A stretch of DNA of 64,000 bases from Dehalococcoidia bacterium. GTDB taxonomy: Bacteria > Chloroflexota > Dehalococcoidia > Lucifugimonadales > UBA1123. A model generated the notes under the pieces. The model searched no databases. It was not told where the DNA came from and saw only the letters and a list, made by a program, of their open reading frames with translations. Every line of letters starts with the position of its first letter. Position 1 is the first letter of the stretch. A program made the translations under genes and the position numbers. This document shows, one piece after another, positions 1 through 64,000 of this stretch. The stretch spans positions 234,977 through 298,976 of the forward strand of contig OZ252229.1 of assembly GCA_965249365.1 (NCBI GenBank), given 5' to 3'.

Positions 1-1
1 G

Positions 2-1075
2 GAGACGGTCATCGCCTGGGCAAACGGCCAGCTCGCTGAGCAACAGAGAGTCCGGGGATTCACGGTCTGGCCCGACGAGGACTTTCCAAGAACGCACACG
101 CTCAAGGTCAAGAAGCCAGTTCTCATGGACGTCTTGTTGGGCAACACGACGGTCGAACCAAGCGCCGCCGCCGGTGCGTCAACCGCGGGCAGCACGGACG
201 GGGCGCGAGGCATCCTGGACATCATCGCGGAAGTTGCCGTGCTCGACGCCGCAGCAATTAAACCGGAGCTCACGCTCGGCGACGATCTGAATCTCGACTC
301 GCTGGGCAGGGTCGAGCTACTGTCGGCGGTTGAGGCCGATCTTGGCGTGTACCTGGATGAGAGCCAGGTCGGCCCCGAAACCACGGTCGAGCGGCTCACC
401 GCCATCCTGGAGGAGGGGGCGAACAACCCGCCGGTCACCAGCTTCCCGGCCTGGGGAAGGCGCTGGTGGTGTCGCATGGTCCGCGGATTCATACAGCGAG
501 CGCTGATGTTCCCGGTCCTCAGGGTCCCCTATGGACTCAAGATAACGGGACGCGAGAATCTCGGAAGCGTCGGCAGTCCGGTCATTTTCGCGTCAAATCA
601 CAGTCTGGGACTGGACAACCCGTTGATCATCCAGGCGATTCCACAGATATGGCGCCGCCGGTTGGCAATCGCGGGCGCAGCGAGGCTCTGGCGCAATCCG
701 GTTATGTGGGTGATGAACCCGCTCCTCGGCAACGGGTTTCCGCTAGCGCAGGAGGGCGCGATCAGGCCGAGCCTGGAGAACATGGGGAAGATCCTGGACG
801 ACGGCTGGTCGGTGTTGATCTATCCGGAGGGGGAGCTGACGATCGGCGGGCCAATAAAGTCATTTATGAACGGTACCGGCCTTGTCGCCGTCGAAGGTCG
901 GCTTCCGGTCGTGCCGCTCAGGCTCCACATCCACAACCTCGGCGCGCCGGCAAAGTTCCCAATCTTCAAACGCGGCTCTATCGAAGTCCGGTTCGGCGAA
1001 CCACTCACATTCTCGCCCGCGACCGACTACCAGGAAGCGACGAACGCGATCGAGGCAGCGGTGCGTTCCCTGTGA
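2..1075 (+). CDS. 5'-truncated fusion: tail of an AMP-dependent acyl ligase + phosphopantetheine carrier domain + PlsC-type acyltransferase (Aas-like)
   Basis: The frame of ORF 125..1075 stays open back to nt 2 and reads ...FPRTHTLKVKKPVL, a typical C-terminus of adenylate-forming ligases. Carrier motif LGDDLNLDSLGRVELL. Acyltransferase HX4D box NHSLGLD and YPEGE box. Confidence 0.75.
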   Translation, partial: ETVIAWANGQLAEQQRVRGFTVWPDEDFPRTHTLKVKKPVLMDVLLGNTTVEPSAAAGASTAGSTDGARGILDIIAEVAVLDAAAIKPELTLGDDLNLDSLGRVELLSAVEADLGVYLDESQVGPETTVERLTAILEEGANNPPVTSFPAWGRRWWCRMVRGFIQRALMFPVLRVPYGLKITGRENLGSVGSPVIFASNHSLGLDNPLIIQAIPQIWRRRLAIAGAARLWRNPVMWVMNPLLGNGFPLAQEGAIRPSLENMGKILDDGWSVLIYPEGELTIGGPIKSFMNGTGLVAVEGRLPVVPLRLHIHNLGAPAKFPIFKRGSIEVRFGEPLTFSPATDYQEATNAIEAAVRSL

Positions 1076-1092
1076 GAGGACATAGACACCTA

Positions 1093-1497
1093 CTACACCG
1101 CCACTGCAATCGGCACAAGATTGGACCCAAGCATGATGCGATCCCTGGTGAGCAACGGGACCCCGTGGACGATGCTGGTTGCGGCGATAAGCTCGTCAGC
1201 CGGATCGCCGCGAAAGTCTAGCCGCGTTGAAGCGCGGGCAACGGAGAGGTCAATAGGCCACACGTGCAGCCTGCTCAACGCCCGGGCAACTTCCCGATCG
1301 TCAAGATCCAGATCGATACGACGGAGTTGGACCAGCTTGGCCAGCTCCCAAAGCACGATCCCTGATACAGACCACCTCTGTTGCTCCAACAGGACCTGCT
1401 CGGCACTTCGGAGCTCGCCATTCAGCGCGAAGATCAGGACATTCGTATCAAGGTTTAGCATCTGCGTCCCATCGTACGCCGGTGGTGAAGATGTCAC
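1093..1497 (-). CDS. vapC: PIN-domain toxin VapC
   Basis: LDTNVLI...WEL...DPADELIAAT...LLTRD acidic PIN signature. The likely true start is ATG at 1461 (MLNLDTN), overlapping the upstream antitoxin stop by 14 nt. Confidence 0.85.
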   Translation of the reverse strand: MTSSPPAYDGTQMLNLDTNVLIFALNGELRSAEQVLLEQQRWSVSGIVLWELAKLVQLRRIDLDLDDREVARALSRLHVWPIDLSVARASTRLDFRGDPADELIAATSIVHGVPLLTRDRIMLGSNLVPIAVAV

Positions 1498-1672
1498 CTC
1501 TGATCTCGATCTTGTGCCGCAGGCTGCCTATCAAGTCGCCATCATTCTCGCTGTAAGGGATGACTCGCGCGACCGGCTTGCCATGCTTTGTGACGACAAG
1601 ACCCTCCGAATCCAGTTGGTCCAGCAGTGCCAGGCACTGTTCCTTGAACTTTGCTGCGCCTATAGTCTTCAT
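1448..1672 (-). CDS. Phd/YefM-type antitoxin partner of VapC
   Basis: 74 aa, MKTIGAAKFKEQCLALLDQL...VVTKHGKPVARVIP, typical of prevent-host-death family antitoxins. Overlaps the PIN gene. Confidence 0.8.
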   Translation of the reverse strand: MKTIGAAKFKEQCLALLDQLDSEGLVVTKHGKPVARVIPYSENDGDLIGSLRHKIEIRGDIFTTGVRWDADAKP

Positions 1673-1773
1673 GATGATCTTCTCCGTTTGTTATGGGCAT
1701 ATTATATGGCTAGTCACAAAGTACGTCCATAACTTCAGGCCGGTTCATCGTCCTCGAGGAAGCTTGAGGCACA

Positions 1774-3684
1774 CTAGCATGGCTCTGCGCCTGGCGCGGT
1801 TGGCCTGGCACGGAAGTCGGGGAGCGTTGCCGGGTCGAAGGGGTTATCGCCAGCCCTTAGTGATTCGATCCACGCGGTGCGGCTCGGCCCATAGTGGCTC
1901 CGGCAGGTGTCTTTCGGTGACGCGTCGACCCATGCGAGGAATGCTTCAAAGTCGGCGATCGCGGCGTCTGTTCGGCCGAGCAGCGCGTTCACGAGTCCGC
2001 GACTGTCCCTGCTAACGTCCTGAGTGTCCGACGCAACCGCCCGATCGCAGTAGGGCAGCGCGGCTTCAGGGTCGCCGAAGACAGCCAATTGCCAGCAGAG
2101 GGTGCTGTTGTACACAACGTCGCGCGGTCGGAGCTCTTGCGCCTTCCGCAGGTCGGCGAGGGACCTGTCCCAGTCACCAAGCCCCGAGCGGACCAGACCA
2201 CGATTGAAGTACGCCATTGACGAGTCAGGAGCGAGTTCGATCGCCCGGCTGAACTCCGCAATCGCCAGCTCGAGATCGCCAACAACTCCGCGCGCAAGAT
2301 AGGTGATGCCTCGGACCAAGTACGCCGACGATAGCTCCTCGTCGATCTCAAGAGCCATTTGGATGTCCTGGAATGCGAGGTCCAGATCGCCGGTCCCTCC
2401 GCGCGTGACGTAGACTCCCGCGCGATTGACGTACGCTCCGGCGTAGTCGGGCTGGGCCGACAGAGCCTCAGTCAGACTATCCAATGCACGGTCTACGTCT
2501 CCATCAGCTCCTCGCTCAAGGTAAGCAACAGCGAGGTTGAGGTTGGTCGCCGCGCGCTCGGGCCGTATCGTCATCGCCCTTGCTAGGTCGTCGACCGCGC
2601 GGTCCGCGTCCCCTGCCCTTCCCCGGTCCAGATATGCGAGCGCTCGGCTGTTGTAGGCCTCAACGGATCTGGGCCAGACGGCGAGCACCTGCGTAAACAG
2701 CCAGATCGCCTCGTCGAAGTCGGCGAGATCGCCGCCGAGGTAGGCCCGCCCGAGAAGGAAGCGCAGGTTCGCCATCGCCTCCGGCTGTGAAGGGGGCGGG
2801 TCCATCGCCCGAATCAACACCGTCTTTGCCCGATCAAACTCGTTCTGATCGAGGTAGATCTGCCCCAGTGTCAGGAGAGCGACGTGGCGGACCTCGTCGG
2901 TCAGCTCGATGTTGATCGTTGCAGGAAGCTCCGAGGGAGAGGATGCGATGTCGACGATCTCCTGGTCTCGTAAAGCGTTGGTGCTTCTCATCACCTTAAA
3001 CCGGGCCATCACCCGACCGCTGTCGTACTCACCCCAGATTACGAGCCTGGCGTTGGAACGGAGTCCCGCATCTTCGGCGGCCAACTCTCCCGTAATCTCT
3101 CGCGGCCATTCGACGGTACGTACCGCTGTGAGTCCAGCCTCTCGCACCTCACTGTCGATCGCTGGTCTGAGCCGACCGACCACGTTGAACCCCTGCCCGC
3201 CTGACGTGTAGTTGACGAAGGGCGCGAGCACGATTAACGTCTCACCCTCTAACGCTTTCGGATATACCGCGGCGTCGCGAAGACTCAGCGCCAGAATCGT
3301 GGACACAGCCGCAATGAGCAGACCGGATACCAGAATTCCGGCAACCAGAAGACGACGGTGGCGAGTCAGGAAGCGTGGTCCCGAGTCAGGGGAAGCTGCT
3401 GCCGGAGACTCGGTTACCGCTGCACGAGCCGGTGGATCCGATTGCGGTCCGACGACCTCCGGAGAGAAGCCGGCCGCCAGAAGGAACTCGTCGGTCTCTT
3501 CATCGGTAAGGCGCAGGAGCTCAGCACACCGGACGACATCCTCTCGGTAGCGCGGCCGAGTGGTCACGCCCTCCTTCCAACGGACGAGGGTCGGGCGGCT
3601 CACCGGGATGCGGCGCGCGAGCTCGGCGTCGCCGATTCCGGTCCGCTCCATGTAGGCCGTCAGTAGTTCGGCGAAAGAGTGCAA
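1774..3684 (-). CDS. membrane-anchored XRE-type HTH regulator with a large TPR repeat domain
   Basis: N-terminal HTH (FAELLTAYMERTGIGDAELARRIPVSRPTLVRWKEG), one hydrophobic span (LLVAGILVSGLLIAAVSTILAL), then many 34-aa TPR-like units (A..N.G..Y...G....A..DF..A). TTG start. Confidence 0.7.
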   Translation of the reverse strand: MHSFAELLTAYMERTGIGDAELARRIPVSRPTLVRWKEGVTTRPRYREDVVRCAELLRLTDEETDEFLLAAGFSPEVVGPQSDPPARAAVTESPAAASPDSGPRFLTRHRRLLVAGILVSGLLIAAVSTILALSLRDAAVYPKALEGETLIVLAPFVNYTSGGQGFNVVGRLRPAIDSEVREAGLTAVRTVEWPREITGELAAEDAGLRSNARLVIWGEYDSGRVMARFKVMRSTNALRDQEIVDIASSPSELPATINIELTDEVRHVALLTLGQIYLDQNEFDRAKTVLIRAMDPPPSQPEAMANLRFLLGRAYLGGDLADFDEAIWLFTQVLAVWPRSVEAYNSRALAYLDRGRAGDADRAVDDLARAMTIRPERAATNLNLAVAYLERGADGDVDRALDSLTEALSAQPDYAGAYVNRAGVYVTRGGTGDLDLAFQDIQMALEIDEELSSAYLVRGITYLARGVVGDLELAIAEFSRAIELAPDSSMAYFNRGLVRSGLGDWDRSLADLRKAQELRPRDVVYNSTLCWQLAVFGDPEAALPYCDRAVASDTQDVSRDSRGLVNALLGRTDAAIADFEAFLAWVDASPKDTCRSHYGPSRTAWIESLRAGDNPFDPATLPDFRARPTAPGAEPC

Positions 3685-3845
3685 TTGTTACATCTTTGAT
3701 ACGCTAAACACACTGAATGAGACACATTTGCAGTTCGGAGTGTACACCATCCCGTGGGATTCTGAGGGTGCCGTCGACAGGTGCGAGGCCTCACCAAGGG
3801 GACGACAGATCGGCGGCGACAGTCACCCACGAGGAGGTTGGAGAG

Positions 3846-5540
3846 ATGTTTAGCAAAGTTACGTTCATGATGTTGGTGGTCGTAGCTACCGTTGCGGTGG
3901 CGGTGATTGCCTGTGGGCAAGAACAGCCATCCCCTGGAGCAACGAATGAAGTCGTCAAGACTGTTGAGGTCCCGGGAGAGACCGTGGTCGTCGAAAAAGT
4001 GGTCGCCGTCGAAGAAGCAGTGACCAAGGAAGTCGTCAAGACTGTTGAGGTCCCGGGAGAGACTGTGATCGTCGAGAAAGTGGTGGCGGCAGCACCGGTA
4101 GGCGCTGAGCAGCCTGAAGGATTCAACACGATAGGCGGCTCCGCGACGGTGAACGACGCCCCGTACGACCTCACCTTCTTCAAGCACCACGGCGTCAACC
4201 CTTTCATCGACACAGAGGACGACAACCTTTCAACGTTCGCAACAGACGTGGACACAGCATCGTACACGGTTGCGCGGCGTTTTGTGATGGACGGCCACCT
4301 ACCGGACCCGGCCTCGGTAAGGGTTGAGGAGTTCGTCAACTTCTTCGATCAAGGGTACGAACCGCCGCAGGACAATGCATTCGAGATTCACGTCGAAGGC
4401 TCCCCGTCCCCGTTCGGGAACGACAACCACTGGCTCATGCGATTCGGTCTGCAGGGCAAGACGGTCTCCGAAGACGCACGCAAGGACGCGACGCTCGTCT
4501 TCGCGATCGACGTTTCGGGGTCGATGGGACGCGAGGACCGTCTCGGCCTTGTCAAGAGATCGCTCAAGCTGCTCGTCGACGAGCTCCGACCGACCGACGA
4601 AGTCGGCATTGTCATCTATGGCTCCCGTGGATCTGTCCTTCTAGGGCCGACAGACGGTGGGGAGGAGCGGTCGATACAGCGGGCGATCGACGCGCTGCAG
4701 CCCGGGGGTTCCACGTATGCCGAGGAAGGGCTGCGGATGGCGTATGAGATGGCGGCAAAGAGGATGAGACCAGGGCGCATTACGCGGGTCATCCTGCTAT
4801 CAGACGGCGTCGCGAACGTCGGCGACACCGGGCCGGACTCGATCCTCAGGCACATCCGGTCCCAGGTCGACGAGGGTGTAACGCTGACCACCGTCGGCTT
4901 CGGAATGGGCAACTACAACGACATCCTCATGGAGCAGCTCGCCAACGACGGCGACGGCACGTACCACTACGTCGACTCTCTGACCGAAGCGCGGCGAGTC
5001 TTCGTCGACAATCTTGTCGGGACGCTCCAGAACATCGCGAAGGACACCAAGGTCCAGGTCGACTTCAACCCGGAGGTGGTCAGGAGCTACCGGCTGCTCG
5101 GATACGAGAACCGGGACGTCGCCGACGAGGACTTCCGCGACGATACGGTCGACGCCGGCGAGGTCGGTGCGGGCCACAGCGTGACCGCGCTGTACGAGGT
5201 GAAGCTGCACGACGATGCGGATGGAACCCTGGCTACCGTGTACCTGCGGCACGAGGACCCCGACACCGGCGAGGTCACGGAGATAAACAAGAGGTTCGAG
5301 CGGAGCGATCTAGCGACCGAGTTCGTGCAGACATCGCCAACGTTCCAGCTTTCCGCTGTGGTGGCGGAGTACGCTGAGATCCTTCGGGAAAGCTACTGGG
5401 CTCGTGACGGGAGCCTTTCAGATGTCGCAGCCGAGGCGAATCGGCTGCTGAGGCTGATCCCCGAGGACCCCGACGTGTCCGAGTTCATCGCTCTGACCGC
5501 CCAGGCAGAACGTATAAAGTCGCAGGCCGCTCGGAGGTAG
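3846..5540 (+). CDS. VWA-domain lipoprotein (YfbK-like, VWA plus C-terminal DUF3520-like region)
   Basis: ATG at 3846 preceded by GAGGAGG. Signal and lipobox-like VAVIAC. MIDAS DVSGSM. N-terminal DTASYTVARRF...VRVEEFVNFF segment typical of YfbK-type VWA proteins. Confidence 0.8.
   Translation: MFSKVTFMMLVVVATVAVAVIACGQEQPSPGATNEVVKTVEVPGETVVVEKVVAVEEAVTKEVVKTVEVPGETVIVEKVVAAAPVGAEQPEGFNTIGGSATVNDAPYDLTFFKHHGVNPFIDTEDDNLSTFATDVDTASYTVARRFVMDGHLPDPASVRVEEFVNFFDQGYEPPQDNAFEIHVEGSPSPFGNDNHWLMRFGLQGKTVSEDARKDATLVFAIDVSGSMGREDRLGLVKRSLKLLVDELRPTDEVGIVIYGSRGSVLLGPTDGGEERSIQRAIDALQPGGSTYAEEGLRMAYEMAAKRMRPGRITRVILLSDGVANVGDTGPDSILRHIRSQVDEGVTLTTVGFGMGNYNDILMEQLANDGDGTYHYVDSLTEARRVFVDNLVGTLQNIAKDTKVQVDFNPEVVRSYRLLGYENRDVADEDFRDDTVDAGEVGAGHSVTALYEVKLHDDADGTLATVYLRHEDPDTGEVTEINKRFERSDLATEFVQTSPTFQLSAVVAEYAEILRESYWARDGSLSDVAAEANRLLRLIPEDPDVSEFIALTAQAERIKSQAARR
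3951..4085 (+). repeat. two 81-bp in-frame tandem units encoding VVKTVEVPGETV(V/I)VEKVV
   Basis: gtcgtcaagactgttgaggtcccgggagag recurs at 3951 and 4032. Homologous to the repeat at 63108-63455. Confidence 0.9.
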
Positions 5541-5576
5541 CCACAACAGCCCCTAAACCCGACTACCCAGGAAAAA

Positions 5577-5600
5577 GGGCCGGCCCGAACGGGCCGGCCC
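5577..5600. terminator. GC hairpin downstream of the VWA gene (GGGCCGGCCC gaac GGGCCGGCCC)
   Basis: Perfect 10-bp stem with a 4-nt loop, 37 nt after the stop. A-tract before it, weak T content after it. Confidence 0.45.
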
Positions 5601-5791
5601 CTGTTGGTTCAACACGACAGTTGGGCCTCCAGATCCACCGACTCGGCCTGCGCCGGTCCACGCCACTGACCACATCCGTCATGCCGGCGAAGCCCGGTTC
5701 TCCAGGGGAGAGGCGGCTGTTTTGCCACGCTTAGCTGCACCTGCCAGTTCCACGTTCCAATCGTCAGGTGGTGGATTCGAGTGGTCCTAAG

Positions 5792-5820
5792 TTGTGGCCC
5801 GACTCGTGTCTCGATATAAT
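5792..5820 (+). promoter_or_regulatory. sigma70-like promoter TTGTGG-17-TATAAT upstream of the DUF1761 gene
   Basis: The hexamers read directly at 5792-5797 and 5815-5820, 34 nt before the ATG. A small hairpin CCCCG..CGGGG follows. Confidence 0.4.
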
Positions 5821-5853
5821 CGTCCCCGCTGATTCATAAACGGGGGGACTGAC

Positions 5854-6273
5854 ATGGTGTTCGAACTGGGCGATATCAACTATCTTGCGGTCCTGGTGGC
5901 GATCATCGTGAACATGGGCTGCGGAGCACTGTGGTACTCTCCCCCGCTCTTTGCCAAGCCCTGGATGGCGTTGAACCAACTCACCGAGGAGACGATCCGA
6001 GAACAGGGAAGCGCGACCCGCGGCTACGTCGTGAGCATCATAGCCTCGATCGTCATTGCGTTCGCGATCGCGTGGGTGGCTGAAGCGGCCGGCGTGAACG
6101 ACCTGGCCGGAGGAATCGTACTGGGCCTGGTCGCGAGCCTCGGATTTGTCGCGACTACGTTCGCGTCATCCTACGTATTCGAGTCCAAGCCGCTTAAGCA
6201 CTACCTGATCAACGCGGGATATCCGGTCGTGTCTTTCACGCTAATGGGGCTGATAATCGGCGCCTGGCAGTAG
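5854..6273 (+). CDS. DUF1761-like small membrane protein
   Basis: INYLAVLVAIIVNMGCGALWYSPPLFAKPWM N-terminus and four hydrophobic spans. Family assignment is from memory. Confidence 0.6.
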   Translation: MVFELGDINYLAVLVAIIVNMGCGALWYSPPLFAKPWMALNQLTEETIREQGSATRGYVVSIIASIVIAFAIAWVAEAAGVNDLAGGIVLGLVASLGFVATTFASSYVFESKPLKHYLINAGYPVVSFTLMGLIIGAWQ

Positions 6274-6499
6274 GCCAGGGTTGCGCTCGGAAGAACGGAG
6301 TGCCGCCGCGGACGAAACTCCCGATACGGCGGCTGGATGGTTCGGGTGGTGGGCAGGGAGTTACAAAAGAATGTACGTTCGAGTTGGTGGTGAGATTGTA
6401 GGCGAGCTGTGTAGTTTCGAGTGGACAAGTTGATTCGGCTCCTGCGAAGGGACGATGACTGTCTAAGGGGAGCCCCACACCGAGCCTGTCTCATAAGTC

Positions 6500-6612
6500 G
6501 ACCTTGGTCGCCAAATCGTGGTTCGACAAGCTCACCACGAACGATTCTTAGCTTTGGAACCGTTCGCCTCCGCCCCTCCACGGCGGGCAGGCGCGGCGGA
6601 TCGAAGGGCGGG
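6500..6612. repeat. composite REP-like block: FDKL(R/T)TN-type hairpin (6521-6542) plus a 32-nt core repeat (6569-6600)
   Basis: gttcgacaagctcaccacgaac stem-loop. 6569-6600 is the exact reverse complement of 24869-24900. Confidence 0.8.
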
Positions 6613-6624
6613 CATTCAAGGATT

Positions 6625-7725
6625 CTAGAGATTGTGAGACACCCTCCACACGAGTCGGACCTTCAAGTGGTTTAACGCGCTCCATGGCATCAGCCCATGG
6701 TGCTGGAGTCTTCCGATGACGATTCCTGGTGCGATTCCCTGTCCGTCAGCGAAGTCGATTACCTCTGATTCCGTGAACTTGGCCGTTGAAACGAACTGCT
6801 CCCAATTCCGGCGTGGTATCAGGAAGTCGCTCGCCCATCTGTCTGCTTCCGCATCTTCGTCGGTAACGGCACTCTTCTTGGACCCATGGACGAAGATCTC
6901 CTTTTTGCTGTGGAGAAGGATATGGGCGGCTTCGTGGAATAGGCTAAACCACAGATGGTCGTCTGACATGTGACGTGCTGAGAGCTGGATAAACCCCTTT
7001 CGCGGCGTCAACCACCTCGCGGCGCCACTCAGGGCCGCCTTCGGCAGCGGTTTGATGACGGCCACGACGACGCCAGCCTCAGCGCACAACCGTGTGACAG
7101 TCTCGAGCGTCTCGTCCGATGGGTCCGCTGTCAGGCCGCGGATCTGTGTAAGGGCTCCCCTAAACGCCGGTTCGTCAAACTTCTTACAGCTCACTTTGTC
7201 CGCTTCGATCTCGCCGATTCTCAGCCATGTGGCGAGGGCCTGCTCGTTGCTGCTGAAGGTCGGTGAGTGACGATAGGCTACTGCGGTGCGCTGCCACTTG
7301 TCTGTCCATGCCTCCACAGAGGCCACTCCGAAGAACGACAGCACCCTAGCCAGCCTTTCGGAACGAGCCGGCCGCCCAGATATATACCCACGCTTGACTA
7401 GCTCATTTATGGGAAAGGACTTCGCCCACTCCGCATGTTCCGCGTCCCCGGCGGTCTGTGCTTCCCGTTCCAGGTGCAGTCGATAGTCGGACTCGATACC
7501 CAGCCAGATCCCGGCGTCGACTCCCAAGACTAGTTCGAATTGCAGCGCTGTTCTCGGCTCGACCGGGGCCTCTCCGGCGATGATCTCGCTGATCAACTTG
7601 GGGGAACGCCCACAGCGACGGGCGAATTCAGCGTGCGACATCTCGCGGGCTTCAAGTCGCTCTTCGAGCACCCACCCGGGGGGAACGCCATAATCGGGTT
7701 CATATGCGTATGTCTTAGTGGCCAT
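6625..7725 (-). CDS. HigA-like XRE antitoxin fused to an ImmA/IrrE (COG2856) HEXXH metallopeptidase domain
   Basis: ATG 7725 lies 13 nt after the upstream toxin stop. N-terminus PPGWVLEERLEAREMSHAEFARRCGRSPKLISEIIAGEAPVEPRTALQFELVLG..WL matches the HigA pattern. C-terminal half has FSLFHEAAHILLH. Confidence 0.8.
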   Translation of the reverse strand: MATKTYAYEPDYGVPPGWVLEERLEAREMSHAEFARRCGRSPKLISEIIAGEAPVEPRTALQFELVLGVDAGIWLGIESDYRLHLEREAQTAGDAEHAEWAKSFPINELVKRGYISGRPARSERLARVLSFFGVASVEAWTDKWQRTAVAYRHSPTFSSNEQALATWLRIGEIEADKVSCKKFDEPAFRGALTQIRGLTADPSDETLETVTRLCAEAGVVVAVIKPLPKAALSGAARWLTPRKGFIQLSARHMSDDHLWFSLFHEAAHILLHSKKEIFVHGSKKSAVTDEDAEADRWASDFLIPRRNWEQFVSTAKFTESEVIDFADGQGIAPGIVIGRLQHHGLMPWSALNHLKVRLVWRVSHNL

Positions 7726-7738
7726 GTTGTTGCCCCTG

Positions 7739-8074
7739 TTAGTGGTAGTCAACCACTCCCAGAATCGTGATCAACGATATCTGCTCCAGGTCCATTCCGC
7801 CGTCCTCTCGAAGCGGTACCGGGTCATGATTCGGTACGAAGATTAGTCGGTGAGGATGAACCAGGTCGACTGCGAACTGTCCACGCCTGTTGCCTGTCAG
7901 CGGGTGTCATCGGTCCGGTGGAGTTGTCGGCACCAAAGCCAAAGTCCGCGCATTCCTCAAGACTGCCTTTCGCATCTGGATTCTTCGAGCAGTCCGACCG
8001 CCATACCGCCTCCTCAGCTCTCTATCCGAATTGAATACTCTTGCCAGCCTTCTGTTCCTGAAAGTTATGTCCAC
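7739..8074 (-). pseudogene. HigB-like (COG3549 killer-protein) toxin interrupted by an in-frame TGA
   Basis: Reading from GTG 8074: VDITFRNRRLARVFNSDRELRRRYGGRTARRIQMRKAVLRNARTLALVPTTPPDR-TGA(7909-7907)-HPLTGNRRGQFAVDLVHPHRLIFVPNHDPVPLREDGGMDLEQISLITILGVVDYH-TAA. The HPL.G...G and terminal DYH are family hallmarks. Confidence 0.75.
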
Positions 8075-8263
8075 ACAGCGCGCCTCGGTATCGTTACCAC
8101 ATGCGTAATGATCATAGCGGTGCCCGGCGGTGGTATCAGAGTGTCCGAGTAGGGAACACAGGCAATCTCGGTTCCGAACTAGCTGACAGGGGGTCGTAGG
8201 CTGGGAGTTGTTGAAGCTCAAAGTCTCATTCCCTGCTGAGCCTTTTTCCTAACCTGGGATCTA

Positions 8264-9468
8264 CTAGGGATGCTCTGAATAAGTCCCGATGGTTTGTGGG
8301 ATAGTAAGATAGGGCCAAGGCCTGAAGACGGGGGAGGAGAGGCAATGAACCAGCCGACGTTTGCGGACTTGGACTACGAGAGCAAGAAGCGAAAGACTCG
8401 CCGGGAGAAGTTCCTTGAGCGCATGGATGGACTGATCCCGTGGGAAGAGTTGGAAGAGCGCATCCGACCGTTCTATCCCAAGGCCGGTCGTGGTCGGCGG
8501 CCTTACGAGTTATCGGTGATGCTACGGATACACTGCGTGCAGTTGTTTTACAACCTGAGCGACCCTGGGATGGAGGACATGCTCTACGAGGTCGAATCGG
8601 TGAGGCGGTTCGTAGGGCTGAGACTGCCTGGGCCGCTGCCGGACGAGACGACGATTCTGAACTTCCGCCACCTGCTGGAAGAGCATGAGTTGGGCGCGGG
8701 TCTGTTCGAGGAGATCAACCGCTATCTGGAGTCCAAGGGTCTCCGTCTTCAGGAGGGGACGATAGTGGACGCGAGCATCATAGCGTCGGCTTCATCGACG
8801 AAGAATCGGGCTAAAGAGCGCGACCCCGAGATGCACCAGACGAAGAAGGGAAACGAGTGGCACTTCGGGATGAAGGTGCACATCGGTGTGGACTCGCAGA
8901 CGGGAGTGGTGCACAGCATGACCACGACATCTGCGAACGTGCATGACCTGACTGAGTTGCCCCGGTTGCTGCACGGTGGGGAGTCTCAGGTGTGGGGAGA
9001 TGCTGGGTATCAGGGAGTTGACAAGAGGCCGGGGAACCGGGGCTTGGACGTGGAGTGGCAGGTGGCGATGAGGCCCGGCCAGCGTCGGAAGCTGGAGCCT
9101 GGGAGCCCTGAGGCGGTGTCGGAGAAGCGCAAAGCGTCGGTCAGAGCTAAGGTGGAGCATCCGTTCCTGTACATCAAGCGGCACTTCGGCTACGCCAAGG
9201 TCCGCTACAGGGGGCTGTCCAAGAACAAGCAGCGGCTGATGACGTTGCTGGGGTTTGCCAACTTGATGAGGGCCGAACAGTACCTGACGGCGTGAAACCT
9301 TGTATAAGTGCGCCCAAAATCAGGGCTAACGGCGGCGAAAGGCCCTGTCAGGGCCGGTTGTAGGCCGAGAATAACCCCCACCACGGCGCCATGAGGCAAT
9401 TTAACGCCCCCAAAACCACTCCGGTCAACTCGGCCCAGCCCGAAGCCGATTGTTCAGAGCATCCCTAG
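8264..9468 (+). mobile_element. IS5-family insertion sequence (1197 bp, 8268-9464) with 4-bp CTAG target duplication
   Basis: IRL GGATGCTCTGAATAAG (8268-) versus the reverse complement of IRR, GGATGCTCTGAACAAT (-9464). CTAG at 8264-8267 and 9465-9468. The IR resembles IS5 GGAAGGTGCGAATAAG. Confidence 0.9.
8345..9295 (+). CDS. IS5-family DDE transposase
   Basis: MNQPTFADLDYESKKRKTRREKFLERMDGLIPWEELEERIRPFYPKAGRGRRPYELSVMLRIHCVQLFYNLSDPGMEDMLYE closely parallels IS5 InsH. GGAGGAG lies upstream of ATG 8345. Confidence 0.92.
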   Translation: MNQPTFADLDYESKKRKTRREKFLERMDGLIPWEELEERIRPFYPKAGRGRRPYELSVMLRIHCVQLFYNLSDPGMEDMLYEVESVRRFVGLRLPGPLPDETTILNFRHLLEEHELGAGLFEEINRYLESKGLRLQEGTIVDASIIASASSTKNRAKERDPEMHQTKKGNEWHFGMKVHIGVDSQTGVVHSMTTTSANVHDLTELPRLLHGGESQVWGDAGYQGVDKRPGNRGLDVEWQVAMRPGQRRKLEPGSPEAVSEKRKASVRAKVEHPFLYIKRHFGYAKVRYRGLSKNKQRLMTLLGFANLMRAEQYLTA

Positions 9469-9511
9469 ACAAGTTCATTGCCTGGGGACATGGCTTCAAC
9501 TCCGAAGCGTC

Positions 9512-10672
9512 TTACGCATTCCCCGTCCACTCATTGAGGACCGCGAGGTAGTCATGGTAGGCAAAGATGCGGCTTCGGCGCCTGCCGGTGATCTCGTGAA
9601 CGATGTTCAAATCCGTCAGGCGGCGCAGGGCAGACGACGCGGCAGGGAACGACAGACCAGTCGACTCGCAGACAGCCTGTACGGTCACAATCGCTCGCTC
9701 CTTGAGCACTTGGTGCACCCTATGGACCGACCCGGCCGAACGCCCCACAGTCTGAATCCGTATCTGGTCCTCGGCGAACATCGAGACCAATCTGTGCGCG
9801 GTCGACGCAGCCGACGACGCAGTCTCGGTCACTCCCTGCAGAAAGAAGTCGAGCCACGCCTCCCAGTCGCCGTCGCGCCTCACTACATCAAGACGACTGT
9901 AGTATTCGTCGCGGTGTTGCCTCAGGAACAGACTCAGGTACAGCAGCGGATTGCTCAGGACACCGTCGACGTACAGCAACAGGGTGATCAGCAGGCGTCC
10001 GATACGTCCGTTTCCGTCCAGGAACGGGTGGATCGTCTCGAACTGAACATGCGCGAGGCCTGCGCGGACGATTGAGTTGATGCCAACGACTTCTGCGTGC
10101 AGGAAACGCTCCAGGTCGGACATGCAGTCTAGGACCGACAACGGTGGAGGCGGGACGAAGTGTGCGTTCCCTGGCCGGCTCCCACCGATCCAATTCTGCG
10201 TCCGCCTGAACTCTCCGGGGAACATTCCACTGCCGCGACCACTCTCCATAAGGATTGCATGCATCTCACGGATCAACCGGTTTGATAGCGGGAAACCGCC
10301 CTGAAGCCTGGCCATCCCGTGTTCGAGCGCAGCGACGTATCTGGAGACCTCGACAACGTCGTCCATCGGGACCCCCGGCACCTCCTCCAACTCGAATAAC
10401 AGCAGGTCGGAAAGGGACGACTGCGTGCCCTCGATTTGGGAGGAAAGGACGGCTTCCTTGCGTACGTATGTGTACAGGAAGAGGTGAGGATCCGGTAGGA
10501 GCGTCGAGATGCTATCGAGTCGTCCCAATGCGAGCAGCGCTCGCTCGATCGCCTGCTGGAGCGATGTGAGATCGAGTGCTGGATCAGGCGGGAGCGGAAA
10601 CGGGACGAACGCCCGCACCGTCTCGCCACCGATGGTCGTGACCTCGTAGACGCCTGTCTTTGAGCGGTTCAC
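9512..10672 (-). CDS. Fic-domain protein (AMPylase-type) with N-terminal inhibitory helix and C-terminal winged HTH
   Basis: Catalytic HPFLDGNGRIGRLL. Inhibitory-type motif SSQIEG, which fits (S/T)xxxE(G/N). C-terminal ...ALRRLTDLNIVHEITGRRRSRIFAY. Confidence 0.88.
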   Translation of the reverse strand: MNRSKTGVYEVTTIGGETVRAFVPFPLPPDPALDLTSLQQAIERALLALGRLDSISTLLPDPHLFLYTYVRKEAVLSSQIEGTQSSLSDLLLFELEEVPGVPMDDVVEVSRYVAALEHGMARLQGGFPLSNRLIREMHAILMESGRGSGMFPGEFRRTQNWIGGSRPGNAHFVPPPPLSVLDCMSDLERFLHAEVVGINSIVRAGLAHVQFETIHPFLDGNGRIGRLLITLLLYVDGVLSNPLLYLSLFLRQHRDEYYSRLDVVRRDGDWEAWLDFFLQGVTETASSAASTAHRLVSMFAEDQIRIQTVGRSAGSVHRVHQVLKERAIVTVQAVCESTGLSFPAASSALRRLTDLNIVHEITGRRRSRIFAYHDYLAVLNEWTGNA

Positions 10673-10708
10673 GGTACGTTCGCCCTCTCGGTACCTGCCA
10701 AACGATCG

Positions 10709-10731
10709 CTTAATAACTCAAATAGTTATTA
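10709..10731. promoter_or_regulatory. 9-bp perfect inverted repeat TTAATAACT-caaat-AGTTATTAA in an AT-rich patch upstream of fic
   Basis: Read directly. Located 37-59 nt upstream of the fic start in an otherwise GC-rich genome. Confidence 0.4.
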
Positions 10732-10886
10732 AAGGTTAGGTGCTTAAGTATAAACAATGGGACGGCGATGAGACAATACCGTGCAGACTGATTGATGTCC
10801 GGAGTGGCAGACGTAGCCGATCGCCCGTCCCCGTCTCCTGCATCGCGGGATATTGACAGATTCAAGGACGACGAAGTCCGGAAGAG

Positions 10887-10961
10887 TGGGCCGGCTGGGA
10901 TTCGAACCCAGGACACCCGGATTAAAAGTCCGGTGCTCTGGCCAAGCTGAGCTACCGGCCC
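10887..10961 (-). tRNA. tRNA-Lys (anticodon UUU)
   Basis: Reverse complement GGGCCGGTAGCTCAGCTTGGCCAGAGCACCGGACTTTTAATCCGGGTGTCCTGGGTTCGAATCCCAGCCGGCCCA folds as a 7/4/5/5-bp cloverleaf. Anticodon loop is CTTTTAA. CCA is not encoded. Confidence 0.95.
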
Positions 10962-11277
10962 ACGGTCGGACGGTCTATCGCGGGGGTTCGATCATCATAG
11001 CCGGGCCGTGGTTCGAGGGACAACCGGTACCGCAATACACGGATTCGCCACCCAACAATTGGGTTGCATTATCTGTCGGTGCAGAGCGACATCCGACGCA
11101 CGAGCCCCGAAGCGTCATCTTGAGCGGAGTTAAACGGAGTCGAACCGTCTCCCGTCGATCAGCGTCGAGGGCGTGAGATGCTTCGTCGGCCAGAGGCCGC
11201 CACAGCATGACAGGAAGTGGGGGAGTTGGACCCAGAGTCTTCGTTTAACGATTGAAGTGCGATGTCGGTGGGTTGTC

Positions 11278-11295
11278 GGCGGTTCGCGAACCGCC
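11278..11295. repeat. palindrome GGCGGTTCGCGAACCGCC (same core as the terminator at 56617-56638)
   Basis: 19 nt ggcggttcgcgaaccgccc are shared with 56619-56637. Confidence 0.7.
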
Positions 11296-11560
11296 CGTTC
11301 AAGTATCCCGCGGATGGGCAGCGGATTTGGGCGGTACACTCGATCGCCGACCAGTCCACGCTCGGACTAATCGAGACTCTCGTGGAAGGTGAGAGATGGC
11401 CGGAATCAGAATCGATCGGCCCTCGAGAACGACTGACAAGGAGGTTGACGACCGATTGTGGCAGTAATACCATGCTGCCCATGAAATCCGGTTGGTTCCC
11501 CTCTAGCAGAGCAGGCAATCTGCCTGGCTTTCTCCCGATAAGTGCTCCGCGAGGCTCCCC

Positions 11561-12220
11561 ATGATGGATGATCATATCGAAGCAGTGCTGGTTGTTGAGC
11601 GAGGTGTGGCCGACTTCAGCGTCGTCCCGATCGAGCACTCAAACTGTGTACTCGGGAAGTCGGCAGGAGCGAGCATAATTCTCGACAATCCATACGTGTC
11701 TCGTCGACACGCACGAATCCGCCAGCGCAGCGGTGAATTCGAAATAGAGGACCTAGGGAGCAAGAACGGCACCCTGCTCAACGGGAGCCGTATACGTTCG
11801 GGCCGTCACCCGTTGCAGCCGGGCGACCGAATCGAGCTGGGTCGAGGACAGGTGGTCCTTCGATTTCAGATGGGCGGGTCTACCGTAACCCTGCCTCCGG
11901 ATCACAAGCCGGACGTCGAGGACCTGGTAGTCAACTCCCGTTCCCGCGAGGTTTGGGTACGGGGTCGAAGACTGGACCCTCCCCTCTCCCGCAAAGAGTT
12001 CGATATTCTGAGTCTCATGTTCTCAAATCGCGGTCAGGCCTGCAGCAAGGACGACATAGCCATACACGGCTGGCCCGAACGACCCGATGGCGACGTCCCC
12101 GACCAGGACATCGAGCAGTACATCCGGCGCCTTCGGCTTCGCGTAGAGCTCAATCCGTCCAGGCCGACGCTCATCGTGAACGTCAGGGGATTCGGATACC
12201 GGCTCTCGAGTCGAAGATAG
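11561..12220 (+). CDS. FHA domain fused to an OmpR/PhoB-type winged-helix DNA-binding domain
   Basis: FHA: LGKSAGASIILDNPYVSRRHARI...EDLGSKNGTLLNG...GDRIELG. wHTH: LSRKEFDILSLMFSNRGQACSKDDI...IEQYIRRLRLRVE...VRGFGYRL. Confidence 0.85.
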   Translation: MMDDHIEAVLVVERGVADFSVVPIEHSNCVLGKSAGASIILDNPYVSRRHARIRQRSGEFEIEDLGSKNGTLLNGSRIRSGRHPLQPGDRIELGRGQVVLRFQMGGSTVTLPPDHKPDVEDLVVNSRSREVWVRGRRLDPPLSRKEFDILSLMFSNRGQACSKDDIAIHGWPERPDGDVPDQDIEQYIRRLRLRVELNPSRPTLIVNVRGFGYRLSSRR

Positions 12221-12302
12221 GTAATTCACGGGGTCTGGTTCGGATGCCTGTCATTTCAGGACCCCGGAGCTCCAGCGTTCGAGCCCAATCGGCTCTCCAA
12301 CG

Positions 12303-12330
12303 TTCAGCATCTTTTCAGGTCTTGTTCAGG
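12303..12330 (+). promoter_or_regulatory. three direct TTCAG(C/G) repeats phased at 11 bp (candidate wHTH operator)
   Basis: TTCAGC 12303, TTCAGG 12314, TTCAGG 12325. Located between the FHA-wHTH gene and the 3xFHA gene. Confidence 0.45.
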
Positions 12331-12462
12331 AACCCGAGTGGGAATCAGGTTACTATTGGCAGTGTTCACACCTGCTGAAGTCTCTTGCTGAACACCAACT
12401 GTCAACGTGAATCCGATATGCGGTCGTAGGCGAAAAGGATCCTCGGCCAGAGAGGTAGGAAA

Positions 12463-13950
12463 ATGGATCTCGGATACAGCGGAATTCTGGCGGTCTGGTA
12501 CGACACCTGGCTGTCCATGCTCGGATTTGTTGTCGCGCTTGCAGTCGCGTTTATGGTCGTCGTACGGGAGGACTGGCGTGGTCCCGGACCGGCAATAGTG
12601 GCGGTGCTCGTTCTGCTGGTCATTGCGGCCCTGCCATTGGTTTTTCTCCGCATGGGCATGGCCCTAATGATCGAGGACACGGCGCCGGTTGGCTACATCA
12701 GCCTGATCGGGACGCCACTGGCGATTGCACTTGGCATCGCACGGCTCTATCAACGCTGGGCGGCGGAACGTGAAGCTCTCGACGACGACTCGGTCTACGA
12801 CGAATACTCAGACGTCTATGATGGTGGACATACCATGACGGTCGTGGAGGACGTCACACCTCAACCTGGTCTGGACGTGTCTACTCCTGCTGATCCTCTT
12901 ACCGCACAGGGAACCACCGCGTGGCTGCGCTTCACCTCGGGGCCGAAGTCCGGCCAGTCTATCCCACTCTCCACCGGAACCGTCAATCTTGGGAGAGGCA
13001 TCGACAACGACGTGGTGTTGGACGACGCGTCTGTGAGTCGGAGTCACGCGACGATTGCCTTCCAGGGCGACCAATACTACATCGAAGACGCCGGAAGCAT
13101 GAGCGGCACCCTGGTGGAGGGCGTACCTGCCACCAGAACGGTGCTCGCGTCCGGGGCAACGCTGAAAATCGGCGACTCCGAGCTGGTGTTCATGCGGACA
13201 GAGGGAGACAGTCCGTTGACTGAATCCGGGACCGGTGCAAGCGGTACAGGGCCGGCCGGTCCTGGTGAGACAGTCGTGATGCAACGAGCAGGCAGGCAGA
13301 TCATGGCCTGGCTCGCGGTCGTCTCCGGACCGGCGAAAGGCGCCTCATACCAGCTCAACGAGGGCGACAACACCATCGGACGGTCGCCTGACAATGACAT
13401 GGTTGTCGAGGACACCGCAATCAGCCGCCGGCACGCACTTGTCAGGGTCCAGGACGACCGAATCGTGTTGGTTGATCTCGGGAGCAGCGGCGGAACGGCC
13501 GTCGGGGGTGGGAGACTCGAGGGCAAAGTCGTACCGGCAGGCGGTGTGGTCACCGTGGGTCAGACTCCGCTCCGGGTTGTGCAGATTGAAGCGCAGGACC
13601 AGCTGGAGCAGGGAACGATGTCGGGAGCGACGATTGTCGACACGCCTTCGGGCGGTTCCGCAGTCCTCATCGCACAGTCGGGCCCAGACAGTGGGCGAAG
13701 CTTCAACCTGTCGGAAGGCGACAACTCGATCGGACGGGACCCTTCCAGCGACGTCCTGCTCTCCGACGACTCGGTCAGTCGCCGGCACTCTTTGATCAGG
13801 GTCGAGGCCGATCGCATCCAGGTCTTTGATCTTGGAAGCCGGTCGGGAACGGTCGTTGACGGCGAGCTAATTCAGGGCCACGAGTTGACAGCCGACGACA
13901 CGATCTCAATTGGACGCTCAGAAATCGTACTAATGCGACCGAGTTCCTAG
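12463..13950 (+). CDS. membrane protein with three tandem FHA domains
   Basis: Three N-terminal hydrophobic spans, then three copies of (L/I)GR....D(V/M)V(L/V).D..(V/I)SR.H(A/S)......(Y/I/V)...D(A/L)GS..GT.V.G. Confidence 0.88.
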   Translation: MDLGYSGILAVWYDTWLSMLGFVVALAVAFMVVVREDWRGPGPAIVAVLVLLVIAALPLVFLRMGMALMIEDTAPVGYISLIGTPLAIALGIARLYQRWAAEREALDDDSVYDEYSDVYDGGHTMTVVEDVTPQPGLDVSTPADPLTAQGTTAWLRFTSGPKSGQSIPLSTGTVNLGRGIDNDVVLDDASVSRSHATIAFQGDQYYIEDAGSMSGTLVEGVPATRTVLASGATLKIGDSELVFMRTEGDSPLTESGTGASGTGPAGPGETVVMQRAGRQIMAWLAVVSGPAKGASYQLNEGDNTIGRSPDNDMVVEDTAISRRHALVRVQDDRIVLVDLGSSGGTAVGGGRLEGKVVPAGGVVTVGQTPLRVVQIEAQDQLEQGTMSGATIVDTPSGGSAVLIAQSGPDSGRSFNLSEGDNSIGRDPSSDVLLSDDSVSRRHSLIRVEADRIQVFDLGSRSGTVVDGELIQGHELTADDTISIGRSEIVLMRPSS

Positions 13951-13958
13951 GAGTTCAG

Positions 13959-14951
13959 ATGATGGAGCGCCGTGGAGGCAGGAGAACCACCGCTGACGGG
14001 GGCGCGATCGAGAGCGTCGTTACGCTTGGCGCGCGGACCGATATAGGACTGAAGCGGTCAGCCAACCAGGACGCATACGTCGCGCTGATCGGCGCCAATG
14101 CCCCCTCCGACTGCGACGCGCTGCTTGCTGTTGCTGACGGGATGGGCGGACACAAGGCCGGGGAAGTCGCCAGCGACATGGCGGTCCGCTCTTTGGTCAG
14201 AAAGCTCGGGCGCCCGTCCCAAGGCGACAGGACGCCCGTGACAGGCGGACTCGTCGTGACAATCCAGCGCACCGTCTCAGAGATCAACTCGGAAGTCCAT
14301 AAAGCCGCTTCCCGCCCGGAGACGCGTGGGATGGGGACGACGCTGACGATGGCGGTCCTCACCGGTCAGTACCTCACTCTCGGCCACGTTGGAGACAGCC
14401 GCGCCTACCTCCTTCGCGACGGGCAGCTCCACCAACTTACGAGGGACCACAGTTGGGTCGCCGAGCAGGTGGCGCGCGGGTCGATCTCACCCGCGGACGC
14501 AGAGAGGCATCCTAGACGCAATATATTGACGCGGGCGATCGGGGTGGACCCCAGAGTGGAGGTCGACACCACGACTGTAGAGGTCAAGGAGCGGGACCTC
14601 GTCTTGCTCGCATCGGACGGGCTCCACTCCCTGGTTACGGACGGCGAAATCGCCGAGATTCTCGGGGGCGGCGATCCGCAGGCTGCCAGCAGGGAGCTTG
14701 TCGGCCGGGCAAACGCCCTCGGTGGCAACGACAACATCACCGTCGTTGTCGTCAGGATCGAGAGCCTGGGTCCGCGAAGGCCGTCGGCCATGGGGGTTCA
14801 TGACGCCACGACCGTACTGTCCGGCGGGTCTCCAGCCCCAAGCCTGCGTGGGGCGCTGGCGATCGCCGGGAAGGTCTTGTCGGCCCCTCTGTGGCTGCCT
14901 GTCCTATTGCTTTACCGGACGGCGAGGCGGCTGTTCCGCCGCGGATCGTAG
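13959..14951 (+). CDS. PP2C-family Ser/Thr protein phosphatase with C-terminal membrane anchor
   Basis: NQDAY...VADGMGGHKAGEVAS...GMGTTL...GDSRAYL...ASDGL...GGNDNITVVVV. C-terminal LSAPLWLPVLLLY. Confidence 0.9.
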   Translation: MMERRGGRRTTADGGAIESVVTLGARTDIGLKRSANQDAYVALIGANAPSDCDALLAVADGMGGHKAGEVASDMAVRSLVRKLGRPSQGDRTPVTGGLVVTIQRTVSEINSEVHKAASRPETRGMGTTLTMAVLTGQYLTLGHVGDSRAYLLRDGQLHQLTRDHSWVAEQVARGSISPADAERHPRRNILTRAIGVDPRVEVDTTTVEVKERDLVLLASDGLHSLVTDGEIAEILGGGDPQAASRELVGRANALGGNDNITVVVVRIESLGPRRPSAMGVHDATTVLSGGSPAPSLRGALAIAGKVLSAPLWLPVLLLYRTARRLFRRGS

Positions 14952-15158
14952 CAGTCGGTTTCAACGACCTCAAGCACTTCGACTTGAGACGGGTGGACGC
15001 CCGCGCCACCAGAGGATAGGCCCCGATGAGTACGGGCTTCCAGACGGGGCGGGATGGGTCCGCGAGCGCCTGTGGAGCTGCCGCTCCGGGCAGTGCTCTG
15101 ATTGAGTGCCGGAGGTTCCGGCGCGACTGGCTAGTATCGAAGATACGCAGTGGAGTGA

Positions 15159-18100
15159 ATGGCTGAGCATAGGATGCAGCAGCAGATCATAGGCAGATAC
15201 CAGATCCTCGAGCAGATCGCGGCCGGTGGCCAGGGGACGGTCTATCGAGCGTGGGACACTTCAACCGGAAGAGTCGTAGCGCTCAAGGTGCTGCATCCCC
15301 ATATCGCAAACGACTCCGACGCCCTGGAGAGATTCTACCGCGAAGCCCGCATCGCGGCCTCAGTCACTCATCCAAACGTCACCCAGATATTCGAGGTCGG
15401 ACAGGACGGGGACTACCACTTCATCTCCATGGAGTACCTGCCGATCAGCATCTCCAGCCTCGTAGAGGCACAGGGGAGCCTTCCGGTCGAACGCGCCACT
15501 GCAATCTGTCTCCAGGCAGCTCTAGCGCTGAATGCTGCGAGCCGTACCGGAATCATCCACCGAGACATCAAGCCCCAGAACCTCTTACTTGCCCAGGATG
15601 GAACGGTAAAGGTCACCGACTTCGGCATCGCAAGGGCCACCGCGCTTTCTACGATGACCCGAACGGGCGCTCTGATGGGGACTCCGTACTACATGTCACC
15701 CGAGCAGGCAAGGGGCAGCCGCGTTGACACGCGGTCAGATCTCTACTCCTTGGGCATCGTCCTCTACCAGCTGCTGACCGGAACCATCCCGTTCGACGCC
15801 GAGACCCCTTGGGAGGTGATCCGACAGCACATCGAGGAACAGCCACCGTCTATACGTCAGTCGAGGCCGGACATCCCGGCCGCCCTTGAAGAGGTGGTGA
15901 ACCGGTGCCTGGAGAAGGACCCGAACCTTCGGTTCCAAACACCCTCCGATTTTGCTCAGGCACTTCGACAGGCGGTGCCCGTCGCTCGGACGAGACCCGA
16001 ACCAACCGAGACACCGCCAGCGCCTGTCGGGCCCTCGCCCACTCGGCGGCCGGCCGCTCTGCGGCGGCCGGTTACACCAGAGCGGCCGGTCACTCCCCAG
16101 ACGCCGACTACACCGACGGAACCGGATTCTGCTCGACGACCGGCTCTCCAACCGCAGCCGAAGCCGGATACGTCCTCGAGCGCCGACCGGGGACGAGCCG
16201 GCAGGACCCCAACGGGGACCCGGCCCGCGAGAACATCCCGAGACGTCCGCGCCAGACGCGGGCGAAGCTGGAGGTGGTACGCAGGGATCGTCCTTCTCGG
16301 TGTGCTCGTTCCGATAGGGATTATCGCACTCATAGCTCAGCTCGCTGGGTCGGGCGGGATTTCGGGGCCTCTTCCGACGCCGATTCCGAACACCCCGGTC
16401 CCACCGACTGCTACGCCGGCGCCCGTCGTGATTGTGCCGCCGCCGGACACGCCGACGCCTGAGGTCCGCGTCACCGCAACACCGCCGCCTACGGCTACAC
16501 CCGTTGCGGTCGTACCGCCACCGGGCACCCCCACGCCGACGCCCGGTGCGGCCGTGACGCCTGTTCCAGTGAACAACGCCCCCGAGGCTGTATCTGCGAT
16601 CGACGCTCTGAATCTATCGATTGGCGCCGACGCAGAGTTGGTGGACGTCATGGGCGCGTTCCGGGACCCGGACGGCGACAGTCTCACCTACTCGGTTTCG
16701 TCGTCGGACTCGAACGTCGCGACGGCGAGCATGTCCGGCCCGGTTGTGACGGTCTATCCAATCGGCGCAGGCCGGGTGACGATCACTGTGACGGCCAGTG
16801 ATTCGGAAGGCTTGGCCGTGTCTCAGACCATCAACGTTACCGTCGACGAGACACCGGCTACTGTCACGATACCCGACGCGGGCCTCCGCGAAGCGATTTA
16901 CGCGGCGTTGGAAAAGGAGAGCAGCGAGCCGCTGACAGCGGCTGAGATGACGACTCTTCTACGCCTTGAGGCCGACAACAGGGGGATAGTCGATCTCACA
17001 GGGCTCGAATACGCCACAGACCTCGAGGAGTTGATAGTTGAGAACAACTCGATTTCGGATCTGTCCCCATTGGCTGGCTTGAGCCAGCTTGTGTATTTGA
17101 TTCTCAGCGGCAACTCGATATCTGATATCTCACCGTTGACTGCCCTGGACAGGCTCACAAACCTCTATCTCTGGGATAACTCGGTGTCTGATCTATCTCC
17201 TCTCGCCAACTTGAATGAGCTCAGAAACCTGGGGCTATTCGGCAATTCAATCTCCGACTTGTCTCCGCTGGCGGGCTTGTCCAACCTGAGGAGTCTGGAT
17301 CTTGGGACAAACTCCATTTCAGACCTTTCAGGACTCGAGGTCTTGGCCGAGTTGGAGACCCTTCGGCTCGGCATCAACTCGATCACTGACGTCTCTGCGC
17401 TGGCCGGTCTAAGGGAGCTTCAGGACCTCGAGCTCGGAGGCAACTCCGTCACAGAGGTCTCGCCACTGGCCAGTCTGACAAACCTAAGATATTTGGGGCT
17501 CTGGAATAACGCAATATCCGACCTTGAGGCATTGGTCGCCAACCCTGGACTGGGAGAAGGGGACGAGATCGACGTCACCCTCAACCCTCTCAGCGACGAC
17601 TCGATCAGCACACACATCCCGACCTTGCAGAAGAGAGGCGTAAACGTACTGCTCGATGCCAGTGAAGTCACCGATCTGGTAGAACCGCCGCCACCCGTCA
17701 CAGACCTTATTGTGGAGAGCATCACGAGGGTGCCCATGGACGCCCTCGTGGGAGACACCGTCACCATTACGGCGACGGTCACGAACCTGGGGCCGGGAAC
17801 TGTGGGATCGTCGGAAGTCCGGTTCATCGTGGATGACTCGACAGATCCATTTGCGGTAGCCGAGACCGCTGAGCTCGTTCCAGGGAACGCGGAGGTTGTA
17901 ACTGTCCCGTGGAAGACCGAGGCGGGTTCTCACACGTTCAGAGTAGTCGCAGAAGTGAGGGACGACCTCGACGAGTCCGACGAGTCGAACAACGAATTGA
18001 CGGTTACGTTTGAGGGTGGAGACCGACATCGCCTCGTTTGGCAGTTTGAGATAGACAGCTCAGGGTATGTCTCTACACCGGCAGTCGCTGATGGCGTTGT

Positions 18101-21100
18101 ATATGTTGGCTCCAGAGACGGCCATCTATACGCGCTGGACGCGCGAACCGGAGAGATTGAGTGGCGGTCCGAGGTGCCCGGTGGCGCAGCTTTCCCTACG
18201 CTTGCCGACGCGTCGGTCTACGTCGGCTCTTGGGGTAGAGGCTTGTTCAAGCTGAACGCGTCGACCGGCGAGCTGCTCTGGCGCTTCGAGACGGTCGGTC
18301 GGGTGTGGTCCACTCCGGCCATCGTCGATGGGGTCATCTACTTTGGATCTGGGGACAGTCACGTCTACGCGGTGAACGCCTCCACCGGGGAGTTGCTCTG
18401 GCAGCATCAGACTGGGGACGCGGTGTACTCTTCCCCGGCAGTTGTTGGCGGGGTCGTATTCATCGGGTCTACCGACAGTCGCGCCTACGCGCTGGACGCC
18501 GCGACCGGCCAGCCGCTGTGGGAACACGAGACGGGCGACGCCGTGTTCTCTTCCCCGGCGGTGGTCGACGCGGTGGCGTACATCGGGTCGGATGACAGCT
18601 ACGTCTACGCGCTCGACGCCGCCACCGGGGAGGTGGTCTGGCGGCATGAAACTGGAGGCTACGTGCAGTCCTCCCCAGAGGTCGTTGACGGGATTGTGTA
18701 CGTCGGGTCTGGCGACCGGAACTTGTACGCGCTCGGTGCGTCGTCGGGAGAGGTTGTTTGGACATACGGAATTCCCGTTGGCGAGCCCGGGTCACCAAAG
18801 GTCCACGATGGAACAGTCTACGTGACTGCGGGCAGCGACGAGGCGAATGCGATCGTCGCTCTCGATGCGGCCAACGGACAGTCTCTGTGGCGATTCGACA
18901 CCGGCGACGGCTGGATATCCTCGGCCCCAGCGCTTGCTGACGGCCTGGTGTACGTGGGATCTGCCTCCGGCCACGTGTACGCGTTGACGACCGGGGTAGA
19001 AGGCGCAACCGATTCCGGACCTGCGCCGCTACCTGACCTGATCGTCGAGAGCGTCACCTGGGAACCGCAAAACCCGTCCGTCGGCGACCCCGTCACGTTC
19101 AGAGTGACCGTCAGAAACCAGGGGATGGCGGACGCCGTAGGCCCGTTTCCGGCAGTCTATGCCGTCTCCGGTGAAACAACCCAGCGCGGCACCGCAACCA
19201 TCGACGGCATCGCCCAAGGCGGCAGACAGGTCCTGGACTTCAATTGGGAGGCCGAGGCTGGTGAACACACGGTCAGCATCGTAGTTGACCCCGATGGAAC
19301 CGTTGATGAGTCCGACGAGTCGAATAACGAGGCGGTCGTTGCGTTCGATGAGACCCTATTAGCGGACCTGTTGGTCGAGAGCATCAACTGGGAGCCCGAG
19401 AGTCCGTCAATCGGAGACTCGGTCAGGCTGTTGGTGGTAATTGCAAACGAGGGCGCCGGCGACGCAGGACCTTCGAGTGTCCAGTTCTTTGTCGACGGGG
19501 GACTCGAGGCCTCCGAAACCGTGAGCGGAATCGGTGCGGGCAAACAGCGAACCAAGGAATTCGTATGGATAGCCCAATCTGGGCCCCACTCGATCCGGAT
19601 CGTCGTGGACCCAGATGGACAACTCACAGAGTCGGACGAGTCCAACAACGAGTCTACCGTGGAGTTCGATCTGGCAGACGAGACTGACACGACAGAGACG
19701 CCTCCTTCAGCGGCTCGGGAACCCTTCGGCGACCTCTTCAAACTTACCGATTTAGAAGTTGCTCCGTCCGATGCGCCGACCGCGGTGTACCAGCAGTTCG
19801 GCAGCGACTGGCGAGTCGCGGACTGGAACGACCTCAGGCTGGCCTGGGAGGTCTATCGCGATGACCTGATGACCGTTTTCGAAGGGGTGGAGCCTCTGGT
19901 GACCTGGTTCGGTGAACCCAAATGGGCCGATGAACGCTGGTTCTTCATCCGGGACCACAACGGTAATAAACCGGGGGGGTTCCATGCGCACAACCAACTC
20001 GGAGGAGACGAGCTGTCCCTCGGTTCATGGTTCCGAAGCCCCAATGAGTGGACTGTGCTCGCGGTCCGGACCGACTTCAAAGTTGACCCGCTAGGACCGG
20101 ACGACCACGGCGACTCTCTAACCACGGCATCAACTCTGACTGTCGGGGAGCGGCTCTCGGGTGACATCGAAGTAGAAGACGACGTGGACTACCTCTTCTT
20201 CCGCGGTGAACGGGGAGTCGAGTACGTCGTGAAGGCTCTCGTCGGGTCAAACCCAGATACGTTCATTACACTGCTCGGACCGAACGGTTCGGTTCTAGCC
20301 GAGGATGACGATAGCGGAGAGAACCAGGGGTCAATGATTATCTGGAGAGTCAGGACTCCGGGGAGCTACTACGTTAAGGTGAGCGGGTTCGCATCGGATG
20401 ACACCGGTTCGTATACGGTGACTCTGAGCAAGTCCTCTGACGACCACGGAGACACGGCTGGCGAAGCGACACGACTCTGGCCGGGTGTGTCGCACGAGGG
20501 GAACATTGAAGAGAGCGACGATCAGGACTTCTTTTCTTTCCGCGCGGAGGAAGGGGTTGAATACGCCATCGAAACCGATCTCGGGACCAATCCGAACACA
20601 GTGATCGCGCTGTACGGCCCGGACGAAGACTTCGTCGATCGGGATGACGACGGGGGAGAGGGGGCTGCTTCCGCCCTGGTTTGGACCGCCCCTGTCTCAG
20701 GGACGTTCTATATCCGCGTGAGCGGTCGGTACGACAACAGCGTCGGCTCGTACTCACTGTCATTGGACGCCGAACGGTCCAGCTCAGGTAACTCCGTGTA
20801 CCTAGTCTCTGGCGAGCTCAACCGAGAGCAGCTCAATGTTGCCCGACCCGTCGCAACCGTGGCGCCAGAGCAGCGGATCGACGGAACCGTTACGATCGCC
20901 GTCGCAAACCACAACCGACCGGATCGGGTTTTTCCGTTAGGGGCAACGCCTTCATGGGGAAACCACAAAGAGAGCTACTGGATCATCGACGCCTGGGTCC
21001 CTCCGGGTGCGGTAACTGAATATGACGTGTACTTCGGCCTCGTCGCGCCGTCTGCACCAGGCGCCTACGCCATTACTTTCGCCGCCGCAGCCGCGGAGTC

Positions 21101-21293
21101 ACTGGGCCACGCAATGTCGGCCACACAGTCGGCGTCCGGGGACCCGCTCTGGAACAACGGAGACGACGTCGCGTCGTGGGACCTCTCGCAGGTCGAGTTC
21201 GCCCAGGTGAACGGCTACGTCGTAGGAACGACTCACCCTGATACCCCAGTCGAGTTCGGAGCGGCGTCGATTTCGGTAGTTGTTACGCGTTGA
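15159..21293 (+). CDS. giant receptor Ser/Thr kinase: Hanks kinase - TM - Ig/cadherin-like - LRR - CARDB - PQQ-type beta-propeller - 2x CARDB - unknown - 2x PPC - unknown
   Basis: GGQGTVY..VALK..HRDIKPQN..DFG..SPEQ. TM IVLLGVLVPIGIIALIAQL. About ten 22-aa N(S/A)ISDLSPLAGL LRRs. Repeated VYVGS.D..(L/V)YALDA.TGE..W blades. LIVES(I/V)...GD.V......N.G....DESDESNNE CARDB-like units. DDHGD....A..L..G....G.I...DD.D(Y/F)F.F PPC-like units. Confidence 0.85.
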   Translation: MAEHRMQQQIIGRYQILEQIAAGGQGTVYRAWDTSTGRVVALKVLHPHIANDSDALERFYREARIAASVTHPNVTQIFEVGQDGDYHFISMEYLPISISSLVEAQGSLPVERATAICLQAALALNAASRTGIIHRDIKPQNLLLAQDGTVKVTDFGIARATALSTMTRTGALMGTPYYMSPEQARGSRVDTRSDLYSLGIVLYQLLTGTIPFDAETPWEVIRQHIEEQPPSIRQSRPDIPAALEEVVNRCLEKDPNLRFQTPSDFAQALRQAVPVARTRPEPTETPPAPVGPSPTRRPAALRRPVTPERPVTPQTPTTPTEPDSARRPALQPQPKPDTSSSADRGRAGRTPTGTRPARTSRDVRARRGRSWRWYAGIVLLGVLVPIGIIALIAQLAGSGGISGPLPTPIPNTPVPPTATPAPVVIVPPPDTPTPEVRVTATPPPTATPVAVVPPPGTPTPTPGAAVTPVPVNNAPEAVSAIDALNLSIGADAELVDVMGAFRDPDGDSLTYSVSSSDSNVATASMSGPVVTVYPIGAGRVTITVTASDSEGLAVSQTINVTVDETPATVTIPDAGLREAIYAALEKESSEPLTAAEMTTLLRLEADNRGIVDLTGLEYATDLEELIVENNSISDLSPLAGLSQLVYLILSGNSISDISPLTALDRLTNLYLWDNSVSDLSPLANLNELRNLGLFGNSISDLSPLAGLSNLRSLDLGTNSISDLSGLEVLAELETLRLGINSITDVSALAGLRELQDLELGGNSVTEVSPLASLTNLRYLGLWNNAISDLEALVANPGLGEGDEIDVTLNPLSDDSISTHIPTLQKRGVNVLLDASEVTDLVEPPPPVTDLIVESITRVPMDALVGDTVTITATVTNLGPGTVGSSEVRFIVDDSTDPFAVAETAELVPGNAEVVTVPWKTEAGSHTFRVVAEVRDDLDESDESNNELTVTFEGGDRHRLVWQFEIDSSGYVSTPAVADGVVYVGSRDGHLYALDARTGEIEWRSEVPGGAAFPTLADASVYVGSWGRGLFKLNASTGELLWRFETVGRVWSTPAIVDGVIYFGSGDSHVYAVNASTGELLWQHQTGDAVYSSPAVVGGVVFIGSTDSRAYALDAATGQPLWEHETGDAVFSSPAVVDAVAYIGSDDSYVYALDAATGEVVWRHETGGYVQSSPEVVDGIVYVGSGDRNLYALGASSGEVVWTYGIPVGEPGSPKVHDGTVYVTAGSDEANAIVALDAANGQSLWRFDTGDGWISSAPALADGLVYVGSASGHVYALTTGVEGATDSGPAPLPDLIVESVTWEPQNPSVGDPVTFRVTVRNQGMADAVGPFPAVYAVSGETTQRGTATIDGIAQGGRQVLDFNWEAEAGEHTVSIVVDPDGTVDESDESNNEAVVAFDETLLADLLVESINWEPESPSIGDSVRLLVVIANEGAGDAGPSSVQFFVDGGLEASETVSGIGAGKQRTKEFVWIAQSGPHSIRIVVDPDGQLTESDESNNESTVEFDLADETDTTETPPSAAREPFGDLFKLTDLEVAPSDAPTAVYQQFGSDWRVADWNDLRLAWEVYRDDLMTVFEGVEPLVTWFGEPKWADERWFFIRDHNGNKPGGFHAHNQLGGDELSLGSWFRSPNEWTVLAVRTDFKVDPLGPDDHGDSLTTASTLTVGERLSGDIEVEDDVDYLFFRGERGVEYVVKALVGSNPDTFITLLGPNGSVLAEDDDSGENQGSMIIWRVRTPGSYYVKVSGFASDDTGSYTVTLSKSSDDHGDTAGEATRLWPGVSHEGNIEESDDQDFFSFRAEEGVEYAIETDLGTNPNTVIALYGPDEDFVDRDDDGGEGAASALVWTAPVSGTFYIRVSGRYDNSVGSYSLSLDAERSSSGNSVYLVSGELNREQLNVARPVATVAPEQRIDGTVTIAVANHNRPDRVFPLGATPSWGNHKESYWIIDAWVPPGAVTEYDVYFGLVAPSAPGAYAITFAAAAAESLGHAMSATQSASGDPLWNNGDDVASWDLSQVEFAQVNGYVVGTTHPDTPVEFGAASISVVVTR

Positions 21294-21302
21294 CTGGAGA
21301 TG

Positions 21303-21341
21303 TTCAGGTGAACTTCAGAAAGCCATAAGCACATGTTCAGG
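21303..21341 (+). promoter_or_regulatory. TTCAG(G/A) direct repeats phased at 11/22 bp upstream of the second kinase
   Basis: TTCAGG 21303, TTCAGA 21314, TTCAGG 21336. Located 65-100 nt before the STK2 start. Confidence 0.4.
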
Positions 21342-21405
21342 ACTGGCTGGGGACTGGTGGTCTACTATTTCGGCAGCCAAGTGAGCAAGTCCGGACCGGC
21401 GAACT

Positions 21406-24400
21406 GTGGGAGTAGTCATGCAGCAACAGACGATAGGCAGATACCAGATACTCGAGCAGGTTGCCGCAGGCGGCCAGGGTACCGTCTATCGCGCGTGGGA
21501 CACCTCGACCGGGCAGGTCGTCGCGCTCAAGGTGCTGCACCCGCACCTGTCAGCAGACCCGTCCATCCTCGAGCGCTTCCACAGGGAAGCGCGCCTCGCG
21601 GCTTTCGTCTCGCATCCGAACATAACCCAGATCTTCGAGGTTGGCCAGGACGGCGACAGGCATTTCATCTCCATGGAGTACCTCCCGGTCGGCATACACA
21701 GCCTCATCGAGGCGCAGGGAAGCCTCCCTATCGAGCGTGCCGCCGAGATCTGCCTACAGACAGCTCTTGCGCTCCAGGCAGCCAGCGACCGTGGGATCAT
21801 CCACCGCGACATCAAGCCCCAGAACCTCCTTCTGGGTCAGGACGGCACCGTCAAGGTTACCGACTTCGGCATCGCGAGGGCCACGGCACTTTCAACGATG
21901 ACCCGGACCGGGGCCCTTATGGGAACGCCCCACTACATGTCACCCGAGCAGGCGCAGGGAACTCGTGTCGATATCCGGTCCGACATCTACTCTCTTGGGA
22001 TCGTGCTTTATCAGCTCCTCACCGGCGACCTGCCGTTCGAGGCGGACACGCCTTTCGAACTCATGCGCCAGCACATCGAGGAGCGGCCAGCGTCGGTCCG
22101 CGGGGCGCGATCGGCGGTTCCGCAGGCCCTGGAACGTGTGGTCAACACGTGCCTTGAGAAGGACCCTGATCGTCGATTCCAAACGCCCAACGAGTTCGTC
22201 CGGGCCCTGCGCCAGGCCGTGCCCGGCGCACGCGCTGCGCCGACACCGCAGCCGCCGATTCAGGCGCCGCCTGCGCAGCAACCTGCCTCCGCGGCCGAGA
22301 CTGCCGGTCGTCCTCCTGGTGTACCCGAGCAGCGGCCTGAAACCGCGCGGCCTCAAAGTCCCGGACCACGAGGGGAGGAACACGCCGGCAGGGGCCGCCC
22401 CCGGTGGATCTGGGTAGGGCTGGTGGTGTCCATCCTTGTGGCAGTCTCGGCCGTCGGCGTGACCTTCTGGGTCATCGACATGGCGCGTCGAGACGGCGCC
22501 ATCGTTGAGCCACTTCGTACACCGGTGCCAGCGACACCGGTTCGGATCGTGGTCGCTGCGCAGCCGACCCATACGCCGACCGGGATCTCGCCGGTCGTGG
22601 TTCCCCCGACGACCGTTCCGCCACCGACCAACACGCCCTTCGTCGTGGCGCCACCGGAAGTCGCGCCTCCGACGATCGACCCGACCGCAACTCCAGCGTC
22701 GGTCGTAACGCAGTCTACCAACACACCGACGGCTACTTCCGTACGCACCGTCGTCCGGATGACCGCCACGCCTACGGCAACCCCCGTACGCACCGTCATC
22801 CAAATAACCGCCACGCCTACGGCGACTCCCTCCCCCGTCGCAGCTCCACCCACGAACACCGCGACCGCAACTCCCTCCCCCGTCGCAGCTCCACGCACCA
22901 ACACCCCCACGGCTACTCCTTCCACTATCGTGCTGCGACCAACAAGCACGCCTCGACCGCGACCAACGAACACTCCTCTGCCGAGTCCTACCAACACCCC
23001 GAGGCCTCGACCAACTGCCACCCACACCCCAACGCCAGTCCCAGCAGTTGTGGCGCAACCGACAGCTGTGTCTGACGATCAAGGATTGCCCGCGGAACCG
23101 TCGGGGAGCGTCACGGTAGTCGTCCCACGCGTCTACAGACCACACGGGCTGCCTCGATCGTGCCCGGGTGGATGTTCAGAAGCAATGTACCTGTCGGGAG
23201 TGACCGAGACCCTATTGAACACAAGGTTTGAGAACGAGGGATCGGTCGCTGCCGAGCCGATGCTCGCCGAGTGGTGGGAGTTCGACGACAGCCTCCGGGT
23301 CCTCACGTTCGGCTTACGCCAAGACGTGATGTTCCATAGTGGCTGGGGCGAGATGAACGCATGGGATGTCGTCTTCAGTCTAGAAGATGCGATCATGAAT
23401 CCAGAGTCAACCCACGCTGCCAGATCATTCGAATCGATCGCGGCTGTATTTCTCTTAGACGACTTCACGGTGCGGGTAGAATTCAGGGAGTTCGACCCCA
23501 GGGGTGCCCTGTACTACTTGACACCGTTTGATTCTTCTGTTGGGATCGTTTCCGCCGACGTCTCGGAGTCCCACGACGAGGACGAGCTGCAGAGCCTCCT
23601 GATCGGGGTCGGCCCATTCGTGGTGGACGAGTGGGTCCCCCGTGAGAGTATTCGTTTGACCGCGCACCAGGAATACTACGGCCGCCCCCTCGGACTCGGG
23701 CCCCACGTTGAAAGTCTGCAATGGGTGGAAATCAATGAGGCTGCGGTACGAATGGCCTTTATTCATGCGGGACAGGCTCATCTGAGTACCTTAATGGATG
23801 CTGGACATGCGCGGGAACTCCTGAGTTCGGGACTGTTGCTGGAAAACAACGGCGGATCGGGAATGATGGGCGGCGTTTCTTTCGCCGGCAATTACTGGGA
23901 GGCACACAACCCATCGAACGGAGAAACGCTGGAGAGGACACGGGACATCAGCAAGCCTTGGATCGGTGACCCGTTTGAATTCGGACCGAGCTACGACGAG
24001 TCAACCCCCTCGATGGTGCGATCGCGGATGGTCAGGGAGGCCCTGGCCACGGCAACAGACCGAAACCTGATAAATGAGATACTGCTGCACGGGCTGGGCT
24101 CAGTCAACTATCAGCCCTCCCTGTCGGTCAACAGCCCCCTTCACGAGGACTGGATGCGCTGGGCATTCGACCCAGATCGGGCGTGGCAGCTTTTGGCAGA
24201 GGCGGGCTACCCTGACGGATTCGAGATGGACCTCTGGGTCGGACAGTCCCCAAGTAGGACAAGACTGGGCGAGGTTTTGGCAGCCATTTGGGCGGAGTAT
24301 CTTGGTGTCGAGATAGTTTTGGAGAGGGGATCTGTCCCGGAGTACAATGTAGGCCTCTTGGATAGAACTACGTCAACACCCGGTGTCAACCTTTGCTTTG

Positions 24401-24735
24401 GGCCTGAGACGAACCCTCTCTATCCGTCCGACTGGCCGAGAGGATTCTACGCGAGCAGCATGTCAGACTTTAGGGCTGGAATCGGTCAGGAGCTACCCCA
24501 CGCTTCTGAGATTTATAATGCCGCAATCGCTGCACCTGACAAGGGCACGCGTGAGACTCTCACGTTGGTTTCCATCGAAATCAACAGGTACTGGGCCAAC
24601 TGCGTCGGGGTCATCGAGCAGCCCAGGTGGACAGCGTTGAATCCAGACTTGGTCGCGGAATGGGGCTTCCTCCCGACTCTTTCCGGCACGCTGGGGGGTA
24701 TCACCAACGTCCGGTCGATCAAGGTCAGGCAGTAG
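21406..24735 (+). CDS. receptor Ser/Thr kinase fused to a family-5 (DppA/OppA-type) solute-binding domain
   Basis: The kinase domain is a close paralog of STK1. TM WIWVGLVVSILVAVSAVGVTFWVI. Pro/Thr linker. Ectodomain has GVGPFVVDEWVPRESIRLTAHQEYYG and FDPDRAWQLLAEAGYPDGFEMDLW, typical of SBP_bac_5. Confidence 0.85.
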   Translation: MGVVMQQQTIGRYQILEQVAAGGQGTVYRAWDTSTGQVVALKVLHPHLSADPSILERFHREARLAAFVSHPNITQIFEVGQDGDRHFISMEYLPVGIHSLIEAQGSLPIERAAEICLQTALALQAASDRGIIHRDIKPQNLLLGQDGTVKVTDFGIARATALSTMTRTGALMGTPHYMSPEQAQGTRVDIRSDIYSLGIVLYQLLTGDLPFEADTPFELMRQHIEERPASVRGARSAVPQALERVVNTCLEKDPDRRFQTPNEFVRALRQAVPGARAAPTPQPPIQAPPAQQPASAAETAGRPPGVPEQRPETARPQSPGPRGEEHAGRGRPRWIWVGLVVSILVAVSAVGVTFWVIDMARRDGAIVEPLRTPVPATPVRIVVAAQPTHTPTGISPVVVPPTTVPPPTNTPFVVAPPEVAPPTIDPTATPASVVTQSTNTPTATSVRTVVRMTATPTATPVRTVIQITATPTATPSPVAAPPTNTATATPSPVAAPRTNTPTATPSTIVLRPTSTPRPRPTNTPLPSPTNTPRPRPTATHTPTPVPAVVAQPTAVSDDQGLPAEPSGSVTVVVPRVYRPHGLPRSCPGGCSEAMYLSGVTETLLNTRFENEGSVAAEPMLAEWWEFDDSLRVLTFGLRQDVMFHSGWGEMNAWDVVFSLEDAIMNPESTHAARSFESIAAVFLLDDFTVRVEFREFDPRGALYYLTPFDSSVGIVSADVSESHDEDELQSLLIGVGPFVVDEWVPRESIRLTAHQEYYGRPLGLGPHVESLQWVEINEAAVRMAFIHAGQAHLSTLMDAGHARELLSSGLLLENNGGSGMMGGVSFAGNYWEAHNPSNGETLERTRDISKPWIGDPFEFGPSYDESTPSMVRSRMVREALATATDRNLINEILLHGLGSVNYQPSLSVNSPLHEDWMRWAFDPDRAWQLLAEAGYPDGFEMDLWVGQSPSRTRLGEVLAAIWAEYLGVEIVLERGSVPEYNVGLLDRTTSTPGVNLCFGPETNPLYPSDWPRGFYASSMSDFRAGIGQELPHASEIYNAAIAAPDKGTRETLTLVSIEINRYWANCVGVIEQPRWTALNPDLVAEWGFLPTLSGTLGGITNVRSIKVRQ
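22741..22920 (+). repeat. four 45-bp in-frame units (two pairs) in the Pro/Thr linker of STK2
   Basis: gtacgcaccgtc..accgccacgcctacggc twice (22741, 22786). tcccccgtcgcagctccac twice (22831, 22876). Confidence 0.85.
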
Positions 24736-24868
24736 ACATCACATCCGAGCATGGGAGGCTATGCAAGCGGGGAGGACCCCGCGGCGAGCCAACGGGCAGC
24801 ACTCTCGTCGGCTTGCCGCCCGGCAATCTCCTGCAATTCGGGTGTGGCCGGTCAGAGATGCTTCGTCG

Positions 24869-24900
24869 TCCGCCGCGCCTGCCCGCCGTGGAGGGGCGGA
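24869..24900. repeat. 32-nt REP core (tccgccgcgcctgcccgccgtggaggggcgga)
   Basis: Exact inverted copy of 6569-6600. Lies in the convergent gap between STK2 and the MFS gene. Confidence 0.85.
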
Positions 24901-24904
24901 CTCC

Positions 24905-26365
24905 TCAGCATGACAGCGGTCGCGTGATTCGCGAGGGCGCCCTCGTCCCGACGAGCGTGTACGCGGCGCCGATGGCCAGTAGTGCTGCCATCAGCAGGTA
25001 GGCGTAGCGGAGGCCCGCGACGAACGCGGTCAGCAGGCCCGTAGAGCCTTCGTCTGAGACCGCGGCGAGGGTCGGGGCGTATCCAGCAGCCCCCATGGTA
25101 GCCGTCACTATAGCGGTCGCTATCGCGACGCTGCTGACGCTGGCGGAGTTTCGTACGAGGTTCAGGAACCCGGAGATTACGGCGTGTCGCTCCCTCGGCA
25201 CCGAGCCGAGCACCGCCCCGTTGTTCGGCGGGGCGAAGGCGCCGATCCCGACGCTCTGCAGTACCATGCCCGCGATCGCGACGAGCACGCTGGAGTCGGT
25301 CTCGAGCGTGGACAGGGTCAGGATACCTGCGGTGGTGACCAAGATCCCTCCGACCGTGAAGAGGCGGCGTCCGAACCTGTCGGACAGACGGCCTGAAGTC
25401 GGCCCCACAATCGTCATGGCGACGTAGCTAAGCGCCGTGATCAGCCCCACCTCGCCGGGGCTGTATCGCAGTACGACCTGGAGGTAGAAAGGCATGAGGA
25501 ACCAGGCCGACGTCGTACCGACAAAGTGGATGAATCCTGACACGACCCCGACTCTGAACACCCGATCCTGGAACAGTCGGAGGTCCAGCAGCGGCGCCGA
25601 CGATCTTAGCTCCCAGACCACAAACGCCGACGCGAGTGTCGCCGCCGCCACGAAGGCAAGGACGATGTAAGGGCTTCCGTACCCTGCCTGTGGCGCCCAC
25701 GTCATTGCCTGGAGGAAGGCGAGCAGCGCGCCCGCCGACAGTGCGGCGCCGACCCAGTCAAAGTCGAATGAGCCGGTCCGGGACCCGATAGGCCTCCCGC
25801 CGTCGACGAGAGCGATGACTAGCACGACTGTCGCCAGGCCGAGAAGCGCACTTCCGAAGAACACCCAGCTCCAGCCGAGCGCGCTGACGACAACGCCTCC
25901 CAGCGCTGGGCCGAAGACGCTTCCGATCCCGACCACACCCATGTAGAGCCCGAGCACCTTGCCCCGTTCGGATTCAGGGAAAACGGCCACGCTCATCGCC
26001 ATCGAGGTTCCCTGGGTCATCCCAGCGCCAACGCCGTGCAGCAGGTTCGCGGCGATCAGTGCGGGCATCGACGGAGCGAGGCCGGCGAGGACTCCGCTGA
26101 CCGTGAAGAGCCCGAGTCCGGAGACGTAGATCCACTTGCGACCGACCAGGTCCGCGAGACGGCCCATCGGCAGCAGAGAGATGCTGATCGCCAGGACGTA
26201 TCCAACGAGCACCCACTGGGTGGTGGGAAGATCGCTTTGGAAGTGGTCCGCGATCGACGGCAGCGCGATGATGATGCTGCCATGGTCGGCGACGAACGTG
26301 AACAGACCGAACGCGATGGCGGCGAAAGCGATGTATGGGCTGCGGGTGGGACTGGTCGTTATCAT
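24905..26365 (-). CDS. MFS transporter, 14-TMS drug:H+ antiporter (DHA2/EmrB-like)
   Basis: 486 aa with about 14 hydrophobic spans. GRLADLVGRKW motif between TM2 and TM3. LGPALGG motif. Confidence 0.85.
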   Translation of the reverse strand: MITTSPTRSPYIAFAAIAFGLFTFVADHGSIIIALPSIADHFQSDLPTTQWVLVGYVLAISISLLPMGRLADLVGRKWIYVSGLGLFTVSGVLAGLAPSMPALIAANLLHGVGAGMTQGTSMAMSVAVFPESERGKVLGLYMGVVGIGSVFGPALGGVVVSALGWSWVFFGSALLGLATVVLVIALVDGGRPIGSRTGSFDFDWVGAALSAGALLAFLQAMTWAPQAGYGSPYIVLAFVAAATLASAFVVWELRSSAPLLDLRLFQDRVFRVGVVSGFIHFVGTTSAWFLMPFYLQVVLRYSPGEVGLITALSYVAMTIVGPTSGRLSDRFGRRLFTVGGILVTTAGILTLSTLETDSSVLVAIAGMVLQSVGIGAFAPPNNGAVLGSVPRERHAVISGFLNLVRNSASVSSVAIATAIVTATMGAAGYAPTLAAVSDEGSTGLLTAFVAGLRYAYLLMAALLAIGAAYTLVGTRAPSRITRPLSC

Positions 26366-26412
26366 GTTCTGCGAGTGTAGCGGAGCGGGACGAGTGGTAT
26401 CATCGAGAAGCG

Positions 26413-26820
26413 ATGGCGATGCGTGAAGAACCTGCGGCTACGCCGGTGTACAGCCGGATACTCGACGTCATCCGGCTGGTCCCCTACGGGCACGTCGCGA
26501 CGTATGGGCAGATCGCGCTGATCGTCGGAGACTGCACGCCTCGGATGGTAGGATACTGTCTCGCATCGCTAGAGTTCGACTCCAACGTCCCGTGGCAGCG
26601 GATAATCAACCACAAGGGGATGGTGAGCCCCCGGAGCAGCGGCCATGGGAGCCAGCTCCAGAGGGAGCTTCTGATAGAAGAAGGGGTGGAGTTCGACGGC
26701 AGCGGTCGGATTAACTTTAGGAGGTTTGGCTGGATAGAGCCGGACCCCGGCCTTTCGACGGGCTCAAGACAGGCTATTCGCCGGGACGACGTAACAGAGA
26801 CCAGCGGCGACTCTGTGTAG
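26413..26820 (+). CDS. alkyltransferase-like protein (ATL; MGMT DNA-binding domain without the catalytic Cys)
   Basis: VPYGHVATYGQIA...VPWQRIINHKGMVS...LLIEEGVEFDGSGRINFRRFGW parallels E. coli YbaZ. It has PWQR in place of PCHR. Confidence 0.85.
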   Translation: MAMREEPAATPVYSRILDVIRLVPYGHVATYGQIALIVGDCTPRMVGYCLASLEFDSNVPWQRIINHKGMVSPRSSGHGSQLQRELLIEEGVEFDGSGRINFRRFGWIEPDPGLSTGSRQAIRRDDVTETSGDSV

Positions 26821-26841
26821 GGAACAAGAGGAGGACGGACA

Positions 26842-27660
26842 ATGCCGGAGGCGCCGGAGATGGAGGTGGTGGCGGAGGTCCTGCAGAAGCGCCTGCCCGG
26901 ACGGTCGATTGCTGCCGCGAACGTGCTGAAGCCTATTGTGCGATCACTGGCGGGTGACCTGGAGCAGGACAGCGTCGGACGCAGATTCGAGTCTGTGGAA
27001 CGCAGGGGGAAGTTCCTGCTGCTCCGGCTGAGCGGAGAACGCCAGGTCGTCATCAATCCGAAGCTGACGGGGGGACTACAGTACGTGCCGAGCAGAACGC
27101 GGGTGCAGAAACGGACGTGCGTCCGATTTCGAGTCGAGGGCGACGTCGATCTCCGCTACACGGACGACCGCCAGATGGGCCAGTTCTACTATGTTCCTCA
27201 AGACGATCTGGGCAAGGTGCCGGGGCTCATGGAGCAGGGCCCGGACGTCCTCGACGAGTTCAGCTTCGAGGAGTTCGAGGAGAGACTGAAGCGGTTCCAT
27301 GGGGAGATCAAGGGCGTTCTGACTAGGGGGCAGGTGATCTCCGGGATCGGCAACGCGTATGCGGACGAGATCCTCTTCGAGGCCGAGGTCTACCCCTTCA
27401 AGCGCCGGAAGGCGCTATCTCAGGAGGAACGCAGGCGAGTTTACGATTGCTCGAAACAGGTGATCCTCGACGCGGCGAACCAGGTAAGGGAGAGGATGGG
27501 TGACAGGATCGACCACAAGATCCGCGACTTCCTCAAGGTCCATAACCGCGGCGGGGAGCCGTGCCCCCGTTGCGGCAGGGCGATCACGGAGCTGCGAGCT
27601 AACCAGCGGATCACCAGCTACTGCAGAGGGTGTCAGCCCGGGATGCTCTTGAGGAACTGA
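26842..27660 (+). CDS. mutM: formamidopyrimidine-DNA glycosylase / Nei family
   Basis: N-terminal MPEAPEMEVV (catalytic Pro2/Glu3), H2TH region, C-terminal zinc finger CPRCG...YCRGCQ. Confidence 0.88.
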   Translation: MPEAPEMEVVAEVLQKRLPGRSIAAANVLKPIVRSLAGDLEQDSVGRRFESVERRGKFLLLRLSGERQVVINPKLTGGLQYVPSRTRVQKRTCVRFRVEGDVDLRYTDDRQMGQFYYVPQDDLGKVPGLMEQGPDVLDEFSFEEFEERLKRFHGEIKGVLTRGQVISGIGNAYADEILFEAEVYPFKRRKALSQEERRRVYDCSKQVILDAANQVRERMGDRIDHKIRDFLKVHNRGGEPCPRCGRAITELRANQRITSYCRGCQPGMLLRN

Positions 27661-27676
27661 TTAGCTTTGTTTGTAT

Positions 27677-27705
27677 TTGACACAGCTTGGGCAACTGAGT
27701 AGAAT
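27677..27705 (+). promoter_or_regulatory. consensus-like promoter TTGACA-17-TAGAAT for the str/ribosomal operon
   Basis: Read directly. About 75 nt upstream of the rpsL ATG. Confidence 0.6.
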
Positions 27706-27781
27706 CACTATTTGTCGTCACTGCGTGACGGCCATTTACTTTCTGCCCACGACGAACGGGCCTCTCAGACAGGATTCAGGT

Positions 27782-28192
27782 ATGCCGACAGTCAATCAGT
27801 TGGTTCGAAAACCGCGCCGCTCCAAGAGCAAGAAAGAGAAGGCGCCCGCGCTGCGGTACTCTTTCAACTCGCTCAAGAACAGGACCGGTAGAGGCTCGGG
27901 CTCACCGCAGAAGCGGGGAGTGTGCGTCCAGGTACGGACGCAGACGCCGAAGAAGCCGAACTCCGCGCTCCGCAAAGTCGCGAGGGTGCGTCTGACGAAC
28001 CAGATGGAGGTCACCGCCTACATCCCAGGAGAGGGCCACAACCTCCAGGAGCACTCGGCTGTGCTGATCCGCGGCGGCCGTGTGAAGGACCTTCCCGGCG
28101 TTCGATATCACGTCGTCCGGGGCGCGCTGGACACTGAGGGTGTCGAGGGTCGCAAACGTGGCCGCAGCAAGTACGGAACGAAGAGAGACTGA
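27782..28192 (+). CDS. rpsL: 30S ribosomal protein S12
   Basis: [12 protein letters not shown]...PQKRGVC...[19 protein letters not shown]...[26 protein letters not shown]. Confidence 0.97.
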
Positions 28193-28258
28193 CACCCCGG
28201 GTGTCCGTGCGGAACCCGGGTTCGACAGTAGACTTATAGGAGCTAACAAGGACCGAGC

Positions 28259-28729
28259 ATGGCTCGAAGACGGCGAGCAGAAAAGCGCAGGGTCACGCCT
28301 GACCCAAAGTTCCACAACGTAGAGCTGGCGCAGTTCATCAACAAGATGATGCTGAACGGCAAGAAGACGGTGGCGCAGAAGATCGTCTACGAAGCTCTCG
28401 ACATCGCGTCCAATGAGGTCAGACGGCCGCAGATCGAGGTGTTCGACCAGGCCATTCGCAACACCATGCCGATGGTCGAGGTCAGATCTCGAAGAGTCGG
28501 AGGAGCGACCTACCAGGTGCCAACGGAGGTCCGGCCCGAACGTAGACTGGCGCTCTCGATGCGCTGGATCATTCAAGCGGCCCGCACGAGGCGCGGAAGG
28601 CCGATGGCCCAGCGGCTGTCGGTCGAGCTCGCGGAGGCGGCCCGAGGTCAGGGGACCGCGGTCAAGCGCCGGGAGGACTTATACAGGATGGCCGAGGCGA
28701 ACCGCGCCTTCGCTCACTACAGGTGGTGA
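28259..28729 (+). CDS. rpsG: 30S ribosomal protein S7
   Basis: [42 protein letters not shown]. Confidence 0.97.
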
Positions 28730-28827
28730 CGAAGAAAAACACAAGATTCGCCCTTCCATAAGCAACCGGGGATTTGGCAGAATGTAGCGTTCGTTCGACC
28801 TCAATACGCAATCGAAGAAGTGACGTC

Positions 28828-28862
28828 GCTGTAGGGGCGGGTTGACAGCCCGCCCCTACAGC
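28828..28862. repeat. 14-bp perfect-stem hairpin GCTGTAGGGGCGGG-ttgacag-CCCGCCCCTACAGC in the rpsG-fusA spacer
   Basis: Read directly. The loop heptamer ttgacag recurs at 28865-28871. Belongs to the GGGGCGG/CCGCCCC hairpin family. Confidence 0.8.
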
Positions 28863-28940
28863 GGTTGACAGGGGTGGATTATCCGGAGGCCGAGCGGCCT
28901 CGGACCCACGGAGAAATCGCCCCCGAAACTATCAGAGAAC

Positions 28941-31001
28941 ATGAGCACCGCAGTACTGGAAAACACCCGCAACATCGGGTTCATAGCACACATCGACGCT
29001 GGTAAGACCACGGTCACCGAGCGCGTACTCTATTTCGGCGGACGGATCTACAAGATCGGCGGCGTCGACGAGGGCACGACCGCGATGGACTGGATGGACC
29101 AGGAGCGGGAGCGTGGGATTACGATCACGTCCGCGGCGACGACCTGCACCTGGAAACAGTACACCGTCAACATCATAGACACCCCCGGACACGTCGACTT
29201 TACCGCCGAAGTTGAGCGGAGCCTCCGGATCCTCGATGGCGCGGTCGTCGTCATCGACGCGGTCGCCGGCGTCCAGCCTCAATCAGAGACGGTATGGCGT
29301 CAGGCTGACCGATACACGGTCCCCAGAATCTGCTTCATCAACAAGATGGACAGAGTCGGGGCGGACTACTTCAACGCGATGGACACGATCGCCCATCGAC
29401 TTGGTGCGAATCCTGTCGCGATTCAGATTCCGATCGGGGTGGAGGACGACTTTCAGGGAGTTATAGACCTCATCGACGAGAAGGCCGTGGTCTACGAGGG
29501 CGACGGCCTTGTTGTTCCTCGCGAGGGGCCTGTTCCCGAGGAGATGATCGAGGAGTTCAGGATCTACCGCAACGTGCTGGTGGAGAAGGTCTCAGAGACC
29601 GACGACGAGCTCATCGTCAAGTATCTCGAAGAAGAGGAGATAACCAAGGAGGACATTAAGCGTGCGCTCCGACGGGCGACGCTTGACTGTAAGATCGTCC
29701 CTGTCACCTGCGGTACCGCGCTACGACACCGCGGCATTCAACCCCTCCTCGACTCCATCGGCGACTACCTCCCCTCCCCTCTCGACGTTCCTCCCACCGA
29801 GGGCCATGCCTACAAGACAGGCGAACCCCTATCAAGACACCCCTCCTTCTCAGAAGCACCCCTCGCCGCCCTTGCCTTCAAGACCGTAGCGGACCCGTAC
29901 ATCGGTCGGCTGGTCTACTTCAGGGTCTATTCGGGGAGCGCCGAAAGCGGCTCGATGGTGTTCAACGCGACCAAGGGCCGGAGGGAACGTCTCGGCCGCC
30001 TAGTTCAGATGCACGCTAACCGGCGCGAAGAGATCGAGGAAGTCACCGCTGGCCAGATCGTGGCGGCGGTGGGCCTCAAGCACACCACGACCGGCGACAC
30101 GATTTGCGGGAGCCGGAGCGACGCCGTCGTCCTCGAGGCGATCACCTTCCCGGACCCGGTCGTATCGGTTGCGATTGAGCCCAGGTCGAGGTCCGATCAG
30201 GACAAGCTGGCGGGGTCGCTGGTCAGCATGGCCGACGAGGACCCCACGTTTAAGGTCGCCTACGACGACGAGACGGGGCAGACAGTGATCTCAGGCATGG
30301 GAGAGCTGCACCTCGACGTGATCGTCAACCGCATCAAACGAGAGTTCGACGTCGAGGGCAACGTGGGCCGGCCGAGGGTCGCCTACCGCGAGACGCTGAC
30401 TACGCCGTCGAGGGCTGAGGGTCGATTCGTTCGCCAGACGGGCGGTCACGGCCAGTACGGTCACGTGTGGATGGAGGCGGAACCGCTCGAGCGCGGCGCC
30501 GGAATCCAGTTCGAAAATCGAATCAGAGGCGGCGCGATCCCGAACGAGTTCATTCCGTCGGTTGAAAGCGGCGCGCGCGAGGCGCTGACGACTGGACCTC
30601 TTTCCGGGTTCCCGGTCGTCGATATGAAGATGACGCTGGTGGACGGCTCTTTTCACGACGTCGACTCCTCGAACATGAGCTTTCAGATTGCGGGATCGAT
30701 GGCCGCCAAGGCGCTCGTCACCCGCGGCAGCCCAGTCTTGCTGGAACCGATGATGAAGCTGGAAGTCGTGACGCCGGGCGAGTTCCTGGGTGACGTCCTC
30801 GGAGACCTCGGTCGACGCAGGGCGCAGATCAGAAACATCGAGGGCCAGGGCGACATCCAGTCCGTGAAGGCGGAGTTGCCGCTCGCGGAGAGCTTCGGGT
30901 ACGCGAATGCGATCAGATCGCTGACGCAGGGTCGCGCCAGTTACACATTGGAATTCGACAACTACGCGGAGGTCCCGCGGGAACTTGTGGGGAGTAGCTA
31001 G
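28941..31001 (+). CDS. fusA: elongation factor G
   Basis: [21 protein letters not shown]...[13 protein letters not shown]..., 686 aa, standard position after rpsG. Confidence 0.97.
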
Positions 31002-31008
31002 TGGCTAA

Positions 31009-31341
31009 ATGGAGCGGCAGCCGATGGTAACCGACAGCGGCCAGAAGATTCGGATCATCCTGAAGGCGTACGACCACCGGATCCTCGACCAGTCCGCTGG
31101 CCAGATCGTCGAGGCGGCCGAGCGCACCGGAGCCCGGGTTTCAGGGCCGGTGCCGCTGCCGACCTCAATCAAACGGTTCTGCGTCATCAGGTCTCCACAC
31201 ATCGACAAGGACTCCAGAGAGCACTTCGAGATAAGGACGCACAATCGGTTGGTCGACATCCTGGAGCCGACGTCCAAGACGATCGACCAGCTTACGAGGC
31301 TGAATGTTCCGGCCGGCGTTGACATACAGATCAAGTTGTAG
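31009..31341 (+). CDS. rpsJ: 30S ribosomal protein S10
   Basis: [24 protein letters not shown]. An alternative ATG at 31024 has the better GGAG spacing. Confidence 0.95.
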
Positions 31342-31378
31342 ACGGAGTTCGCGGGCGAAGTGCCCGGATGCCAGGAAG

Positions 31379-32035
31379 ATGCCAGTACACGGAATCATAG
31401 GAAGAAAGATCGGAATGACGCAGATGTTCCGCGACGACGGCAGGTCGGACGCGGTCACCGTCATTCAGGCCGGTCCCTGCACCGTTACGCAGATCAAGAC
31501 CGAGGAGACCGACGGCTACATCGGCGTCCAGCTTGGCTTCGAGCAGACGACCCGGCTGTCGCGGCCCCGAGCGGGGCATTTGAAGGACATCGACGGGAGC
31601 TTTCGGATCCTGCGAGAGTTCGGCGTCGACGACATCGATGACGTCGAGCTCGGACAGCAGGTCGACGTTAGCCTGTTCGAGGCCGGAGACCTCGTCGACG
31701 CGACGGCGCGTGCCAAGGGCCGCGGGTTCCAGGGAGGCGTCAAACGCCACAACTTCCGGGGTGGACCCAAGACGCACGGCCAGTCGGACCGGCACCGGGC
31801 GCCAGGGTCGATCGGCGCCGGCACCACGCCGGGCAAGGTTATCAAAGGCCTGCGAATGGCCGGTCACATGGGCGACAACCGCGTAACGGTGCGAAAGCTG
31901 GAGGTCCTCGAGACCGATCCCGAACGCAATCTGCTGTTCGTTAAGGGCGCGGTGCCGGGCTCGCGAAACTCGCTGGTTCTCTTCAAGAGATCGGGCAGCC
32001 GCAAGCACAAGCTACGGAGAGCGATAGGAACCTGA
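31379..32035 (+). CDS. rplC: 50S ribosomal protein L3
   Basis: MPVHGIIGRKIGMTQMF; ATG at 31379. Confidence 0.95.
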   Translation: MPVHGIIGRKIGMTQMFRDDGRSDAVTVIQAGPCTVTQIKTEETDGYIGVQLGFEQTTRLSRPRAGHLKDIDGSFRILREFGVDDIDDVELGQQVDVSLFEAGDLVDATARAKGRGFQGGVKRHNFRGGPKTHGQSDRHRAPGSIGAGTTPGKVIKGLRMAGHMGDNRVTVRKLEVLETDPERNLLFVKGAVPGSRNSLVLFKRSGSRKHKLRRAIGT

Positions 32036-32084
32036 ATCGTACGGCGGCAGTGCCGCCGCGAAACATCGTCGAGAGAAGGCCGAA

Positions 32085-32765
32085 GTGAAGCTACAGGTCA
32101 GAAACACAAGCGGTGTCCAAACGCGTCACATCGACGTCAGGGACGACGTGTTCGGCGCCAGCGTGAATCCCGCGCTTGTTCACCAGGTCCTGGTGGGACA
32201 GCTCGCGAACCGGAGACAGGGGACCGCCAGCACCAGGACCCGAGGTGAGAAGTCGGGCGGCGGCGCAAAGCCGCGACCACAGAAGCACACCGGACGTGCC
32301 CGGGCGGGCACCATCAGGTCGCCCATCTGGAAGGGTGGCGGCGTGACGTTCGGCCCCAAGCCAAGGAGCTATCGCCACAACACTCCAAAGCAGATGCGTA
32401 GAGGCGCGCTGATCAGCGCGCTTTCGGGCAAGGTCGAGGATGGCAGCATCGTCGTTGTCGAAGACCTTAACCTGACCGAGTCGAAGACTAGGAACGTACG
32501 CCAGGCACTCAGCAGCCTCAATGCCGGGCCGTCGGTACTTCTAGTCGCCGACGGCGCCACGCAGGAGACGCTCAGGGCCGCGCGAAACATCCCAAGACTA
32601 ACGATGGCGCCGAGTCACACGCTCAGCGTCATCGACCTCCTCAGTCATCGCACGGTGGTGCTTACAGTCGAAGCGGTTAGAAACGTCGAGTCGATCTGGG
32701 GCGGCAGGTTCGAGCGCCGGAGGACGCGCGATGCGGAGCTAGAACTTGTGGGCGAGGGGGAGTAG
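32085..32765 (+). CDS. rplD: 50S ribosomal protein L4
   Basis: Operon position and ...ANRRQGTASTRTRGEKSGGGAKPRPQKHTGRARAGTIRSPIWKGGGVTFGP. Confidence 0.95.
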   Translation: MKLQVRNTSGVQTRHIDVRDDVFGASVNPALVHQVLVGQLANRRQGTASTRTRGEKSGGGAKPRPQKHTGRARAGTIRSPIWKGGGVTFGPKPRSYRHNTPKQMRRGALISALSGKVEDGSIVVVEDLNLTESKTRNVRQALSSLNAGPSVLLVADGATQETLRAARNIPRLTMAPSHTLSVIDLLSHRTVVLTVEAVRNVESIWGGRFERRRTRDAELELVGEGE

Positions 32766-32768
32766 ACG

Positions 32769-33059
32769 ATGGGCCTCCATCCATTTGAGATCATCCGTCG
32801 CCCGGTCGTGACCGAGAAGAGCACGCTGATGCATGACGACGACCGCTACACCTTTGAGGTGGCGTCCTCGGCGACCAAGCATCAGGTGAAGTCGGCCGTT
32901 GAAGAGGCGTTCAACGTCCAGGTGCTCTGGGTCAACACTATGATGGTGCGCGGCAAGCGAAGACGATTCGGACCGCGCTTCAATGAAGGACGGTCCTGGA
33001 AGAAAGCTGTAGTGCAGCTAGCGCCCGGAAACTCCATAACGATATTCGAGGGTGTCTAA
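32769..33059 (+). CDS. rplW: 50S ribosomal protein L23
   Basis: [12 protein letters not shown]...YTFEV...[16 protein letters not shown]. Confidence 0.95.
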
Positions 33060-33061
33060 AC

Positions 33062-33892
33062 ATGCCTCTTAGAGTTCAAAAGCCAATGACCGCGGGCCAG
33101 CGAGGCCAGATACGTCAGACGACTGACGACATCACCACCTCTAGCCCAAAGAAGTCGCTGCTTAAGCCGCTGAAGAAGCGTTCAGGCAGGAACAACACTG
33201 GCCGGATCACGGTTCGTCACCGGGGCGGCGGACACAAACGCAGATATCGGGTGATCGACTTCAAACGGAACAAGCCCGACGTACCGGGTGAGGTTGTCTC
33301 GATCGAGTACGACCCGAATCGCTCGGCGAGAATCGCACTGATAAAGTACGCCGATGGCGACTGGCGTTACATCCTGGCCCCCAACGGCCTCGAAGTCGGC
33401 GCCACGGTCGAGGCCGGAGAGCGGGCCGCAATCAGAACGGGTAACTCTCTGCCACTCAGGGCGATCCCCGCCGGTACGCAGGTCCACAACGTGGAGCTGC
33501 ACCCGGGCAAGGGCGGACAGATCGTCCGCGGCGCGGGCACCAGCGCACAGGTGCTTGCAAAGGAGGGACGGTACACGCTTTTGAGACTGCCGTCCGGCGA
33601 GATGCGCAACGTGCTGAGCGACTGCATGGCTACGGTCGGTCAACTCAGCGCGCTGGACCACAAGAACACTAAGCTTGGGAAGGCGGGACGCACGCGGCAC
33701 CTCGGTCGGAGACCCCAGGTACGCGGCCTCGCCATGTCCCCCAGAGACCACCCGCACGGAGGCGGCGAGGGCCGCTCTTCGATCGGCATGCCCGGCCCGA
33801 AGACGCCTTGGGGCCGGCCCGCGCTGGGTCCGCGGACCCGGAGGAACAAGCGGACCGACAGGTTTATCGTCAGGAGAAGGTACCAGAGGTAA
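33062..33892 (+). CDS. rplB: 50S ribosomal protein L2
   Basis: [28 protein letters not shown]...HPHGGGEG. Confidence 0.97.
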
Positions 33893-33956
33893 CCAGACAT
33901 ACGTTCGTCCTTCGACTAAGCTCAGGACGAACGCTCGAAGTGAATAGGACGAGACA

Positions 33957-34241
33957 ATGTCAAGGTCAGTAAAGAAGGGGCCATACGTACACGAGAAGCT
34001 GGCAAAGAAAGTCGATTCCGCGAGGCGAACGAACTCGCAGCAGGTGATTCGGACCTGGTCGCGGGCGTCGACGATCATGCCGGACATGCTCGGTATGACG
34101 ATCGCCATCCACGATGGCCGTCGTCACGTCCCCCTGTTCATCACTGAGAACATGGTCGGACACAAACTCGGAGAGTTCGCTCCAACGAGGACGTTCAGGG
34201 GTCACTCTTCCAAGTCCGAGCGCGCGTCGTCGGTGAGATAG
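33957..34241 (+). CDS. rpsS: 30S ribosomal protein S19
   Basis: [11 protein letters not shown]...[30 protein letters not shown]. Confidence 0.97.
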
Positions 34242-34250
34242 GGTCATCCA

Positions 34251-34592
34251 GTGCCAGTAAGCGCAACCTCCAAGAACACAGGGATATCGGTCAAGAAGCT
34301 CTTGCCGATCGTCGATCTCGTCCGCGGGAAGAACGTCGAAGAAGCACTGAACATGCTGGAGTTCCTACCGTCGCCGGCGGCGGCGCGGGTGGCGAAGGTG
34401 GTGCAGTCCGCGGCGGCAAACGCCGAGAACGAGATCTTCGCCCGTCCCAACGACCTGACGATCACGGAGATATACGCAAATGAAGGGCCGCGGACGAAGC
34501 GGTTCCGTCCGAGGGCGCGAGGACGCGCCTCGAGGATAATAAGGCGAAACAGCCACATTACGGTGGTTGTCGATGAAAACGAGGAGCTCTAG
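34251..34592 (+). CDS. rplV: 50S ribosomal protein L22
   Basis: [26 protein letters not shown]......A..V.K...SA.ANAE; GTG start. Confidence 0.95.
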
Positions 34593-34593
34593 C

Positions 34594-35745
34594 GTGGGGC
34601 AAAAGACTCACCCGATAGGATTCAGGCTCGGCATCGTTAAGGAGTGGCAGGCGCGGTGGTTCGCTGACAAGCAGCAGGACTATCGCGGCCTCGTCTATGA
34701 AGACCTCCAGATTCGCGACCGGATCAAGCTGAACTACCCTGACGCGGGCATCTCGCGAGTCGAGATCGAGCGCAGCGACAGCGACGTCACGGTCACAGTT
34801 CACACGTCCCGTCCGGGAATCGTGATCGGACGAGGTGGACAGCGCGTGGACGAGCTTCGCAAGGACCTAGAAAGCCTGATGCGCCGGCGCACCAGGATAA
34901 ACGTCCAGGAGATCCGCCAGCCGGAGCTGGACGCGTTCCTGGTAGCAAGAAACGTCGCAGACCAACTCGAGCGGAGGATCGCTTTCAGACGGGCGATACG
35001 CCAGACACTGGGGCGGACTATGCAGGCCGGCGCCCAGGGGATCAAGATCATCTGTGCCGGCCGGCTGGGCGGCGCGGACATTGCCAGGTCCGAGAAGGCG
35101 ATGGAGGGCCGCGTCCCGCTGCACACGCTGCGCGCCGACATCGACTATGGCCTCGCTGAGGCCGCGACCGAGTTCGGTCGCATCGGGGTGAAGGTGTGGA
35201 TCTACAAGGGCGACATTCTGCCTGAGGCCGCGCCTGAGCCGGAGATTGAGGAAGAGATCTCGCCGATCGAGGTAACTCTGACGGCGAACCCCGATCCCCT
35301 GCCGGAACCCGTAGCGACGCCGGCGCCGCTAGCGACTCCAACGCCAGTAGCTCCGCCGGCCTCAGTGGCGCCGGTAGCACCAGTAGCTCCACCGGCGCAA
35401 GTCGCACCCGCGGCGCCAGCCGCTCCGCCGGCCACTGTCTCCAGGGCACCCGCGGCCGCGGAGGTCGCGCCGCCAGCAGTGGCGCCGCCAGCGGAACAGC
35501 CCGCAGCGGAGGACGCGCCGGCAGCAGTCGAGCCGCCACCGGAACAGCCCGTAGCGGAGGACGCGCCGGCAGCAGTTGAGCCGCCACCGGAACAGCCCGT
35601 AGCGGAGGACGCGCCGGCAGCAGTCGAGCCGCCACCGGAACAGCCCGTAGCGGAGGACGCGCCGGCAGCAGTCGAGCCGCCCAAAGAGGTCGAGCAGGAG
35701 CCAGCGCAAGAGGCGGAGAGCGATGCTTCAACCGAACAGAGTTAA
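34594..35745 (+). CDS. rpsC: 30S ribosomal protein S3 with a ~170-aa Ala/Pro/Glu-rich C-terminal extension
   Basis: GTG 34594 gives [22 protein letters not shown]... The canonical S3 core ends near ...[13 protein letters not shown] (~35225). The remainder is low-complexity. Confidence 0.93.
35484..35675 (+). repeat. 4 x 48-bp near-perfect tandem repeat inside rpsC (PP(A/P)EQP(A/V)AEDAPAAVE)
   Basis: Units start at 35484, 35532, 35580 and 35628. Only a few substitutions separate the units. Confidence 0.95.
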
Positions 35746-36136
35746 ATACAGAAACATGCACCGCGGCCGCCGCAAGGGCATCGCGGTCGCGGGGAGCCGG
35801 ATCAACTTCGGCGAGTACGGGTTGAAGGCGACCGAATCCGCGTGGGTTACGTCGAGACAGATCGAAGCGGCGCGGCGCGCGATGACGCGGTACGCCCGCC
35901 GCGGCGGGAAGCTCTGGATTCGAATCTTTCCGGACAAGAGCGTCACCGCACGAGCCGCGGAGACCAGGATGGGCAGCGGTAAGGGCGTGGTCGATCACTG
36001 GGTCGCCGTCGTGAAGCCCGGACGAGTGCTGTTCGAGATCGCCGGCGTTCCCGAGCCCACGGCCAGAGAGGCACTGCGGCTCGCGTCGTCGAAGCTGCCG
36101 ATGGGTACGAGGATCGTGTCGCGCCACGCGGCATAG
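35723..36136 (+). CDS. rplP: 50S ribosomal protein L16
   Basis: [19 protein letters not shown]...; overlaps the rpsC tail by 23 nt. Confidence 0.96.
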
Positions 36137-36220
36137 TAGAGGTATCGCGAGAGTCTGATCTGAAGGATAGAGATGTTTCTCCGCCCGGCGGACCAGAATG
36201 ACAAAGAATGAGGCTATGAG

Positions 36221-36421
36221 ATGGCAGTAGATGATCTGAGGGGGATGTCCCCCGAGGACCTCGATTCTGAGCTTTACGAGACGAGACGGGAGCTCATGAA
36301 TCTCCGATTCAGGGCGGCGACGATGCAGCTCGCGGACGTGAACGAGATCAATCGCGCCAAGAAGCGGGTCGCGCAGATCTTGACGGTAATGCGGGAGCGC
36401 GAGCTCGAGAGTGTGACCTGA
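36221..36421 (+). CDS. rpmC: 50S ribosomal protein L29
   Basis: Position and ...[15 protein letters not shown]....EI...KK.VA. Confidence 0.93.
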
Positions 36422-36759
36422 TGAGCTACGAACGTAGAAAAGTACGGGTCGGTCGGGTGGTCAGCGACAAGATGGACAAGACTGTCGTGGTCGTGTACGA
36501 ATGGACCCAGCCTCATCCGATCTACAAGAAGGCGGTGCGGCGCCAGACGAAGTTCTACGCCCACGACGAGGACAATCGTTGCAGCCTCGGTGATACGGTG
36601 AGGATCATCGAGTCGAGGCCGTATTCGAAGACCAAGAGGTGGAAAGTCGCTGAGATTCTTTCGAGCACCGAGATCGCGGAGGTCCAGCCGGAGGATATCC
36701 AGATGGACGAGGACGTGATGTCGGCCGCGGCGACGTCGGCTTCACAAGGGGCGGAATAA
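36421..36759 (+). CDS. rpsQ: 30S ribosomal protein S17 (with a ~25-aa acidic tail)
   Basis: [23 protein letters not shown]...HPIYKK...KFYAHDE....LGD.V.I.E.RP.SK.KRW. Confidence 0.95.
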
Positions 36760-36762
36760 GAG

Positions 36763-37131
36763 ATGATCCAGATATACACGAGATTGAAGGTTGCCGATAA
36801 CTCGGGGGCCAAGACGATAAGCTGCATTGGCATCCCCGGCGGAACCGGCAGGCAGTACGCCCATGTCGGCGACGTCATCGTCGCGTCAGTGAAGGAGTCG
36901 GCGCCCGCGGCGCCCGTCCGCAAGGGCGAGGTCGTCAGGGCGGTGGTCGTGCGAACCAGGCACTCCACGCGACGGGTCGACGGCTCTCGCATCAAGTTCG
37001 ACGATAACGCCGCAGTCATCATCAACGACGACCGGATGCCCAGGGGCACGCGCATATTCGGCCCTGTTGCTCGTGAGCTCAGGGACAAGAACTTCATGCG
37101 AATCGTCTCGCTGGCGCCGGAGGTGCTGTGA
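36763..37131 (+). CDS. rplN: 50S ribosomal protein L14
   Basis: [17 protein letters not shown]... Confidence 0.97.
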
Positions 37132-37132
37132 G

Positions 37133-37444
37133 ATGCGGCTCCGCAACAACGACCCAGTAATCGTCATCAAGGGACGCGACAGAGGGAAACGCGGGCGCGT
37201 CTCGCGGATCGATCGGAAGCACGGGACCGCGGTCGTCGAAGGGATGAACGTGGTTTCGAGGCATCAGAAACCGGGGGGCCCATTCAGGCAGGGTGGAATC
37301 ATCCAGAAAGAGATGCCAATCCCTATATCGAACCTGTCGTACTTCAGCGAGGAGTGCGGAGCGCCGGCGAGGATCGGTTACCGGTTCCTGGCAGACGGGA
37401 GCAAGGCGAGGATCTGCAAGAACTGCGGTGAAGTGATCGAATGA
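37133..37444 (+). CDS. rplX: 50S ribosomal protein L24
   Basis: ATG 37133 directly after the rplN stop (TGAGATG). [23 protein letters not shown]. Confidence 0.95.
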
Positions 37445-38049
37445 CTCAAGACAACCAACTTTCCGAGAACGGACAGGCCGCCCGGCCGATGCCACGGCTT
37501 CTGGAGCGACTGCGGGCCGATATCGGTGACCAGTTGATCCAGGAGTTCGGGTACACCAGCCCCATGCAGATTCCCCGGCTCGAGAAGATCGTACTGAACA
37601 TAGGTATGGGCGAGGCGCTTCAAAATGCCCGCGCGATGGAAGCGGCGACCGGTGACCTGACCGCGATCAGCGGTCAGAAGCCCGTTATCACGCGAGCGAA
37701 ACGGTCGATCGCGCAGTTCAAGATCAGGGACGGCATGCCGATCGGCCTGACAGTCACCCTTCGGAACAGACGCATGTACGAGTTCTACGATCGTCTGGTG
37801 AACTCGGCCCTGCCGAGAATCCGGGACTTTCAGGGCGTTTCGAGGAACTCGTTCGATGGCAGAGGGAACTACTCGTTGGGACTGCGGGAGCAGGTGATCT
37901 TTCCGGAGATCGACTACAACTCCGTGGACCGGATGAGGGGGCTCCAGGTTGTGATCGTCACCACCGCGCCCAACGATCCTGAAGGCCTCAGACTGTTGGA
38001 GTTGCTCGGAATGCCGTTCACAAGGCCTCGGAGCGCGGTGCCCGCGTGA
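37441..38049 (+). CDS. rplE: 50S ribosomal protein L5
   Basis: ...[16 protein letters not shown]...[28 protein letters not shown]. Confidence 0.96.
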
Positions 38050-38095
38050 CGCGGATAGAGCGCACGCTCGGAAAGCGACAGACAGGTTAGAGCAG

Positions 38096-38281
38096 ATGGC
38101 GAAGAAGTCGAAGATAGCACGTTGGAAGAAGCCGCAGCGCTTCAGCGTGCGTCAGCACAACCGGTGCAACAACTGCGGCAGGCCGAGAGCGTACATACGG
38201 CACTTTGGACTGTGCCGAATCTGCTTCCGGAACATGGCGCTCGAAGGGCTCCTGCCCGGCGTACGCAAGGCAAGCTGGTAG
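38096..38281 (+). CDS. rpsZ: 30S ribosomal protein S14 type Z (zinc-binding)
   Basis: 61 aa; [22 protein letters not shown]. Confidence 0.96.
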
Positions 38282-38294
38282 GGGAATTGAAAGA

Positions 38295-38696
38295 ATGGCA
38301 GTGACAGATCCTATCGCGGACATGCTCACGCGCATCCGAAACGCGGTGAATGCGCGTCACGACTCGGTCACGATTCCGGCGTCGAAGTTGAAGGTTGAGC
38401 TCGCCCGAATCCTCGCCGAGGAGGGTTTCATCGAGGGGTACGACCTATCTCGTTCCGGTACGCCCCAGGCCGCGATCAGAGTCCGGCTCCACTACAGAAG
38501 CAGGAGCGAGCCGTCAATCACAGGGCTGAAGCGGGTTAGCAAGCCCGGACTTCGAATTTACGTAGGCAAAGGCGAGATCCCGCGGTACTATGGCGGCCTA
38601 GGTGTCGCCGTGCTCTCCACGTCGAACGGCGTGATGACGGGCCGACAGGCTTGGCGGCAGGGCGTCGGCGGCGAACTGCTCTGCTACGTATGGTAA
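38295..38696 (+). CDS. rpsH: 30S ribosomal protein S8
   Basis: ATG 38295; [17 protein letters not shown]. Confidence 0.96.
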
Positions 38697-38706
38697 GGAG
38701 ACGGCT

Positions 38707-39249
38707 ATGTCGAGAGTGGGAAACCAGCCAGTTCCAGTCCCAAGCGGCGTGGACGTCATGATCGCGGGACAGGACGTGACGATTAAGGGCCCGAGAGGGG
38801 AGCTAACCCAGAGCTTCCACCCGGAAATGGCGATCGCCAGAGACAACGGGACCGTCGTCGTCACGCGGCCGAGCGACTCCGGCGAGCACAAGGCGCTCCA
38901 CGGACTCACGCGCAGCCTTATCAACAACATGGTGATCGGCGTCAGCGAGGGCTTCGAGAGGGTTCTGGACCTCGTGGGTGTCGGATACAGGGTGGCGCAG
39001 AGCGGGCAGAGTATCACTCTGAGCGTTATGCTGAGCCACGAGGTGAAGATCGACCCTCCGGCAGGGATAACCCTGGATGTCGAGGGCAACAACCGGATCC
39101 GCGTGAGGGGTATCGACAAGCAGGCGGTGGGCCAGATAGCTTCAGAGATCCGAAGGGTCCGCCGACCGAACGTGTACACGGGCAAGGGCATCCGCTACGC
39201 CAACGAGATCGTACATCTCAAGCCCGGGAAGAGCGCCAGGAGGGTCTAG
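38707..39249 (+). CDS. rplF: 50S ribosomal protein L6
   Basis: [17 protein letters not shown]...V.IKGP.GEL. Confidence 0.96.
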
Positions 39250-39250
39250 G

Positions 39251-39622
39251 GTGCCAAGAGGAAAGATGCTCAAGGCGCGTCGGCAGATGCGCCACCGGCG
39301 AGTCCGGAAGAAGATTTTCGGAAGCTCGAATCGACCGCGAATGGCGGTGTTCAGGAGCCTGAATCACATATACGTCCAGGTGATCGACGATACAAAGGGG
39401 CACACGCTCGCATCCGCTTCCAGTCTCGAGGCGGAGATACGATCGCAGATCAACGGCGGCAAGCCCAAGATGGAGGTCTCGGCGCTTGTCGGCGAGCTCA
39501 TCGCGGATAGGGCGAAGGGACAGGGCGTTAAGTCTGTCGTGTTCGACCGTGGCGGCTTCAAGTTCCACGGGAGGACTAAGGCGCTGGCCGACGCCGCGCG
39601 CGAGGGAGGTCTTGCTTTCTAA
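39251..39622 (+). CDS. rplR: 50S ribosomal protein L18
   Basis: [34 protein letters not shown]...[24 protein letters not shown]. Confidence 0.96.
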
Positions 39623-40207
39623 ATGACTATGGACTTCAGACGTCAGCAGAACGGCGACGACGACGAGCTACATTTCGTTGAACGCGTCGTCCGTATATCC
39701 CGTGTCGCGAAAGTGGTCAAAGGCGGGCGGCACCTGAGCTTCAACGCGATGGTGGTGGTCGGTGACGGCGAGGGACACGTAGGGATCGGCATGGGAAAGG
39801 CCGACGCCGTTCCTGACGCGGTCAGAAAGGGCGCTGTAAAAGCGCGGGCCAACATGATCACCGTTCCGCTCAGGGGATCGACGATCCCGCACGACATCGT
39901 ATCCAAGTTCGGCGGATCGCTCGTGATGCTGAGGCCTGCTGTTCCCGGCACCGGCGTCATCGCGGGCGGATCGGTCCGTGCGGTCGTCGAGCTGGCCGGG
40001 GTGAAGGATATCGTGACGAAGTCTCGGCGTAGCAACAACCCCGTCAACGTGGTCAAGGCGACGTTCGAAGGTCTGAGAAAGCTGAGGCTTCCTGAAGAGG
40101 AGATCGCGAAGCGCCGGCGCACGGTGGAAGAGGTCAAGGAGAGGCGCCGCCTTCAGGCGGAGCGACGGGCGGAGCGAGAGGCCGCGAGTGCCGAGGCCAG
40201 GGTCTGA
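39623..40207 (+). CDS. rpsE: 30S ribosomal protein S5 (with a charged C-terminal tail)
   Basis: [39 protein letters not shown]. Confidence 0.96.
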
Positions 40208-40211
40208 ACCA

Positions 40212-40409
40212 ATGGCGAGAATAGCAATTACGTGGAAGAAGAGCGCGATCGGCTACGAGCGTTCGCAGAAGCGGGCCATCGAGGGCCTCGGACTGAGGCG
40301 GCTCAACCAGACGGTCGAGCATGACGACATCCCGTCGATAATGGGTGTCGTCCACAAGGTCCGGCACCTCGTCGAGGTGACCCGACTCGAATCCGAAGAC
40401 GAAGAGTGA
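40212..40409 (+). CDS. rpmD: 50S ribosomal protein L30
   Basis: ATG 40212; MARIAITWKKSAIGYERSQKRAIEGLGLRRLNQTV. Confidence 0.93.
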   Translation: MARIAITWKKSAIGYERSQKRAIEGLGLRRLNQTVEHDDIPSIMGVVHKVRHLVEVTRLESEDEE

Positions 40410-40861
40410 CCGAGATGCAGCAGCACCTGATGCGCTCACCCAAGAGCGCGAAGAAGAACAGAAAGCGGGTTGGCCGGGGCGACGGAAGCGGACGCGGCAC
40501 GTATGCCGGCCGAGGCCTGAAAGGCCAGGGCTCCCGCAGCGGCAAGGGCTTGATGACAAAGTTCCAGGGAGGGCAGCTCTCTCTACTGAAGAGGCTTCCC
40601 AGCATCAGGGGTTTCACGAACGTATTCCGGCAGGAGTATGGCATCGTGAACGTCGACCAACTCTCGTACTTCCCCACTGATAGCAACGTAACGCCCTCGG
40701 AGCTCGAGCTGGTCGGTCTGATTAAGAACGCGGAGCAGCCGGTCAAGATCCTCGGTAGAGGCGAGATCGACGTCGCAATCAGCGTCTCGGCGCAGAAGTT
40801 CTCGGCGTCGGCCCGCGCGAAGATCGAGTCCGCCGGGGGCACGGCGACCGCGATTGAATAG
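40406..40861 (+). CDS. rplO: 50S ribosomal protein L15
   Basis: KKNRKRVGRGDGSGRGTYAGRGLKGQGSRSG. ATG at 40415 is an alternative to GTG 40406. Confidence 0.94.
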   Translation: MTEMQQHLMRSPKSAKKNRKRVGRGDGSGRGTYAGRGLKGQGSRSGKGLMTKFQGGQLSLLKRLPSIRGFTNVFRQEYGIVNVDQLSYFPTDSNVTPSELELVGLIKNAEQPVKILGRGEIDVAISVSAQKFSASARAKIESAGGTATAIE

Positions 40862-40918
40862 GTTGAACGTGAGCAATCTGAACCCGAACAGACCCGGAGC
40901 TACCGAGGAGACAGCCTG

Positions 40919-42259
40919 ATGCGTCAGGCGCAGGCAGCATCGGCACAGCAGCAGTCTTCGAGGCCGCAGCTCATCCAGTCGATGATCGACGCGATGCGCG
41001 TTCCCGATCTTCGAACGAAGATCCTGTTCACGCTGGGGATGCTGGTGGTGTTCCGGTTCGTCGCCCAGGTCCCGGTGCCCGGAGTCGATACTCAGGCGCT
41101 GTCTCAGGCGTTCCAGCAGCAGGCGCTGTTGGGATTCCTAGACCTGTTCAGCGGAGGGGCGCTATCCAACCTCAGCGTGGCCGCCCTCGGCGTATACCCG
41201 TACATTACCGCGTCGATCGTGATGCAGATTCTGGTTCCCGCGGTGCCGAGCCTGAAGGCGATTTCTCAGGAGGGCGACCTCGGCCGTCAGAAGATCAACC
41301 AGATTACGCACTACGCCACGGTGCCGATCGCGTTCCTTCAGTCCTGGGGTCAGCTCACGCTGCTCCGGCAGTCGGGCGTTCTGCCCGGCGTGGACTTCGG
41401 GCTTAACCTAGGAACCGCAGCGATGTTGATCTCGATGGTAGCCGGCACGATGTTCCTCGTCTGGCTCGGCGAGCTGATAACGGAGCGCGGTCTGGGAAAC
41501 GGAATCTCACTGATCATCTTTGGCGGGATCGTCGCCAACTTCCCGACCGTGGTCGGTCAGGGACTCCTGGAGAGCGACCGGGCCGCAGGTCTGCTACTAC
41601 TGGCGGTCTTCGGCCTCGCGATCATCTTCGTAATTGTGCTGTTCAACGAGGCGCAACGCCGGGTACCCGTGCAGTACGGGCGCAGCGTGTTTCGCGGGGG
41701 GCAGATGCAGCGACAGTCAGGTGCGACCTTCGTGCCGCTGCGCGTCAACAGCGCCGGAATGATCCCGCTGATATTCGCGTTCAGCATCATCATCCTGCCG
41801 GCGACCATATTCAGCTACTTTCGAAACCCGCTGTCCGACTCGTTCTTTTCGAGGTTAGCGGCGTTCTTTACCGACACGCTCGACCCGACGAACTTCCCGT
41901 ACTGGGCCGCGTTGTTCATACTGGTGGTTGTGTTCACGTTCTTCTATACGCTCGTGATCTTTCAGCAACAAAACCTCGCGGAGAACCTTCAGCGGAACGG
42001 AGGATTCATCCCGGGCATAAGACCGGGCCGGCCAACGCAGGAATACCTCAATCGGGTGATCATAAGGATCACCTGGGGAGGCGCTCTGTTCTTGGGCGTG
42101 ATTGCGATCCTGCCATTCTTCGTCAAAACGGCGACCAACGTGAACGCGCTGACGCTATCCAGCACCAGTCTGCTGATCATGGTCGGAGTGGCGTTGGACA
42201 CGATGCGCCAGCTCGAGGCGCAGCTTCTGATGCGCAACTACGAAGGATTTATACGATAA
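40919..42259 (+). CDS. secY: preprotein translocase subunit SecY
   Basis: 10-TMS protein; ...DLRTKILFTLGMLVVFR....VP.PG.D......GG.....S..ALG..PYI.ASI..Q. Confidence 0.97.
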   Translation: MRQAQAASAQQQSSRPQLIQSMIDAMRVPDLRTKILFTLGMLVVFRFVAQVPVPGVDTQALSQAFQQQALLGFLDLFSGGALSNLSVAALGVYPYITASIVMQILVPAVPSLKAISQEGDLGRQKINQITHYATVPIAFLQSWGQLTLLRQSGVLPGVDFGLNLGTAAMLISMVAGTMFLVWLGELITERGLGNGISLIIFGGIVANFPTVVGQGLLESDRAAGLLLLAVFGLAIIFVIVLFNEAQRRVPVQYGRSVFRGGQMQRQSGATFVPLRVNSAGMIPLIFAFSIIILPATIFSYFRNPLSDSFFSRLAAFFTDTLDPTNFPYWAALFILVVVFTFFYTLVIFQQQNLAENLQRNGGFIPGIRPGRPTQEYLNRVIIRITWGGALFLGVIAILPFFVKTATNVNALTLSSTSLLIMVGVALDTMRQLEAQLLMRNYEGFIR

Positions 42260-42278
42260 GTGGGACCGGCGATAGACG

Positions 42279-42920
42279 TTGAACGTGATACTCATGGGCC
42301 CCCCGGGGTCGGGAAAGGGAACTCAGGCGGCAGGCCTCGCACAGCAGCTGGGAGTCGACGCGGTCTCGTCGGGAGACCTGTTCAGGGACCACCAGCGAAG
42401 AAACACCGAGCTTGGCCGGCTCGCCCGCTCGTACATGGAGCGTGGAGTGTACGTACCTGACGAGGTCACGATCAAGATGATAATGGAGTGGATAAACGAT
42501 CCGGACCACGCGCCCGGGTTCGTATTGGACGGGTTCCCCAGGACCCATGCCCAGGCAGCGGCACTGGACGAGGCGCTCGTCGACAGGGGCGGGATCGACC
42601 ACGTGGCGTTCATCAAAGTCTCCGACAATGAGCTGGTCAACAGGCTCGGTGGCCGGGTGATCTGCAAGGAGTGCCAGACGCCGTACAACTTGAACACCTC
42701 CCTTCCCGCGAAGGCAGGGACCTGCGACAGTTGCGGCGGCGAGCTGTACCAGCGAGACGACGATAAGGCAGAGGTCGTCGCGAGAAGGATCGAGGTATAC
42801 AACCAGGAGACTGAGCCGGTCGTGGGATACTACCGGGACTCCGGGATTCTGAGCGAGGTCGACGGCGAGCAGGCGGTCGACAAGGTCGGGATCGCGCTGT
42901 CAGCGGCGATCGCCGTTTAG
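42279..42920 (+). CDS. adk: adenylate kinase (zinc-lid type)
   Basis: ILMGPPGSGKGTQA. Lid CKECQ...CDSCGG. TTG start. Confidence 0.96.
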   Translation: MNVILMGPPGSGKGTQAAGLAQQLGVDAVSSGDLFRDHQRRNTELGRLARSYMERGVYVPDEVTIKMIMEWINDPDHAPGFVLDGFPRTHAQAAALDEALVDRGGIDHVAFIKVSDNELVNRLGGRVICKECQTPYNLNTSLPAKAGTCDSCGGELYQRDDDKAEVVARRIEVYNQETEPVVGYYRDSGILSEVDGEQAVDKVGIALSAAIAV

Positions 42921-42979
42921 TTGTTGGGTATCTGGCGTTTATGTAAACTTGACGTAGTGACGGAGGGGCGCTGAGGTAG

Positions 42980-43765
42980 ATGGCCAGAAGGCCGAATGGA
43001 GTATCAATCAAGTCCGCCGGCGAGCTGGAGCTCATGTTCGAAGCCGGGCAGATCGTCGCCCACGTGAAAGCAAAGGTGATCGAGGCGGTCGAACCCGGAG
43101 TCGAGACCCGAGAGCTAGACGCGGTCGCGGAGGGCACGATCAGAAACCTCGGCGCGGTGCCTTCGTTCAAAGGGTATAACCCGGGGGGTATGCCCTACGC
43201 GTTCCCCGCCACGATCTGCACCTCCTTGAACGATGAGATCGTCCACGGAATACCGAACCAGCGAAGGCTGGCCGAGGGCGATATTCTGAGTGTCGACATC
43301 GGGGCGATCTACGGAGGACTGCACGGGGACAGCGCGTTCACCGTCGGTGTAGGCGAGATCAGCGCGGAGGCCCGGCGGCTGATGGACGCGACGGCCGAGT
43401 CGCTCGACCATGGGATATCCAGGGTCAGGTCCGGAGGAAGAATCGGAGACATATCGAACGCAGTACAGAGACACGGAGAGCGTATGGGGTTCCACGTTGT
43501 CCGCAAGTACGTTGGGCATGGTATCGGGTTCAACATGCACGAGGAGCCGCAGGTCCCGAACTATGGCAGGGCGGGGAGAGGTCCACGGATGCGGACCGGG
43601 ATGGCGCTGGCTATCGAGCCCATGCTGAATATCGGGACCGCCGACACGCAGGTGTTGGCCGATGGATGGACGGTTTCTACACTCGATGGAAGCCTGTCCG
43701 CCCACTTCGAGGACACGATCACGATAACAGTGGACGGACCGGTCGTTACGACACGGTTCCACTAA
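42980..43765 (+). CDS. map: type I methionine aminopeptidase
   Basis: ...NDEIVHGIP....L..GDI...D.G....G.HGD.A.T..VG...GHGIG...HE.P.V.NY....L..GM..AIEP. Confidence 0.96.
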   Translation: MARRPNGVSIKSAGELELMFEAGQIVAHVKAKVIEAVEPGVETRELDAVAEGTIRNLGAVPSFKGYNPGGMPYAFPATICTSLNDEIVHGIPNQRRLAEGDILSVDIGAIYGGLHGDSAFTVGVGEISAEARRLMDATAESLDHGISRVRSGGRIGDISNAVQRHGERMGFHVVRKYVGHGIGFNMHEEPQVPNYGRAGRGPRMRTGMALAIEPMLNIGTADTQVLADGWTVSTLDGSLSAHFEDTITITVDGPVVTTRFH

Positions 43766-43798
43766 GACGGTAAACGTAACTGACTCGAAAGGAGTCCC

Positions 43799-44023
43799 AT
43801 GGCGAAGAAGCAGAAGGAGGCCATCGAGGTAGAGGGCACCGTAACGGAGTCCCTGCCCAATGCCAGCTTCAGGGTGGAGCTTGCCAACGAGCACAAGGTG
43901 CTCGCATACGTATCGGGCAAGCTGAAGCTGAATTTCATCCGCGTTCTGCCCGGTGACCGTGTGTTGGTCGAGCTCTCGCCGTACGACCTGACACGCGGCA
44001 GGATAACGTACCGGTTCAGATAG
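43799..44023 (+). CDS. infA: translation initiation factor IF-1
   Basis: [64 protein letters not shown]. Confidence 0.97.
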
Positions 44024-44111
44024 GCCTCGAAACGGGAAGCTGCGCGCGCGACCCAAGAAGTAAGAGCCCTCTCCTCGCATAGGAGAGGAACAGGATCAGG
44101 GTGAAACCAGA

Positions 44112-44225
44112 ATGAAGGTTTCAGCATCGGTGAAAGTGAGATGTGCAAAGTGCAAGGTGATCAGGCGCCACGGGCGTGTGCTGATCATCTGCGAGAATCC
44201 CAAGCACAAGCAGCGTCAGGGATAG
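44112..44225 (+). CDS. rpmJ: 50S ribosomal protein L36 (not in the ORF track; 37 aa)
   Basis: Hand translation gives [37 protein letters not shown]. Lies between infA and rpsM as expected. Confidence 0.93.
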
Positions 44226-44246
44226 AGCGGAGAGAGGTGAGTTCGA

Positions 44247-44630
44247 ATGGCGATAGTATCTGGCGTTAACATCCCGGACAACAAGCGGGTCGAGGTCTCC
44301 CTCCGGAGCGTCTTCGGGATCGGGCCGACGCAGGCCGTGGACGTCTGCGAGAAGGCCGGCATCCTCGACAACCCGAAGGTCAGGGAGCTATCCGACGACC
44401 AGCTGTCGCGCATCAGGGAGGTCATCGATCGCGAGAAGGTGGTCGAAGGCGATCTGAGGCGAGAGGTCAACATGAACATCCGGCGCCTGATAGACATCGG
44501 GTCCTACCGCGGCCTTCGTCATCGTCGCGGGCTTCCGGTCCGGGGACAGAGGACGAAGACGAACGCTCGCGCCAAGCGCGGCAAGGCCGTGGCGGTTGCA
44601 GGACGCGGTCGGACGGTAAACAAGAAGTAA
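44247..44630 (+). CDS. rpsM: 30S ribosomal protein S13
   Basis: [30 protein letters not shown]. Confidence 0.97.
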
Positions 44631-44660
44631 CTTTTGAAGCAGACCAGGTCGTAGGGGAAC

Positions 44661-45047
44661 ATGGCAAGAAGACCCAGAACACGTCGAAGAGAGCGGAAGT
44701 CGGTCCCGGTGGGCCGAGCATACATCCAGTCGACCTTCAACAACACGATAATTACGATCACAGACCCGCAAGGCAACCCGATCGCTTGGGGAAGCTCGGG
44801 CACAGTCGGGTTCCGGGGCTCCCGGAAGTCGACGGCTTTCGCGGCACAGCGCGCCGGAGAAGACGCGGCGCGTAAGGGCATGGAGCACGGCGTCCGGCAG
44901 GTCGAGGTGTTCGTGCGCGGCCCGGGCCCCGGGCGCGAGGCCGCGATCCGCGCGATTCAGGGCGCCGGAATCCTCGTCACGTCGATAAGGGACGTCACGC
45001 CGATCCCGCACAATGGGTGCCGGCCGGTGAAGCGGCGGCGCGTTTAG
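44661..45047 (+). CDS. rpsK: 30S ribosomal protein S11
   Basis: [42 protein letters not shown]. Confidence 0.97.
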
Positions 45048-45075
45048 ACGCACAATCGGATTCGAGAGTTGGAAC

Positions 45076-45897
45076 GTGCTGGAGAAAAGCGAGAATCAGC
45101 AGCTCCGCGAGCGAAGTCTCGGGGAGATCCTCAACGAGACCTTCGCGGTCTATGGCCGACGTTTCATCGGGCTGATATCCATTGTTGCGATCGTACAGGT
45201 GCCGGTGGCGCTTCTGGCGCTGATACCGACAGACGGTTTGATTCGGGACTCGGTGGTGGCGATTGTCAACTTCGGCGCCGGGCTGTTCGTCTACGCCGCG
45301 CTGGTCGCCGCGGTGTGCCAGCACTACGTCTTCGACGCCGTGTCTGTCGGGGGATGCTACGCCAGGGTTATGTGGCGAGTGGTTTCCGTTGTCATCCTGG
45401 GACTGCTGTTCGCGGTCCTGATGACTTTGGCGCTGTTACCGCAACTCATCCCAATCGCGCTACAAACCATCCCTCTGGGTATATCGGTCTTGTGGCTGAT
45501 TCTAGGGGTGGGTCTGCTGATCTTGACGGTCTACCTAATGGCCGTTCCACCGGCCATCATCCTAGAAGGGTACCATTTCGTGGGAGCGGTAAGACGGAGC
45601 GTCCGGCTCGTCCGCTCAGAAGTGTGGCGGATCCTGGGGCATCTGTTAGTCTATACGCTCATCGCGTTGGGCCTGGTAATCGTCTTGTCCACGCCGTTCG
45701 CTCTGGCGGTCTCTCTAGGGACCGCGGGGACCTTCGTGAGCAATCTAACCCAGATCGCTGGGAGTCTAGTGGTGGGCGTTCTGGTTCCGCCGGTGGTGGT
45801 CATAGCAACAACCCTGCTATATTTTGACCTTCGGGTCCGTAACGAACGATTTGACTTGAGACGCCTGTCCCTTGAGATGGGTGTAGCCACAACCTGA
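45076..45897 (+). CDS. 6-TMS membrane protein of unknown function inserted in the alpha operon
   Basis: GTG start 29 nt after rpsK; stop 31 nt before rpsD. Six hydrophobic spans. The C-terminal TLLYFDLRVRNERFDL resembles the tail of GDPD-membrane-domain/YciC-like families (from memory only). Confidence 0.6.
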   Translation: MLEKSENQQLRERSLGEILNETFAVYGRRFIGLISIVAIVQVPVALLALIPTDGLIRDSVVAIVNFGAGLFVYAALVAAVCQHYVFDAVSVGGCYARVMWRVVSVVILGLLFAVLMTLALLPQLIPIALQTIPLGISVLWLILGVGLLILTVYLMAVPPAIILEGYHFVGAVRRSVRLVRSEVWRILGHLLVYTLIALGLVIVLSTPFALAVSLGTAGTFVSNLTQIAGSLVVGVLVPPVVVIATTLLYFDLRVRNERFDLRRLSLEMGVATT

Positions 45898-45928
45898 GAA
45901 CGGTTAGCCAGATGTGTAAGGACGAGTA

Positions 45929-46564
45929 ATGGCGAGATACAAGGACGCGGTGTGCCGGAAGTGCCGCCGCATTGGTGAGAAGCTGTTCCTTAAAGGAGAG
46001 CGATGCTACACGCCCCGCTGTGCGGTCGAGCGCAGACGCCGACCCCCGGGAGACGCGGTCCCGCGTCGTCGAAGACCGTCGGACTGGGCGCTGCAGCTCC
46101 GCGAGAAGCAGAAGGCGCGGTTCACGTATGGCGTCCTGGAGAAGCAGTTCAGGAAGTACTTCGAGATGGCTCGCGGTCGCACCGGCGTGACGGGTGACAA
46201 TCTGCTCCAGATCCTCGAGACCCGGCTCGACAACGTCGTGTTCAGGCTTTCGATGGCCGACTCGCGGCCCCAGGGACGCCAACTCGTCAACCACGGCCAT
46301 TTTATGGTCAATGGCCGCCGAATGGACATTCCGTCTTACCTCGTGGAAGAAGGGGACGTCATCGCCTGGAAACGCGGCGGTACGAACGGGTCGCGGCCTC
46401 AGTTCATCCAGGATCTGACGGAAGGCATGCCGAAACGCCCGGTGCCGCCCTGGCTGAGATTGGACATCGCGAACTTGACCGGCGAGGTCGCCTCTCTGCC
46501 GGACGTGACCGAGATCGATTCCGGAATCGACGCCAGGTTGGTCGTCGAGTTCTATTCCAAGTAG
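45929..46564 (+). CDS. rpsD: 30S ribosomal protein S4
   Basis: MARYKDAVCRKCRRIGEKLFLKGERCYTPRCA. Confidence 0.97.
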   Translation: MARYKDAVCRKCRRIGEKLFLKGERCYTPRCAVERRRRPPGDAVPRRRRPSDWALQLREKQKARFTYGVLEKQFRKYFEMARGRTGVTGDNLLQILETRLDNVVFRLSMADSRPQGRQLVNHGHFMVNGRRMDIPSYLVEEGDVIAWKRGGTNGSRPQFIQDLTEGMPKRPVPPWLRLDIANLTGEVASLPDVTEIDSGIDARLVVEFYSK

Positions 46565-46636
46565 CGAGTCGCCAGCGCTCTCAACGGTCTGCTCCATCAC
46601 GAGACGGGCAGGCTGGATGGCCAAGGAGAACAATGG

Positions 46637-47698
46637 ATGGTCTTTGATATAACAACACTGAGCGTTAGAGAGTTCCAGGAAGAGATCGAGGAGCATATCC
46701 CTGACCCTTCGATCACAGTGGACGTATCGGAGGACGTGTATGGCAGGTTCGTAGTCGAGCCGCTGGAGCCCGGCTATGGGGTCACGCTCGGAAACCCGAT
46801 GAGACGAGTATTGTACAACGGGCTGGAAGGCACTGCGATCACGTCTGTCAAGATCGAGGGCGTCCAACACGAGTACCAGACCATGCGGAACATCAGGGAG
46901 CAGGTTACCGAGATCCTGCTCAACGTCAAGGCGATCAGGCTGAGGTCGGAGGTTGACCGGCCCGGAAAGCTCCGGCTGGAGGTCGCGGGCGAAGGACAGG
47001 TCAGCGCTGCGGACATCATGGCGTCCGCCGACTTCGAGGTGGTTAACCCTGAGCTCCATCTTGCGACGCTGGACTCGATGGAGGCGAAGCTGTCTCTCGA
47101 GCTCAACGTCGAGCGGGGCAAGGGATACAAGGAGGCGACGCAGGGTGAGGGACAGCCGATCGGTGTCCTGCCCGTCGACGCGATCTTTGCACCGGTGAGA
47201 AAGGTCAACTACAACGTCGAGCGGACGAGGGTCGGCCAGCGAACCGACTTCGAGCGGCTTGTGCTCGAAGTCTGGACGGACGGCTCGATCACCCCCGTCG
47301 AAGCCATCCAGAACGCCTCCAACATCCTGGTCACACAGTTCTTCCTGTTCTCGAACACGCAGGTGGGCGCTGAAGACGGGGGCGAGAGCGGACCACCGGT
47401 CTCGCTCAAGATCTCCCCTGAGCACTACAATGTGCTGGTGGAGCGCCTCGAGTTGAGCTCGCGCACGCTCAACTGCCTGAAGCGCGCGGGTATCGACAGG
47501 GTCGGTGAGATCCTGGAGATGAACAGGACCGAGTTGCTGAAGATCAGGAACTTCGGTGAAAAGTCGTACGTCGAGCTTTTCGACAGGCTGCGCGATGGGA
47601 ACCTCCTTCCGCCCGATCTAGACCCAGACAGGGTCGACGCGGAACCCGAGGATCAGCCGGAAGAGGCAGTGGTAGTCGTCGCCGAGTCGGAGGAGTAG
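46637..47698 (+). CDS. rpoA: DNA-directed RNA polymerase subunit alpha
   Basis: YGRFVVEPLEPGYGVTLGNPMRRVL. C-terminal domain LELSSRTLNCLKRAGIDRVGEIL. Confidence 0.97.
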   Translation: MVFDITTLSVREFQEEIEEHIPDPSITVDVSEDVYGRFVVEPLEPGYGVTLGNPMRRVLYNGLEGTAITSVKIEGVQHEYQTMRNIREQVTEILLNVKAIRLRSEVDRPGKLRLEVAGEGQVSAADIMASADFEVVNPELHLATLDSMEAKLSLELNVERGKGYKEATQGEGQPIGVLPVDAIFAPVRKVNYNVERTRVGQRTDFERLVLEVWTDGSITPVEAIQNASNILVTQFFLFSNTQVGAEDGGESGPPVSLKISPEHYNVLVERLELSSRTLNCLKRAGIDRVGEILEMNRTELLKIRNFGEKSYVELFDRLRDGNLLPPDLDPDRVDAEPEDQPEEAVVVVAESEE

Positions 47699-47705
47699 AT
47701 CTGAA

Positions 47706-48059
47706 ATGAGACATCGGCTTTCAGGCAAGAAGCTCAGCCGGCCGACGCAGCATCGGCTCCTGATGCTGCGGGGCATGGTCACTGACCTCGTCCTTTACGA
47801 GACGCTGAAGACCACCGAGGCGAAAGCGTACGAAGCCAGGCGCATGACGGAGAAGGTCATTACGCTTGGCAAGAAGGGATCTCTTCACCACCGCCGGCAG
47901 GCAGCGGCGCTCCTGACCGACAAAGAGGCAGTTCGTAAGGTGTTTGACGATCTCGCGGATCGGTACTCAGACCGGGCCGGCGGCTACACGCGCGCCTTCA
48001 AGTTGGGCAAGAGAAAGGGCGACGCCGCGGACATGGCGTTGGTGGAGTTGGTTGACTAA
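47706..48059 (+). CDS. rplQ: 50S ribosomal protein L17
   Basis: MRHRLSGKKLSRPTQHRLLMLRGMV..L...E.L.TT..KA. Confidence 0.96.
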   Translation: MRHRLSGKKLSRPTQHRLLMLRGMVTDLVLYETLKTTEAKAYEARRMTEKVITLGKKGSLHHRRQAAALLTDKEAVRKVFDDLADRYSDRAGGYTRAFKLGKRKGDAADMALVELVD

Positions 48060-48138
48060 CGGCGCGGTTCCGACGCGGGATCGGTTGGAATGCCGTGCTT
48101 CAACATATCTTCGGATTCACGGATAGGAAGGTCAGGCA

Positions 48139-48909
48139 ATGCGCCTGGCAATGATCGTCGAGTACGACGGGGCCGGATACAGCGGGTTCCAGTACCAGAG
48201 GAACGCGCCGACGGTCCAGGAGCAGATTGAAAAGGCTATAGAGTCTCTCACCGGGGAGCCCGTCAGGATCAAGGCGGCGGGCCGCACCGATGCGGGCGTC
48301 CACGCTCAGGGCCAGGTCGTTGCGTTCGATACGCAAATGGGACGCGGACCTGAGATCTTACACCGGGCGCTCAACGCCGGGCTGCCCGAGGACATCGCGA
48401 TCCGGTCGGTCTACGAGGTCAGACCGGACTTCGATCCGAGAAGGGACGCGGTGAGCCGGCTGTACCGGTACACGCTGCTGGTGTCGAAGGTGAGATCGCC
48501 GTTGGCAAGGCGCACCGCGTACAGGGTGGCCGGACCGCTCGACCTGAAGGCGATGCGGCGGGCCGCCTCGGCAATGGAGGGACTCCACGACTTTGCCAAC
48601 TTCGGCGGGCAGCAGGAGAACTCGGACGCGACAACGACTAGACGAATCAACAGTGTCGAGCTTGCAGCCGACGGATGCGAGGTTGCCGTCGATGTAAACG
48701 GCAGCGCCTTCCTTCCTCACCAGGTGAGGAGGATGGTGGGAGCGCTGGTTGACGTTGGAAAGGGTAGACTGAACGTAGATCACGTAGAGAGGCAGATCGC
48801 CGCCAGGAGGGATGCGCCGACGGCGCGTGCAGTTCCACCACACGGTCTGTGCCTCATGGAAGTAAACTACCGAGACTTCCCACAGGAAGAGGGCGAGCAG
48901 GAAACATGA
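48139..48909 (+). CDS. truA: tRNA pseudouridine(38-40) synthase TruA
   Basis: [13 protein letters not shown].....VQE.IE.A........V....[15 protein letters not shown]. Confidence 0.93.
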
Positions 48910-49346
48910 CGACAAGTTCAAAACCGTACCAGACCAAGGCTTCGGACCTGAATCCAAAGTGGCACGTCGTGGACGCTGACGGTCAGACGCTAGGGCGGCT
49001 CGCGACTGAGATCGCCACGATCCTGAACGGCAAGCACAACCCGCTGTACGTTCCGCACCTGATGTCAGGTGACTACGTGGTGGTTACCAACGCCGACAAG
49101 GTGAGGGTAACGGGCAACAAGCTAAAGCAGAAGATGTACTATCGGCACAGCGGCTACCGCGGCGGCTTGACCGAGCGCACGCTGGAGCAGATGATGGATA
49201 GGCATCCTGATCGCGTGATCCGTCAGGCGGTCAAGGGGATGCTACCCAAGAACTCGCTAGGAAGAAAGATGTTGAAGCGGCTCAAGGTTTACTCTGGTCC
49301 GGATCATCCGCACGCGGCCCAGGTATCATCTCAGGAGGCGTCGTAA
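48906..49346 (+). CDS. rplM: 50S ribosomal protein L13
   Basis: ATG 48906 overlaps the truA stop (ATGA). [27 protein letters not shown]. Confidence 0.95.
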
Positions 49347-49748
49347 ATGGTCCAGGACCAGCAACACTACTACTACGCGCTTGGCAAGCGTAAGACTTCG
49401 GTCGCGCAGGTCAGGCTGTACACTGACACAGGCGCCAACCAGGTAAACGGGAAACCCCTTGAAGAGGTCTTCCCGTGGGGCTCCTGGCAGCAGCTTATCA
49501 ACGAGCCGTTCGATGCCACGCACTCCCACGGCCAGTTCCGCGTCGTCGCGAAGATAAAGGGAGGCGGGGTGGTCAGCCAGGCTGGCGCACTGCGGCACGG
49601 CATCGCCCGCGCTCTGCAGACCGCAGACCCGGGCATGCGGTCCCCGCTGAAGCGGGCTGGACTGCTCACACGAGACGCGAGAGAGAAGGAACGCAAGAAG
49701 TACGGCCTCGCCCGAGCGCGCAAGGCCAAACAGTGGACGAAGCGCTAG
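49347..49748 (+). CDS. rpsI: 30S ribosomal protein S9
   Basis: YYALGKRKTSVAQVRL..G.G...NG......GGG...QAGA.RHGIARAL...LTRD.R.KERKKYG...ARK..Q..KR. Confidence 0.96.
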   Translation: MVQDQQHYYYALGKRKTSVAQVRLYTDTGANQVNGKPLEEVFPWGSWQQLINEPFDATHSHGQFRVVAKIKGGGVVSQAGALRHGIARALQTADPGMRSPLKRAGLLTRDAREKERKKYGLARARKAKQWTKR

Positions 49749-49762
49749 GAACGACTAAAGTA

Positions 49763-50491
49763 ATGGCGACGCAATCCCGGTCTCGAAGCCGATCCTCGAG
49801 GGGCTCGACGGCACGGCTTTCGATGGCCACGGAGAACTACCTGCTCACCATGTTCAGAATGGAGGAGCAGGAAACGCGCGTCACTCTCACGGTGTTGGCC
49901 GAGCACCTCAAGACGCTGCCCCAGGACGAAGGACTGGGCACGTCGCTTCCCTCCGTCGGAGGGATGATCCGCCGGATGGCCCGCGAAGGGCTCGTCGAGA
50001 ACACGCAGAACAAGGACGTCATCCTCACGGCGAAGGGCCGTAAGGCCGCTGAGAGTATCGTCCGCAGACACAGGCTTGCAGAGCGACTAGTCGTCGACCT
50101 CCTTGGCACAGAACTAGATCTTGCCCACATCGAGGCACACCGACTCGAGCACGCTATCTCCCCCTACCTCGAGGGGAAGATGATCGCGGCACTCGGTCAG
50201 CCAGAGACCTGCCCGTTCGGTCACCCGATTCCCGGGAGCACCTATAAGCCCAACAAGGAGTCCAAGACGCTGGACAGGGCCGCCGACGGCGAAGAGCTGG
50301 TTATCGACTCTGTGCCAGAGGACGATCAGGAGCTACTGACCTACTTCGTCGAACAGAACCTCGTCCCCGGACAACGCTTCGACGTCAAAGAGGCGGCCAG
50401 GACCCGTGGCGTCATAACGCTCGTCCGAGAGGGCTCCGAGCTGGTGTTCAGCTACGACGTGGCTGCCAAGATTCGAGTCTGCCCCAGGTAA
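49763..50491 (+). CDS. DtxR/MntR-family metal-dependent repressor with C-terminal FeoA/SH3-like domain
   Basis: ENYLLTMFRMEE....T...LAEHL...PS.V..MI.RMAREGLV......V.LT.KG...A..IVRRHRL.ERL.VD.LG.....H..A..LEH. ATG 49763. The upstream part of ORF 49475.. overlaps rpsI and is discarded. Confidence 0.85.
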   Translation: MATQSRSRSRSSRGSTARLSMATENYLLTMFRMEEQETRVTLTVLAEHLKTLPQDEGLGTSLPSVGGMIRRMAREGLVENTQNKDVILTAKGRKAAESIVRRHRLAERLVVDLLGTELDLAHIEAHRLEHAISPYLEGKMIAALGQPETCPFGHPIPGSTYKPNKESKTLDRAADGEELVIDSVPEDDQELLTYFVEQNLVPGQRFDVKEAARTRGVITLVREGSELVFSYDVAAKIRVCPR

Positions 50492-50574
50492 CGTCCGGCG
50501 TAGGTGGCCTCCTCCGTCTACGGGCTCAGAATGAACGCCAAGTTTGCCGTCACTCCGGCGAATGTCTCTCTTGC

Positions 50575-51339
50575 CTACGCGCTGTGCTCGTCGATCCAGT
50601 TCCACAGGATGTCCGCCCTCGCTGCCTGCTCTGGATCAGACGTATCCAACACGCATCGACACGCCCGCGTGTACGAGCCTATTACCTGCAGGTCCGATCG
50701 TCCCCCGTCCCACCTCCACGGCGAGCCGTCGGCAGCCCTGAAGACCGACTCGCATAGCCCACGTGTTACGGGGACGGCTCTGCGAAAACGACGCGAGCCT
50801 CCGCAGCCTCGGAACACCCAGAATCCATCCCAAAGTCCACTACGACTCATCCCCCGGATTAGGTGGGCGTTCCTCCCAAAGACGCGCATCTCCCGATCAG
50901 ACGGCCGAGCGGCGACCGCCGCAAGCCGCCAATCAATCGGGGCGACCTCGATCCGGGCGACCAGATAGAAGCCGTAGTGCCCGGTCCTCTTCCCGCCTGA
51001 CCACCGCTCAAGCCTGACCAGAAACAGTAGCACGTCCCCGGATCCCATCAGCTTCAGGCCCGCGGCGCGCGAATTGGAGTCGCAGTTGTCCCCGTACGTG
51101 AAGGTCTCGAACTCAGGGTCGTTATGGCAGGAAACGTCCCACAGCCTCCGAGGAACGTAGTCGAGAAGATCGCGCTCGGGGTAGTACCAGGACCTCAGAT
51201 CACGGTAACGGGTCGCTCTCCTGGAATGCAGATCAGGGGTCTCAGGAATCGGCAGGAACTCGAACGTCCCGTTCTCAAAGACGGGGCCCGCGAACCGATG
51301 GCTTGCATTCGCGCCGACGTTCGCGAGGAAGATGCGCAC
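50575..51339 (-). CDS. conserved-looking hypothetical protein translationally adjacent to queG
   Basis: GTG start 9 nt after the queG stop. 254 aa, no TM or signal, six Cys. I cannot place MRIFLANVGANASHRFAGPVFENGTFEFLPIPE... in a named family. Confidence 0.55.
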   Translation of the reverse strand: MRIFLANVGANASHRFAGPVFENGTFEFLPIPETPDLHSRRATRYRDLRSWYYPERDLLDYVPRRLWDVSCHNDPEFETFTYGDNCDSNSRAAGLKLMGSGDVLLFLVRLERWSGGKRTGHYGFYLVARIEVAPIDWRLAAVAARPSDREMRVFGRNAHLIRGMSRSGLWDGFWVFRGCGGSRRFRRAVPVTRGLCESVFRAADGSPWRWDGGRSDLQVIGSYTRACRCVLDTSDPEQAARADILWNWIDEHSA

Positions 51340-51348
51340 CCTGAAAGT

Positions 51349-52560
51349 CTATCTCGGAGGGGTCGAGGCGTGGGCGTGATCGAGGGCGTCGCTAATCTCG
51401 TGTTTCACGTCTGGATCGGTTTCGGCGGCGGACGCATGATCCAGGGCCGCGACGGCCTCGGGGCCTCCGATCCGTCCGAGAGCCCACGCGGCGTGCAGCC
51501 GCACCATCGCGTCGGCCTCCCTCAGCGTCTTCGCAAGGGCTGGAACCGCCGCTGTGTCCCCGATGTTCCCCAGGGCGACACAAACGTTCCGCTGGAGCCC
51601 CTCCCTCTTCGCGCGACGGATCGGACTGCCGTTGAACCTTTCCCGAAATCCTTCTTCATCCAGGCTTAGGAGCGGGATCAGCTCTGGGGCGTCAAAGTCG
51701 TGGCGTTTCTTGAAGTCAGACTCCCGGCTGGATTGAGCCTTCCGGTTGACCGGGCAGACATCTTGGCAGATGTCGCATCCGAACACCCAGTCCCCCATGA
51801 GGGGACGGAGATCGGTTGGTATCGGGCCCCGCAGCTCGATCGTGAGGAACGAGATGCACTTGCGGTTGTCGATGACGTACGGCGCGATGATAGCGTCCGT
51901 AGGACACGCGGGGATGCACAGGATGCACTCGCCACAGGTCTTCTTCAGCGGGGGGTCTGGTCGCAGATTCAGGTCGGTGACGACCTGCGCGAGGAACACC
52001 CATGAGCCGTGCGTGGGTGTGAGGATGTTTGTATTCTTTCCGAACCAACCGACGCCGGAACGTTCGGCGGCGGCCCGGTCGTTCATCGGTCCGTCATCGA
52101 CGAAGTAGCGCGTACGCACAGGACGGTCGACGACCTCCGGGAGCTCCCGAACGAACCGCCGTAGGCGGCTCTTAATCAGAGAGTGATAGTCCCTGCCCCA
52201 CGCGTACTTCGCGATCCGGCCCTTCGGCCCGTCGTTCTCGTTCTGGTCGGGCCCGACAGACGGTGGGCCGGTGTCGTAGCTCCTGGCCATCGAGACAACC
52301 GATCGAGCGCCGTTAAGCAGGAGTCGGGGGCGGTTCATTCGCCGAACCCGATCCTCCGTGTACCAGGGAAGTCCGTCCATCAGCCCGGAGCGCGTCCGCT
52401 CGATGGCGGCAGCCTCATCCCTCACGAACGGTTCTGCATCGGTAATTCCGACGCGATCGAACCCTAGCGAGAGCGCGAGATCCTTGATTCTGTCTTCGAG
52501 CTTTGGCAATCCAGGCTCTCCAAGTCCGCCCATATAGTCCAGCACCCCCCACGATAGCAT
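51349..52560 (-). CDS. queG: epoxyqueuosine reductase QueG
   Basis: LGFDRVGITDAEPF... Two ferredoxin boxes CGECILCIPACP and CDICQDVCP. C-terminal HEAT-like AVPALAKTLREADAMVRLHAAWALGRIG. Start is ATG 52560 or 52533. The 170-aa upstream extension in the ORF track runs into the IS and is spurious. Confidence 0.88.
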   Translation of the reverse strand: MLSWGVLDYMGGLGEPGLPKLEDRIKDLALSLGFDRVGITDAEPFVRDEAAAIERTRSGLMDGLPWYTEDRVRRMNRPRLLLNGARSVVSMARSYDTGPPSVGPDQNENDGPKGRIAKYAWGRDYHSLIKSRLRRFVRELPEVVDRPVRTRYFVDDGPMNDRAAAERSGVGWFGKNTNILTPTHGSWVFLAQVVTDLNLRPDPPLKKTCGECILCIPACPTDAIIAPYVIDNRKCISFLTIELRGPIPTDLRPLMGDWVFGCDICQDVCPVNRKAQSSRESDFKKRHDFDAPELIPLLSLDEEGFRERFNGSPIRRAKREGLQRNVCVALGNIGDTAAVPALAKTLREADAMVRLHAAWALGRIGGPEAVAALDHASAAETDPDVKHEISDALDHAHASTPPR

Positions 52561-52570
52561 ACGAGAGGCG

Positions 52571-53816
52571 GAAGGGCCCCCAGGGCAATCGCATATTGGT
52601 TGATGTATAAGACTTGGTTTAGAATTGAGGTCAAATGGAATAAGGAGTGACCTCATGGAGTCCACGCCCTCTGCCAGTCTGATAGAGCGATTTTCGATAC
52701 TTGTTGATCCACGAGACGATCGCGCCAAGCGCCATAGTCTGATCGATATTGTTGTCATAGCGGTATGCGCGGTCATATGCGGGGCGGACTCCTGGGTGGA
52801 TGTGGAGATGTTCGGAAAGTCAAAGAGGGAGTGGTTTGAACGACTGCTAGAGCTGCCCAACGGCATCCCCTCGCACGACACGTTCGGACGTGTGTTTGCG
52901 ATGATCGACTCCGGACAGTTTGAGGAGTGTTTCGTGGACTGGGTGAGTGCTGTCAATGAGGTGACCAAGGGGCAGGTGGTGGCTATAGACGGCAAGACGC
53001 TGCGTGGGTCACATGACAGGTACGTTGGCAAGTCGGCGATACACATGGTCAGCGCGTGGGCGACGGCCAATCACCTGGTTCTGGGACAGACCAGCGTGGA
53101 GGAGCGCTCCAACGAGATAACAGCCATACCACAGCTGCTAAAGACGCTTGATGTGTCCGGCTGCATAGTGACCATAGACGCGATGGGATGTCAGACGCAG
53201 ATCGCCTCGACGATCATAGATCGGGGAGCAGACTACGTCTTGGCGCTGAAGAAGAACCAACCACAACTCCACCAAGACGTAACTCACATGTTCACCGATG
53301 CTCGCAGGACACACTTCACCAGAGTCGATCACGACTACTACGAGACGGTCAACAAGGGTCATGGTCGAATCGAGACACGACGATGCTGGACAATCTCAGA
53401 CAGCGAGTATATCGGCTACTTCAACGACTGCGGCCAGTGGCCTCAACTCAAAAGCGTAGCTATGATCGAGTCAGAGCGTGAGATTGATGGCAGAAAGTCC
53501 ACAGAGGTTCGCTACTACATATCAAGTCTGTCTGAGCGAGCTGATCGGATGCTCTCGGCTGTAAGAGAACACTGGGCGATAGAGAACTCATTGCATTGGA
53601 CGTTGGACGTGGCCTTCAACGAGGACGACAGTAGAGTCCGTGTGGGAAACGCAGCGGAGAACTTCTCGATCCTCAGACGAATGGCGCTCAACATGCTCAA
53701 AGCCGAATCAACGCTCAAGGTCGGAGTCAAAGCCAAACGCAAAACCGCCGGATGGGATCCCGACTACCTCTTGACTGTACTCAATTCGTAGTATGCGATT
53801 GCCCTGGAAGGGCCCC
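52571..53816 (+). mobile_element. ISAs1-family insertion sequence (1226 bp, 52581-53806) with perfect 10-bp target duplication
   Basis: IRL CAGGGCAATCGCATA (52581-) equals the reverse complement of IRR (-53806). GAAGGGCCCC at 52571-52580 and 53807-53816. Confidence 0.9.
52655..53791 (+). CDS. ISAs1-family (H-repeat associated) transposase
   Basis: FSILVDPRDDRAKRHSLIDIVVIAVCAVICGADSWVDVEMFGKSKREWF...GIPSHDTFGRVF and ...HWAIENSLHWTLDVAFNEDDSRVR. AAGGAG upstream of ATG 52655. Confidence 0.9.
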   Translation: MESTPSASLIERFSILVDPRDDRAKRHSLIDIVVIAVCAVICGADSWVDVEMFGKSKREWFERLLELPNGIPSHDTFGRVFAMIDSGQFEECFVDWVSAVNEVTKGQVVAIDGKTLRGSHDRYVGKSAIHMVSAWATANHLVLGQTSVEERSNEITAIPQLLKTLDVSGCIVTIDAMGCQTQIASTIIDRGADYVLALKKNQPQLHQDVTHMFTDARRTHFTRVDHDYYETVNKGHGRIETRRCWTISDSEYIGYFNDCGQWPQLKSVAMIESEREIDGRKSTEVRYYISSLSERADRMLSAVREHWAIENSLHWTLDVAFNEDDSRVRVGNAAENFSILRRMALNMLKAESTLKVGVKAKRKTAGWDPDYLLTVLNS

Positions 53817-53825
53817 GGCTCGGCC

Positions 53826-53855
53826 TTGAACCTGCAAGTCTCCGCCTAGTACAAT
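53826..53855 (+). promoter_or_regulatory. promoter TTGAAC-18-TACAAT upstream of rplS
   Basis: Read directly. Begins 10 nt after the right IS target duplication. Confidence 0.45.
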
Positions 53856-53901
53856 TGACGGATGCCGCACGGCTGACTCTCGGATACGCAGGACGATTCA
53901 A

Positions 53902-54258
53902 ATGGAAGCTCGCGAGCTCGTAAAGCTCGAACCGAACCCGAACATCGACAGGTTCACCCCCGGCGACACCGTTCAGGTGGGAGTCAGGGTAACCGAGGCA
54001 AACCGGACTCGCACGCAGGTTTTCGAGGGCGTGGTTATCCGCACTCGTGGCGGTGGTCCGGGCGCATCGTTTACCGTCCGCCGGGTCAGCTACGAGATCG
54101 GCGTCGAACGCACGTTCATGACCCACTCGCCCAACGTCCAATATGTCAATCTCGTTCGGCGTGGTCGCGTCCGGCGAGCGCGCTTGTACTACCTCCGAGG
54201 TCGATCTGGCCGGGCCGCCCGCATCAGGGAAGACCGGAGAGAACGCGCCCAGAGGTAG
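53902..54258 (+). CDS. rplS: 50S ribosomal protein L19
   Basis: [58 protein letters not shown]. Confidence 0.96.
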
Positions 54259-54294
54259 GGCACGCGGGTCACGGCGACTCGATGGAGGTGTACG

Positions 54295-56514
54295 TTGAGA
54301 TACGCCGAAGTCGCCGTCGACGTCCCAACCGGCCACTCCCGCACGTTCAGCTACTCGATTCCTGACGCCCTCGACCTCGCTCCGGGCCAGCTAGTCAGGG
54401 TCCCGTTCGGCCCTCGTGAGATCGACGGCGTCGTTTTCCGACTGTCAGACGTCTCTCAGGTCGACGAAGAGGTGACACGGCCGGTTCTCAACGCGGTCAG
54501 TCCTGGACCGGTTCTCGATTCTCGGCAACTGTTCCTCGCCAAATGGATCAGCGAGTACTACGTTTGCTCCCTTTTCGAGGCGTCGGCTCCAATGCTTCCA
54601 CCCCCCGGCCGGCCCAAGTCCATCGAGTACCTCCGGGTTAGGGCTTCGGCCCTGGAGAGAATCCAACGCTGGCTCAACACCGAAGGGAAGAGAGCCCCTC
54701 GCCAATCTGAGTTGATCACGAGGTTGGCGGAGTCCGATGCGCCGACGCCAGCGATCGCTGTCCGAAAGGAGTTCGGCAGCGGCGTCGTTTCGGCCCTGAT
54801 CGAGAAGAGCTTCGTCGTAATCGACCGGACCCGAGTTTACCGAGAGCCCCTGGCCGATCGGACATTTCCGCGCGAGGCCCCGGTCTCCCTGACCCAGGGG
54901 CAGAAGAACGCGGTCGCGGACGTGGTCGCGTCGATCCACGACGACGATCGCCGTCCGAGGGCGTTCCTGCTCCAGGGTGTTACCGGAAGCGGCAAGACGG
55001 AGGTTTACCTCGCCGCCGTCGAGGAGTGCCTCACCCGCGGCAGACAAGCGGTCATTTCGGTGCCGGAGATCTCGCTGACCCCACAGACGATAGAGCGGTT
55101 CGCGAGGCGTTTTCCGGGCAAGGTCGCCGTGCTCCACAGTGGCCTCACGGCAGGCCAGCGCCACGACCAGTGGTGGTCAATCCGCGAGGGAGAATACTCC
55201 GTCGTCGTCGGAGCCCGAAGCGCCGTGTTCGCTCCTGTCCCTAACCTGGGGCTGATCGTCATGGACGAGGAGCACGAGTGGGCCTACAAGCAGCACGACG
55301 CCCAGCCGAGGTACCACGCCCGCGACGTGGCGCTCAGACTCGGTAGGCTAACGGGCGCTGTGACGCTGATTGGGAGCGCGTCTCCAGACGTCGCATCCTA
55401 CTATCGAGGGCTCCTGAATGACTACGGCCTCCACGTCCTGCCAGACCGGCTGCGGCGCCGAAGTGACGGCTCCACGACGGTCTCGCCCTTGCCGGCGGTA
55501 GAGATCGTCGACATGCGCAGGGAGCTGCGCGAGGGCAACTCGCACCTGTTCTCCCGGAGACTGCAAGCGGAGCTGAAATCGTGCCTCGCCAGCGGCCACC
55601 AAGCCATCCTGTTTCTCAACAGGCGTGGCACCGCGTCCCACATGCGGTGCCGAAACTGCGGCCACGGGATGCGCTGCGCCGGGTGTGACGTACCACTGAC
55701 GTACCACAGGCAGTCCCAGAGGCTGATGTGCCACTACTGCGGTCGGCGACGGCGGCTCCCAGAAAACTGCCCAAGTTGCCGAAGCTTCCGGCTCAGCTTC
55801 TACGGGATCGGTACGCAGTCGGTTGCCGACGCCGTGTCCGCCGAGTTCCCGGACGCCCGCGTCGTACGCTGGGATAGGGACGCGACTCGGCACGTGAGGG
55901 ACTACGAGGATCTGATGTCGCAGCTCAAGAGCGGAGAGGCGGATGTACTGGTCGGGACCCAAATGATCGCAAAGGGGCTGCATCTGCCGGGCGTCACTCT
56001 TGTTGGCGTCGTGCTCGCCGACGTCGGCCTCGCGATCCCTGACTACCGGTCAGGCGAGCGCACGTTTCAGCTACTGTGTCAAGTCGCGGGACGCGCCGGC
56101 CGTGGCGACACGCCGGGCAAGGTCGTCTTTCAAACGTATCAGCCGGACAACTATGCGATCAGGGCGGCCGCGGCGCAGGACTATCAAGCCTTCTACACGA
56201 CCGAGATGCGAAAACGCCGCGAGCACGGCAACCCGCCCTATTCGCGCCTGATCCGCCTACTCTATGCCCACACAAACCGGGAGTCGAGCGAAGAGCGGGC
56301 GAACGACCTGGCTCAGAGGCTGCGCTCGACCCAGATGCAGTCCGACCTCCCTGGTGTCGAAATCCTGGGTCCGACGCCTCCGTTCCCCCTCAGACTCCGT
56401 GGCCGCTACCGATGGCACATCGTCCTCAGAGGCACCAACCCAAGAGAGCTGCTTGACCTCGAAGAAACTCCTCATGGCTGGACGGTAGACATAGACCCTG
56501 TCGCGTTAACGTAG
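54295..56514 (+). CDS. priA: primosomal protein N' (replication restart helicase PriA)
   Basis: MRYAEVAVDVP....FSY.IP......G..V.VPFG.R...GVV. GVTGSGKTEVY. DEEH. Cys-rich CRNCGH..RCAGCD..L..H......CHYCG.....P..CPSC. TTG start after GGAGG. Confidence 0.93.
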   Translation: MRYAEVAVDVPTGHSRTFSYSIPDALDLAPGQLVRVPFGPREIDGVVFRLSDVSQVDEEVTRPVLNAVSPGPVLDSRQLFLAKWISEYYVCSLFEASAPMLPPPGRPKSIEYLRVRASALERIQRWLNTEGKRAPRQSELITRLAESDAPTPAIAVRKEFGSGVVSALIEKSFVVIDRTRVYREPLADRTFPREAPVSLTQGQKNAVADVVASIHDDDRRPRAFLLQGVTGSGKTEVYLAAVEECLTRGRQAVISVPEISLTPQTIERFARRFPGKVAVLHSGLTAGQRHDQWWSIREGEYSVVVGARSAVFAPVPNLGLIVMDEEHEWAYKQHDAQPRYHARDVALRLGRLTGAVTLIGSASPDVASYYRGLLNDYGLHVLPDRLRRRSDGSTTVSPLPAVEIVDMRRELREGNSHLFSRRLQAELKSCLASGHQAILFLNRRGTASHMRCRNCGHGMRCAGCDVPLTYHRQSQRLMCHYCGRRRRLPENCPSCRSFRLSFYGIGTQSVADAVSAEFPDARVVRWDRDATRHVRDYEDLMSQLKSGEADVLVGTQMIAKGLHLPGVTLVGVVLADVGLAIPDYRSGERTFQLLCQVAGRAGRGDTPGKVVFQTYQPDNYAIRAAAAQDYQAFYTTEMRKRREHGNPPYSRLIRLLYAHTNRESSEERANDLAQRLRSTQMQSDLPGVEILGPTPPFPLRLRGRYRWHIVLRGTNPRELLDLEETPHGWTVDIDPVALT

Positions 56515-56521
56515 TAACCCT

Positions 56522-56553
56522 CGCCCTTCGATCCGCCGCGGCGGAGGCGAACG
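56522..56553. repeat. short variant of the REP core (cgcccttcgatCCGCCGCGGCGGaggcgaacg)
   Basis: Matches the reverse complement of 6560-6612 on both flanks but lacks 17 internal nt, leaving a 12-nt perfect palindrome. Confidence 0.7.
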
Positions 56554-56611
56554 CCCGTACAAGCGGAGACCTCAACGATCCACAGGGTTGCGCGCAATGG
56601 AGGGGACAACG

Positions 56612-56638
56612 AAAAAGGGGCGGTTCGCGAACCGCCCC
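56612..56638 (-). terminator. Rho-independent terminator for the NHL operon; also faces the priA 3' end
   Basis: GGGGCGGTTCG/CGAACCGCCCC perfect palindrome, followed on the minus strand by TTTTT (56616-56612). Confidence 0.75.
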
Positions 56639-56667
56639 TGAAGTGCTATCAGGCCAGGTCGTTGGAC

Positions 56668-57660
56668 CTACAGGTTGAACTGCGGGTCCATGTAGTCCTT
56701 GTCCTTGGCGTAGATCTGCAGCCTGCCCCGGGTGGAGTCGGCGATGATGATCCTGTCTTCGGGATCGATCGTCAAGCCGACAGGGCGTTCGAAGAGGCCG
56801 AGGGGGGTCTTGTCCTTAACCCGTCGGTACGCCTTCTGGCCGTCGGGATTGGCGTTGATCACCTCAGCGGCCCACTTGCTGAACTCGATAGCGTCACCGT
56901 AGAGCGCGGTGATAACGGAGCCTTCTGGATCGTAGATCTGGATGCGCTTGTTACCCCAGTCGGACACATAGACGTCGCCCTCGCTGTCGACAGCGACGCT
57001 GGCCGGGTGGTTGAGGTCCCCGCCGTCCTGCTTATCGTGACCGCCGAACGCCAGCAGCAACTCACCTTCCGGCGAGAACTTCACGACTCGGCTGTTGCCC
57101 CAGTCCGCGACGTAGACGTTGTCTTCCGCATCGACACAGATGCCCCAAGGGTTGCTTAGCTGGCCCGCACCTATGGTGGATATGTGCTGCCCGTCTTTGG
57201 TGAACTTCTGGACCCGTTCGTTCTTGGCGTCGACGATCAGGATGTTGTCGTCGCTGTCGAAAGTCAAACCCGACGGGCCGTTCAGTTGCCCATCTTCAGA
57301 CCCGGTTTCGCCCCAAGTCCCGGTGGGTTCGCCATCCTCGTCGTATACGTGGATCCGATTGTTGTACTCCTCCGAACAGTAGACATTTCCGTCGGCGTCC
57401 AGCGCCAGGCCGGCCGGCCATCGCATCTGTCCGCGCCCGAAGTCGCCGATGAACTCCTGGTCGATTGTGAGCTTGCCGATGCGCTTGTTCTCCGCGACGA
57501 CGCCGCCAACTCCGTCGTTTCCCCGACTGAGGACGTACAGGACGCCCTCGGGTCCCGCGGCGACGTCCACCGGCTGAGTGAATCCGTTACCGGCGGCGGC
57601 GTTCCGCCCTATCGCGTGGCTGAAGTTCCAAGTGCGTCCTGCCACAGTTGTAGTCAACAT
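56668..57660 (-). CDS. NHL-repeat six-bladed beta-propeller protein, no signal peptide
   Basis: Repeated ...P.G(L/I/V)..D..GN(V/I)YV(A/S)D..N.R(V/I)..(F/Y)...G units. ATG 57660 after GGAGGAG. Confidence 0.85.
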   Translation of the reverse strand: MLTTTVAGRTWNFSHAIGRNAAAGNGFTQPVDVAAGPEGVLYVLSRGNDGVGGVVAENKRIGKLTIDQEFIGDFGRGQMRWPAGLALDADGNVYCSEEYNNRIHVYDEDGEPTGTWGETGSEDGQLNGPSGLTFDSDDNILIVDAKNERVQKFTKDGQHISTIGAGQLSNPWGICVDAEDNVYVADWGNSRVVKFSPEGELLLAFGGHDKQDGGDLNHPASVAVDSEGDVYVSDWGNKRIQIYDPEGSVITALYGDAIEFSKWAAEVINANPDGQKAYRRVKDKTPLGLFERPVGLTIDPEDRIIIADSTRGRLQIYAKDKDYMDPQFNL

Positions 57661-57777
57661 GATTTGGCTCCTCCGCGGGTTGTACACCCTCACCCCCGGT
57701 CTTCGCCGAGGCAGGCTCTGACCCTTTCCCATCAAGGGAGAGGGGACTAGTTTGCGCTCAGCCTTCTACGACGAGAC

Positions 57778-58926
57778 TCAGGAGCCGTTGGTCTTCAGGT
57801 AGCGAGGCGTCTCGAACTGACCGTTGACGATCGGGGCCGCCTCAAGGTGGAGGTGGTCCTCCAAGATCGTGGAGTATACTCCGCGATAGTCTTGGTTCGG
57901 TACGAGGTCGCCCTGCTCCAGCGCTTCCGGCCTGGTCTCAGGGTACTCCGAGTACATTCCGCCACGGACGCTTGGACCGAGGGCGAATGCCACGCCCGCC
58001 GCGCCGTGATCAGTCCCTGAGCCGTTGTCCCGGACGCGACGTCCGAACTCGCTGAACATGAACATAACGACGTTGTCGTCAGCGTCGTGCTCTCTGAGGT
58101 CGTCCCAGAAGTCCGCAACCGCCTCGGAGACATCCTGCCACAGCTTGGCGTGGGTCGTCGCCTGTGCGGCGTGCGTGTCGAAGGAGCCGTAGTCGCAGTA
58201 GAAGATGCGCGTGCCGACGTCCGCCGTATGGATCTGGGCGATGTCTCGCAGCTTGCTCGCGACGGGAGAAGCTCCGTACTCAACGCTTGACTCGTACGAG
58301 TCCGGCGCGACCTTCAGGATGTCGGCGCCCTTCAGGGCGTCGAGTCCGGTCTGTCCGAGGTAATCCATCACCGGGCCGCTTCCCATCGCCGGTCCATACA
58401 TGTTGGCGAAGCGCTCTAGCATCTTATCGCGCTGATCTTCGGCCTCAATGCTCGTGAGGAGCCCGTAACTGGACAGATCGGCGACAGAGGCGACCGACAC
58501 GCCTGGGGCTACCAGCGCCCGCGGGAGGCCCTGGCCGATGTTAACAGCGGTGACCGGGTTCTCGCCGTTAGGGTCAAGCTCGCCGATAGACCGGCCGAGC
58601 CATCCTTCTGTCCCGACCTTGTCCGGCTCACACGTGTGCCAGATATCCATGGAGCGGAAGTGCGACCTCGGGGAGTTAGCGTACCCGATCCCGTGGATGA
58701 CCGCCATGTCGCCCTGATCGTAGATCTCCTTCATCGGGCCCATCGCCGGATGGAAACCCAACTGGTCATCCAGCTTCAGGACGCGGTCCTGAGGGATCTG
58801 CAACGAAGGCCTGCTGTCGAAGTAGTTCCCATCGTTATACGGGATCACTGTGTTGAAATAGTCGTTGCCGCCGGTGAGCTGGAGGATGACCAGCACAGGG
58901 GGCTTTCCGTTTCCATTGACAGCCAT
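57778..58926 (-). CDS. DUF1501 (sulfatase/phosphatase-fold) protein lacking a Tat/Sec signal
   Basis: PVLVILQLTGGNDYFNTVIPY...RSHFRSMDIWHT...YGSFDTHAAQ...DHG. The mature-domain motifs begin at residue ~10. Confidence 0.8.
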   Translation of the reverse strand: MAVNGNGKPPVLVILQLTGGNDYFNTVIPYNDGNYFDSRPSLQIPQDRVLKLDDQLGFHPAMGPMKEIYDQGDMAVIHGIGYANSPRSHFRSMDIWHTCEPDKVGTEGWLGRSIGELDPNGENPVTAVNIGQGLPRALVAPGVSVASVADLSSYGLLTSIEAEDQRDKMLERFANMYGPAMGSGPVMDYLGQTGLDALKGADILKVAPDSYESSVEYGASPVASKLRDIAQIHTADVGTRIFYCDYGSFDTHAAQATTHAKLWQDVSEAVADFWDDLREHDADDNVVMFMFSEFGRRVRDNGSGTDHGAAGVAFALGPSVRGGMYSEYPETRPEALEQGDLVPNQDYRGVYSTILEDHLHLEAAPIVNGQFETPRYLKTNGS

Positions 58927-58957
58927 TATTGTCTCTTCCTCCTGGTGCTTGCTCCCT

Positions 58958-60355
58958 CTAGCCGAACTGATACTCTCTGGTGGCGGCGATCAAAGCGAAG
59001 GTCTCGGTTGCGCGGGTCGCGAATTCGTCAGAGCCGACCTCGATCTCGCCTCCGGTGTCGACGTGCGCGACAAGCTCGTCGTGGGTGCGCCCGTCGACCT
59101 CCATAGGACCCATGATGTCCAAGCAGCGGTCGACGAACTCTGCCGCGCTCATCGTAGCGCCATTGGAGCCGACGTGATCGACCATGGCCCTGACGCCTGG
59201 CAGATCGACGTCGCTGACCCTGTCCGCGACGAAGTTGACCCGCTTTACTAGCGACCCGCTGTTTATCCACTCTCGGCCTGTGTGCCACCCCTCCACGCTC
59301 GGTGGATCGAGGATGTCCTGGCCCATGTAACCGGGCTCCTTACCGAACGCTTCGAGCCTCGGATCGGGTCCGGTCATGTCCTTGGTGACGCGGAGTGTAC
59401 CAACAACGACCTCGGTTGGGCTCTTTACCTTCTGGTACTGGGCCTCTTTGAAGTAGTCGGAGTTGAGGAGCTGTCTGAGCACGGGCTTGATCTCGTAGTT
59501 GCCATCGACAAACGTATTCGACAACGCGTCGATCGCCTCGGGATCGCGAGGCTCCTCGATATTCCAGGCAGGTACCTGCGGCTCGTCGGCGACGAAGAAG
59601 TTGTACATGTGCCGGGTGATGAACCGGGGGCAGGCATCTTGCTGGAGGATGATGTCGATGATGTCCTCGCCGTCGAAGTTGCCGGTGTGGCCGAGGAAGG
59701 TCTTCTCCGTGTAGTCGTGGTCCTCCGGCCTGAAGCTGAACTTCCAGGGGTGCCGTCCATACGGGTACCTGGGCATCTTGGCGTCGATCGTCCAGCCCGT
59801 GAAGGCCCGGGAGCACTCGAATACGTCGGTCTCGGTGTAATGGCCTACTCCGAGACTGAACAGCTCCAAAAGCTCGCGTCCCCAGTTCTCGTTGGGCGCG
59901 TACTTGTGGTTTTCGTTGTTGTCGAGCCAGAAGATCATCGCCGGGTTTTGAGCCAGGGCGACCAGCAGGTCGCGATAGTTGCCCATGCCCTGCTCACGCA
60001 AGAGGCTGATCTGCTCGAGAAGGTGGTTGCAGTTGTCCACCTTGGCGTTGCCGGTTGCGAAGACATGGTGCCAAAAGAGCGCCATCTTCTCTTCCAGCGG
60101 TCTCTGGGTTGTCACCATCCAGAACAGCCAGTTAGCCTGTCCGGGAGAGACCGCACCCCCTGGAACCTCGGTTATCGGGTGGTAACGATACAGAGCGTAC
60201 TGGTCCACCGGCGGCTGATCCTGCGGGTTGAGGAGCATCTCGACGGTCTCCTCGTACCCGATCTCACAGTACTGTTCGACCTCATCCCTCGTAGCGCCGA
60301 ATCCGGCTCTACGCATCAGGTGGGACATGAGGGCGATGTCTTCTCTACTCGCCAT
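58958..60355 (-). CDS. DUF1800 protein lacking a signal peptide
   Basis: HLMRRAGFGATRDEVEQY near the N-terminus and the usual pairing with DUF1501 immediately downstream. Confidence 0.8.
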   Translation of the reverse strand: MASREDIALMSHLMRRAGFGATRDEVEQYCEIGYEETVEMLLNPQDQPPVDQYALYRYHPITEVPGGAVSPGQANWLFWMVTTQRPLEEKMALFWHHVFATGNAKVDNCNHLLEQISLLREQGMGNYRDLLVALAQNPAMIFWLDNNENHKYAPNENWGRELLELFSLGVGHYTETDVFECSRAFTGWTIDAKMPRYPYGRHPWKFSFRPEDHDYTEKTFLGHTGNFDGEDIIDIILQQDACPRFITRHMYNFFVADEPQVPAWNIEEPRDPEAIDALSNTFVDGNYEIKPVLRQLLNSDYFKEAQYQKVKSPTEVVVGTLRVTKDMTGPDPRLEAFGKEPGYMGQDILDPPSVEGWHTGREWINSGSLVKRVNFVADRVSDVDLPGVRAMVDHVGSNGATMSAAEFVDRCLDIMGPMEVDGRTHDELVAHVDTGGEIEVGSDEFATRATETFALIAATREYQFG

Positions 60356-60416
60356 CTATCTCCTCCTTTTCCTGTGAGTTTGTTCGTGGCTCACCGTCGT
60401 CCTTGGTTCGCTCAAG

Positions 60417-60893
60417 TCAGAAGCCGCATGATGCCGTGATATCCTCTGACGGCTCTTGCTGGCACTCCGGACAGATCCCGTAGTAGTCCGTTCGTTCACG
60501 TACGACCTTGTATCCCGTGGCCGTCGACACACGATTTAGAACGTCGTCGCCGGAGTGGATTCCGCCCATGTCCTCGATTGACTCGCAGCTTAAGCAGATG
60601 ACGTGAGGGTGGGGCTCCGGGCGCCGGCCATCGTAGCGGTTCGCCGCCCCGCTGAACTCGAGCTCCAACACCTGCCCGGCCTCTTTGAGGAGCTCGATGG
60701 TGTTGTAGATGGTCGCGAGGCTGGTGGACGGATACCACCTCCGCACCTCGGCGTGGAGCTCATTTACGCTCGGATGGCGATCGGTGGACGCGAGAACTTC
60801 GAGCGTCTTCACACGACGACGCGTGATCGCAGCCCCAAGGCTGCCGAGCGAACTCTGCATCTCTTCTAGTCGAAGCTGGACGTGTGGGTCCAA
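60417..60893 (-). CDS. Fur-family metalloregulator (Fur/Zur/PerR; subtype unresolved)
   Basis: ...RRRVKTLEVLASTDRHPSVNELHAEV...SLATIYNTIELL.EAG......HPHVICLSCESIED...YGICPECQ (two CxxC pairs). Confidence 0.85.
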   Translation of the reverse strand: MDPHVQLRLEEMQSSLGSLGAAITRRRVKTLEVLASTDRHPSVNELHAEVRRWYPSTSLATIYNTIELLKEAGQVLELEFSGAANRYDGRRPEPHPHVICLSCESIEDMGGIHSGDDVLNRVSTATGYKVVRERTDYYGICPECQQEPSEDITASCGF

Positions 60894-60939
60894 ATGCGTC
60901 TACCTACGATCCGGTCTGTGCGCACCGATTCAAACAAAC

Positions 60940-60952
60940 TAGAATCGTTCTA
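60940..60952. promoter_or_regulatory. weak inverted repeat TAGAA-tcg-TTCTA in an AT-rich patch upstream of the fur-family gene
   Basis: Read directly, about 50 nt upstream of the TTG start. Only 5-bp arms. Confidence 0.2.
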
Positions 60953-61130
60953 AAACCGTCCCAGTGCGGAACGATAGACCACAATACGCGGGTTGTCAAG
61001 CACGTTCAGGCCCAGAATGGGGAGTCACCCCCACCGAAGCCCAGTCGCGTCAAGCGAGATGTGACTTTCAAGGCAAAAACGTGGTTCCCGGCAGCGAGGG
61101 CGTCTTGCCCCCGCGCGTCGGGGTTGGAGG

Positions 61131-61724
61131 TCAACGCAACGCGGCCGGGATGCTCAGCCAGTCGATGGGCCAGTAGCGAAACCACATCCGACCGACAAGG
61201 TTGTCCAATGGTACGACGCCCCACTCTCGCGAGTCCCGGGACGCGCGGCGATTGTCTCCCAGGACATAGTAGGAGTTCTCGGGAACGTACACCGGACCCC
61301 TGGTCCGCGTGTCCGGATTGGTGATGTAGTCCTCCTCGATGGGCACGCCGTTCCTGAAGACCTGGCCCCGCTCGATCTCGATCGTGTCCCCGGGGACGCC
61401 GACGACCCGCTTGACGAAGTCCCGAGTCGGATCGACCGGGTAGCGGAATATGACCACGTCCCCGTGCTGAGGCGGCTGAAACGCGAACAAAATGTCGTCC
61501 ACGTCCCCGTCCGACGCCTCGACGAATGGGAGGAATCTGGCTAAGTCTGACCGCTCCATATGGAAGTAGACCAGCTTGTTGACGACCAGCCGCTCATCCT
61601 CGACCAGCGTGGCGTTCATGCTGGACCCGTTAACCTTGAAGTGCTGAACACTGGCCTGGAGCGCGAGGAATATCGCAAGCGCCAACAGGACGGTTTCAAT
61701 CTGCTCTCGAATTAGCTGTCGCAT
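61131..61724 (-). CDS. lepB: signal peptidase I
   Basis: VNGSSMNATL (catalytic Ser box), ...GDVVIF.., VLGDNRRASRDSREWG. ATG 61724 is preferred over TTG 61745. Confidence 0.9.
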   Translation of the reverse strand: MRQLIREQIETVLLALAIFLALQASVQHFKVNGSSMNATLVEDERLVVNKLVYFHMERSDLARFLPFVEASDGDVDDILFAFQPPQHGDVVIFRYPVDPTRDFVKRVVGVPGDTIEIERGQVFRNGVPIEEDYITNPDTRTRGPVYVPENSYYVLGDNRRASRDSREWGVVPLDNLVGRMWFRYWPIDWLSIPAALR

Positions 61725-62013
61725 ACCTCGTCCGCCAACACTCAATCCAGGAGACAGTATATCGGAGAACCACTACCTTCAGGCACTGACCAGCGGTTAG
61801 GATTTGTACTGAGATTAGCTGGGGCGATCCGTCTGCGCAGCACGATCTTGGGATATCGGCGGCGGCACGGCGGACCCGGGCTCGACTCCGATCCTCTGAC
61901 AAGGACCCACCGAGATAGCCAAGGACTTCCAAACCGCGGCGCAATGCGCTGAAGACTCCGAGCTCGTCCGGCGCAGCCAGAGCGGGGATCTGGCCGCGTT
62001 CAACGCGATCGTC

Positions 62014-62529
62014 GTGAGGTACCAGAGCCGTGTCCTCAACCTGTCGGCAAGGATATTGAGCGACCGCGGCCTCGCGGAAGACGTTACACAGGAGACCTTC
62101 ATCTCCGCGTATCGTGCCATCGAACGATTCCGTGGTGGCAGCCTGCGGGCGTGGCTCATGCGCATTGCGGTCAATGCCAGCCGCGATGTGCTCCGCCGGC
62201 GCCGCAGGAGACCGGAGGACTCGCTGGACGAGTCGCTAGAAAGTCCCTCTTTCCAACCTATGGCAGAGGGAGAGTCCCCGGACGAGTACGCGACGAGACA
62301 GGAGTTGAACGCGGAGATCCAACGCTCGATCGCATCACTGCCGGAAGACCAGCGGGCCGTACTCGTGCTCATCGACGTCCAAGGGCTGTCTTACCAGGAA
62401 ACCGCGGACGCCGTTGCGACCTCGATTGGCACCGTAAAGTCCAGGCTGAGCCGTGCCCGGAGAAGAGTTCGTGACTCGCTGTTGCAGAGAAGGGAACTTC
62501 TTCCCGATAGATTCCGTCAAGTAGAGTGA
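62014..62529 (+). CDS. ECF (RpoE-like) sigma factor; annotated start is probably too far downstream
   Basis: VVRYQSRVLNLSARIL....AEDVTQETFISAYRAIERFRG.S.RAWLMRIAVN and LPEDQRAVLVLIDVQGLSYQETADAVATSIGTVKSRLSRAR. The in-frame upstream codons encode the conserved DSELVRRSQSGDLAAFNAIV but contain no ATG/GTG/TTG. Confidence 0.85.
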   Translation: MRYQSRVLNLSARILSDRGLAEDVTQETFISAYRAIERFRGGSLRAWLMRIAVNASRDVLRRRRRRPEDSLDESLESPSFQPMAEGESPDEYATRQELNAEIQRSIASLPEDQRAVLVLIDVQGLSYQETADAVATSIGTVKSRLSRARRRVRDSLLQRRELLPDRFRQVE

Positions 62530-64000
62530 AGGGGTTTAGCGACTTGTTGAGATTCCTCGCAGAGAGGAGACACGCGAAGCTGAGGGAGCTTCTATCGTCG
62601 TATATCGACGGCGAGGTCTCCGACGACGAGCGCCGGCGGGTGGAGGCCCACCTGGCGGAGTGCGACACGTGTCGCACGGAGCTGGAGTCCCTCAGGTGGA
62701 CCGTGTCGTTACTGGCGGATCTGCCGCAGATCGAGACGACGCGGTCCTTCCTTCTCGCCGAGCCGCCGGATGGTGCTCCGGAGAGAGATCGCCTTGTCAC
62801 CGTGACGCGGTGGGCAGCCTCCGTCGCAGGTGTCGTGCTCGTCGCTCTCATCGCTGGAGAGATTTTACTCAACATCTCGCAGTCCGGACTCATCCCTTTG
62901 GACCCCTTCGTCGGGCAAAGTGAAGAGGCTGAACAGCCGGCGGCAGCAGCATCGGCCCCCGCAGTGCCACGCCCGGCTCCGTCATCGGTAGAGAGCGCCA
63001 GTGAGATTGTCGTTGAGAAAGAGGTTGTCAAAGAAGTTGTCGTTGAAGAGGAGGTTATGAAGGAGGTTGTGGCCGTTCCAACGGAGGCCGCAGTCCCTAC
63101 GGAGGCGGAAGTTCCTGGGGAGACGGTAGTAGTGGAGAAGGCGGTCCGCGACGTTGTGGTCGAAAAAGAGGTGGTGAAGACTGTGGAGGTCCCGGGGGAG
63201 ACGGTCGTAGTGGAGAAGGCGGTCCAGGACGTTGTGGTCGAAAAAGAAGTCGTGGAGACTGTGGAGGTCCCGGGGGAGACGGTAGTAGTGGAGAAGGCGG
63301 TCCAGGACGTTGTGGTCGAAAAAGAAGTCGTGGAGACGGTGGAGGTCCCGGGGGAGACGGTCGTAGTGGAGAAGGCGGTCCGCGACGTTGTGGTCGAAAA
63401 AGAGGTGGTGAAGACTGTGGAGGTCCCGGGGGAGACGATCGTGGTTGAAACAGAGATAGTTAAGGAGGTTGAGGTCCAGCCAGCCGAAGCCGCAGAGACC
63501 CCGACCCCTGCAGCAACTACAGTTCCCGCTCAGGCTGTGGCCCGGCAGGAATTCCAGGGGGCTGAAGCGACGCACACCGCACTGCCCATGGCGCAACAAG
63601 CTCCGACAGCTGTTCCCGAAATCGCAGCGGCAGCATTAGAGGCTGTTCAATCAACGCCCACTACCACTTCCACACCCACGCCTGTTAAGGTCTCGTCGCC
63701 AACACCGACTGCGACTCCGTCTCCCACGGCGACAGCCACTCCGACGCGATCGCCAACACCTGTGCCAACCCCGACCGTCGCACCGACGAACACCGCCACG
63801 CCTGTGCCAACCCCGACGGCCACACCGACGAACACTGCCACACCTGTACCAACTCCTACGGCCACAGCTGCCCCTGCGGCAACGGCGACCGACACACCGT
63901 CACCGACCGGGAGTATCCAAGCAACCGGCACACCGAGACCGGCTCAGGCATCGATGGCGCGAGACCAGTTCACGGCCACTGCTGGTACACCTACAGCGCC
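62526..64000 (+). CDS. zf-HC2 anti-sigma factor with a long repeat-rich extracytoplasmic region (3' partial; not in the ORF track)
   Basis: GTG 62526 overlaps the sigma stop (GTGA). LSSYIDGEVSDDERRRVEAHLAECDTCRTELESL (H-x3-C-x2-C). TM WAASVAGVVLVALIAGEILL. The frame stays open to the window end. Confidence 0.85.
   Translation, partial: MKGFSDLLRFLAERRHAKLRELLSSYIDGEVSDDERRRVEAHLAECDTCRTELESLRWTVSLLADLPQIETTRSFLLAEPPDGAPERDRLVTVTRWAASVAGVVLVALIAGEILLNISQSGLIPLDPFVGQSEEAEQPAAAASAPAVPRPAPSSVESASEIVVEKEVVKEVVVEEEVMKEVVAVPTEAAVPTEAEVPGETVVVEKAVRDVVVEKEVVKTVEVPGETVVVEKAVQDVVVEKEVVETVEVPGETVVVEKAVQDVVVEKEVVETVEVPGETVVVEKAVRDVVVEKEVVKTVEVPGETIVVETEIVKEVEVQPAEAAETPTPAATTVPAQAVARQEFQGAEATHTALPMAQQAPTAVPEIAAAALEAVQSTPTTTSTPTPVKVSSPTPTATPSPTATATPTRSPTPVPTPTVAPTNTATPVPTPTATPTNTATPVPTPTATAAPAATATDTPSPTGSIQATGTPRPAQASMARDQFTATAGTPTA
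63108..63455 (+). repeat. about 4.4 copies of a 78-bp in-frame tandem repeat encoding VEVPGETVVVEKAV(Q/R)DVVVEKEVV(E/K)T
   Basis: gaggtcccggggg at 63186, 63264, 63342 and 63420. A degenerate copy starts at 63108. Confidence 0.95.

Follow-up and report, generated by a model that had tools for sequence, protein, structure and literature searches.

A five-gene cluster in a Dehalococcoidia genome probably, though far from certainly, constitutes a self-contained, self-regulating phosphothreonine signalling module in which a transcription factor, here termed REG, would activate the genes of its own pathway after kinase input. The cluster occupies positions 11561-24735 of the window (the whole stretch of 64,000 nucleotides that was analysed) and encodes, all in one direction, REG, a protein with three FHA domains (the 3xFHA protein), a PP2C phosphatase and two Hanks kinases (Table 1). 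This gene content and its domains had been described in an earlier note and were confirmed by Pfam searches and hydropathy analysis. The phosphatase gene directly follows the 3xFHA gene as claimed there, but across a gap of 8 nt (13951-13958) and not 9 nt.

Table 1. Positions of genes, motifs and predicted regulatory elements in the window.
Feature	Position	Strand	Description or basis
Sigma-70-like REG promoter (TTGACG, 17 nt, TACCAT)	11445-11473	+	Consensus scan, 9/12 matches
REG, 219 aa	11561-12220	+	FHA, disordered linker (aa 107-119), OmpR/PhoB winged helix (aa 120-216)
K33 codon, canonical phosphate-binding Arg site of the FHA 'GR' dyad	11657-11659	+	Alignment with OdhI Arg
Linker motif T108-V-T110-L-P112, candidate phospho-acceptor and FHA-docking motif	11882-11896	+	Conservation; AF2 low-confidence segment 107-119
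Operator 1: TTCAGC, TTCAGG, TTCAGG (starts 12303, 12314, 12325)	12303-12330	+	11-bp repeats before 3xFHA gene
-10-like TACTAT, predicted promoter of 3xFHA-PP2C-(kinase 1) genes	12351-12356	+	20 nt after operator 1
3xFHA membrane protein, 495 aa, FhaB/FipA-like	12463-13950	+	Pfam 3x FHA (E=5.6e-49), hydropathy
PP2C Ser/Thr phosphatase, 330 aa, PstP/Stp1-like	13959-14951	+	Pfam PP2C_2/PP2C
Hanks kinase 1, 2044 aa	15159-21293	+	Pfam Pkinase 14-261
Operator 2: TTCAGG, TTCAGA, degenerate unit, TTCAGG (starts 21303, 21314, 21336)	21303-21341	+	11-bp phase, before kinase 2
-10-like TACTAT, predicted promoter of kinase 2	21363-21368	+	21 nt after operator 2
Hanks kinase 2, 1109 aa	21406-24735	+	Pfam Pkinase 13-260

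An FHA domain in the receiver position

A Pfam search of REG returned only FHA (residues 30-94, E=3.8e-22; score 78.9 bits, cut-off 20.7; the fold covers aa 8-104) and Trans_reg_C (residues 141-215, E=6.7e-16; score 58.6, cut-off 26.2; covering positions 5-77 of the 77-position profile), and no Response_reg match. With both profiles above cut-off, the proposal of an FHA domain N-terminal to a complete OmpR/PhoB winged helix withstood the profile search. REG thus shares its winged helix with OmpR/PhoB response regulators but lacks their receiver and phospho-Asp, carries an FHA domain in that position, and is partnered by Hanks kinase and PP2C rather than by a histidine kinase. Its DNA-binding half gave its best sequence matches to the effector domains of HP1043-like, RegX3, VicR/WalR and MtrA proteins, and residues of the recognition helix and the alpha2-alpha3 loop (W171, P172, E173, R174, D178, V179 and D181) are invariant or nearly so in relatives. 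The AF2 model (pLDDT 83.8) consists of two confident domains joined by a linker with pLDDT <50, and does not give the interdomain arrangement (pTM 0.51). Foldseek searches of the PDB placed the FHA domain nearest to OdhI, GarA and DgcB and the winged helix nearest to response-regulator effector domains, and found no solved chain spanning both.

The actinobacterial FHA switches GarA and OdhI control metabolic enzymes; the Thr that accepts phosphate is part of their long N-terminal tail, which folds back in cis. Both sequence (E ~3e-11) and fold (TM ~0.85-0.9 of target) make them the nearest FHA relatives of REG, and they likewise have a conserved Thr-x-Thr in a flexible segment beside the FHA domain, but no DNA-binding domain. 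EmbR consists of a SARP-type winged helix, a BTAD and a C-terminal FHA domain. This Mycobacterium tuberculosis factor resembles REG as a winged-helix protein with an FHA domain (E=2e-5 to that of REG; also by Foldseek) and a functional tie to a Hanks kinase, PknH; its FHA domain, however, lies at the C-terminal end (residues 300-375 of 388 in PDB matches), whereas in the much shorter REG it precedes the winged helix. The contrast with EmbR drawn in the earlier note is fair as an analogy, as is the resemblance to the actinobacterial fhaA-fhaB-pstP-rodA-pbpA-pknA-pknB locus, but neither denotes membership.

An N-terminal FHA domain upstream of an output domain is also found in Bdellovibrio DgcB (FHA-GGDEF), at a place where related enzymes often carry a receiver; its structures 6hbz, 6hc0 and 6hc1 are among the Foldseek/PDB matches to the REG FHA domain. 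[quoted passage not shown] Unlike REG, DgcB has a consensus FHA pocket, and its output is c-di-GMP synthesis, not transcription. Mycobacterial EspM also places an N-terminal FHA domain before a DNA-binding output (PMC7002343), but is 363 aa long and uses a different, non-OmpR HTH. As described in PMC11980068, which cites Jelsbak et al. 2005 (PMID 15668379), Myxococcus xanthus has sigma-54 enhancer-binding proteins with an N-terminal FHA domain followed by the transcription output; they are AAA+ sigma-54 activators and differ from REG in having no OmpR-type winged helix.

Kinases, phosphatase and recurrent gene order

The 3xFHA protein has three N-terminal hydrophobic/transmembrane segments and three cytoplasmic FHA domains, in agreement with the earlier note; GR and SRxH are present in each, whereas S, G and S stand in place of the 'NG' Asn in the three domains. 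The PP2C protein exceeds the NCBIfam Stp1/IreP cut-off of 230 with a score of 249, contains DGMGGH and GGNDN motifs, and is anchored in the membrane by a C-terminal segment (299-319). Intact HRDIKPQN and DFG boxes and large, unrelated ectodomains, as had been claimed for both kinases, were borne out by Pfam and sequence inspection; the kinase domains are 79% identical. Kinase 1 has a T/P-rich juxtamembrane region, one transmembrane segment (371-402) and an ectodomain with Big_9, LRR, a PQQ beta-propeller, three CARDB and two PPC domains. Kinase 2, whose start codon is GTG 21406, with an ATG four codons on as a possible alternative, has one transmembrane segment (332-361), a T/P-rich spacer and an SBP_bac_5 solute-binding ectodomain (617-974).

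REG is one of at least 840 proteins in a large family that has no name, most of them annotated as from Dehalococcoidia/Chloroflexota. The order REG, 3xFHA, PP2C, Hanks kinase recurs in loci L002, L087, L088, L090 and L091, and partial stretches of it in L016, L017, L019, L022, L024 and L025; L003-5 have REG, PP2C and kinase without the 3xFHA gene. The neighbourhood survey called for earlier found FHA, PP2C and Hanks-kinase genes syntenic with REG relatives in most loci whose flanking DNA was long enough, and thus did not refute the proposal either. Members at 32-35% identity still adjoin Hanks kinases in other arrangements, so that the linkage spans three gene orders down to 32% identity. Because this synteny, an established part of the model as are the domains, recurs even among such distant members, a functional kinase-regulator link is well supported by genomic context. 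Kinase ectodomains vary among relatives (OpuAC, PQQ+PKD+SBP_bac_5, none) around a constant cytoplasmic core, and the flanks of the cluster differ in every relative.

Phased repeats at the predicted signalling promoters

The predicted operator is built from three or four direct repeats of (T/G)TCAG(G/C), placed 11 bp apart, and its distance to a downstream TAnnnT -10 hexamer is fixed at 20-21 nt in all modules compared. In the 64-kb window, TTCAG-N6-TTCAG has three exact matches (0.08 expected), all in two intergenic regions of the cluster. Likewise, 352 kb of family loci contain, on both strands, 16 sites with at least three phased TCAG cores against 0.3 expected (maximum of 2 in 40 resamplings), and all 16 lie beside REG or within the cluster. 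The triple repeat of operator 1 recurs in the corresponding intergenic region of L002, L089, L091, L090, L088 and L092. The kinase-proximal 0/11/33 layout of operator 2 is also present in L002 (13647-13683), and a weaker match of two repeats lies between the PP2C and kinase genes of L087. In L092, which was not used in pattern discovery, four GTCAGG repeats are followed after 20 nt by TACCAT. The unit differs by relatedness, with TTCAG in the window's closest relatives and GTCAG in more distant ones. Together with REG, the operator is the most constant part of the locus, and its geometry relative to the promoter is established.

The Pho box consists of tandem direct repeats at 11-bp spacing that overlap the -35 region, and the predicted REG sites share these features. 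The consensus scan for sigma-70-like promoters found one for REG, ~88 nt upstream of its ATG and inside an unsupported ORF (11262-11564) in which a Pfam search gave no match; in contrast, it reported no -35 match or promoter at the operator-bearing regions. Promoters that lack their own -35 box would make REG most likely a PhoB-like class II activator and, because the operators sit beside REG or inside the cluster, its targets would most likely be its own signalling genes. From position and conservation, we infer that it is REG that occupies the repeats, and it would activate rather than repress.

The FHA pocket, linker Thr108 and a candidate circuit

The GK reported in place of GR in the REG FHA domain is correct, since K33 aligns with the Arg of OdhI/GarA. 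Among 120 close relatives this position is K76/A25/R6/N6/S4/T2/G1, that is, A, N, S, T or G in 38, and it is Arg in 40 of 63 diverse representatives. Because the pocket Arg is replaced, phosphopeptide binding may be weak or altered. Of the phosphothreonine-to-transcription circuit proposed earlier, the kinase-regulator link stands by synteny and the DNA-binding output by the phased operator inside the cluster; gating of DNA binding by pThr through the FHA pocket fared less well, given the replaced Arg and an Ala33 subclade with no adjacent kinase or phosphatase.

The linker contains a threonine, Thr108, that is a candidate acceptor and docking site in a T-phi-T-L-P motif. Its conservation is established: in the 120 relatives T108 is present in 120, T110 in 109, L111 in 100 and P112 in 87, and T108 is retained in 56 of the 63 distant representatives. 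It is kept also in the Ala33 subclade, so its conservation need not reflect neighbouring kinases. By general FHA geometry, an acceptor so near the end of an FHA domain cannot bind in cis; unlike the tail Thr of GarA/OdhI, Thr108 lies ~4 residues past the last FHA strand, and the model therefore requires binding in trans. The operator, the feedback wiring and this invariant threonine were absent from the earlier note.

In the circuit that we favour, the two membrane receptor kinases would couple one type of cytoplasmic kinase domain to different extracellular sensors, a family-5 solute-binding domain in kinase 2 and an LRR/beta-propeller/CARDB array in kinase 1, and would pass their state to the soluble REG. 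By analogy with GarA/OdhI, the FHA domain of REG may dock on a phosphorylated kinase, whose activation loop (TRTGAL) has a Leu at pT+3; it counts against the model that the juxtamembrane regions of both kinases have few T-x-x-(I/L/V) motifs. We infer that the docked kinase phosphorylates Thr108 and that FHA domains then mediate oligomerisation: pThr108 would be read in trans by another REG molecule, or by the 3xFHA protein, and such reading would promote the head-to-tail arrangement needed on tandem repeats one helical turn apart, with PP2C reversing it. The promoter-proximal repeat would fill the -35 region of both promoters, that of the 3xFHA-PP2C-(kinase 1) genes and that of kinase 2, so that the kinases would provide positive and the phosphatase negative feedback.

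REG might instead be a plain transcription factor of a kinase operon, not controlled by the kinases, with a phosphate-independent FHA domain for dimerisation or protein binding and synteny arising only from expression control. Loss of the canonical Arg in the window's clade agrees with this, as does the Ala33 subclade, which works without an adjoining kinase or phosphatase and has an operator of this design at a divergent Zn-ribbon gene. FHA oligomerisation that does not depend on phosphorylation has come under discussion in the case of EspM (PMC7002343). Without a ligand pocket, however, the (near-)invariance of S47, R48, H50, S67, N69, G70 and T71 would be difficult to account for. Distant members retain the canonical GR while still adjoining kinases, and across the loci examined kinase synteny accompanies Lys, Arg, Asn or Ser at position 33, and its loss accompanies Ala. 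We consider this account unlikely. Phosphorylation could also mean off, if the phosphorylated kinase, or the 3xFHA protein on pThr108, kept REG at the membrane until PP2C released it. The 3xFHA protein is suited to such a role by its membrane anchor, its complete set of GR and SRxH motifs and its co-conservation with REG, whose own promoter looks constitutive; yet all three of its domains have lost the NG-box Asn, and L003-5 dispense with it. The sign of regulation is not discriminated by the present observations, but we regard sequestration as distinctly improbable.

The cluster resembles the actinobacterial fhaA-fhaB-pstP-rodA-pbpA-pknA-pknB locus in its co-directional FHA protein(s), membrane PP2C and two tandem Hanks kinases. 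NCBIfam scores are best against FhaB/FipA and OdhI for the FHA domains, Stp1/IreP for the phosphatase and PknB/Stk1 for the kinases. By these scores the cluster could be mainly the form that the fhaB-pstP-pknB module of growth and cell envelope takes in Chloroflexota, with REG a peripheral add-on of little part in output. This is very improbable: no PASTA, rodA or pbpA is present, as the earlier note had held, the variable ectodomains are solute-binding or propeller types, and a built-in transcription factor with its predicted operator is what the locus keeps most constant. An anti-phage defence kinase system, suggested by matches of the kinase domains to the PADLOC PD-T4-6 and mad6 models and by a SoFic-like gene and an IS element just upstream, is scarcely credible, as the matches span no more than the generic kinase domain, PADLOC gave no match for REG or the 3xFHA protein and only a weak one for PP2C, both kinases are receptor-type with a transmembrane segment and large ectodomain, and the flanks are not conserved.

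A self-regulating module driven by REG thus remains the preferred reading. The type of circuit is known in outline, and the widespread Chloroflexota-type version described here is without prior study; its conserved operator is a new element of the present analysis.

An FHA domain joined to an OmpR-type winged helix

The regulator of the cluster, here called REG, had been described as an FHA domain followed by a winged-helix (wHTH) domain of the OmpR/PhoB type, and profile searches with Pfam support both assignments. The FHA match (PF00498) scores 78.9 bits against a cut-off of 20.7, and the Trans_reg_C match (PF00486) covers profile positions 5-77 of 77. Pfam detected no Response_reg domain in REG, and no NCBIfam model scored above its cut-off for this protein. 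An AF2 model built on 120 homologues (mean pLDDT 83.8) contains a confident β-sandwich (residues 8-104) and an equally confident winged helix (120-216) whose secondary structure is typical of Trans_reg_C. Between them runs a linker (107-119) whose pLDDT falls below 50, and no interdomain packing is defined in the model (pTM 0.51). By sequence and by fold, the FHA domain is nearest to OdhI/GarA and to the FHA domain of Bdellovibrio DgcB (Foldseek probability 1.00 and rmsd 1.3-1.7 Å for OdhI, GarA and DgcB), and the wHTH is nearest to the effector domains of response regulators. No solved chain among the PDB and Foldseek matches spans both domains. The recognition helix and the α2-α3 loop are nearly invariant, in keeping with a common site and a contact surface that has been conserved.

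This architecture places REG outside the groups that it most resembles. OmpR/PhoB response regulators carry a receiver with a phospho-acceptor Asp, whereas REG has an FHA domain at residues 30-94 instead; lacking a receiver, it is not a member of that family, although the C-terminal Trans_reg_C wHTH is present (AF2, Pfam). Members of the EmbR/SARP group have a SARP-type wHTH, a BTAD and a C-terminal FHA domain, and EmbR matches REG through that FHA domain only. REG has no BTAD match and, as had been pointed out, the reversed order of FHA then wHTH, so we do not assign it to this group either. EspM has an N-terminal FHA domain but a different output domain (PMC7002343), and the same holds for the Myxococcus FHA enhancer-binding proteins, as far as these are described in a secondary account (PMID 15668379, via PMC11980068). 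REG is therefore best compared with OmpR/PhoB at its DNA end and with a GarA- or DgcB-type FHA switch at its input end.

A search of 5.8 billion proteins returned at least 840 relatives of REG at E<=1e-3. The best 120 are 49-70% identical, are about 217 aa long and all contain FHA and Trans_reg_C; the few names given are ‘Dehalococcoidia bacterium’ or ‘Chloroflexota bacterium’, and the products are called ‘hypothetical’, ‘FHA domain-containing’ or ‘winged helix’. Searched with a profile, 1.84 billion representatives at 50% identity yielded 694 proteins at E<=1e-30, and about 70 of the best 150 profile matches are full-length two-domain proteins of 200-250 aa. When REG alone was compared with contigs of species-labelled genomes, the sole return was one Planctomycetota FHA fragment. 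Because database relatives are many and a full-text literature search found no paper on a protein combining FHA with an OmpR-type wHTH, this architecture is common in databases and, as far as we could find, unstudied.

The gene cluster and its recurrence

The earlier note described five co-directional genes in this cluster. Five long open reading frames (ORFs) do lie on the plus strand at 11561-24735, and every domain call is backed by Pfam (see table). Over 272 residues, the kinase domains of the two receptors share 79% identity, and their activation loops are identical. The ectodomains are unrelated, with Big_9, LRR, PQQ propeller, CARDB and PPC matches in kinase 1 and SBP_bac_5 in kinase 2 (Pfam). 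Likeness confined to the kinase domains (15159-16358 and 21406-22500), with everything past the transmembrane segment unrelated, suggests a duplication, after which the sensor was exchanged. A separate copy of the predicted operator and promoter precedes kinase 2.

Features of the window and of loci carrying REG relatives (L numbers; coordinates are those of the locus)
Feature	Position	Strand	Remarks
HTH + Peptidase_M78 (IrrE-like) gene	6625-7752	minus
IS transposase	8294-9295		upstream of cluster
SoFic-like Fic protein	9512-10672	minus	PADLOC SoFic E=7e-118
tRNA-Lys	10886-10961	minus
Predicted REG promoter	11445-11473		sigma-70-like, TTGACG-17-TACCAT
REG	11561-12220	+	219 aa; FHA residues 30-94 E=3.8e-22; Trans_reg_C 141-215 E=6.7e-16
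Repeats, REG-3xFHA intergenic	12303, 12314, 12325		TTCAGC, TTCAGG, TTCAGG
Hexamer, REG-3xFHA intergenic	12351-12356		TACTAT, 20 nt on
3xFHA protein	12463-13950	+	495 aa; three FHA domains after three N-terminal hydrophobic segments
PP2C	13959-14951	+	above NCBIfam Stp1/IreP cut-off; C-terminal membrane anchor
Kinase 1	15159-21293	+	2044 aa; single-pass receptor Hanks kinase; catalytic boxes intact
Repeats, kinase 1-kinase 2 intergenic	21303, 21314, 21336		TTCAGG, TTCAGA, then a degenerate unit, TTCAGG
Predicted kinase 2 promoter	21363-21368		TACTAT, 21 nt after last TTCAGG
Kinase 2	21406-24735	+	1109 aa; single-pass receptor Hanks kinase; catalytic boxes intact
IS element	52625-53791
L007 divergent Zn-ribbon locus	1164-1752
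L010 divergent Zn-ribbon locus	3573-3927
L014 divergent Zn-ribbon locus	7092-7636
L086 divergent Zn-ribbon locus	9361-9851
L087 OpuAC, in or after cluster kinase	13314-19345
L090 OpuAC, in or after cluster kinase	14428-16810
L093 REG relative	8820-9536		35% identity

The genes on either side bear no relation to the cluster. On the upstream side are the tRNA-Lys, the Fic gene and the IS transposase, and positions 6625-10961 have the appearance of a small islet, mobile or defensive, next to a tRNA gene; downstream are an MFS transporter, Fpg, ribosomal protein S12 and EF-G. Rfam matched nothing in the window besides the tRNA-Lys. An ORF of 100 codons at 11262-11564, whose end shares 4 nt (ATGA) with the start of REG, is probably not a gene, since it has no Pfam match and contains the predicted REG promoter.

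The proposal that REG is tied to kinases called for a survey of its relatives' neighbourhoods. The order REG, 3xFHA, PP2C, Hanks kinase recurs in five loci (L002, L087, L088, L090, L091), and the order REG, PP2C, kinase is found in L003-L005; the short metagenome contigs L016, L017, L019, L022, L024 and L025 preserve the starts of those same orders. Among relatives the kinase ectodomain varies (OpuAC, PQQ+PKD+SBP_bac_5, or none) while the cytoplasmic set is constant. Even two very distant members (35% and 32% identity), which have the canonical GR, adjoin divergently transcribed Hanks kinases. Kinase adjacency thus recurs in the loci examined down to 32% identity, and its recurrence in differing gene orders points to a family-wide trait. 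This synteny supports the suggested kinase-regulator link, and no other evidence at hand speaks more strongly for a functional connection.

Several loci depart from the common plan. In the 35%-identity member (L093), REG is followed by an ECF sigma gene and is itself divergent from two Hanks kinases, a different output wiring inside the family. These genomes, the window included, are very rich in IS elements, which interrupt or truncate the arrangement in L086, L089, L090 and L091: in L090 an IS separates REG from the 3xFHA gene, L089 has a truncated 3xFHA gene, and L091 has a kinase without ectodomain and an adjacent IS. The glycine-betaine-type OpuAC domains or genes in or after the cluster kinases of L087 and L090 hint that some versions sense compatible solutes.

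Phased repeats and predicted promoters

The window contains three occurrences of the pattern TTCAG-N6-TTCAG, where 0.08 are expected (0/100 shuffles reach three), and all three matches are confined to the two cluster intergenic regions listed in the table. The triple repeat of the REG-3xFHA region is found again at the orthologous position in L002, L089 and L091, as a 0/22 version in L090 and as a GTCAG variant in L088 and L087. A second module lies upstream of the kinase gene in L002, and the equivalent position in L087 has a weaker match of two repeats. A blind rule that asked for three or more TCAG cores phased at 11 bp, applied to both strands of 352 kb, gave 16 matches where 0.3 would be expected (40 first-order resamplings gave 2 at most), and all 16 are beside REG or within the cluster. 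In the modules examined, a TAnnnT hexamer follows the proximal repeat by 20-21 nt. L092, which was fetched later and not used in pattern finding, has four GTCAGG units, 20 nt and TACCAT just downstream of REG.

A consensus scan reported no -35 match for the operator promoters. Phased direct repeats over the -35 region of a promoter without a -35 box are the layout of PhoB-type class II activation, and OmpR/PhoB regulators bind tandem direct repeats about one helical turn apart. The predicted sites beside REG are conserved repeats phased at 11 bp, and they support the DNA-binding output proposed for it. On the simplest reading, REG would bind the repeats and activate the 3xFHA-PP2C-(kinase 1) genes and kinase 2, so that the pathway would regulate its own components.

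Other candidate sites were discarded. A first operator guess, CTGACA-N5-CTGACA, is at chance level in the window (5 against 4.9 expected); the motif actually present in the window is the TTCAG variant, which runs in the opposite orientation. A two-mismatch variant upstream of REG (TGTCGG-N5-TGTCGG, 11263-11279) is likewise at chance level and not significant alone, and a one-mismatch match at 53972 was dismissed because it lies inside an rplS-like coding sequence.

A second wiring occurs in all six relatives with Ala at REG position 33, in the FHA domain, among the loci examined (L007, L008, L010, L012, L014, L086), which have no kinase or phosphatase in the available flanks, up to 10 kb. There the same predicted operator design is oriented the other way, and in the four loci with enough upstream sequence the operator and -10 box face a divergent gene for a small Zn-ribbon protein (CPRC...CxxCGW). 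For this protein Pfam gave no significant family, and the window contains no homologue.

A candidate phosphothreonine pathway and its alternatives

Thr108, in a T-phi-T-L-P motif, is conserved in 120/120 close relatives (T110 in 109, L111 in 100 and P112 in 87) and retained in 56/63 distant members. In the AF2 model it lies in the disordered linker, straight after the last FHA strand. A Thr that is invariant, has a hydrophobic residue at +3 and lies in a disordered part of a protein linked to kinases would make a plausible phospho-acceptor and FHA ligand. The termini of the FHA fold are opposite its peptide-binding loops, so Thr108 could reach the FHA domain of another molecule only. GarA and OdhI, as PDB entry titles also indicate, are precedents for a self-derived phosphopeptide. 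Switches of that type have a phospho-acceptor Thr motif in a flexible segment, which their own FHA domain reads, and T108-x-T110-L of REG, invariant and disordered, is a candidate for such a motif. DgcB offers a further precedent (PMC6733907).

Taken together, we consider it fairly probable that the cluster is a dedicated phosphothreonine pathway, in which receptor kinases with exchangeable sensors would control REG, an FHA-wHTH activator that turns on the pathway's own genes via the phased repeats at -35, and PP2C would reset the pathway. The coupling step can be sketched only tentatively: REG may dock on the phosphorylated kinase, Thr108 may then be phosphorylated, and the FHA domain of another REG may read it in trans, giving head-to-tail assembly on the repeats. 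That Thr has replaced Asp phosphorylation as the assembly switch, with a kinase acting on Thr108 and the neighbouring FHA domain reading it in a chain that would fit 3-4 repeats, is a similarly speculative idea.

The caveat that REG has GK for GR was correct: K33 aligns with the Arg of the ‘GR’ dyad of OdhI/GarA, so the canonical phosphate-contacting Arg is absent. The Ser-x-x-His and Asn-Gly signature residues are present. Among the 120 close relatives, G32, R48, S67, N69, G70 and T71 are each conserved in 120/120, S47 and H50 each in 119/120, and position 68 is K in 108 and R in 10; position 33 itself is K76, A25, R6, N6, S4, T2 and G1. Arg occupies it in 40/63 diverse family representatives and is thus probably ancestral, the clade of the window having relaxed this position. 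In the loci examined, a kinase cluster accompanies K, R, N or S at this site, and the kinase-linked (K/R/N/S33) and orphan (Ala33) wirings form a natural experiment on pocket use. The 3xFHA protein shows the opposite pattern of degeneration: REG keeps NG and has lost the Arg, whereas all three FHA domains of the 3xFHA protein keep GR and SRxH but have the ‘NG’ Asn substituted (SMSGT, SSGGT, SRSGT).

An FHA domain that acts independently of phosphate is an unlikely reading. Sequestration of REG at the membrane by a kinase or the 3xFHA protein, which would give regulation the opposite sign, seems decidedly unlikely. A role mainly as a cell-envelope module like fhaB-pstP-pknB is very improbable. 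The actinobacterial fhaA-fhaB-pstP-rodA-pbpA-pknA-pknB locus does share with this cluster co-directional genes for FHA protein(s), PP2C and two Hanks kinases, but it also has rodA, pbpA and PASTA on a kinase. As previously noted, none of these occurs in the REG cluster or its flanks, and the kinases score 350 and 355 against a PknB_PASTA cut-off of 450. Phage defence can be given hardly any credence: no whole-system match to PD-T4-6 or MADS was found with PADLOC, the generic kinase domain alone matching, while REG and the 3xFHA protein had no PADLOC match and PP2C a weak one. As to the original proposal of a kinase-gated regulator, the five-gene observation holds, and its interpretation does so in part: synteny and phased repeats favour the kinase link and the DNA-binding output, whereas the suggested pThr gating is conjectural and the pocket is atypical (K33).

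Added here to the earlier description are a predicted operator with its promoter geometry, a proposed feedback wiring, and an invariant residue, Thr108, along with two wirings within the family. Hanks-type kinases are common in bacteria; to our knowledge, direct dedicated routes from them to transcription are few, with EmbR the usual example. The REG family provides a compact, apparently dedicated route made of receptor kinase, phosphatase, FHA scaffold and FHA-wHTH factor, and its variable ectodomains (solute-binding proteins, propellers) are natural sensor swaps on one signalling core. It would show a receiver swapped for a phosphothreonine reader while the tandem-site logic of OmpR-type regulators was kept. 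If the proposed pathway is correct, it would be a widespread ‘two-component-like’ pathway of Chloroflexota, built of Ser/Thr-kinase parts throughout and equipped with interchangeable extracellular sensors.

Follow-up and report, generated by a model that had tools for sequence, protein, structure and literature searches.

Hanks-type Ser/Thr kinases are abundant in bacteria, and to our knowledge direct wiring from such a kinase to a promoter has been described in only a few cases (EmbR, AfsR and some phosphorylated response regulators). One enzyme with an FHA input, Bdellovibrio DgcB, is activated by binding of its FHA domain to a phosphorylated tail. PhoB/OmpR response regulators take their input through a phospho-Asp receiver and act through a Trans_reg_C-type DNA-binding domain, and the Pho boxes are direct repeats about one helical turn apart that overlap or replace the −35 element and come in multiples of units. 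At the Streptomyces afsS promoter, an AfsR wHTH dimer binds two 11-bp repeats, with a TTCAGC at −38 to −33 in the upstream repeat; the general rule for SARPs puts 8 bp between the 3′ repeat and the −10, and AfsR binds DNA better once a Ser/Thr kinase has phosphorylated it (PMC10936776). EmbR has BTAD and FHA domains besides its OmpR-type domain and is activated by PknH (PMC4601284). In Myxococcus, FHA-σ54 enhancer-binding proteins carry an FHA domain in the receiver's place (Jelsbak et al. 2005, cited in PMC12288465). Our literature searches found no characterised FHA-Trans_reg_C (OmpR-type) regulator with a defined DNA site.

The locus considered here lies in a 64,000-nucleotide stretch of DNA (hereafter the window) from a marine SAR202 bacterium, a member of an uncultured lineage that is among the most abundant in the deep ocean; its genome is a single contig of 3.34 Mb with 61% GC. 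A gene for an FHA-wHTH protein is followed in the window by phased TTCAG repeats and by genes for FHA, phosphatase and kinase proteins. The protein shares a Trans_reg_C-type DNA-binding domain with PhoB/OmpR, but its input domain is FHA rather than a phospho-Asp receiver. With AfsR and EmbR the system shares an OmpR-type wHTH, 11-bp direct repeats, a poor −35 and, as we propose, control by Hanks-type kinases, whereas SARPs have their wHTH followed by a BTAD domain, and here the order is reversed, with FHA at the N-terminus and wHTH at the C-terminus of only 219 aa. The spacing differs too: in place of the 8 bp of SARP sites, the 11-bp unit ends ~16 bp from the −10. DgcB (PDB 6hbz/6hc1) and the Myxococcus proteins likewise have FHA in the usual position of the receiver, where it ties Ser/Thr phosphorylation to an output domain, but their outputs are GGDEF and AAA+/σ54, respectively, rather than an OmpR-type wHTH. 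The comparison supports reading the TTCAG arrays as a variant of the OmpR/SARP tandem-repeat theme that would define the regulon of an uncharacterised FHA-wHTH family.

From N- to C-terminus, the regulator comprises an FHA domain, a linker and an OmpR/PhoB-type winged helix, whose recognition helix is DQDIEQYIRRLRLR. Its Trans_reg_C match reaches 58.6 bits against a cut-off of 26.2, which assigns the domain to the OmpR/PhoB-type wHTH class, and PDB sequence matches of the C-terminal half are to the effector domains of RegX3, VicR/WalR, PhoP and PhoB. In the AF2 model (mean pLDDT 88.5) both domains are well defined, the linker is disordered at 112-119, and the wHTH shows the topology E-E-H-E-H-H-E-E (sheet/α1/α2/α3/wing) at pLDDT >90. 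While the FHA half superposes on the OdhI/GarA FHA domain at a TM of 0.87, the best 50 matches of the fold search covered this half only, so the wHTH assignment rests on Pfam, the PDB sequence matches and topology. Residues 1-105 are the FHA domain and Pfam detected no Response_reg match in the protein; lacking a receiver domain, it is not an OmpR/PhoB response regulator. Nor did Pfam detect a BTAD match, for which 219 aa leave no room, and the protein is not a SARP because it lacks this domain and its repeats stand at a different distance from the −10.

A functional FHA pocket is marked by a conserved Gly-Arg, Ser-x-x-His and Asn-Gly. Across 32 homologs, G32, S47, R48, H50, N69 and G70 are invariant, with Lys in place of the canonical Arg after G32. 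Thr108 in the linker is also invariant, within T-x-T-L-P, and the residue at +3 is hydrophobic in 32/32 sequences, while the rest of the linker is variable. FHA domains usually prefer pT-x-x-L/I, and the T-x-T-L context of Thr108 appears to fit this preference. A family search returned 840 matches; every one combines FHA with Trans_reg_C, and those with a named source belong to Dehalococcoidia, Chloroflexota or SAR202. The FHA-wHTH family thus has more than 800 members, essentially all of them from Chloroflexota/SAR202.

Gene calls made across the cluster in the original prediction were borne out by Pfam (Table 1), and no FHA domain was found in the host genome outside this cluster. Kinase 2 likely begins at ATG 21418 (MQQQTIGRYQ...), in frame with GTG 21406. 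From that start its N-terminus, MQQQTIGRYQILEQVAAGGQG, is nearly the same as that of kinase D (G000:C1:840997), MQQRTIGRYQVLNEIAAGGQG, and the two look like paralogous kinase modules with different sensor ectodomains, each with a phased site of its own. The gene order regulator, 3xFHA, PP2C recurs in other loci. None of the other 29 genomes in the genus has the cluster (11561-24735 in the window). It is often flanked by transposase/resolvase genes (loci L155, L156, L157 and L160) and in the window follows a tRNA-Lys islet with IS5 and Fic; this suggests that inheritance of the whole module is patchy, possibly horizontal.

Table 1 Positions of the regulator, its gene cluster, the phased repeats and the candidate promoter elements (window coordinates unless marked otherwise)
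Feature	Position	Strand	Description
FHA-wHTH regulator, 219 aa	11561..12220	+	Pfam FHA 3.8e-22, Trans_reg_C 6.7e-16
Extra TTCAGG	12255..12260	+	48 bp upstream of unit 1 of site A (4x11+4)
Site A	12303..12330	+	TTCAGC (12303), TTCAGG (12314), TTCAGG (12325), starts exactly 11 bp apart; upstream of 3xFHA / PP2C / kinase operon
−10-like TACTAT, site A	12351..12356	+	20 nt past last unit; placed by geometry alone
3xFHA membrane protein	12463..13950	+	Pfam FHA x3; first gene downstream of site A
PP2C-type Ser/Thr phosphatase	13959..14951	+	Pfam PP2C and PP2C_2; operon with 3xFHA gene
Ser/Thr kinase 1, 2,044 aa	15159..21293	+	Pfam; ectodomain with LRR, PQQ-propeller, CARDB and PPC modules
Site B	21303..21341	+	TTCAGG (21303), TTCAGA (21314), degenerate ATAAG (21325), TTCAGG (21336); before kinase 2
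−10-like TACTAT, site B	21363..21368	+	21 nt past last unit
Ser/Thr kinase 2	21406..24735	+	Pfam; SBP_bac_5 ectodomain
Site C	genome 974906	−	Before 2,099-aa RCC1/BACON/PPC/TSP_C surface protein
Site D	genome 841102	−	Before 701-aa kinase with PQQ propeller (kinase D)
Site E	genome 1093353	+	Before repeat lipoproteins, one carrying RCC1 repeats
Site F	genome 1098346	+	Before DUF3352 membrane protein
Pho-like box	G000:C1:1326203	−	Four TAACA(C/A)/TAATC units; upstream of pstS-like gene 1324810-1325979
Pho-like box	G000:C1:1422282	+	Four TAACA(C/A)/TAATC units at 11-bp phasing

We examined the repeats between the regulator and the 3xFHA gene (site A), which read acgTTCAGCatcttTTCAGGtcttgTTCAGGaaccc. 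The three predicted hexamers and their exact 11-bp phasing could be read directly from the letters, and the predicted distances also held, with unit 1 lying 83 nt beyond the end of the regulator's stop at 12220 and the last unit 133 nt before ATG 12463. A position weight matrix (PWM) gave the triple a score of 39.5, compared with at most 19.3 at a spacing of 12. The further TTCAGG that had been pointed out at 12255 is present but does not belong to the array: given its distance from unit 1 it is out of phase, so we ruled it out as a fourth unit, and it is probably incidental. There is no −35-like hexamer 16-18 nt upstream of the TACTAT at 12351. A generic scan of 12150-12520 came back with no σ70 −35/−10 pair and no terminator, and we accordingly dropped a canonical σ70 promoter, as well as a terminator between the regulator and site A, from consideration.

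To judge the phasing against the genome as a whole, we counted TTCAG on both strands of the 3.34 Mb. There are 6,514 copies, and therefore ~0.006 exact phased triples are expected at any one fixed spacing; three were found at a spacing of 11 and none at the nine other spacings tried (7-10 and 12-16). The original prediction had called the phased clusters unlikely to be chance, and these counts exclude chance, although its estimate that the hexamer occurs about once per 4 kb per strand was off, TTCAGG being found about once per 3.0 kb per strand. In an unbiased count, TTCAG ranked first of all 1,024 pentamers for 11-bp-phased triples, so the phased motif is not a feature of random DNA in this genome; the second-ranked pentamer, TAACA, marks the genome's Pho boxes and serves as an internal control. 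The same pentamer count contained a strong 12-bp GAGGT periodicity arising from EVPVEV(I/V)KEV sequences, which form long tandem repeats in two lipoproteins (G000:C1:1093614-1096559), one of them ending in RCC1 repeats.

The second cluster predicted before kinase 2 was confirmed, with TTCAG units at 11-bp steps from 21303 (site B), which is among only four loci of the genome with at least three perfect TTCAG in four phased slots. A relaxed scan, in which one weak unit or a G in first position was tolerated, yielded six sites in all (A-F), with PWM scores of 24-42, compared with at most 17 for the next matches and at most 22 at off-phase spacings. All six lie between genes, run in the same direction as the gene that follows and share one layout of three to four [T/G]TCAG units, the last of them TTCAGG or TTCAGA, then 20-22 nt and a TAnnnT hexamer (TACTAT, TACTAT, TAACAT, TATAAT, TATCGT and TAGCAT, respectively). 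Across the genome, only 1.9% of TTCAG copies have a TAnnnT at +19 to +22, compared with 6/6 sites. At none of the six is there a usable −35 hexamer 16-18 nt upstream of the −10 candidate. Taking the latter as −12 to −7 puts the units near −38, −49 and −60, with the fourth, where present, at ~−71; at site A the three would be centred near −58, −47 and −36. At least two direct repeats with a 10-11-bp period near or over the −35, the arrangement of an OmpR/PhoB-type operator, are found at all six promoters, and judged by its sequence elements the layout is that of an activator-dependent promoter. A mobile or REP-like repeat was ruled out, as the sites have in common only the phased cores and the −10. 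Taken together, the phased TTCAG triples are, on this computational evidence, a real and conserved control site before six kinase and cell-surface genes. A G-rich patch ~6-13 nt past the last unit occurs in sites A-D (GAGTGGG, CTGGGGA, CGGGGGC and GAGGGGC; 12331-12350 in the window for A) and is missing from sites E and F; this could represent one more, degenerate unit or an element of the spacer.

The same layout recurs beside the regulator in most of ~30 orthologous SAR202/Dehalococcoidia loci. Across 19 genome loci searched for three phased KTCAG at ≥14/15, we obtained nine matches at a spacing of 11, compared with 0-2 at spacings of 9, 10, 12 and 13; they sit between the regulator and the 3xFHA gene, directly behind the regulator's stop, with a TAnnnT 19-21 nt downstream. 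Among 12 further metagenomic loci, 10 carry the site by a strict criterion and the remaining two carry degenerate versions in which the proximal unit and the −10 are kept. Conservation in orthologous loci, on which the predicted site stood or fell, is thereby borne out. At one locus (L156) an inserted IS element now separates the regulator from the site, which has remained beside the 3xFHA gene. Genome-wide, the motif tracks the regulator gene: six regulator-positive genomes hold 15 phased triples (2.5 each), compared with eight in 54 regulator-negative genomes (~0.15 each), and a reversed-pattern control gave six triples in 61 genomes. Three regulator-negative genomes have an ortholog of target F, and no repeats were found upstream of it. 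Extra sites in other genera precede FHA genes (one followed by T2SSE/T2SSF) and a kinase. In the subfamily with Ser at residue 187 of the regulator (L164, L165, L166 and L035), no 3xFHA gene follows the regulator; the G-G-skip-G site is instead found upstream, on the other strand, and points to a small divergent gene (90-114 aa) without a Pfam family.

How the regulator's recognition helix varies relative to the repeat bears on which protein reads the site. Across the family the helix, D-Q-[ED]-I-E-Q-x-I-R-R-L-R-L-R, hardly varies, in keeping with the invariant TCAG core of the unit. The exception is residue 187, which changes in step with the unit's variable first base: loci with Tyr187 have T in 16/18 units and G in none, loci with Ser187 have G in 12/12 units and always in a G-G-skip-G arrangement with a skipped unit as at site B, and loci with Cys187 are mixed, though these observations are not independent events because the covariation follows clades. 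Such covariation is what direct readout would predict. On the other side, sites E and F carry GTCAG in their distal units, which the host protein with its Tyr187 would need to tolerate; an array of three units sits oddly with a family that forms dimers; and the Gly-Lys of the FHA pocket departs from the canonical Gly-Arg. The phasing, the conservation, the association with the regulator gene and the covariation with the helix nonetheless lend computational support to the earlier proposal of a tandem site for OmpR/PhoB-type winged-helix oligomers at the two promoters, and each computational check listed with that proposal came out in its favour.

We therefore regard the repeats as probably a tandem site for the adjacent FHA-wHTH protein, most likely an activating one and presumably under phosphothreonine control. 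Winged helices would line up head to tail along a single face of the DNA, one per 11-bp unit, with the proximal unit at ~−38 to −33, over the missing −35 of a promoter whose −10 is TACTAT. The bound oligomer most likely recruits RNA polymerase in the manner of class-II or 'sigma-adaptation'-like activation, as PhoB and SARPs do, and so would switch on the 3xFHA-PP2C-kinase operon. Five other promoters would be governed by the same type of site, those of kinase 2, a third kinase, the RCC1 surface protein, the RCC1 lipoproteins and the DUF3352 protein. With FHA standing in for the receiver domain, phosphothreonine binding would control oligomerisation and DNA binding, the phosphothreonine coming from the regulon's own kinases and/or from linker Thr108 of a neighbouring protomer. 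The co-transcribed PP2C would reset the system, giving a kinase-to-transcription loop, and the predicted circuit feeds back on itself because its targets include three kinase genes.

The identity of the binder can be weighed against the rest of the genome, which encodes only three Trans_reg_C proteins: the FHA-wHTH regulator, a PhoB homolog adjoining a histidine kinase and pstSCA, and RR2 (1299494-1300174). That RR2 or the PhoB homolog binds the repeats, their position next to the FHA-wHTH gene being a coincidence, seems to us very unlikely. Some support for it comes from G040, a genome of another family, which has two sites of four GTTCAG units at 11 bp (L111:5297-5340, + strand; L112:5533-5576, − strand), preceding a 58-aa ORF and a PAS-domain gene. 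No FHA-wHTH protein or DQxIEQ-type helix was found in G040, whose three Trans_reg_C proteins have TRTVDVH-type or other helices; since it has such near-identical sites with only classical or RR2-like regulators, another wHTH can evidently read a similar repeat. The unit GTTCAGG also resembles actinobacterial PHO/afs boxes. RR2, however, is kept at 67-76% identity in 29/30 genomes of the genus, which lack both the FHA-wHTH gene and the phased motif, and it was ruled out as the binder on this ground. The PhoB homolog has boxes of its own: the pstS promoter carries four 11-bp-phased units with a TAACAC/TAATCC core and no KTCAG, the last of them 8-10 nt from the −10. These follow the same logic as the TTCAG sites, but differ in core (TAACA rather than [T/G]TCAG) and in distance to the −10 (20 nt at the TTCAG sites, where three-unit arrays are common), which excludes a Pho-box reading of the latter; their targets, too, are kinases, FHA, PP2C and surface proteins rather than a Pho regulon. 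Finally, the site adjoins the FHA-wHTH gene in ~25 independent loci and covaries with its helix. In the two Pho-like boxes of Table 1, which look like classical Pho boxes, the units keep exact 11-bp phasing and the last one is followed at 8-10 nt by a −10 reading TAAAGT or TAATGT.

Granting the FHA-wHTH protein as the binder, the same array could instead act as a repressor or roadblock over the −35 region, shutting the promoters until phosphorylation frees the regulator. Several observations are compatible with this: the −35 position falls within reach of the proximal unit, which overlaps it; with no terminator behind the regulator gene, read-through could likewise be gated by a bound array; and the OdhI/GarA-type FHA proteins, the closest FHA relatives, are inhibitors switched off by phosphorylation. 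Against these stand the absence, at all six promoters, of a usable −35 hexamer 16-18 nt from the −10, which is typical of activator-dependent promoters, and the reach of the units to ~−70, as in PhoB and SARP activation sites; we consider repression unlikely. A reader of a different kind altogether, whether an unrelated factor, an RNA-level one (CsrA-like on repeated CAGGA) or a curved-DNA/UP-like promoter element, we hold to be extremely improbable. CAGGA does occur in some units, and the repeats at site A could be transcribed, no terminator separating them from the regulator, but at sites C-F they lie upstream of the predicted −10 and would be absent from the transcript, GGA is missing from units such as TTCAGC and GTCAGT, and strict 11-bp phasing with an invariant TCAG core follows the logic of a DNA face. 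A leader hairpin considered downstream of the −10 at site A (GTGTTCA...TGAACAC) was rejected, its fold being no better than that of shuffled sequence (z = −0.14), and the predicted leader shows no significant structure.

Returning to activation by the FHA-wHTH protein, the pieces could be assembled, tentatively and with considerable doubt, into a class of 'phosphothreonine response regulators'. In this scheme the regulon's receptor kinases would phosphorylate Thr108 and the FHA domain of the next protomer would bind the pThr in trans, giving a head-to-tail chain that fits the 11-bp register of 3-4 units; such zippering would replace receiver dimerisation, PP2C would reset the chain, the kinase genes among the targets would provide positive feedback, and residue 187 would set the first base of the unit (Tyr, T; Ser, G; Cys, any). 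Even apart from this scheme, the locus offers a compact kinase/FHA-wHTH/PP2C module with a DNA motif, a promoter geometry, a predicted regulon of six promoters and a candidate specificity residue, and the motif permits regulon prediction over hundreds of MAGs. The operator unit also has a counterpart in the genome of locus L031, where a perfect tandem array of ~21 copies of an 11-bp unit, GTCAGCCCCTG/GTCAGCCATTG (L123; G061:C1:3951999-3952223), has the same core and period, at a distance of ~95 kb from the FHA-wHTH gene there; this may be a titration-type 'super-site' or no more than a simple tandem repeat.
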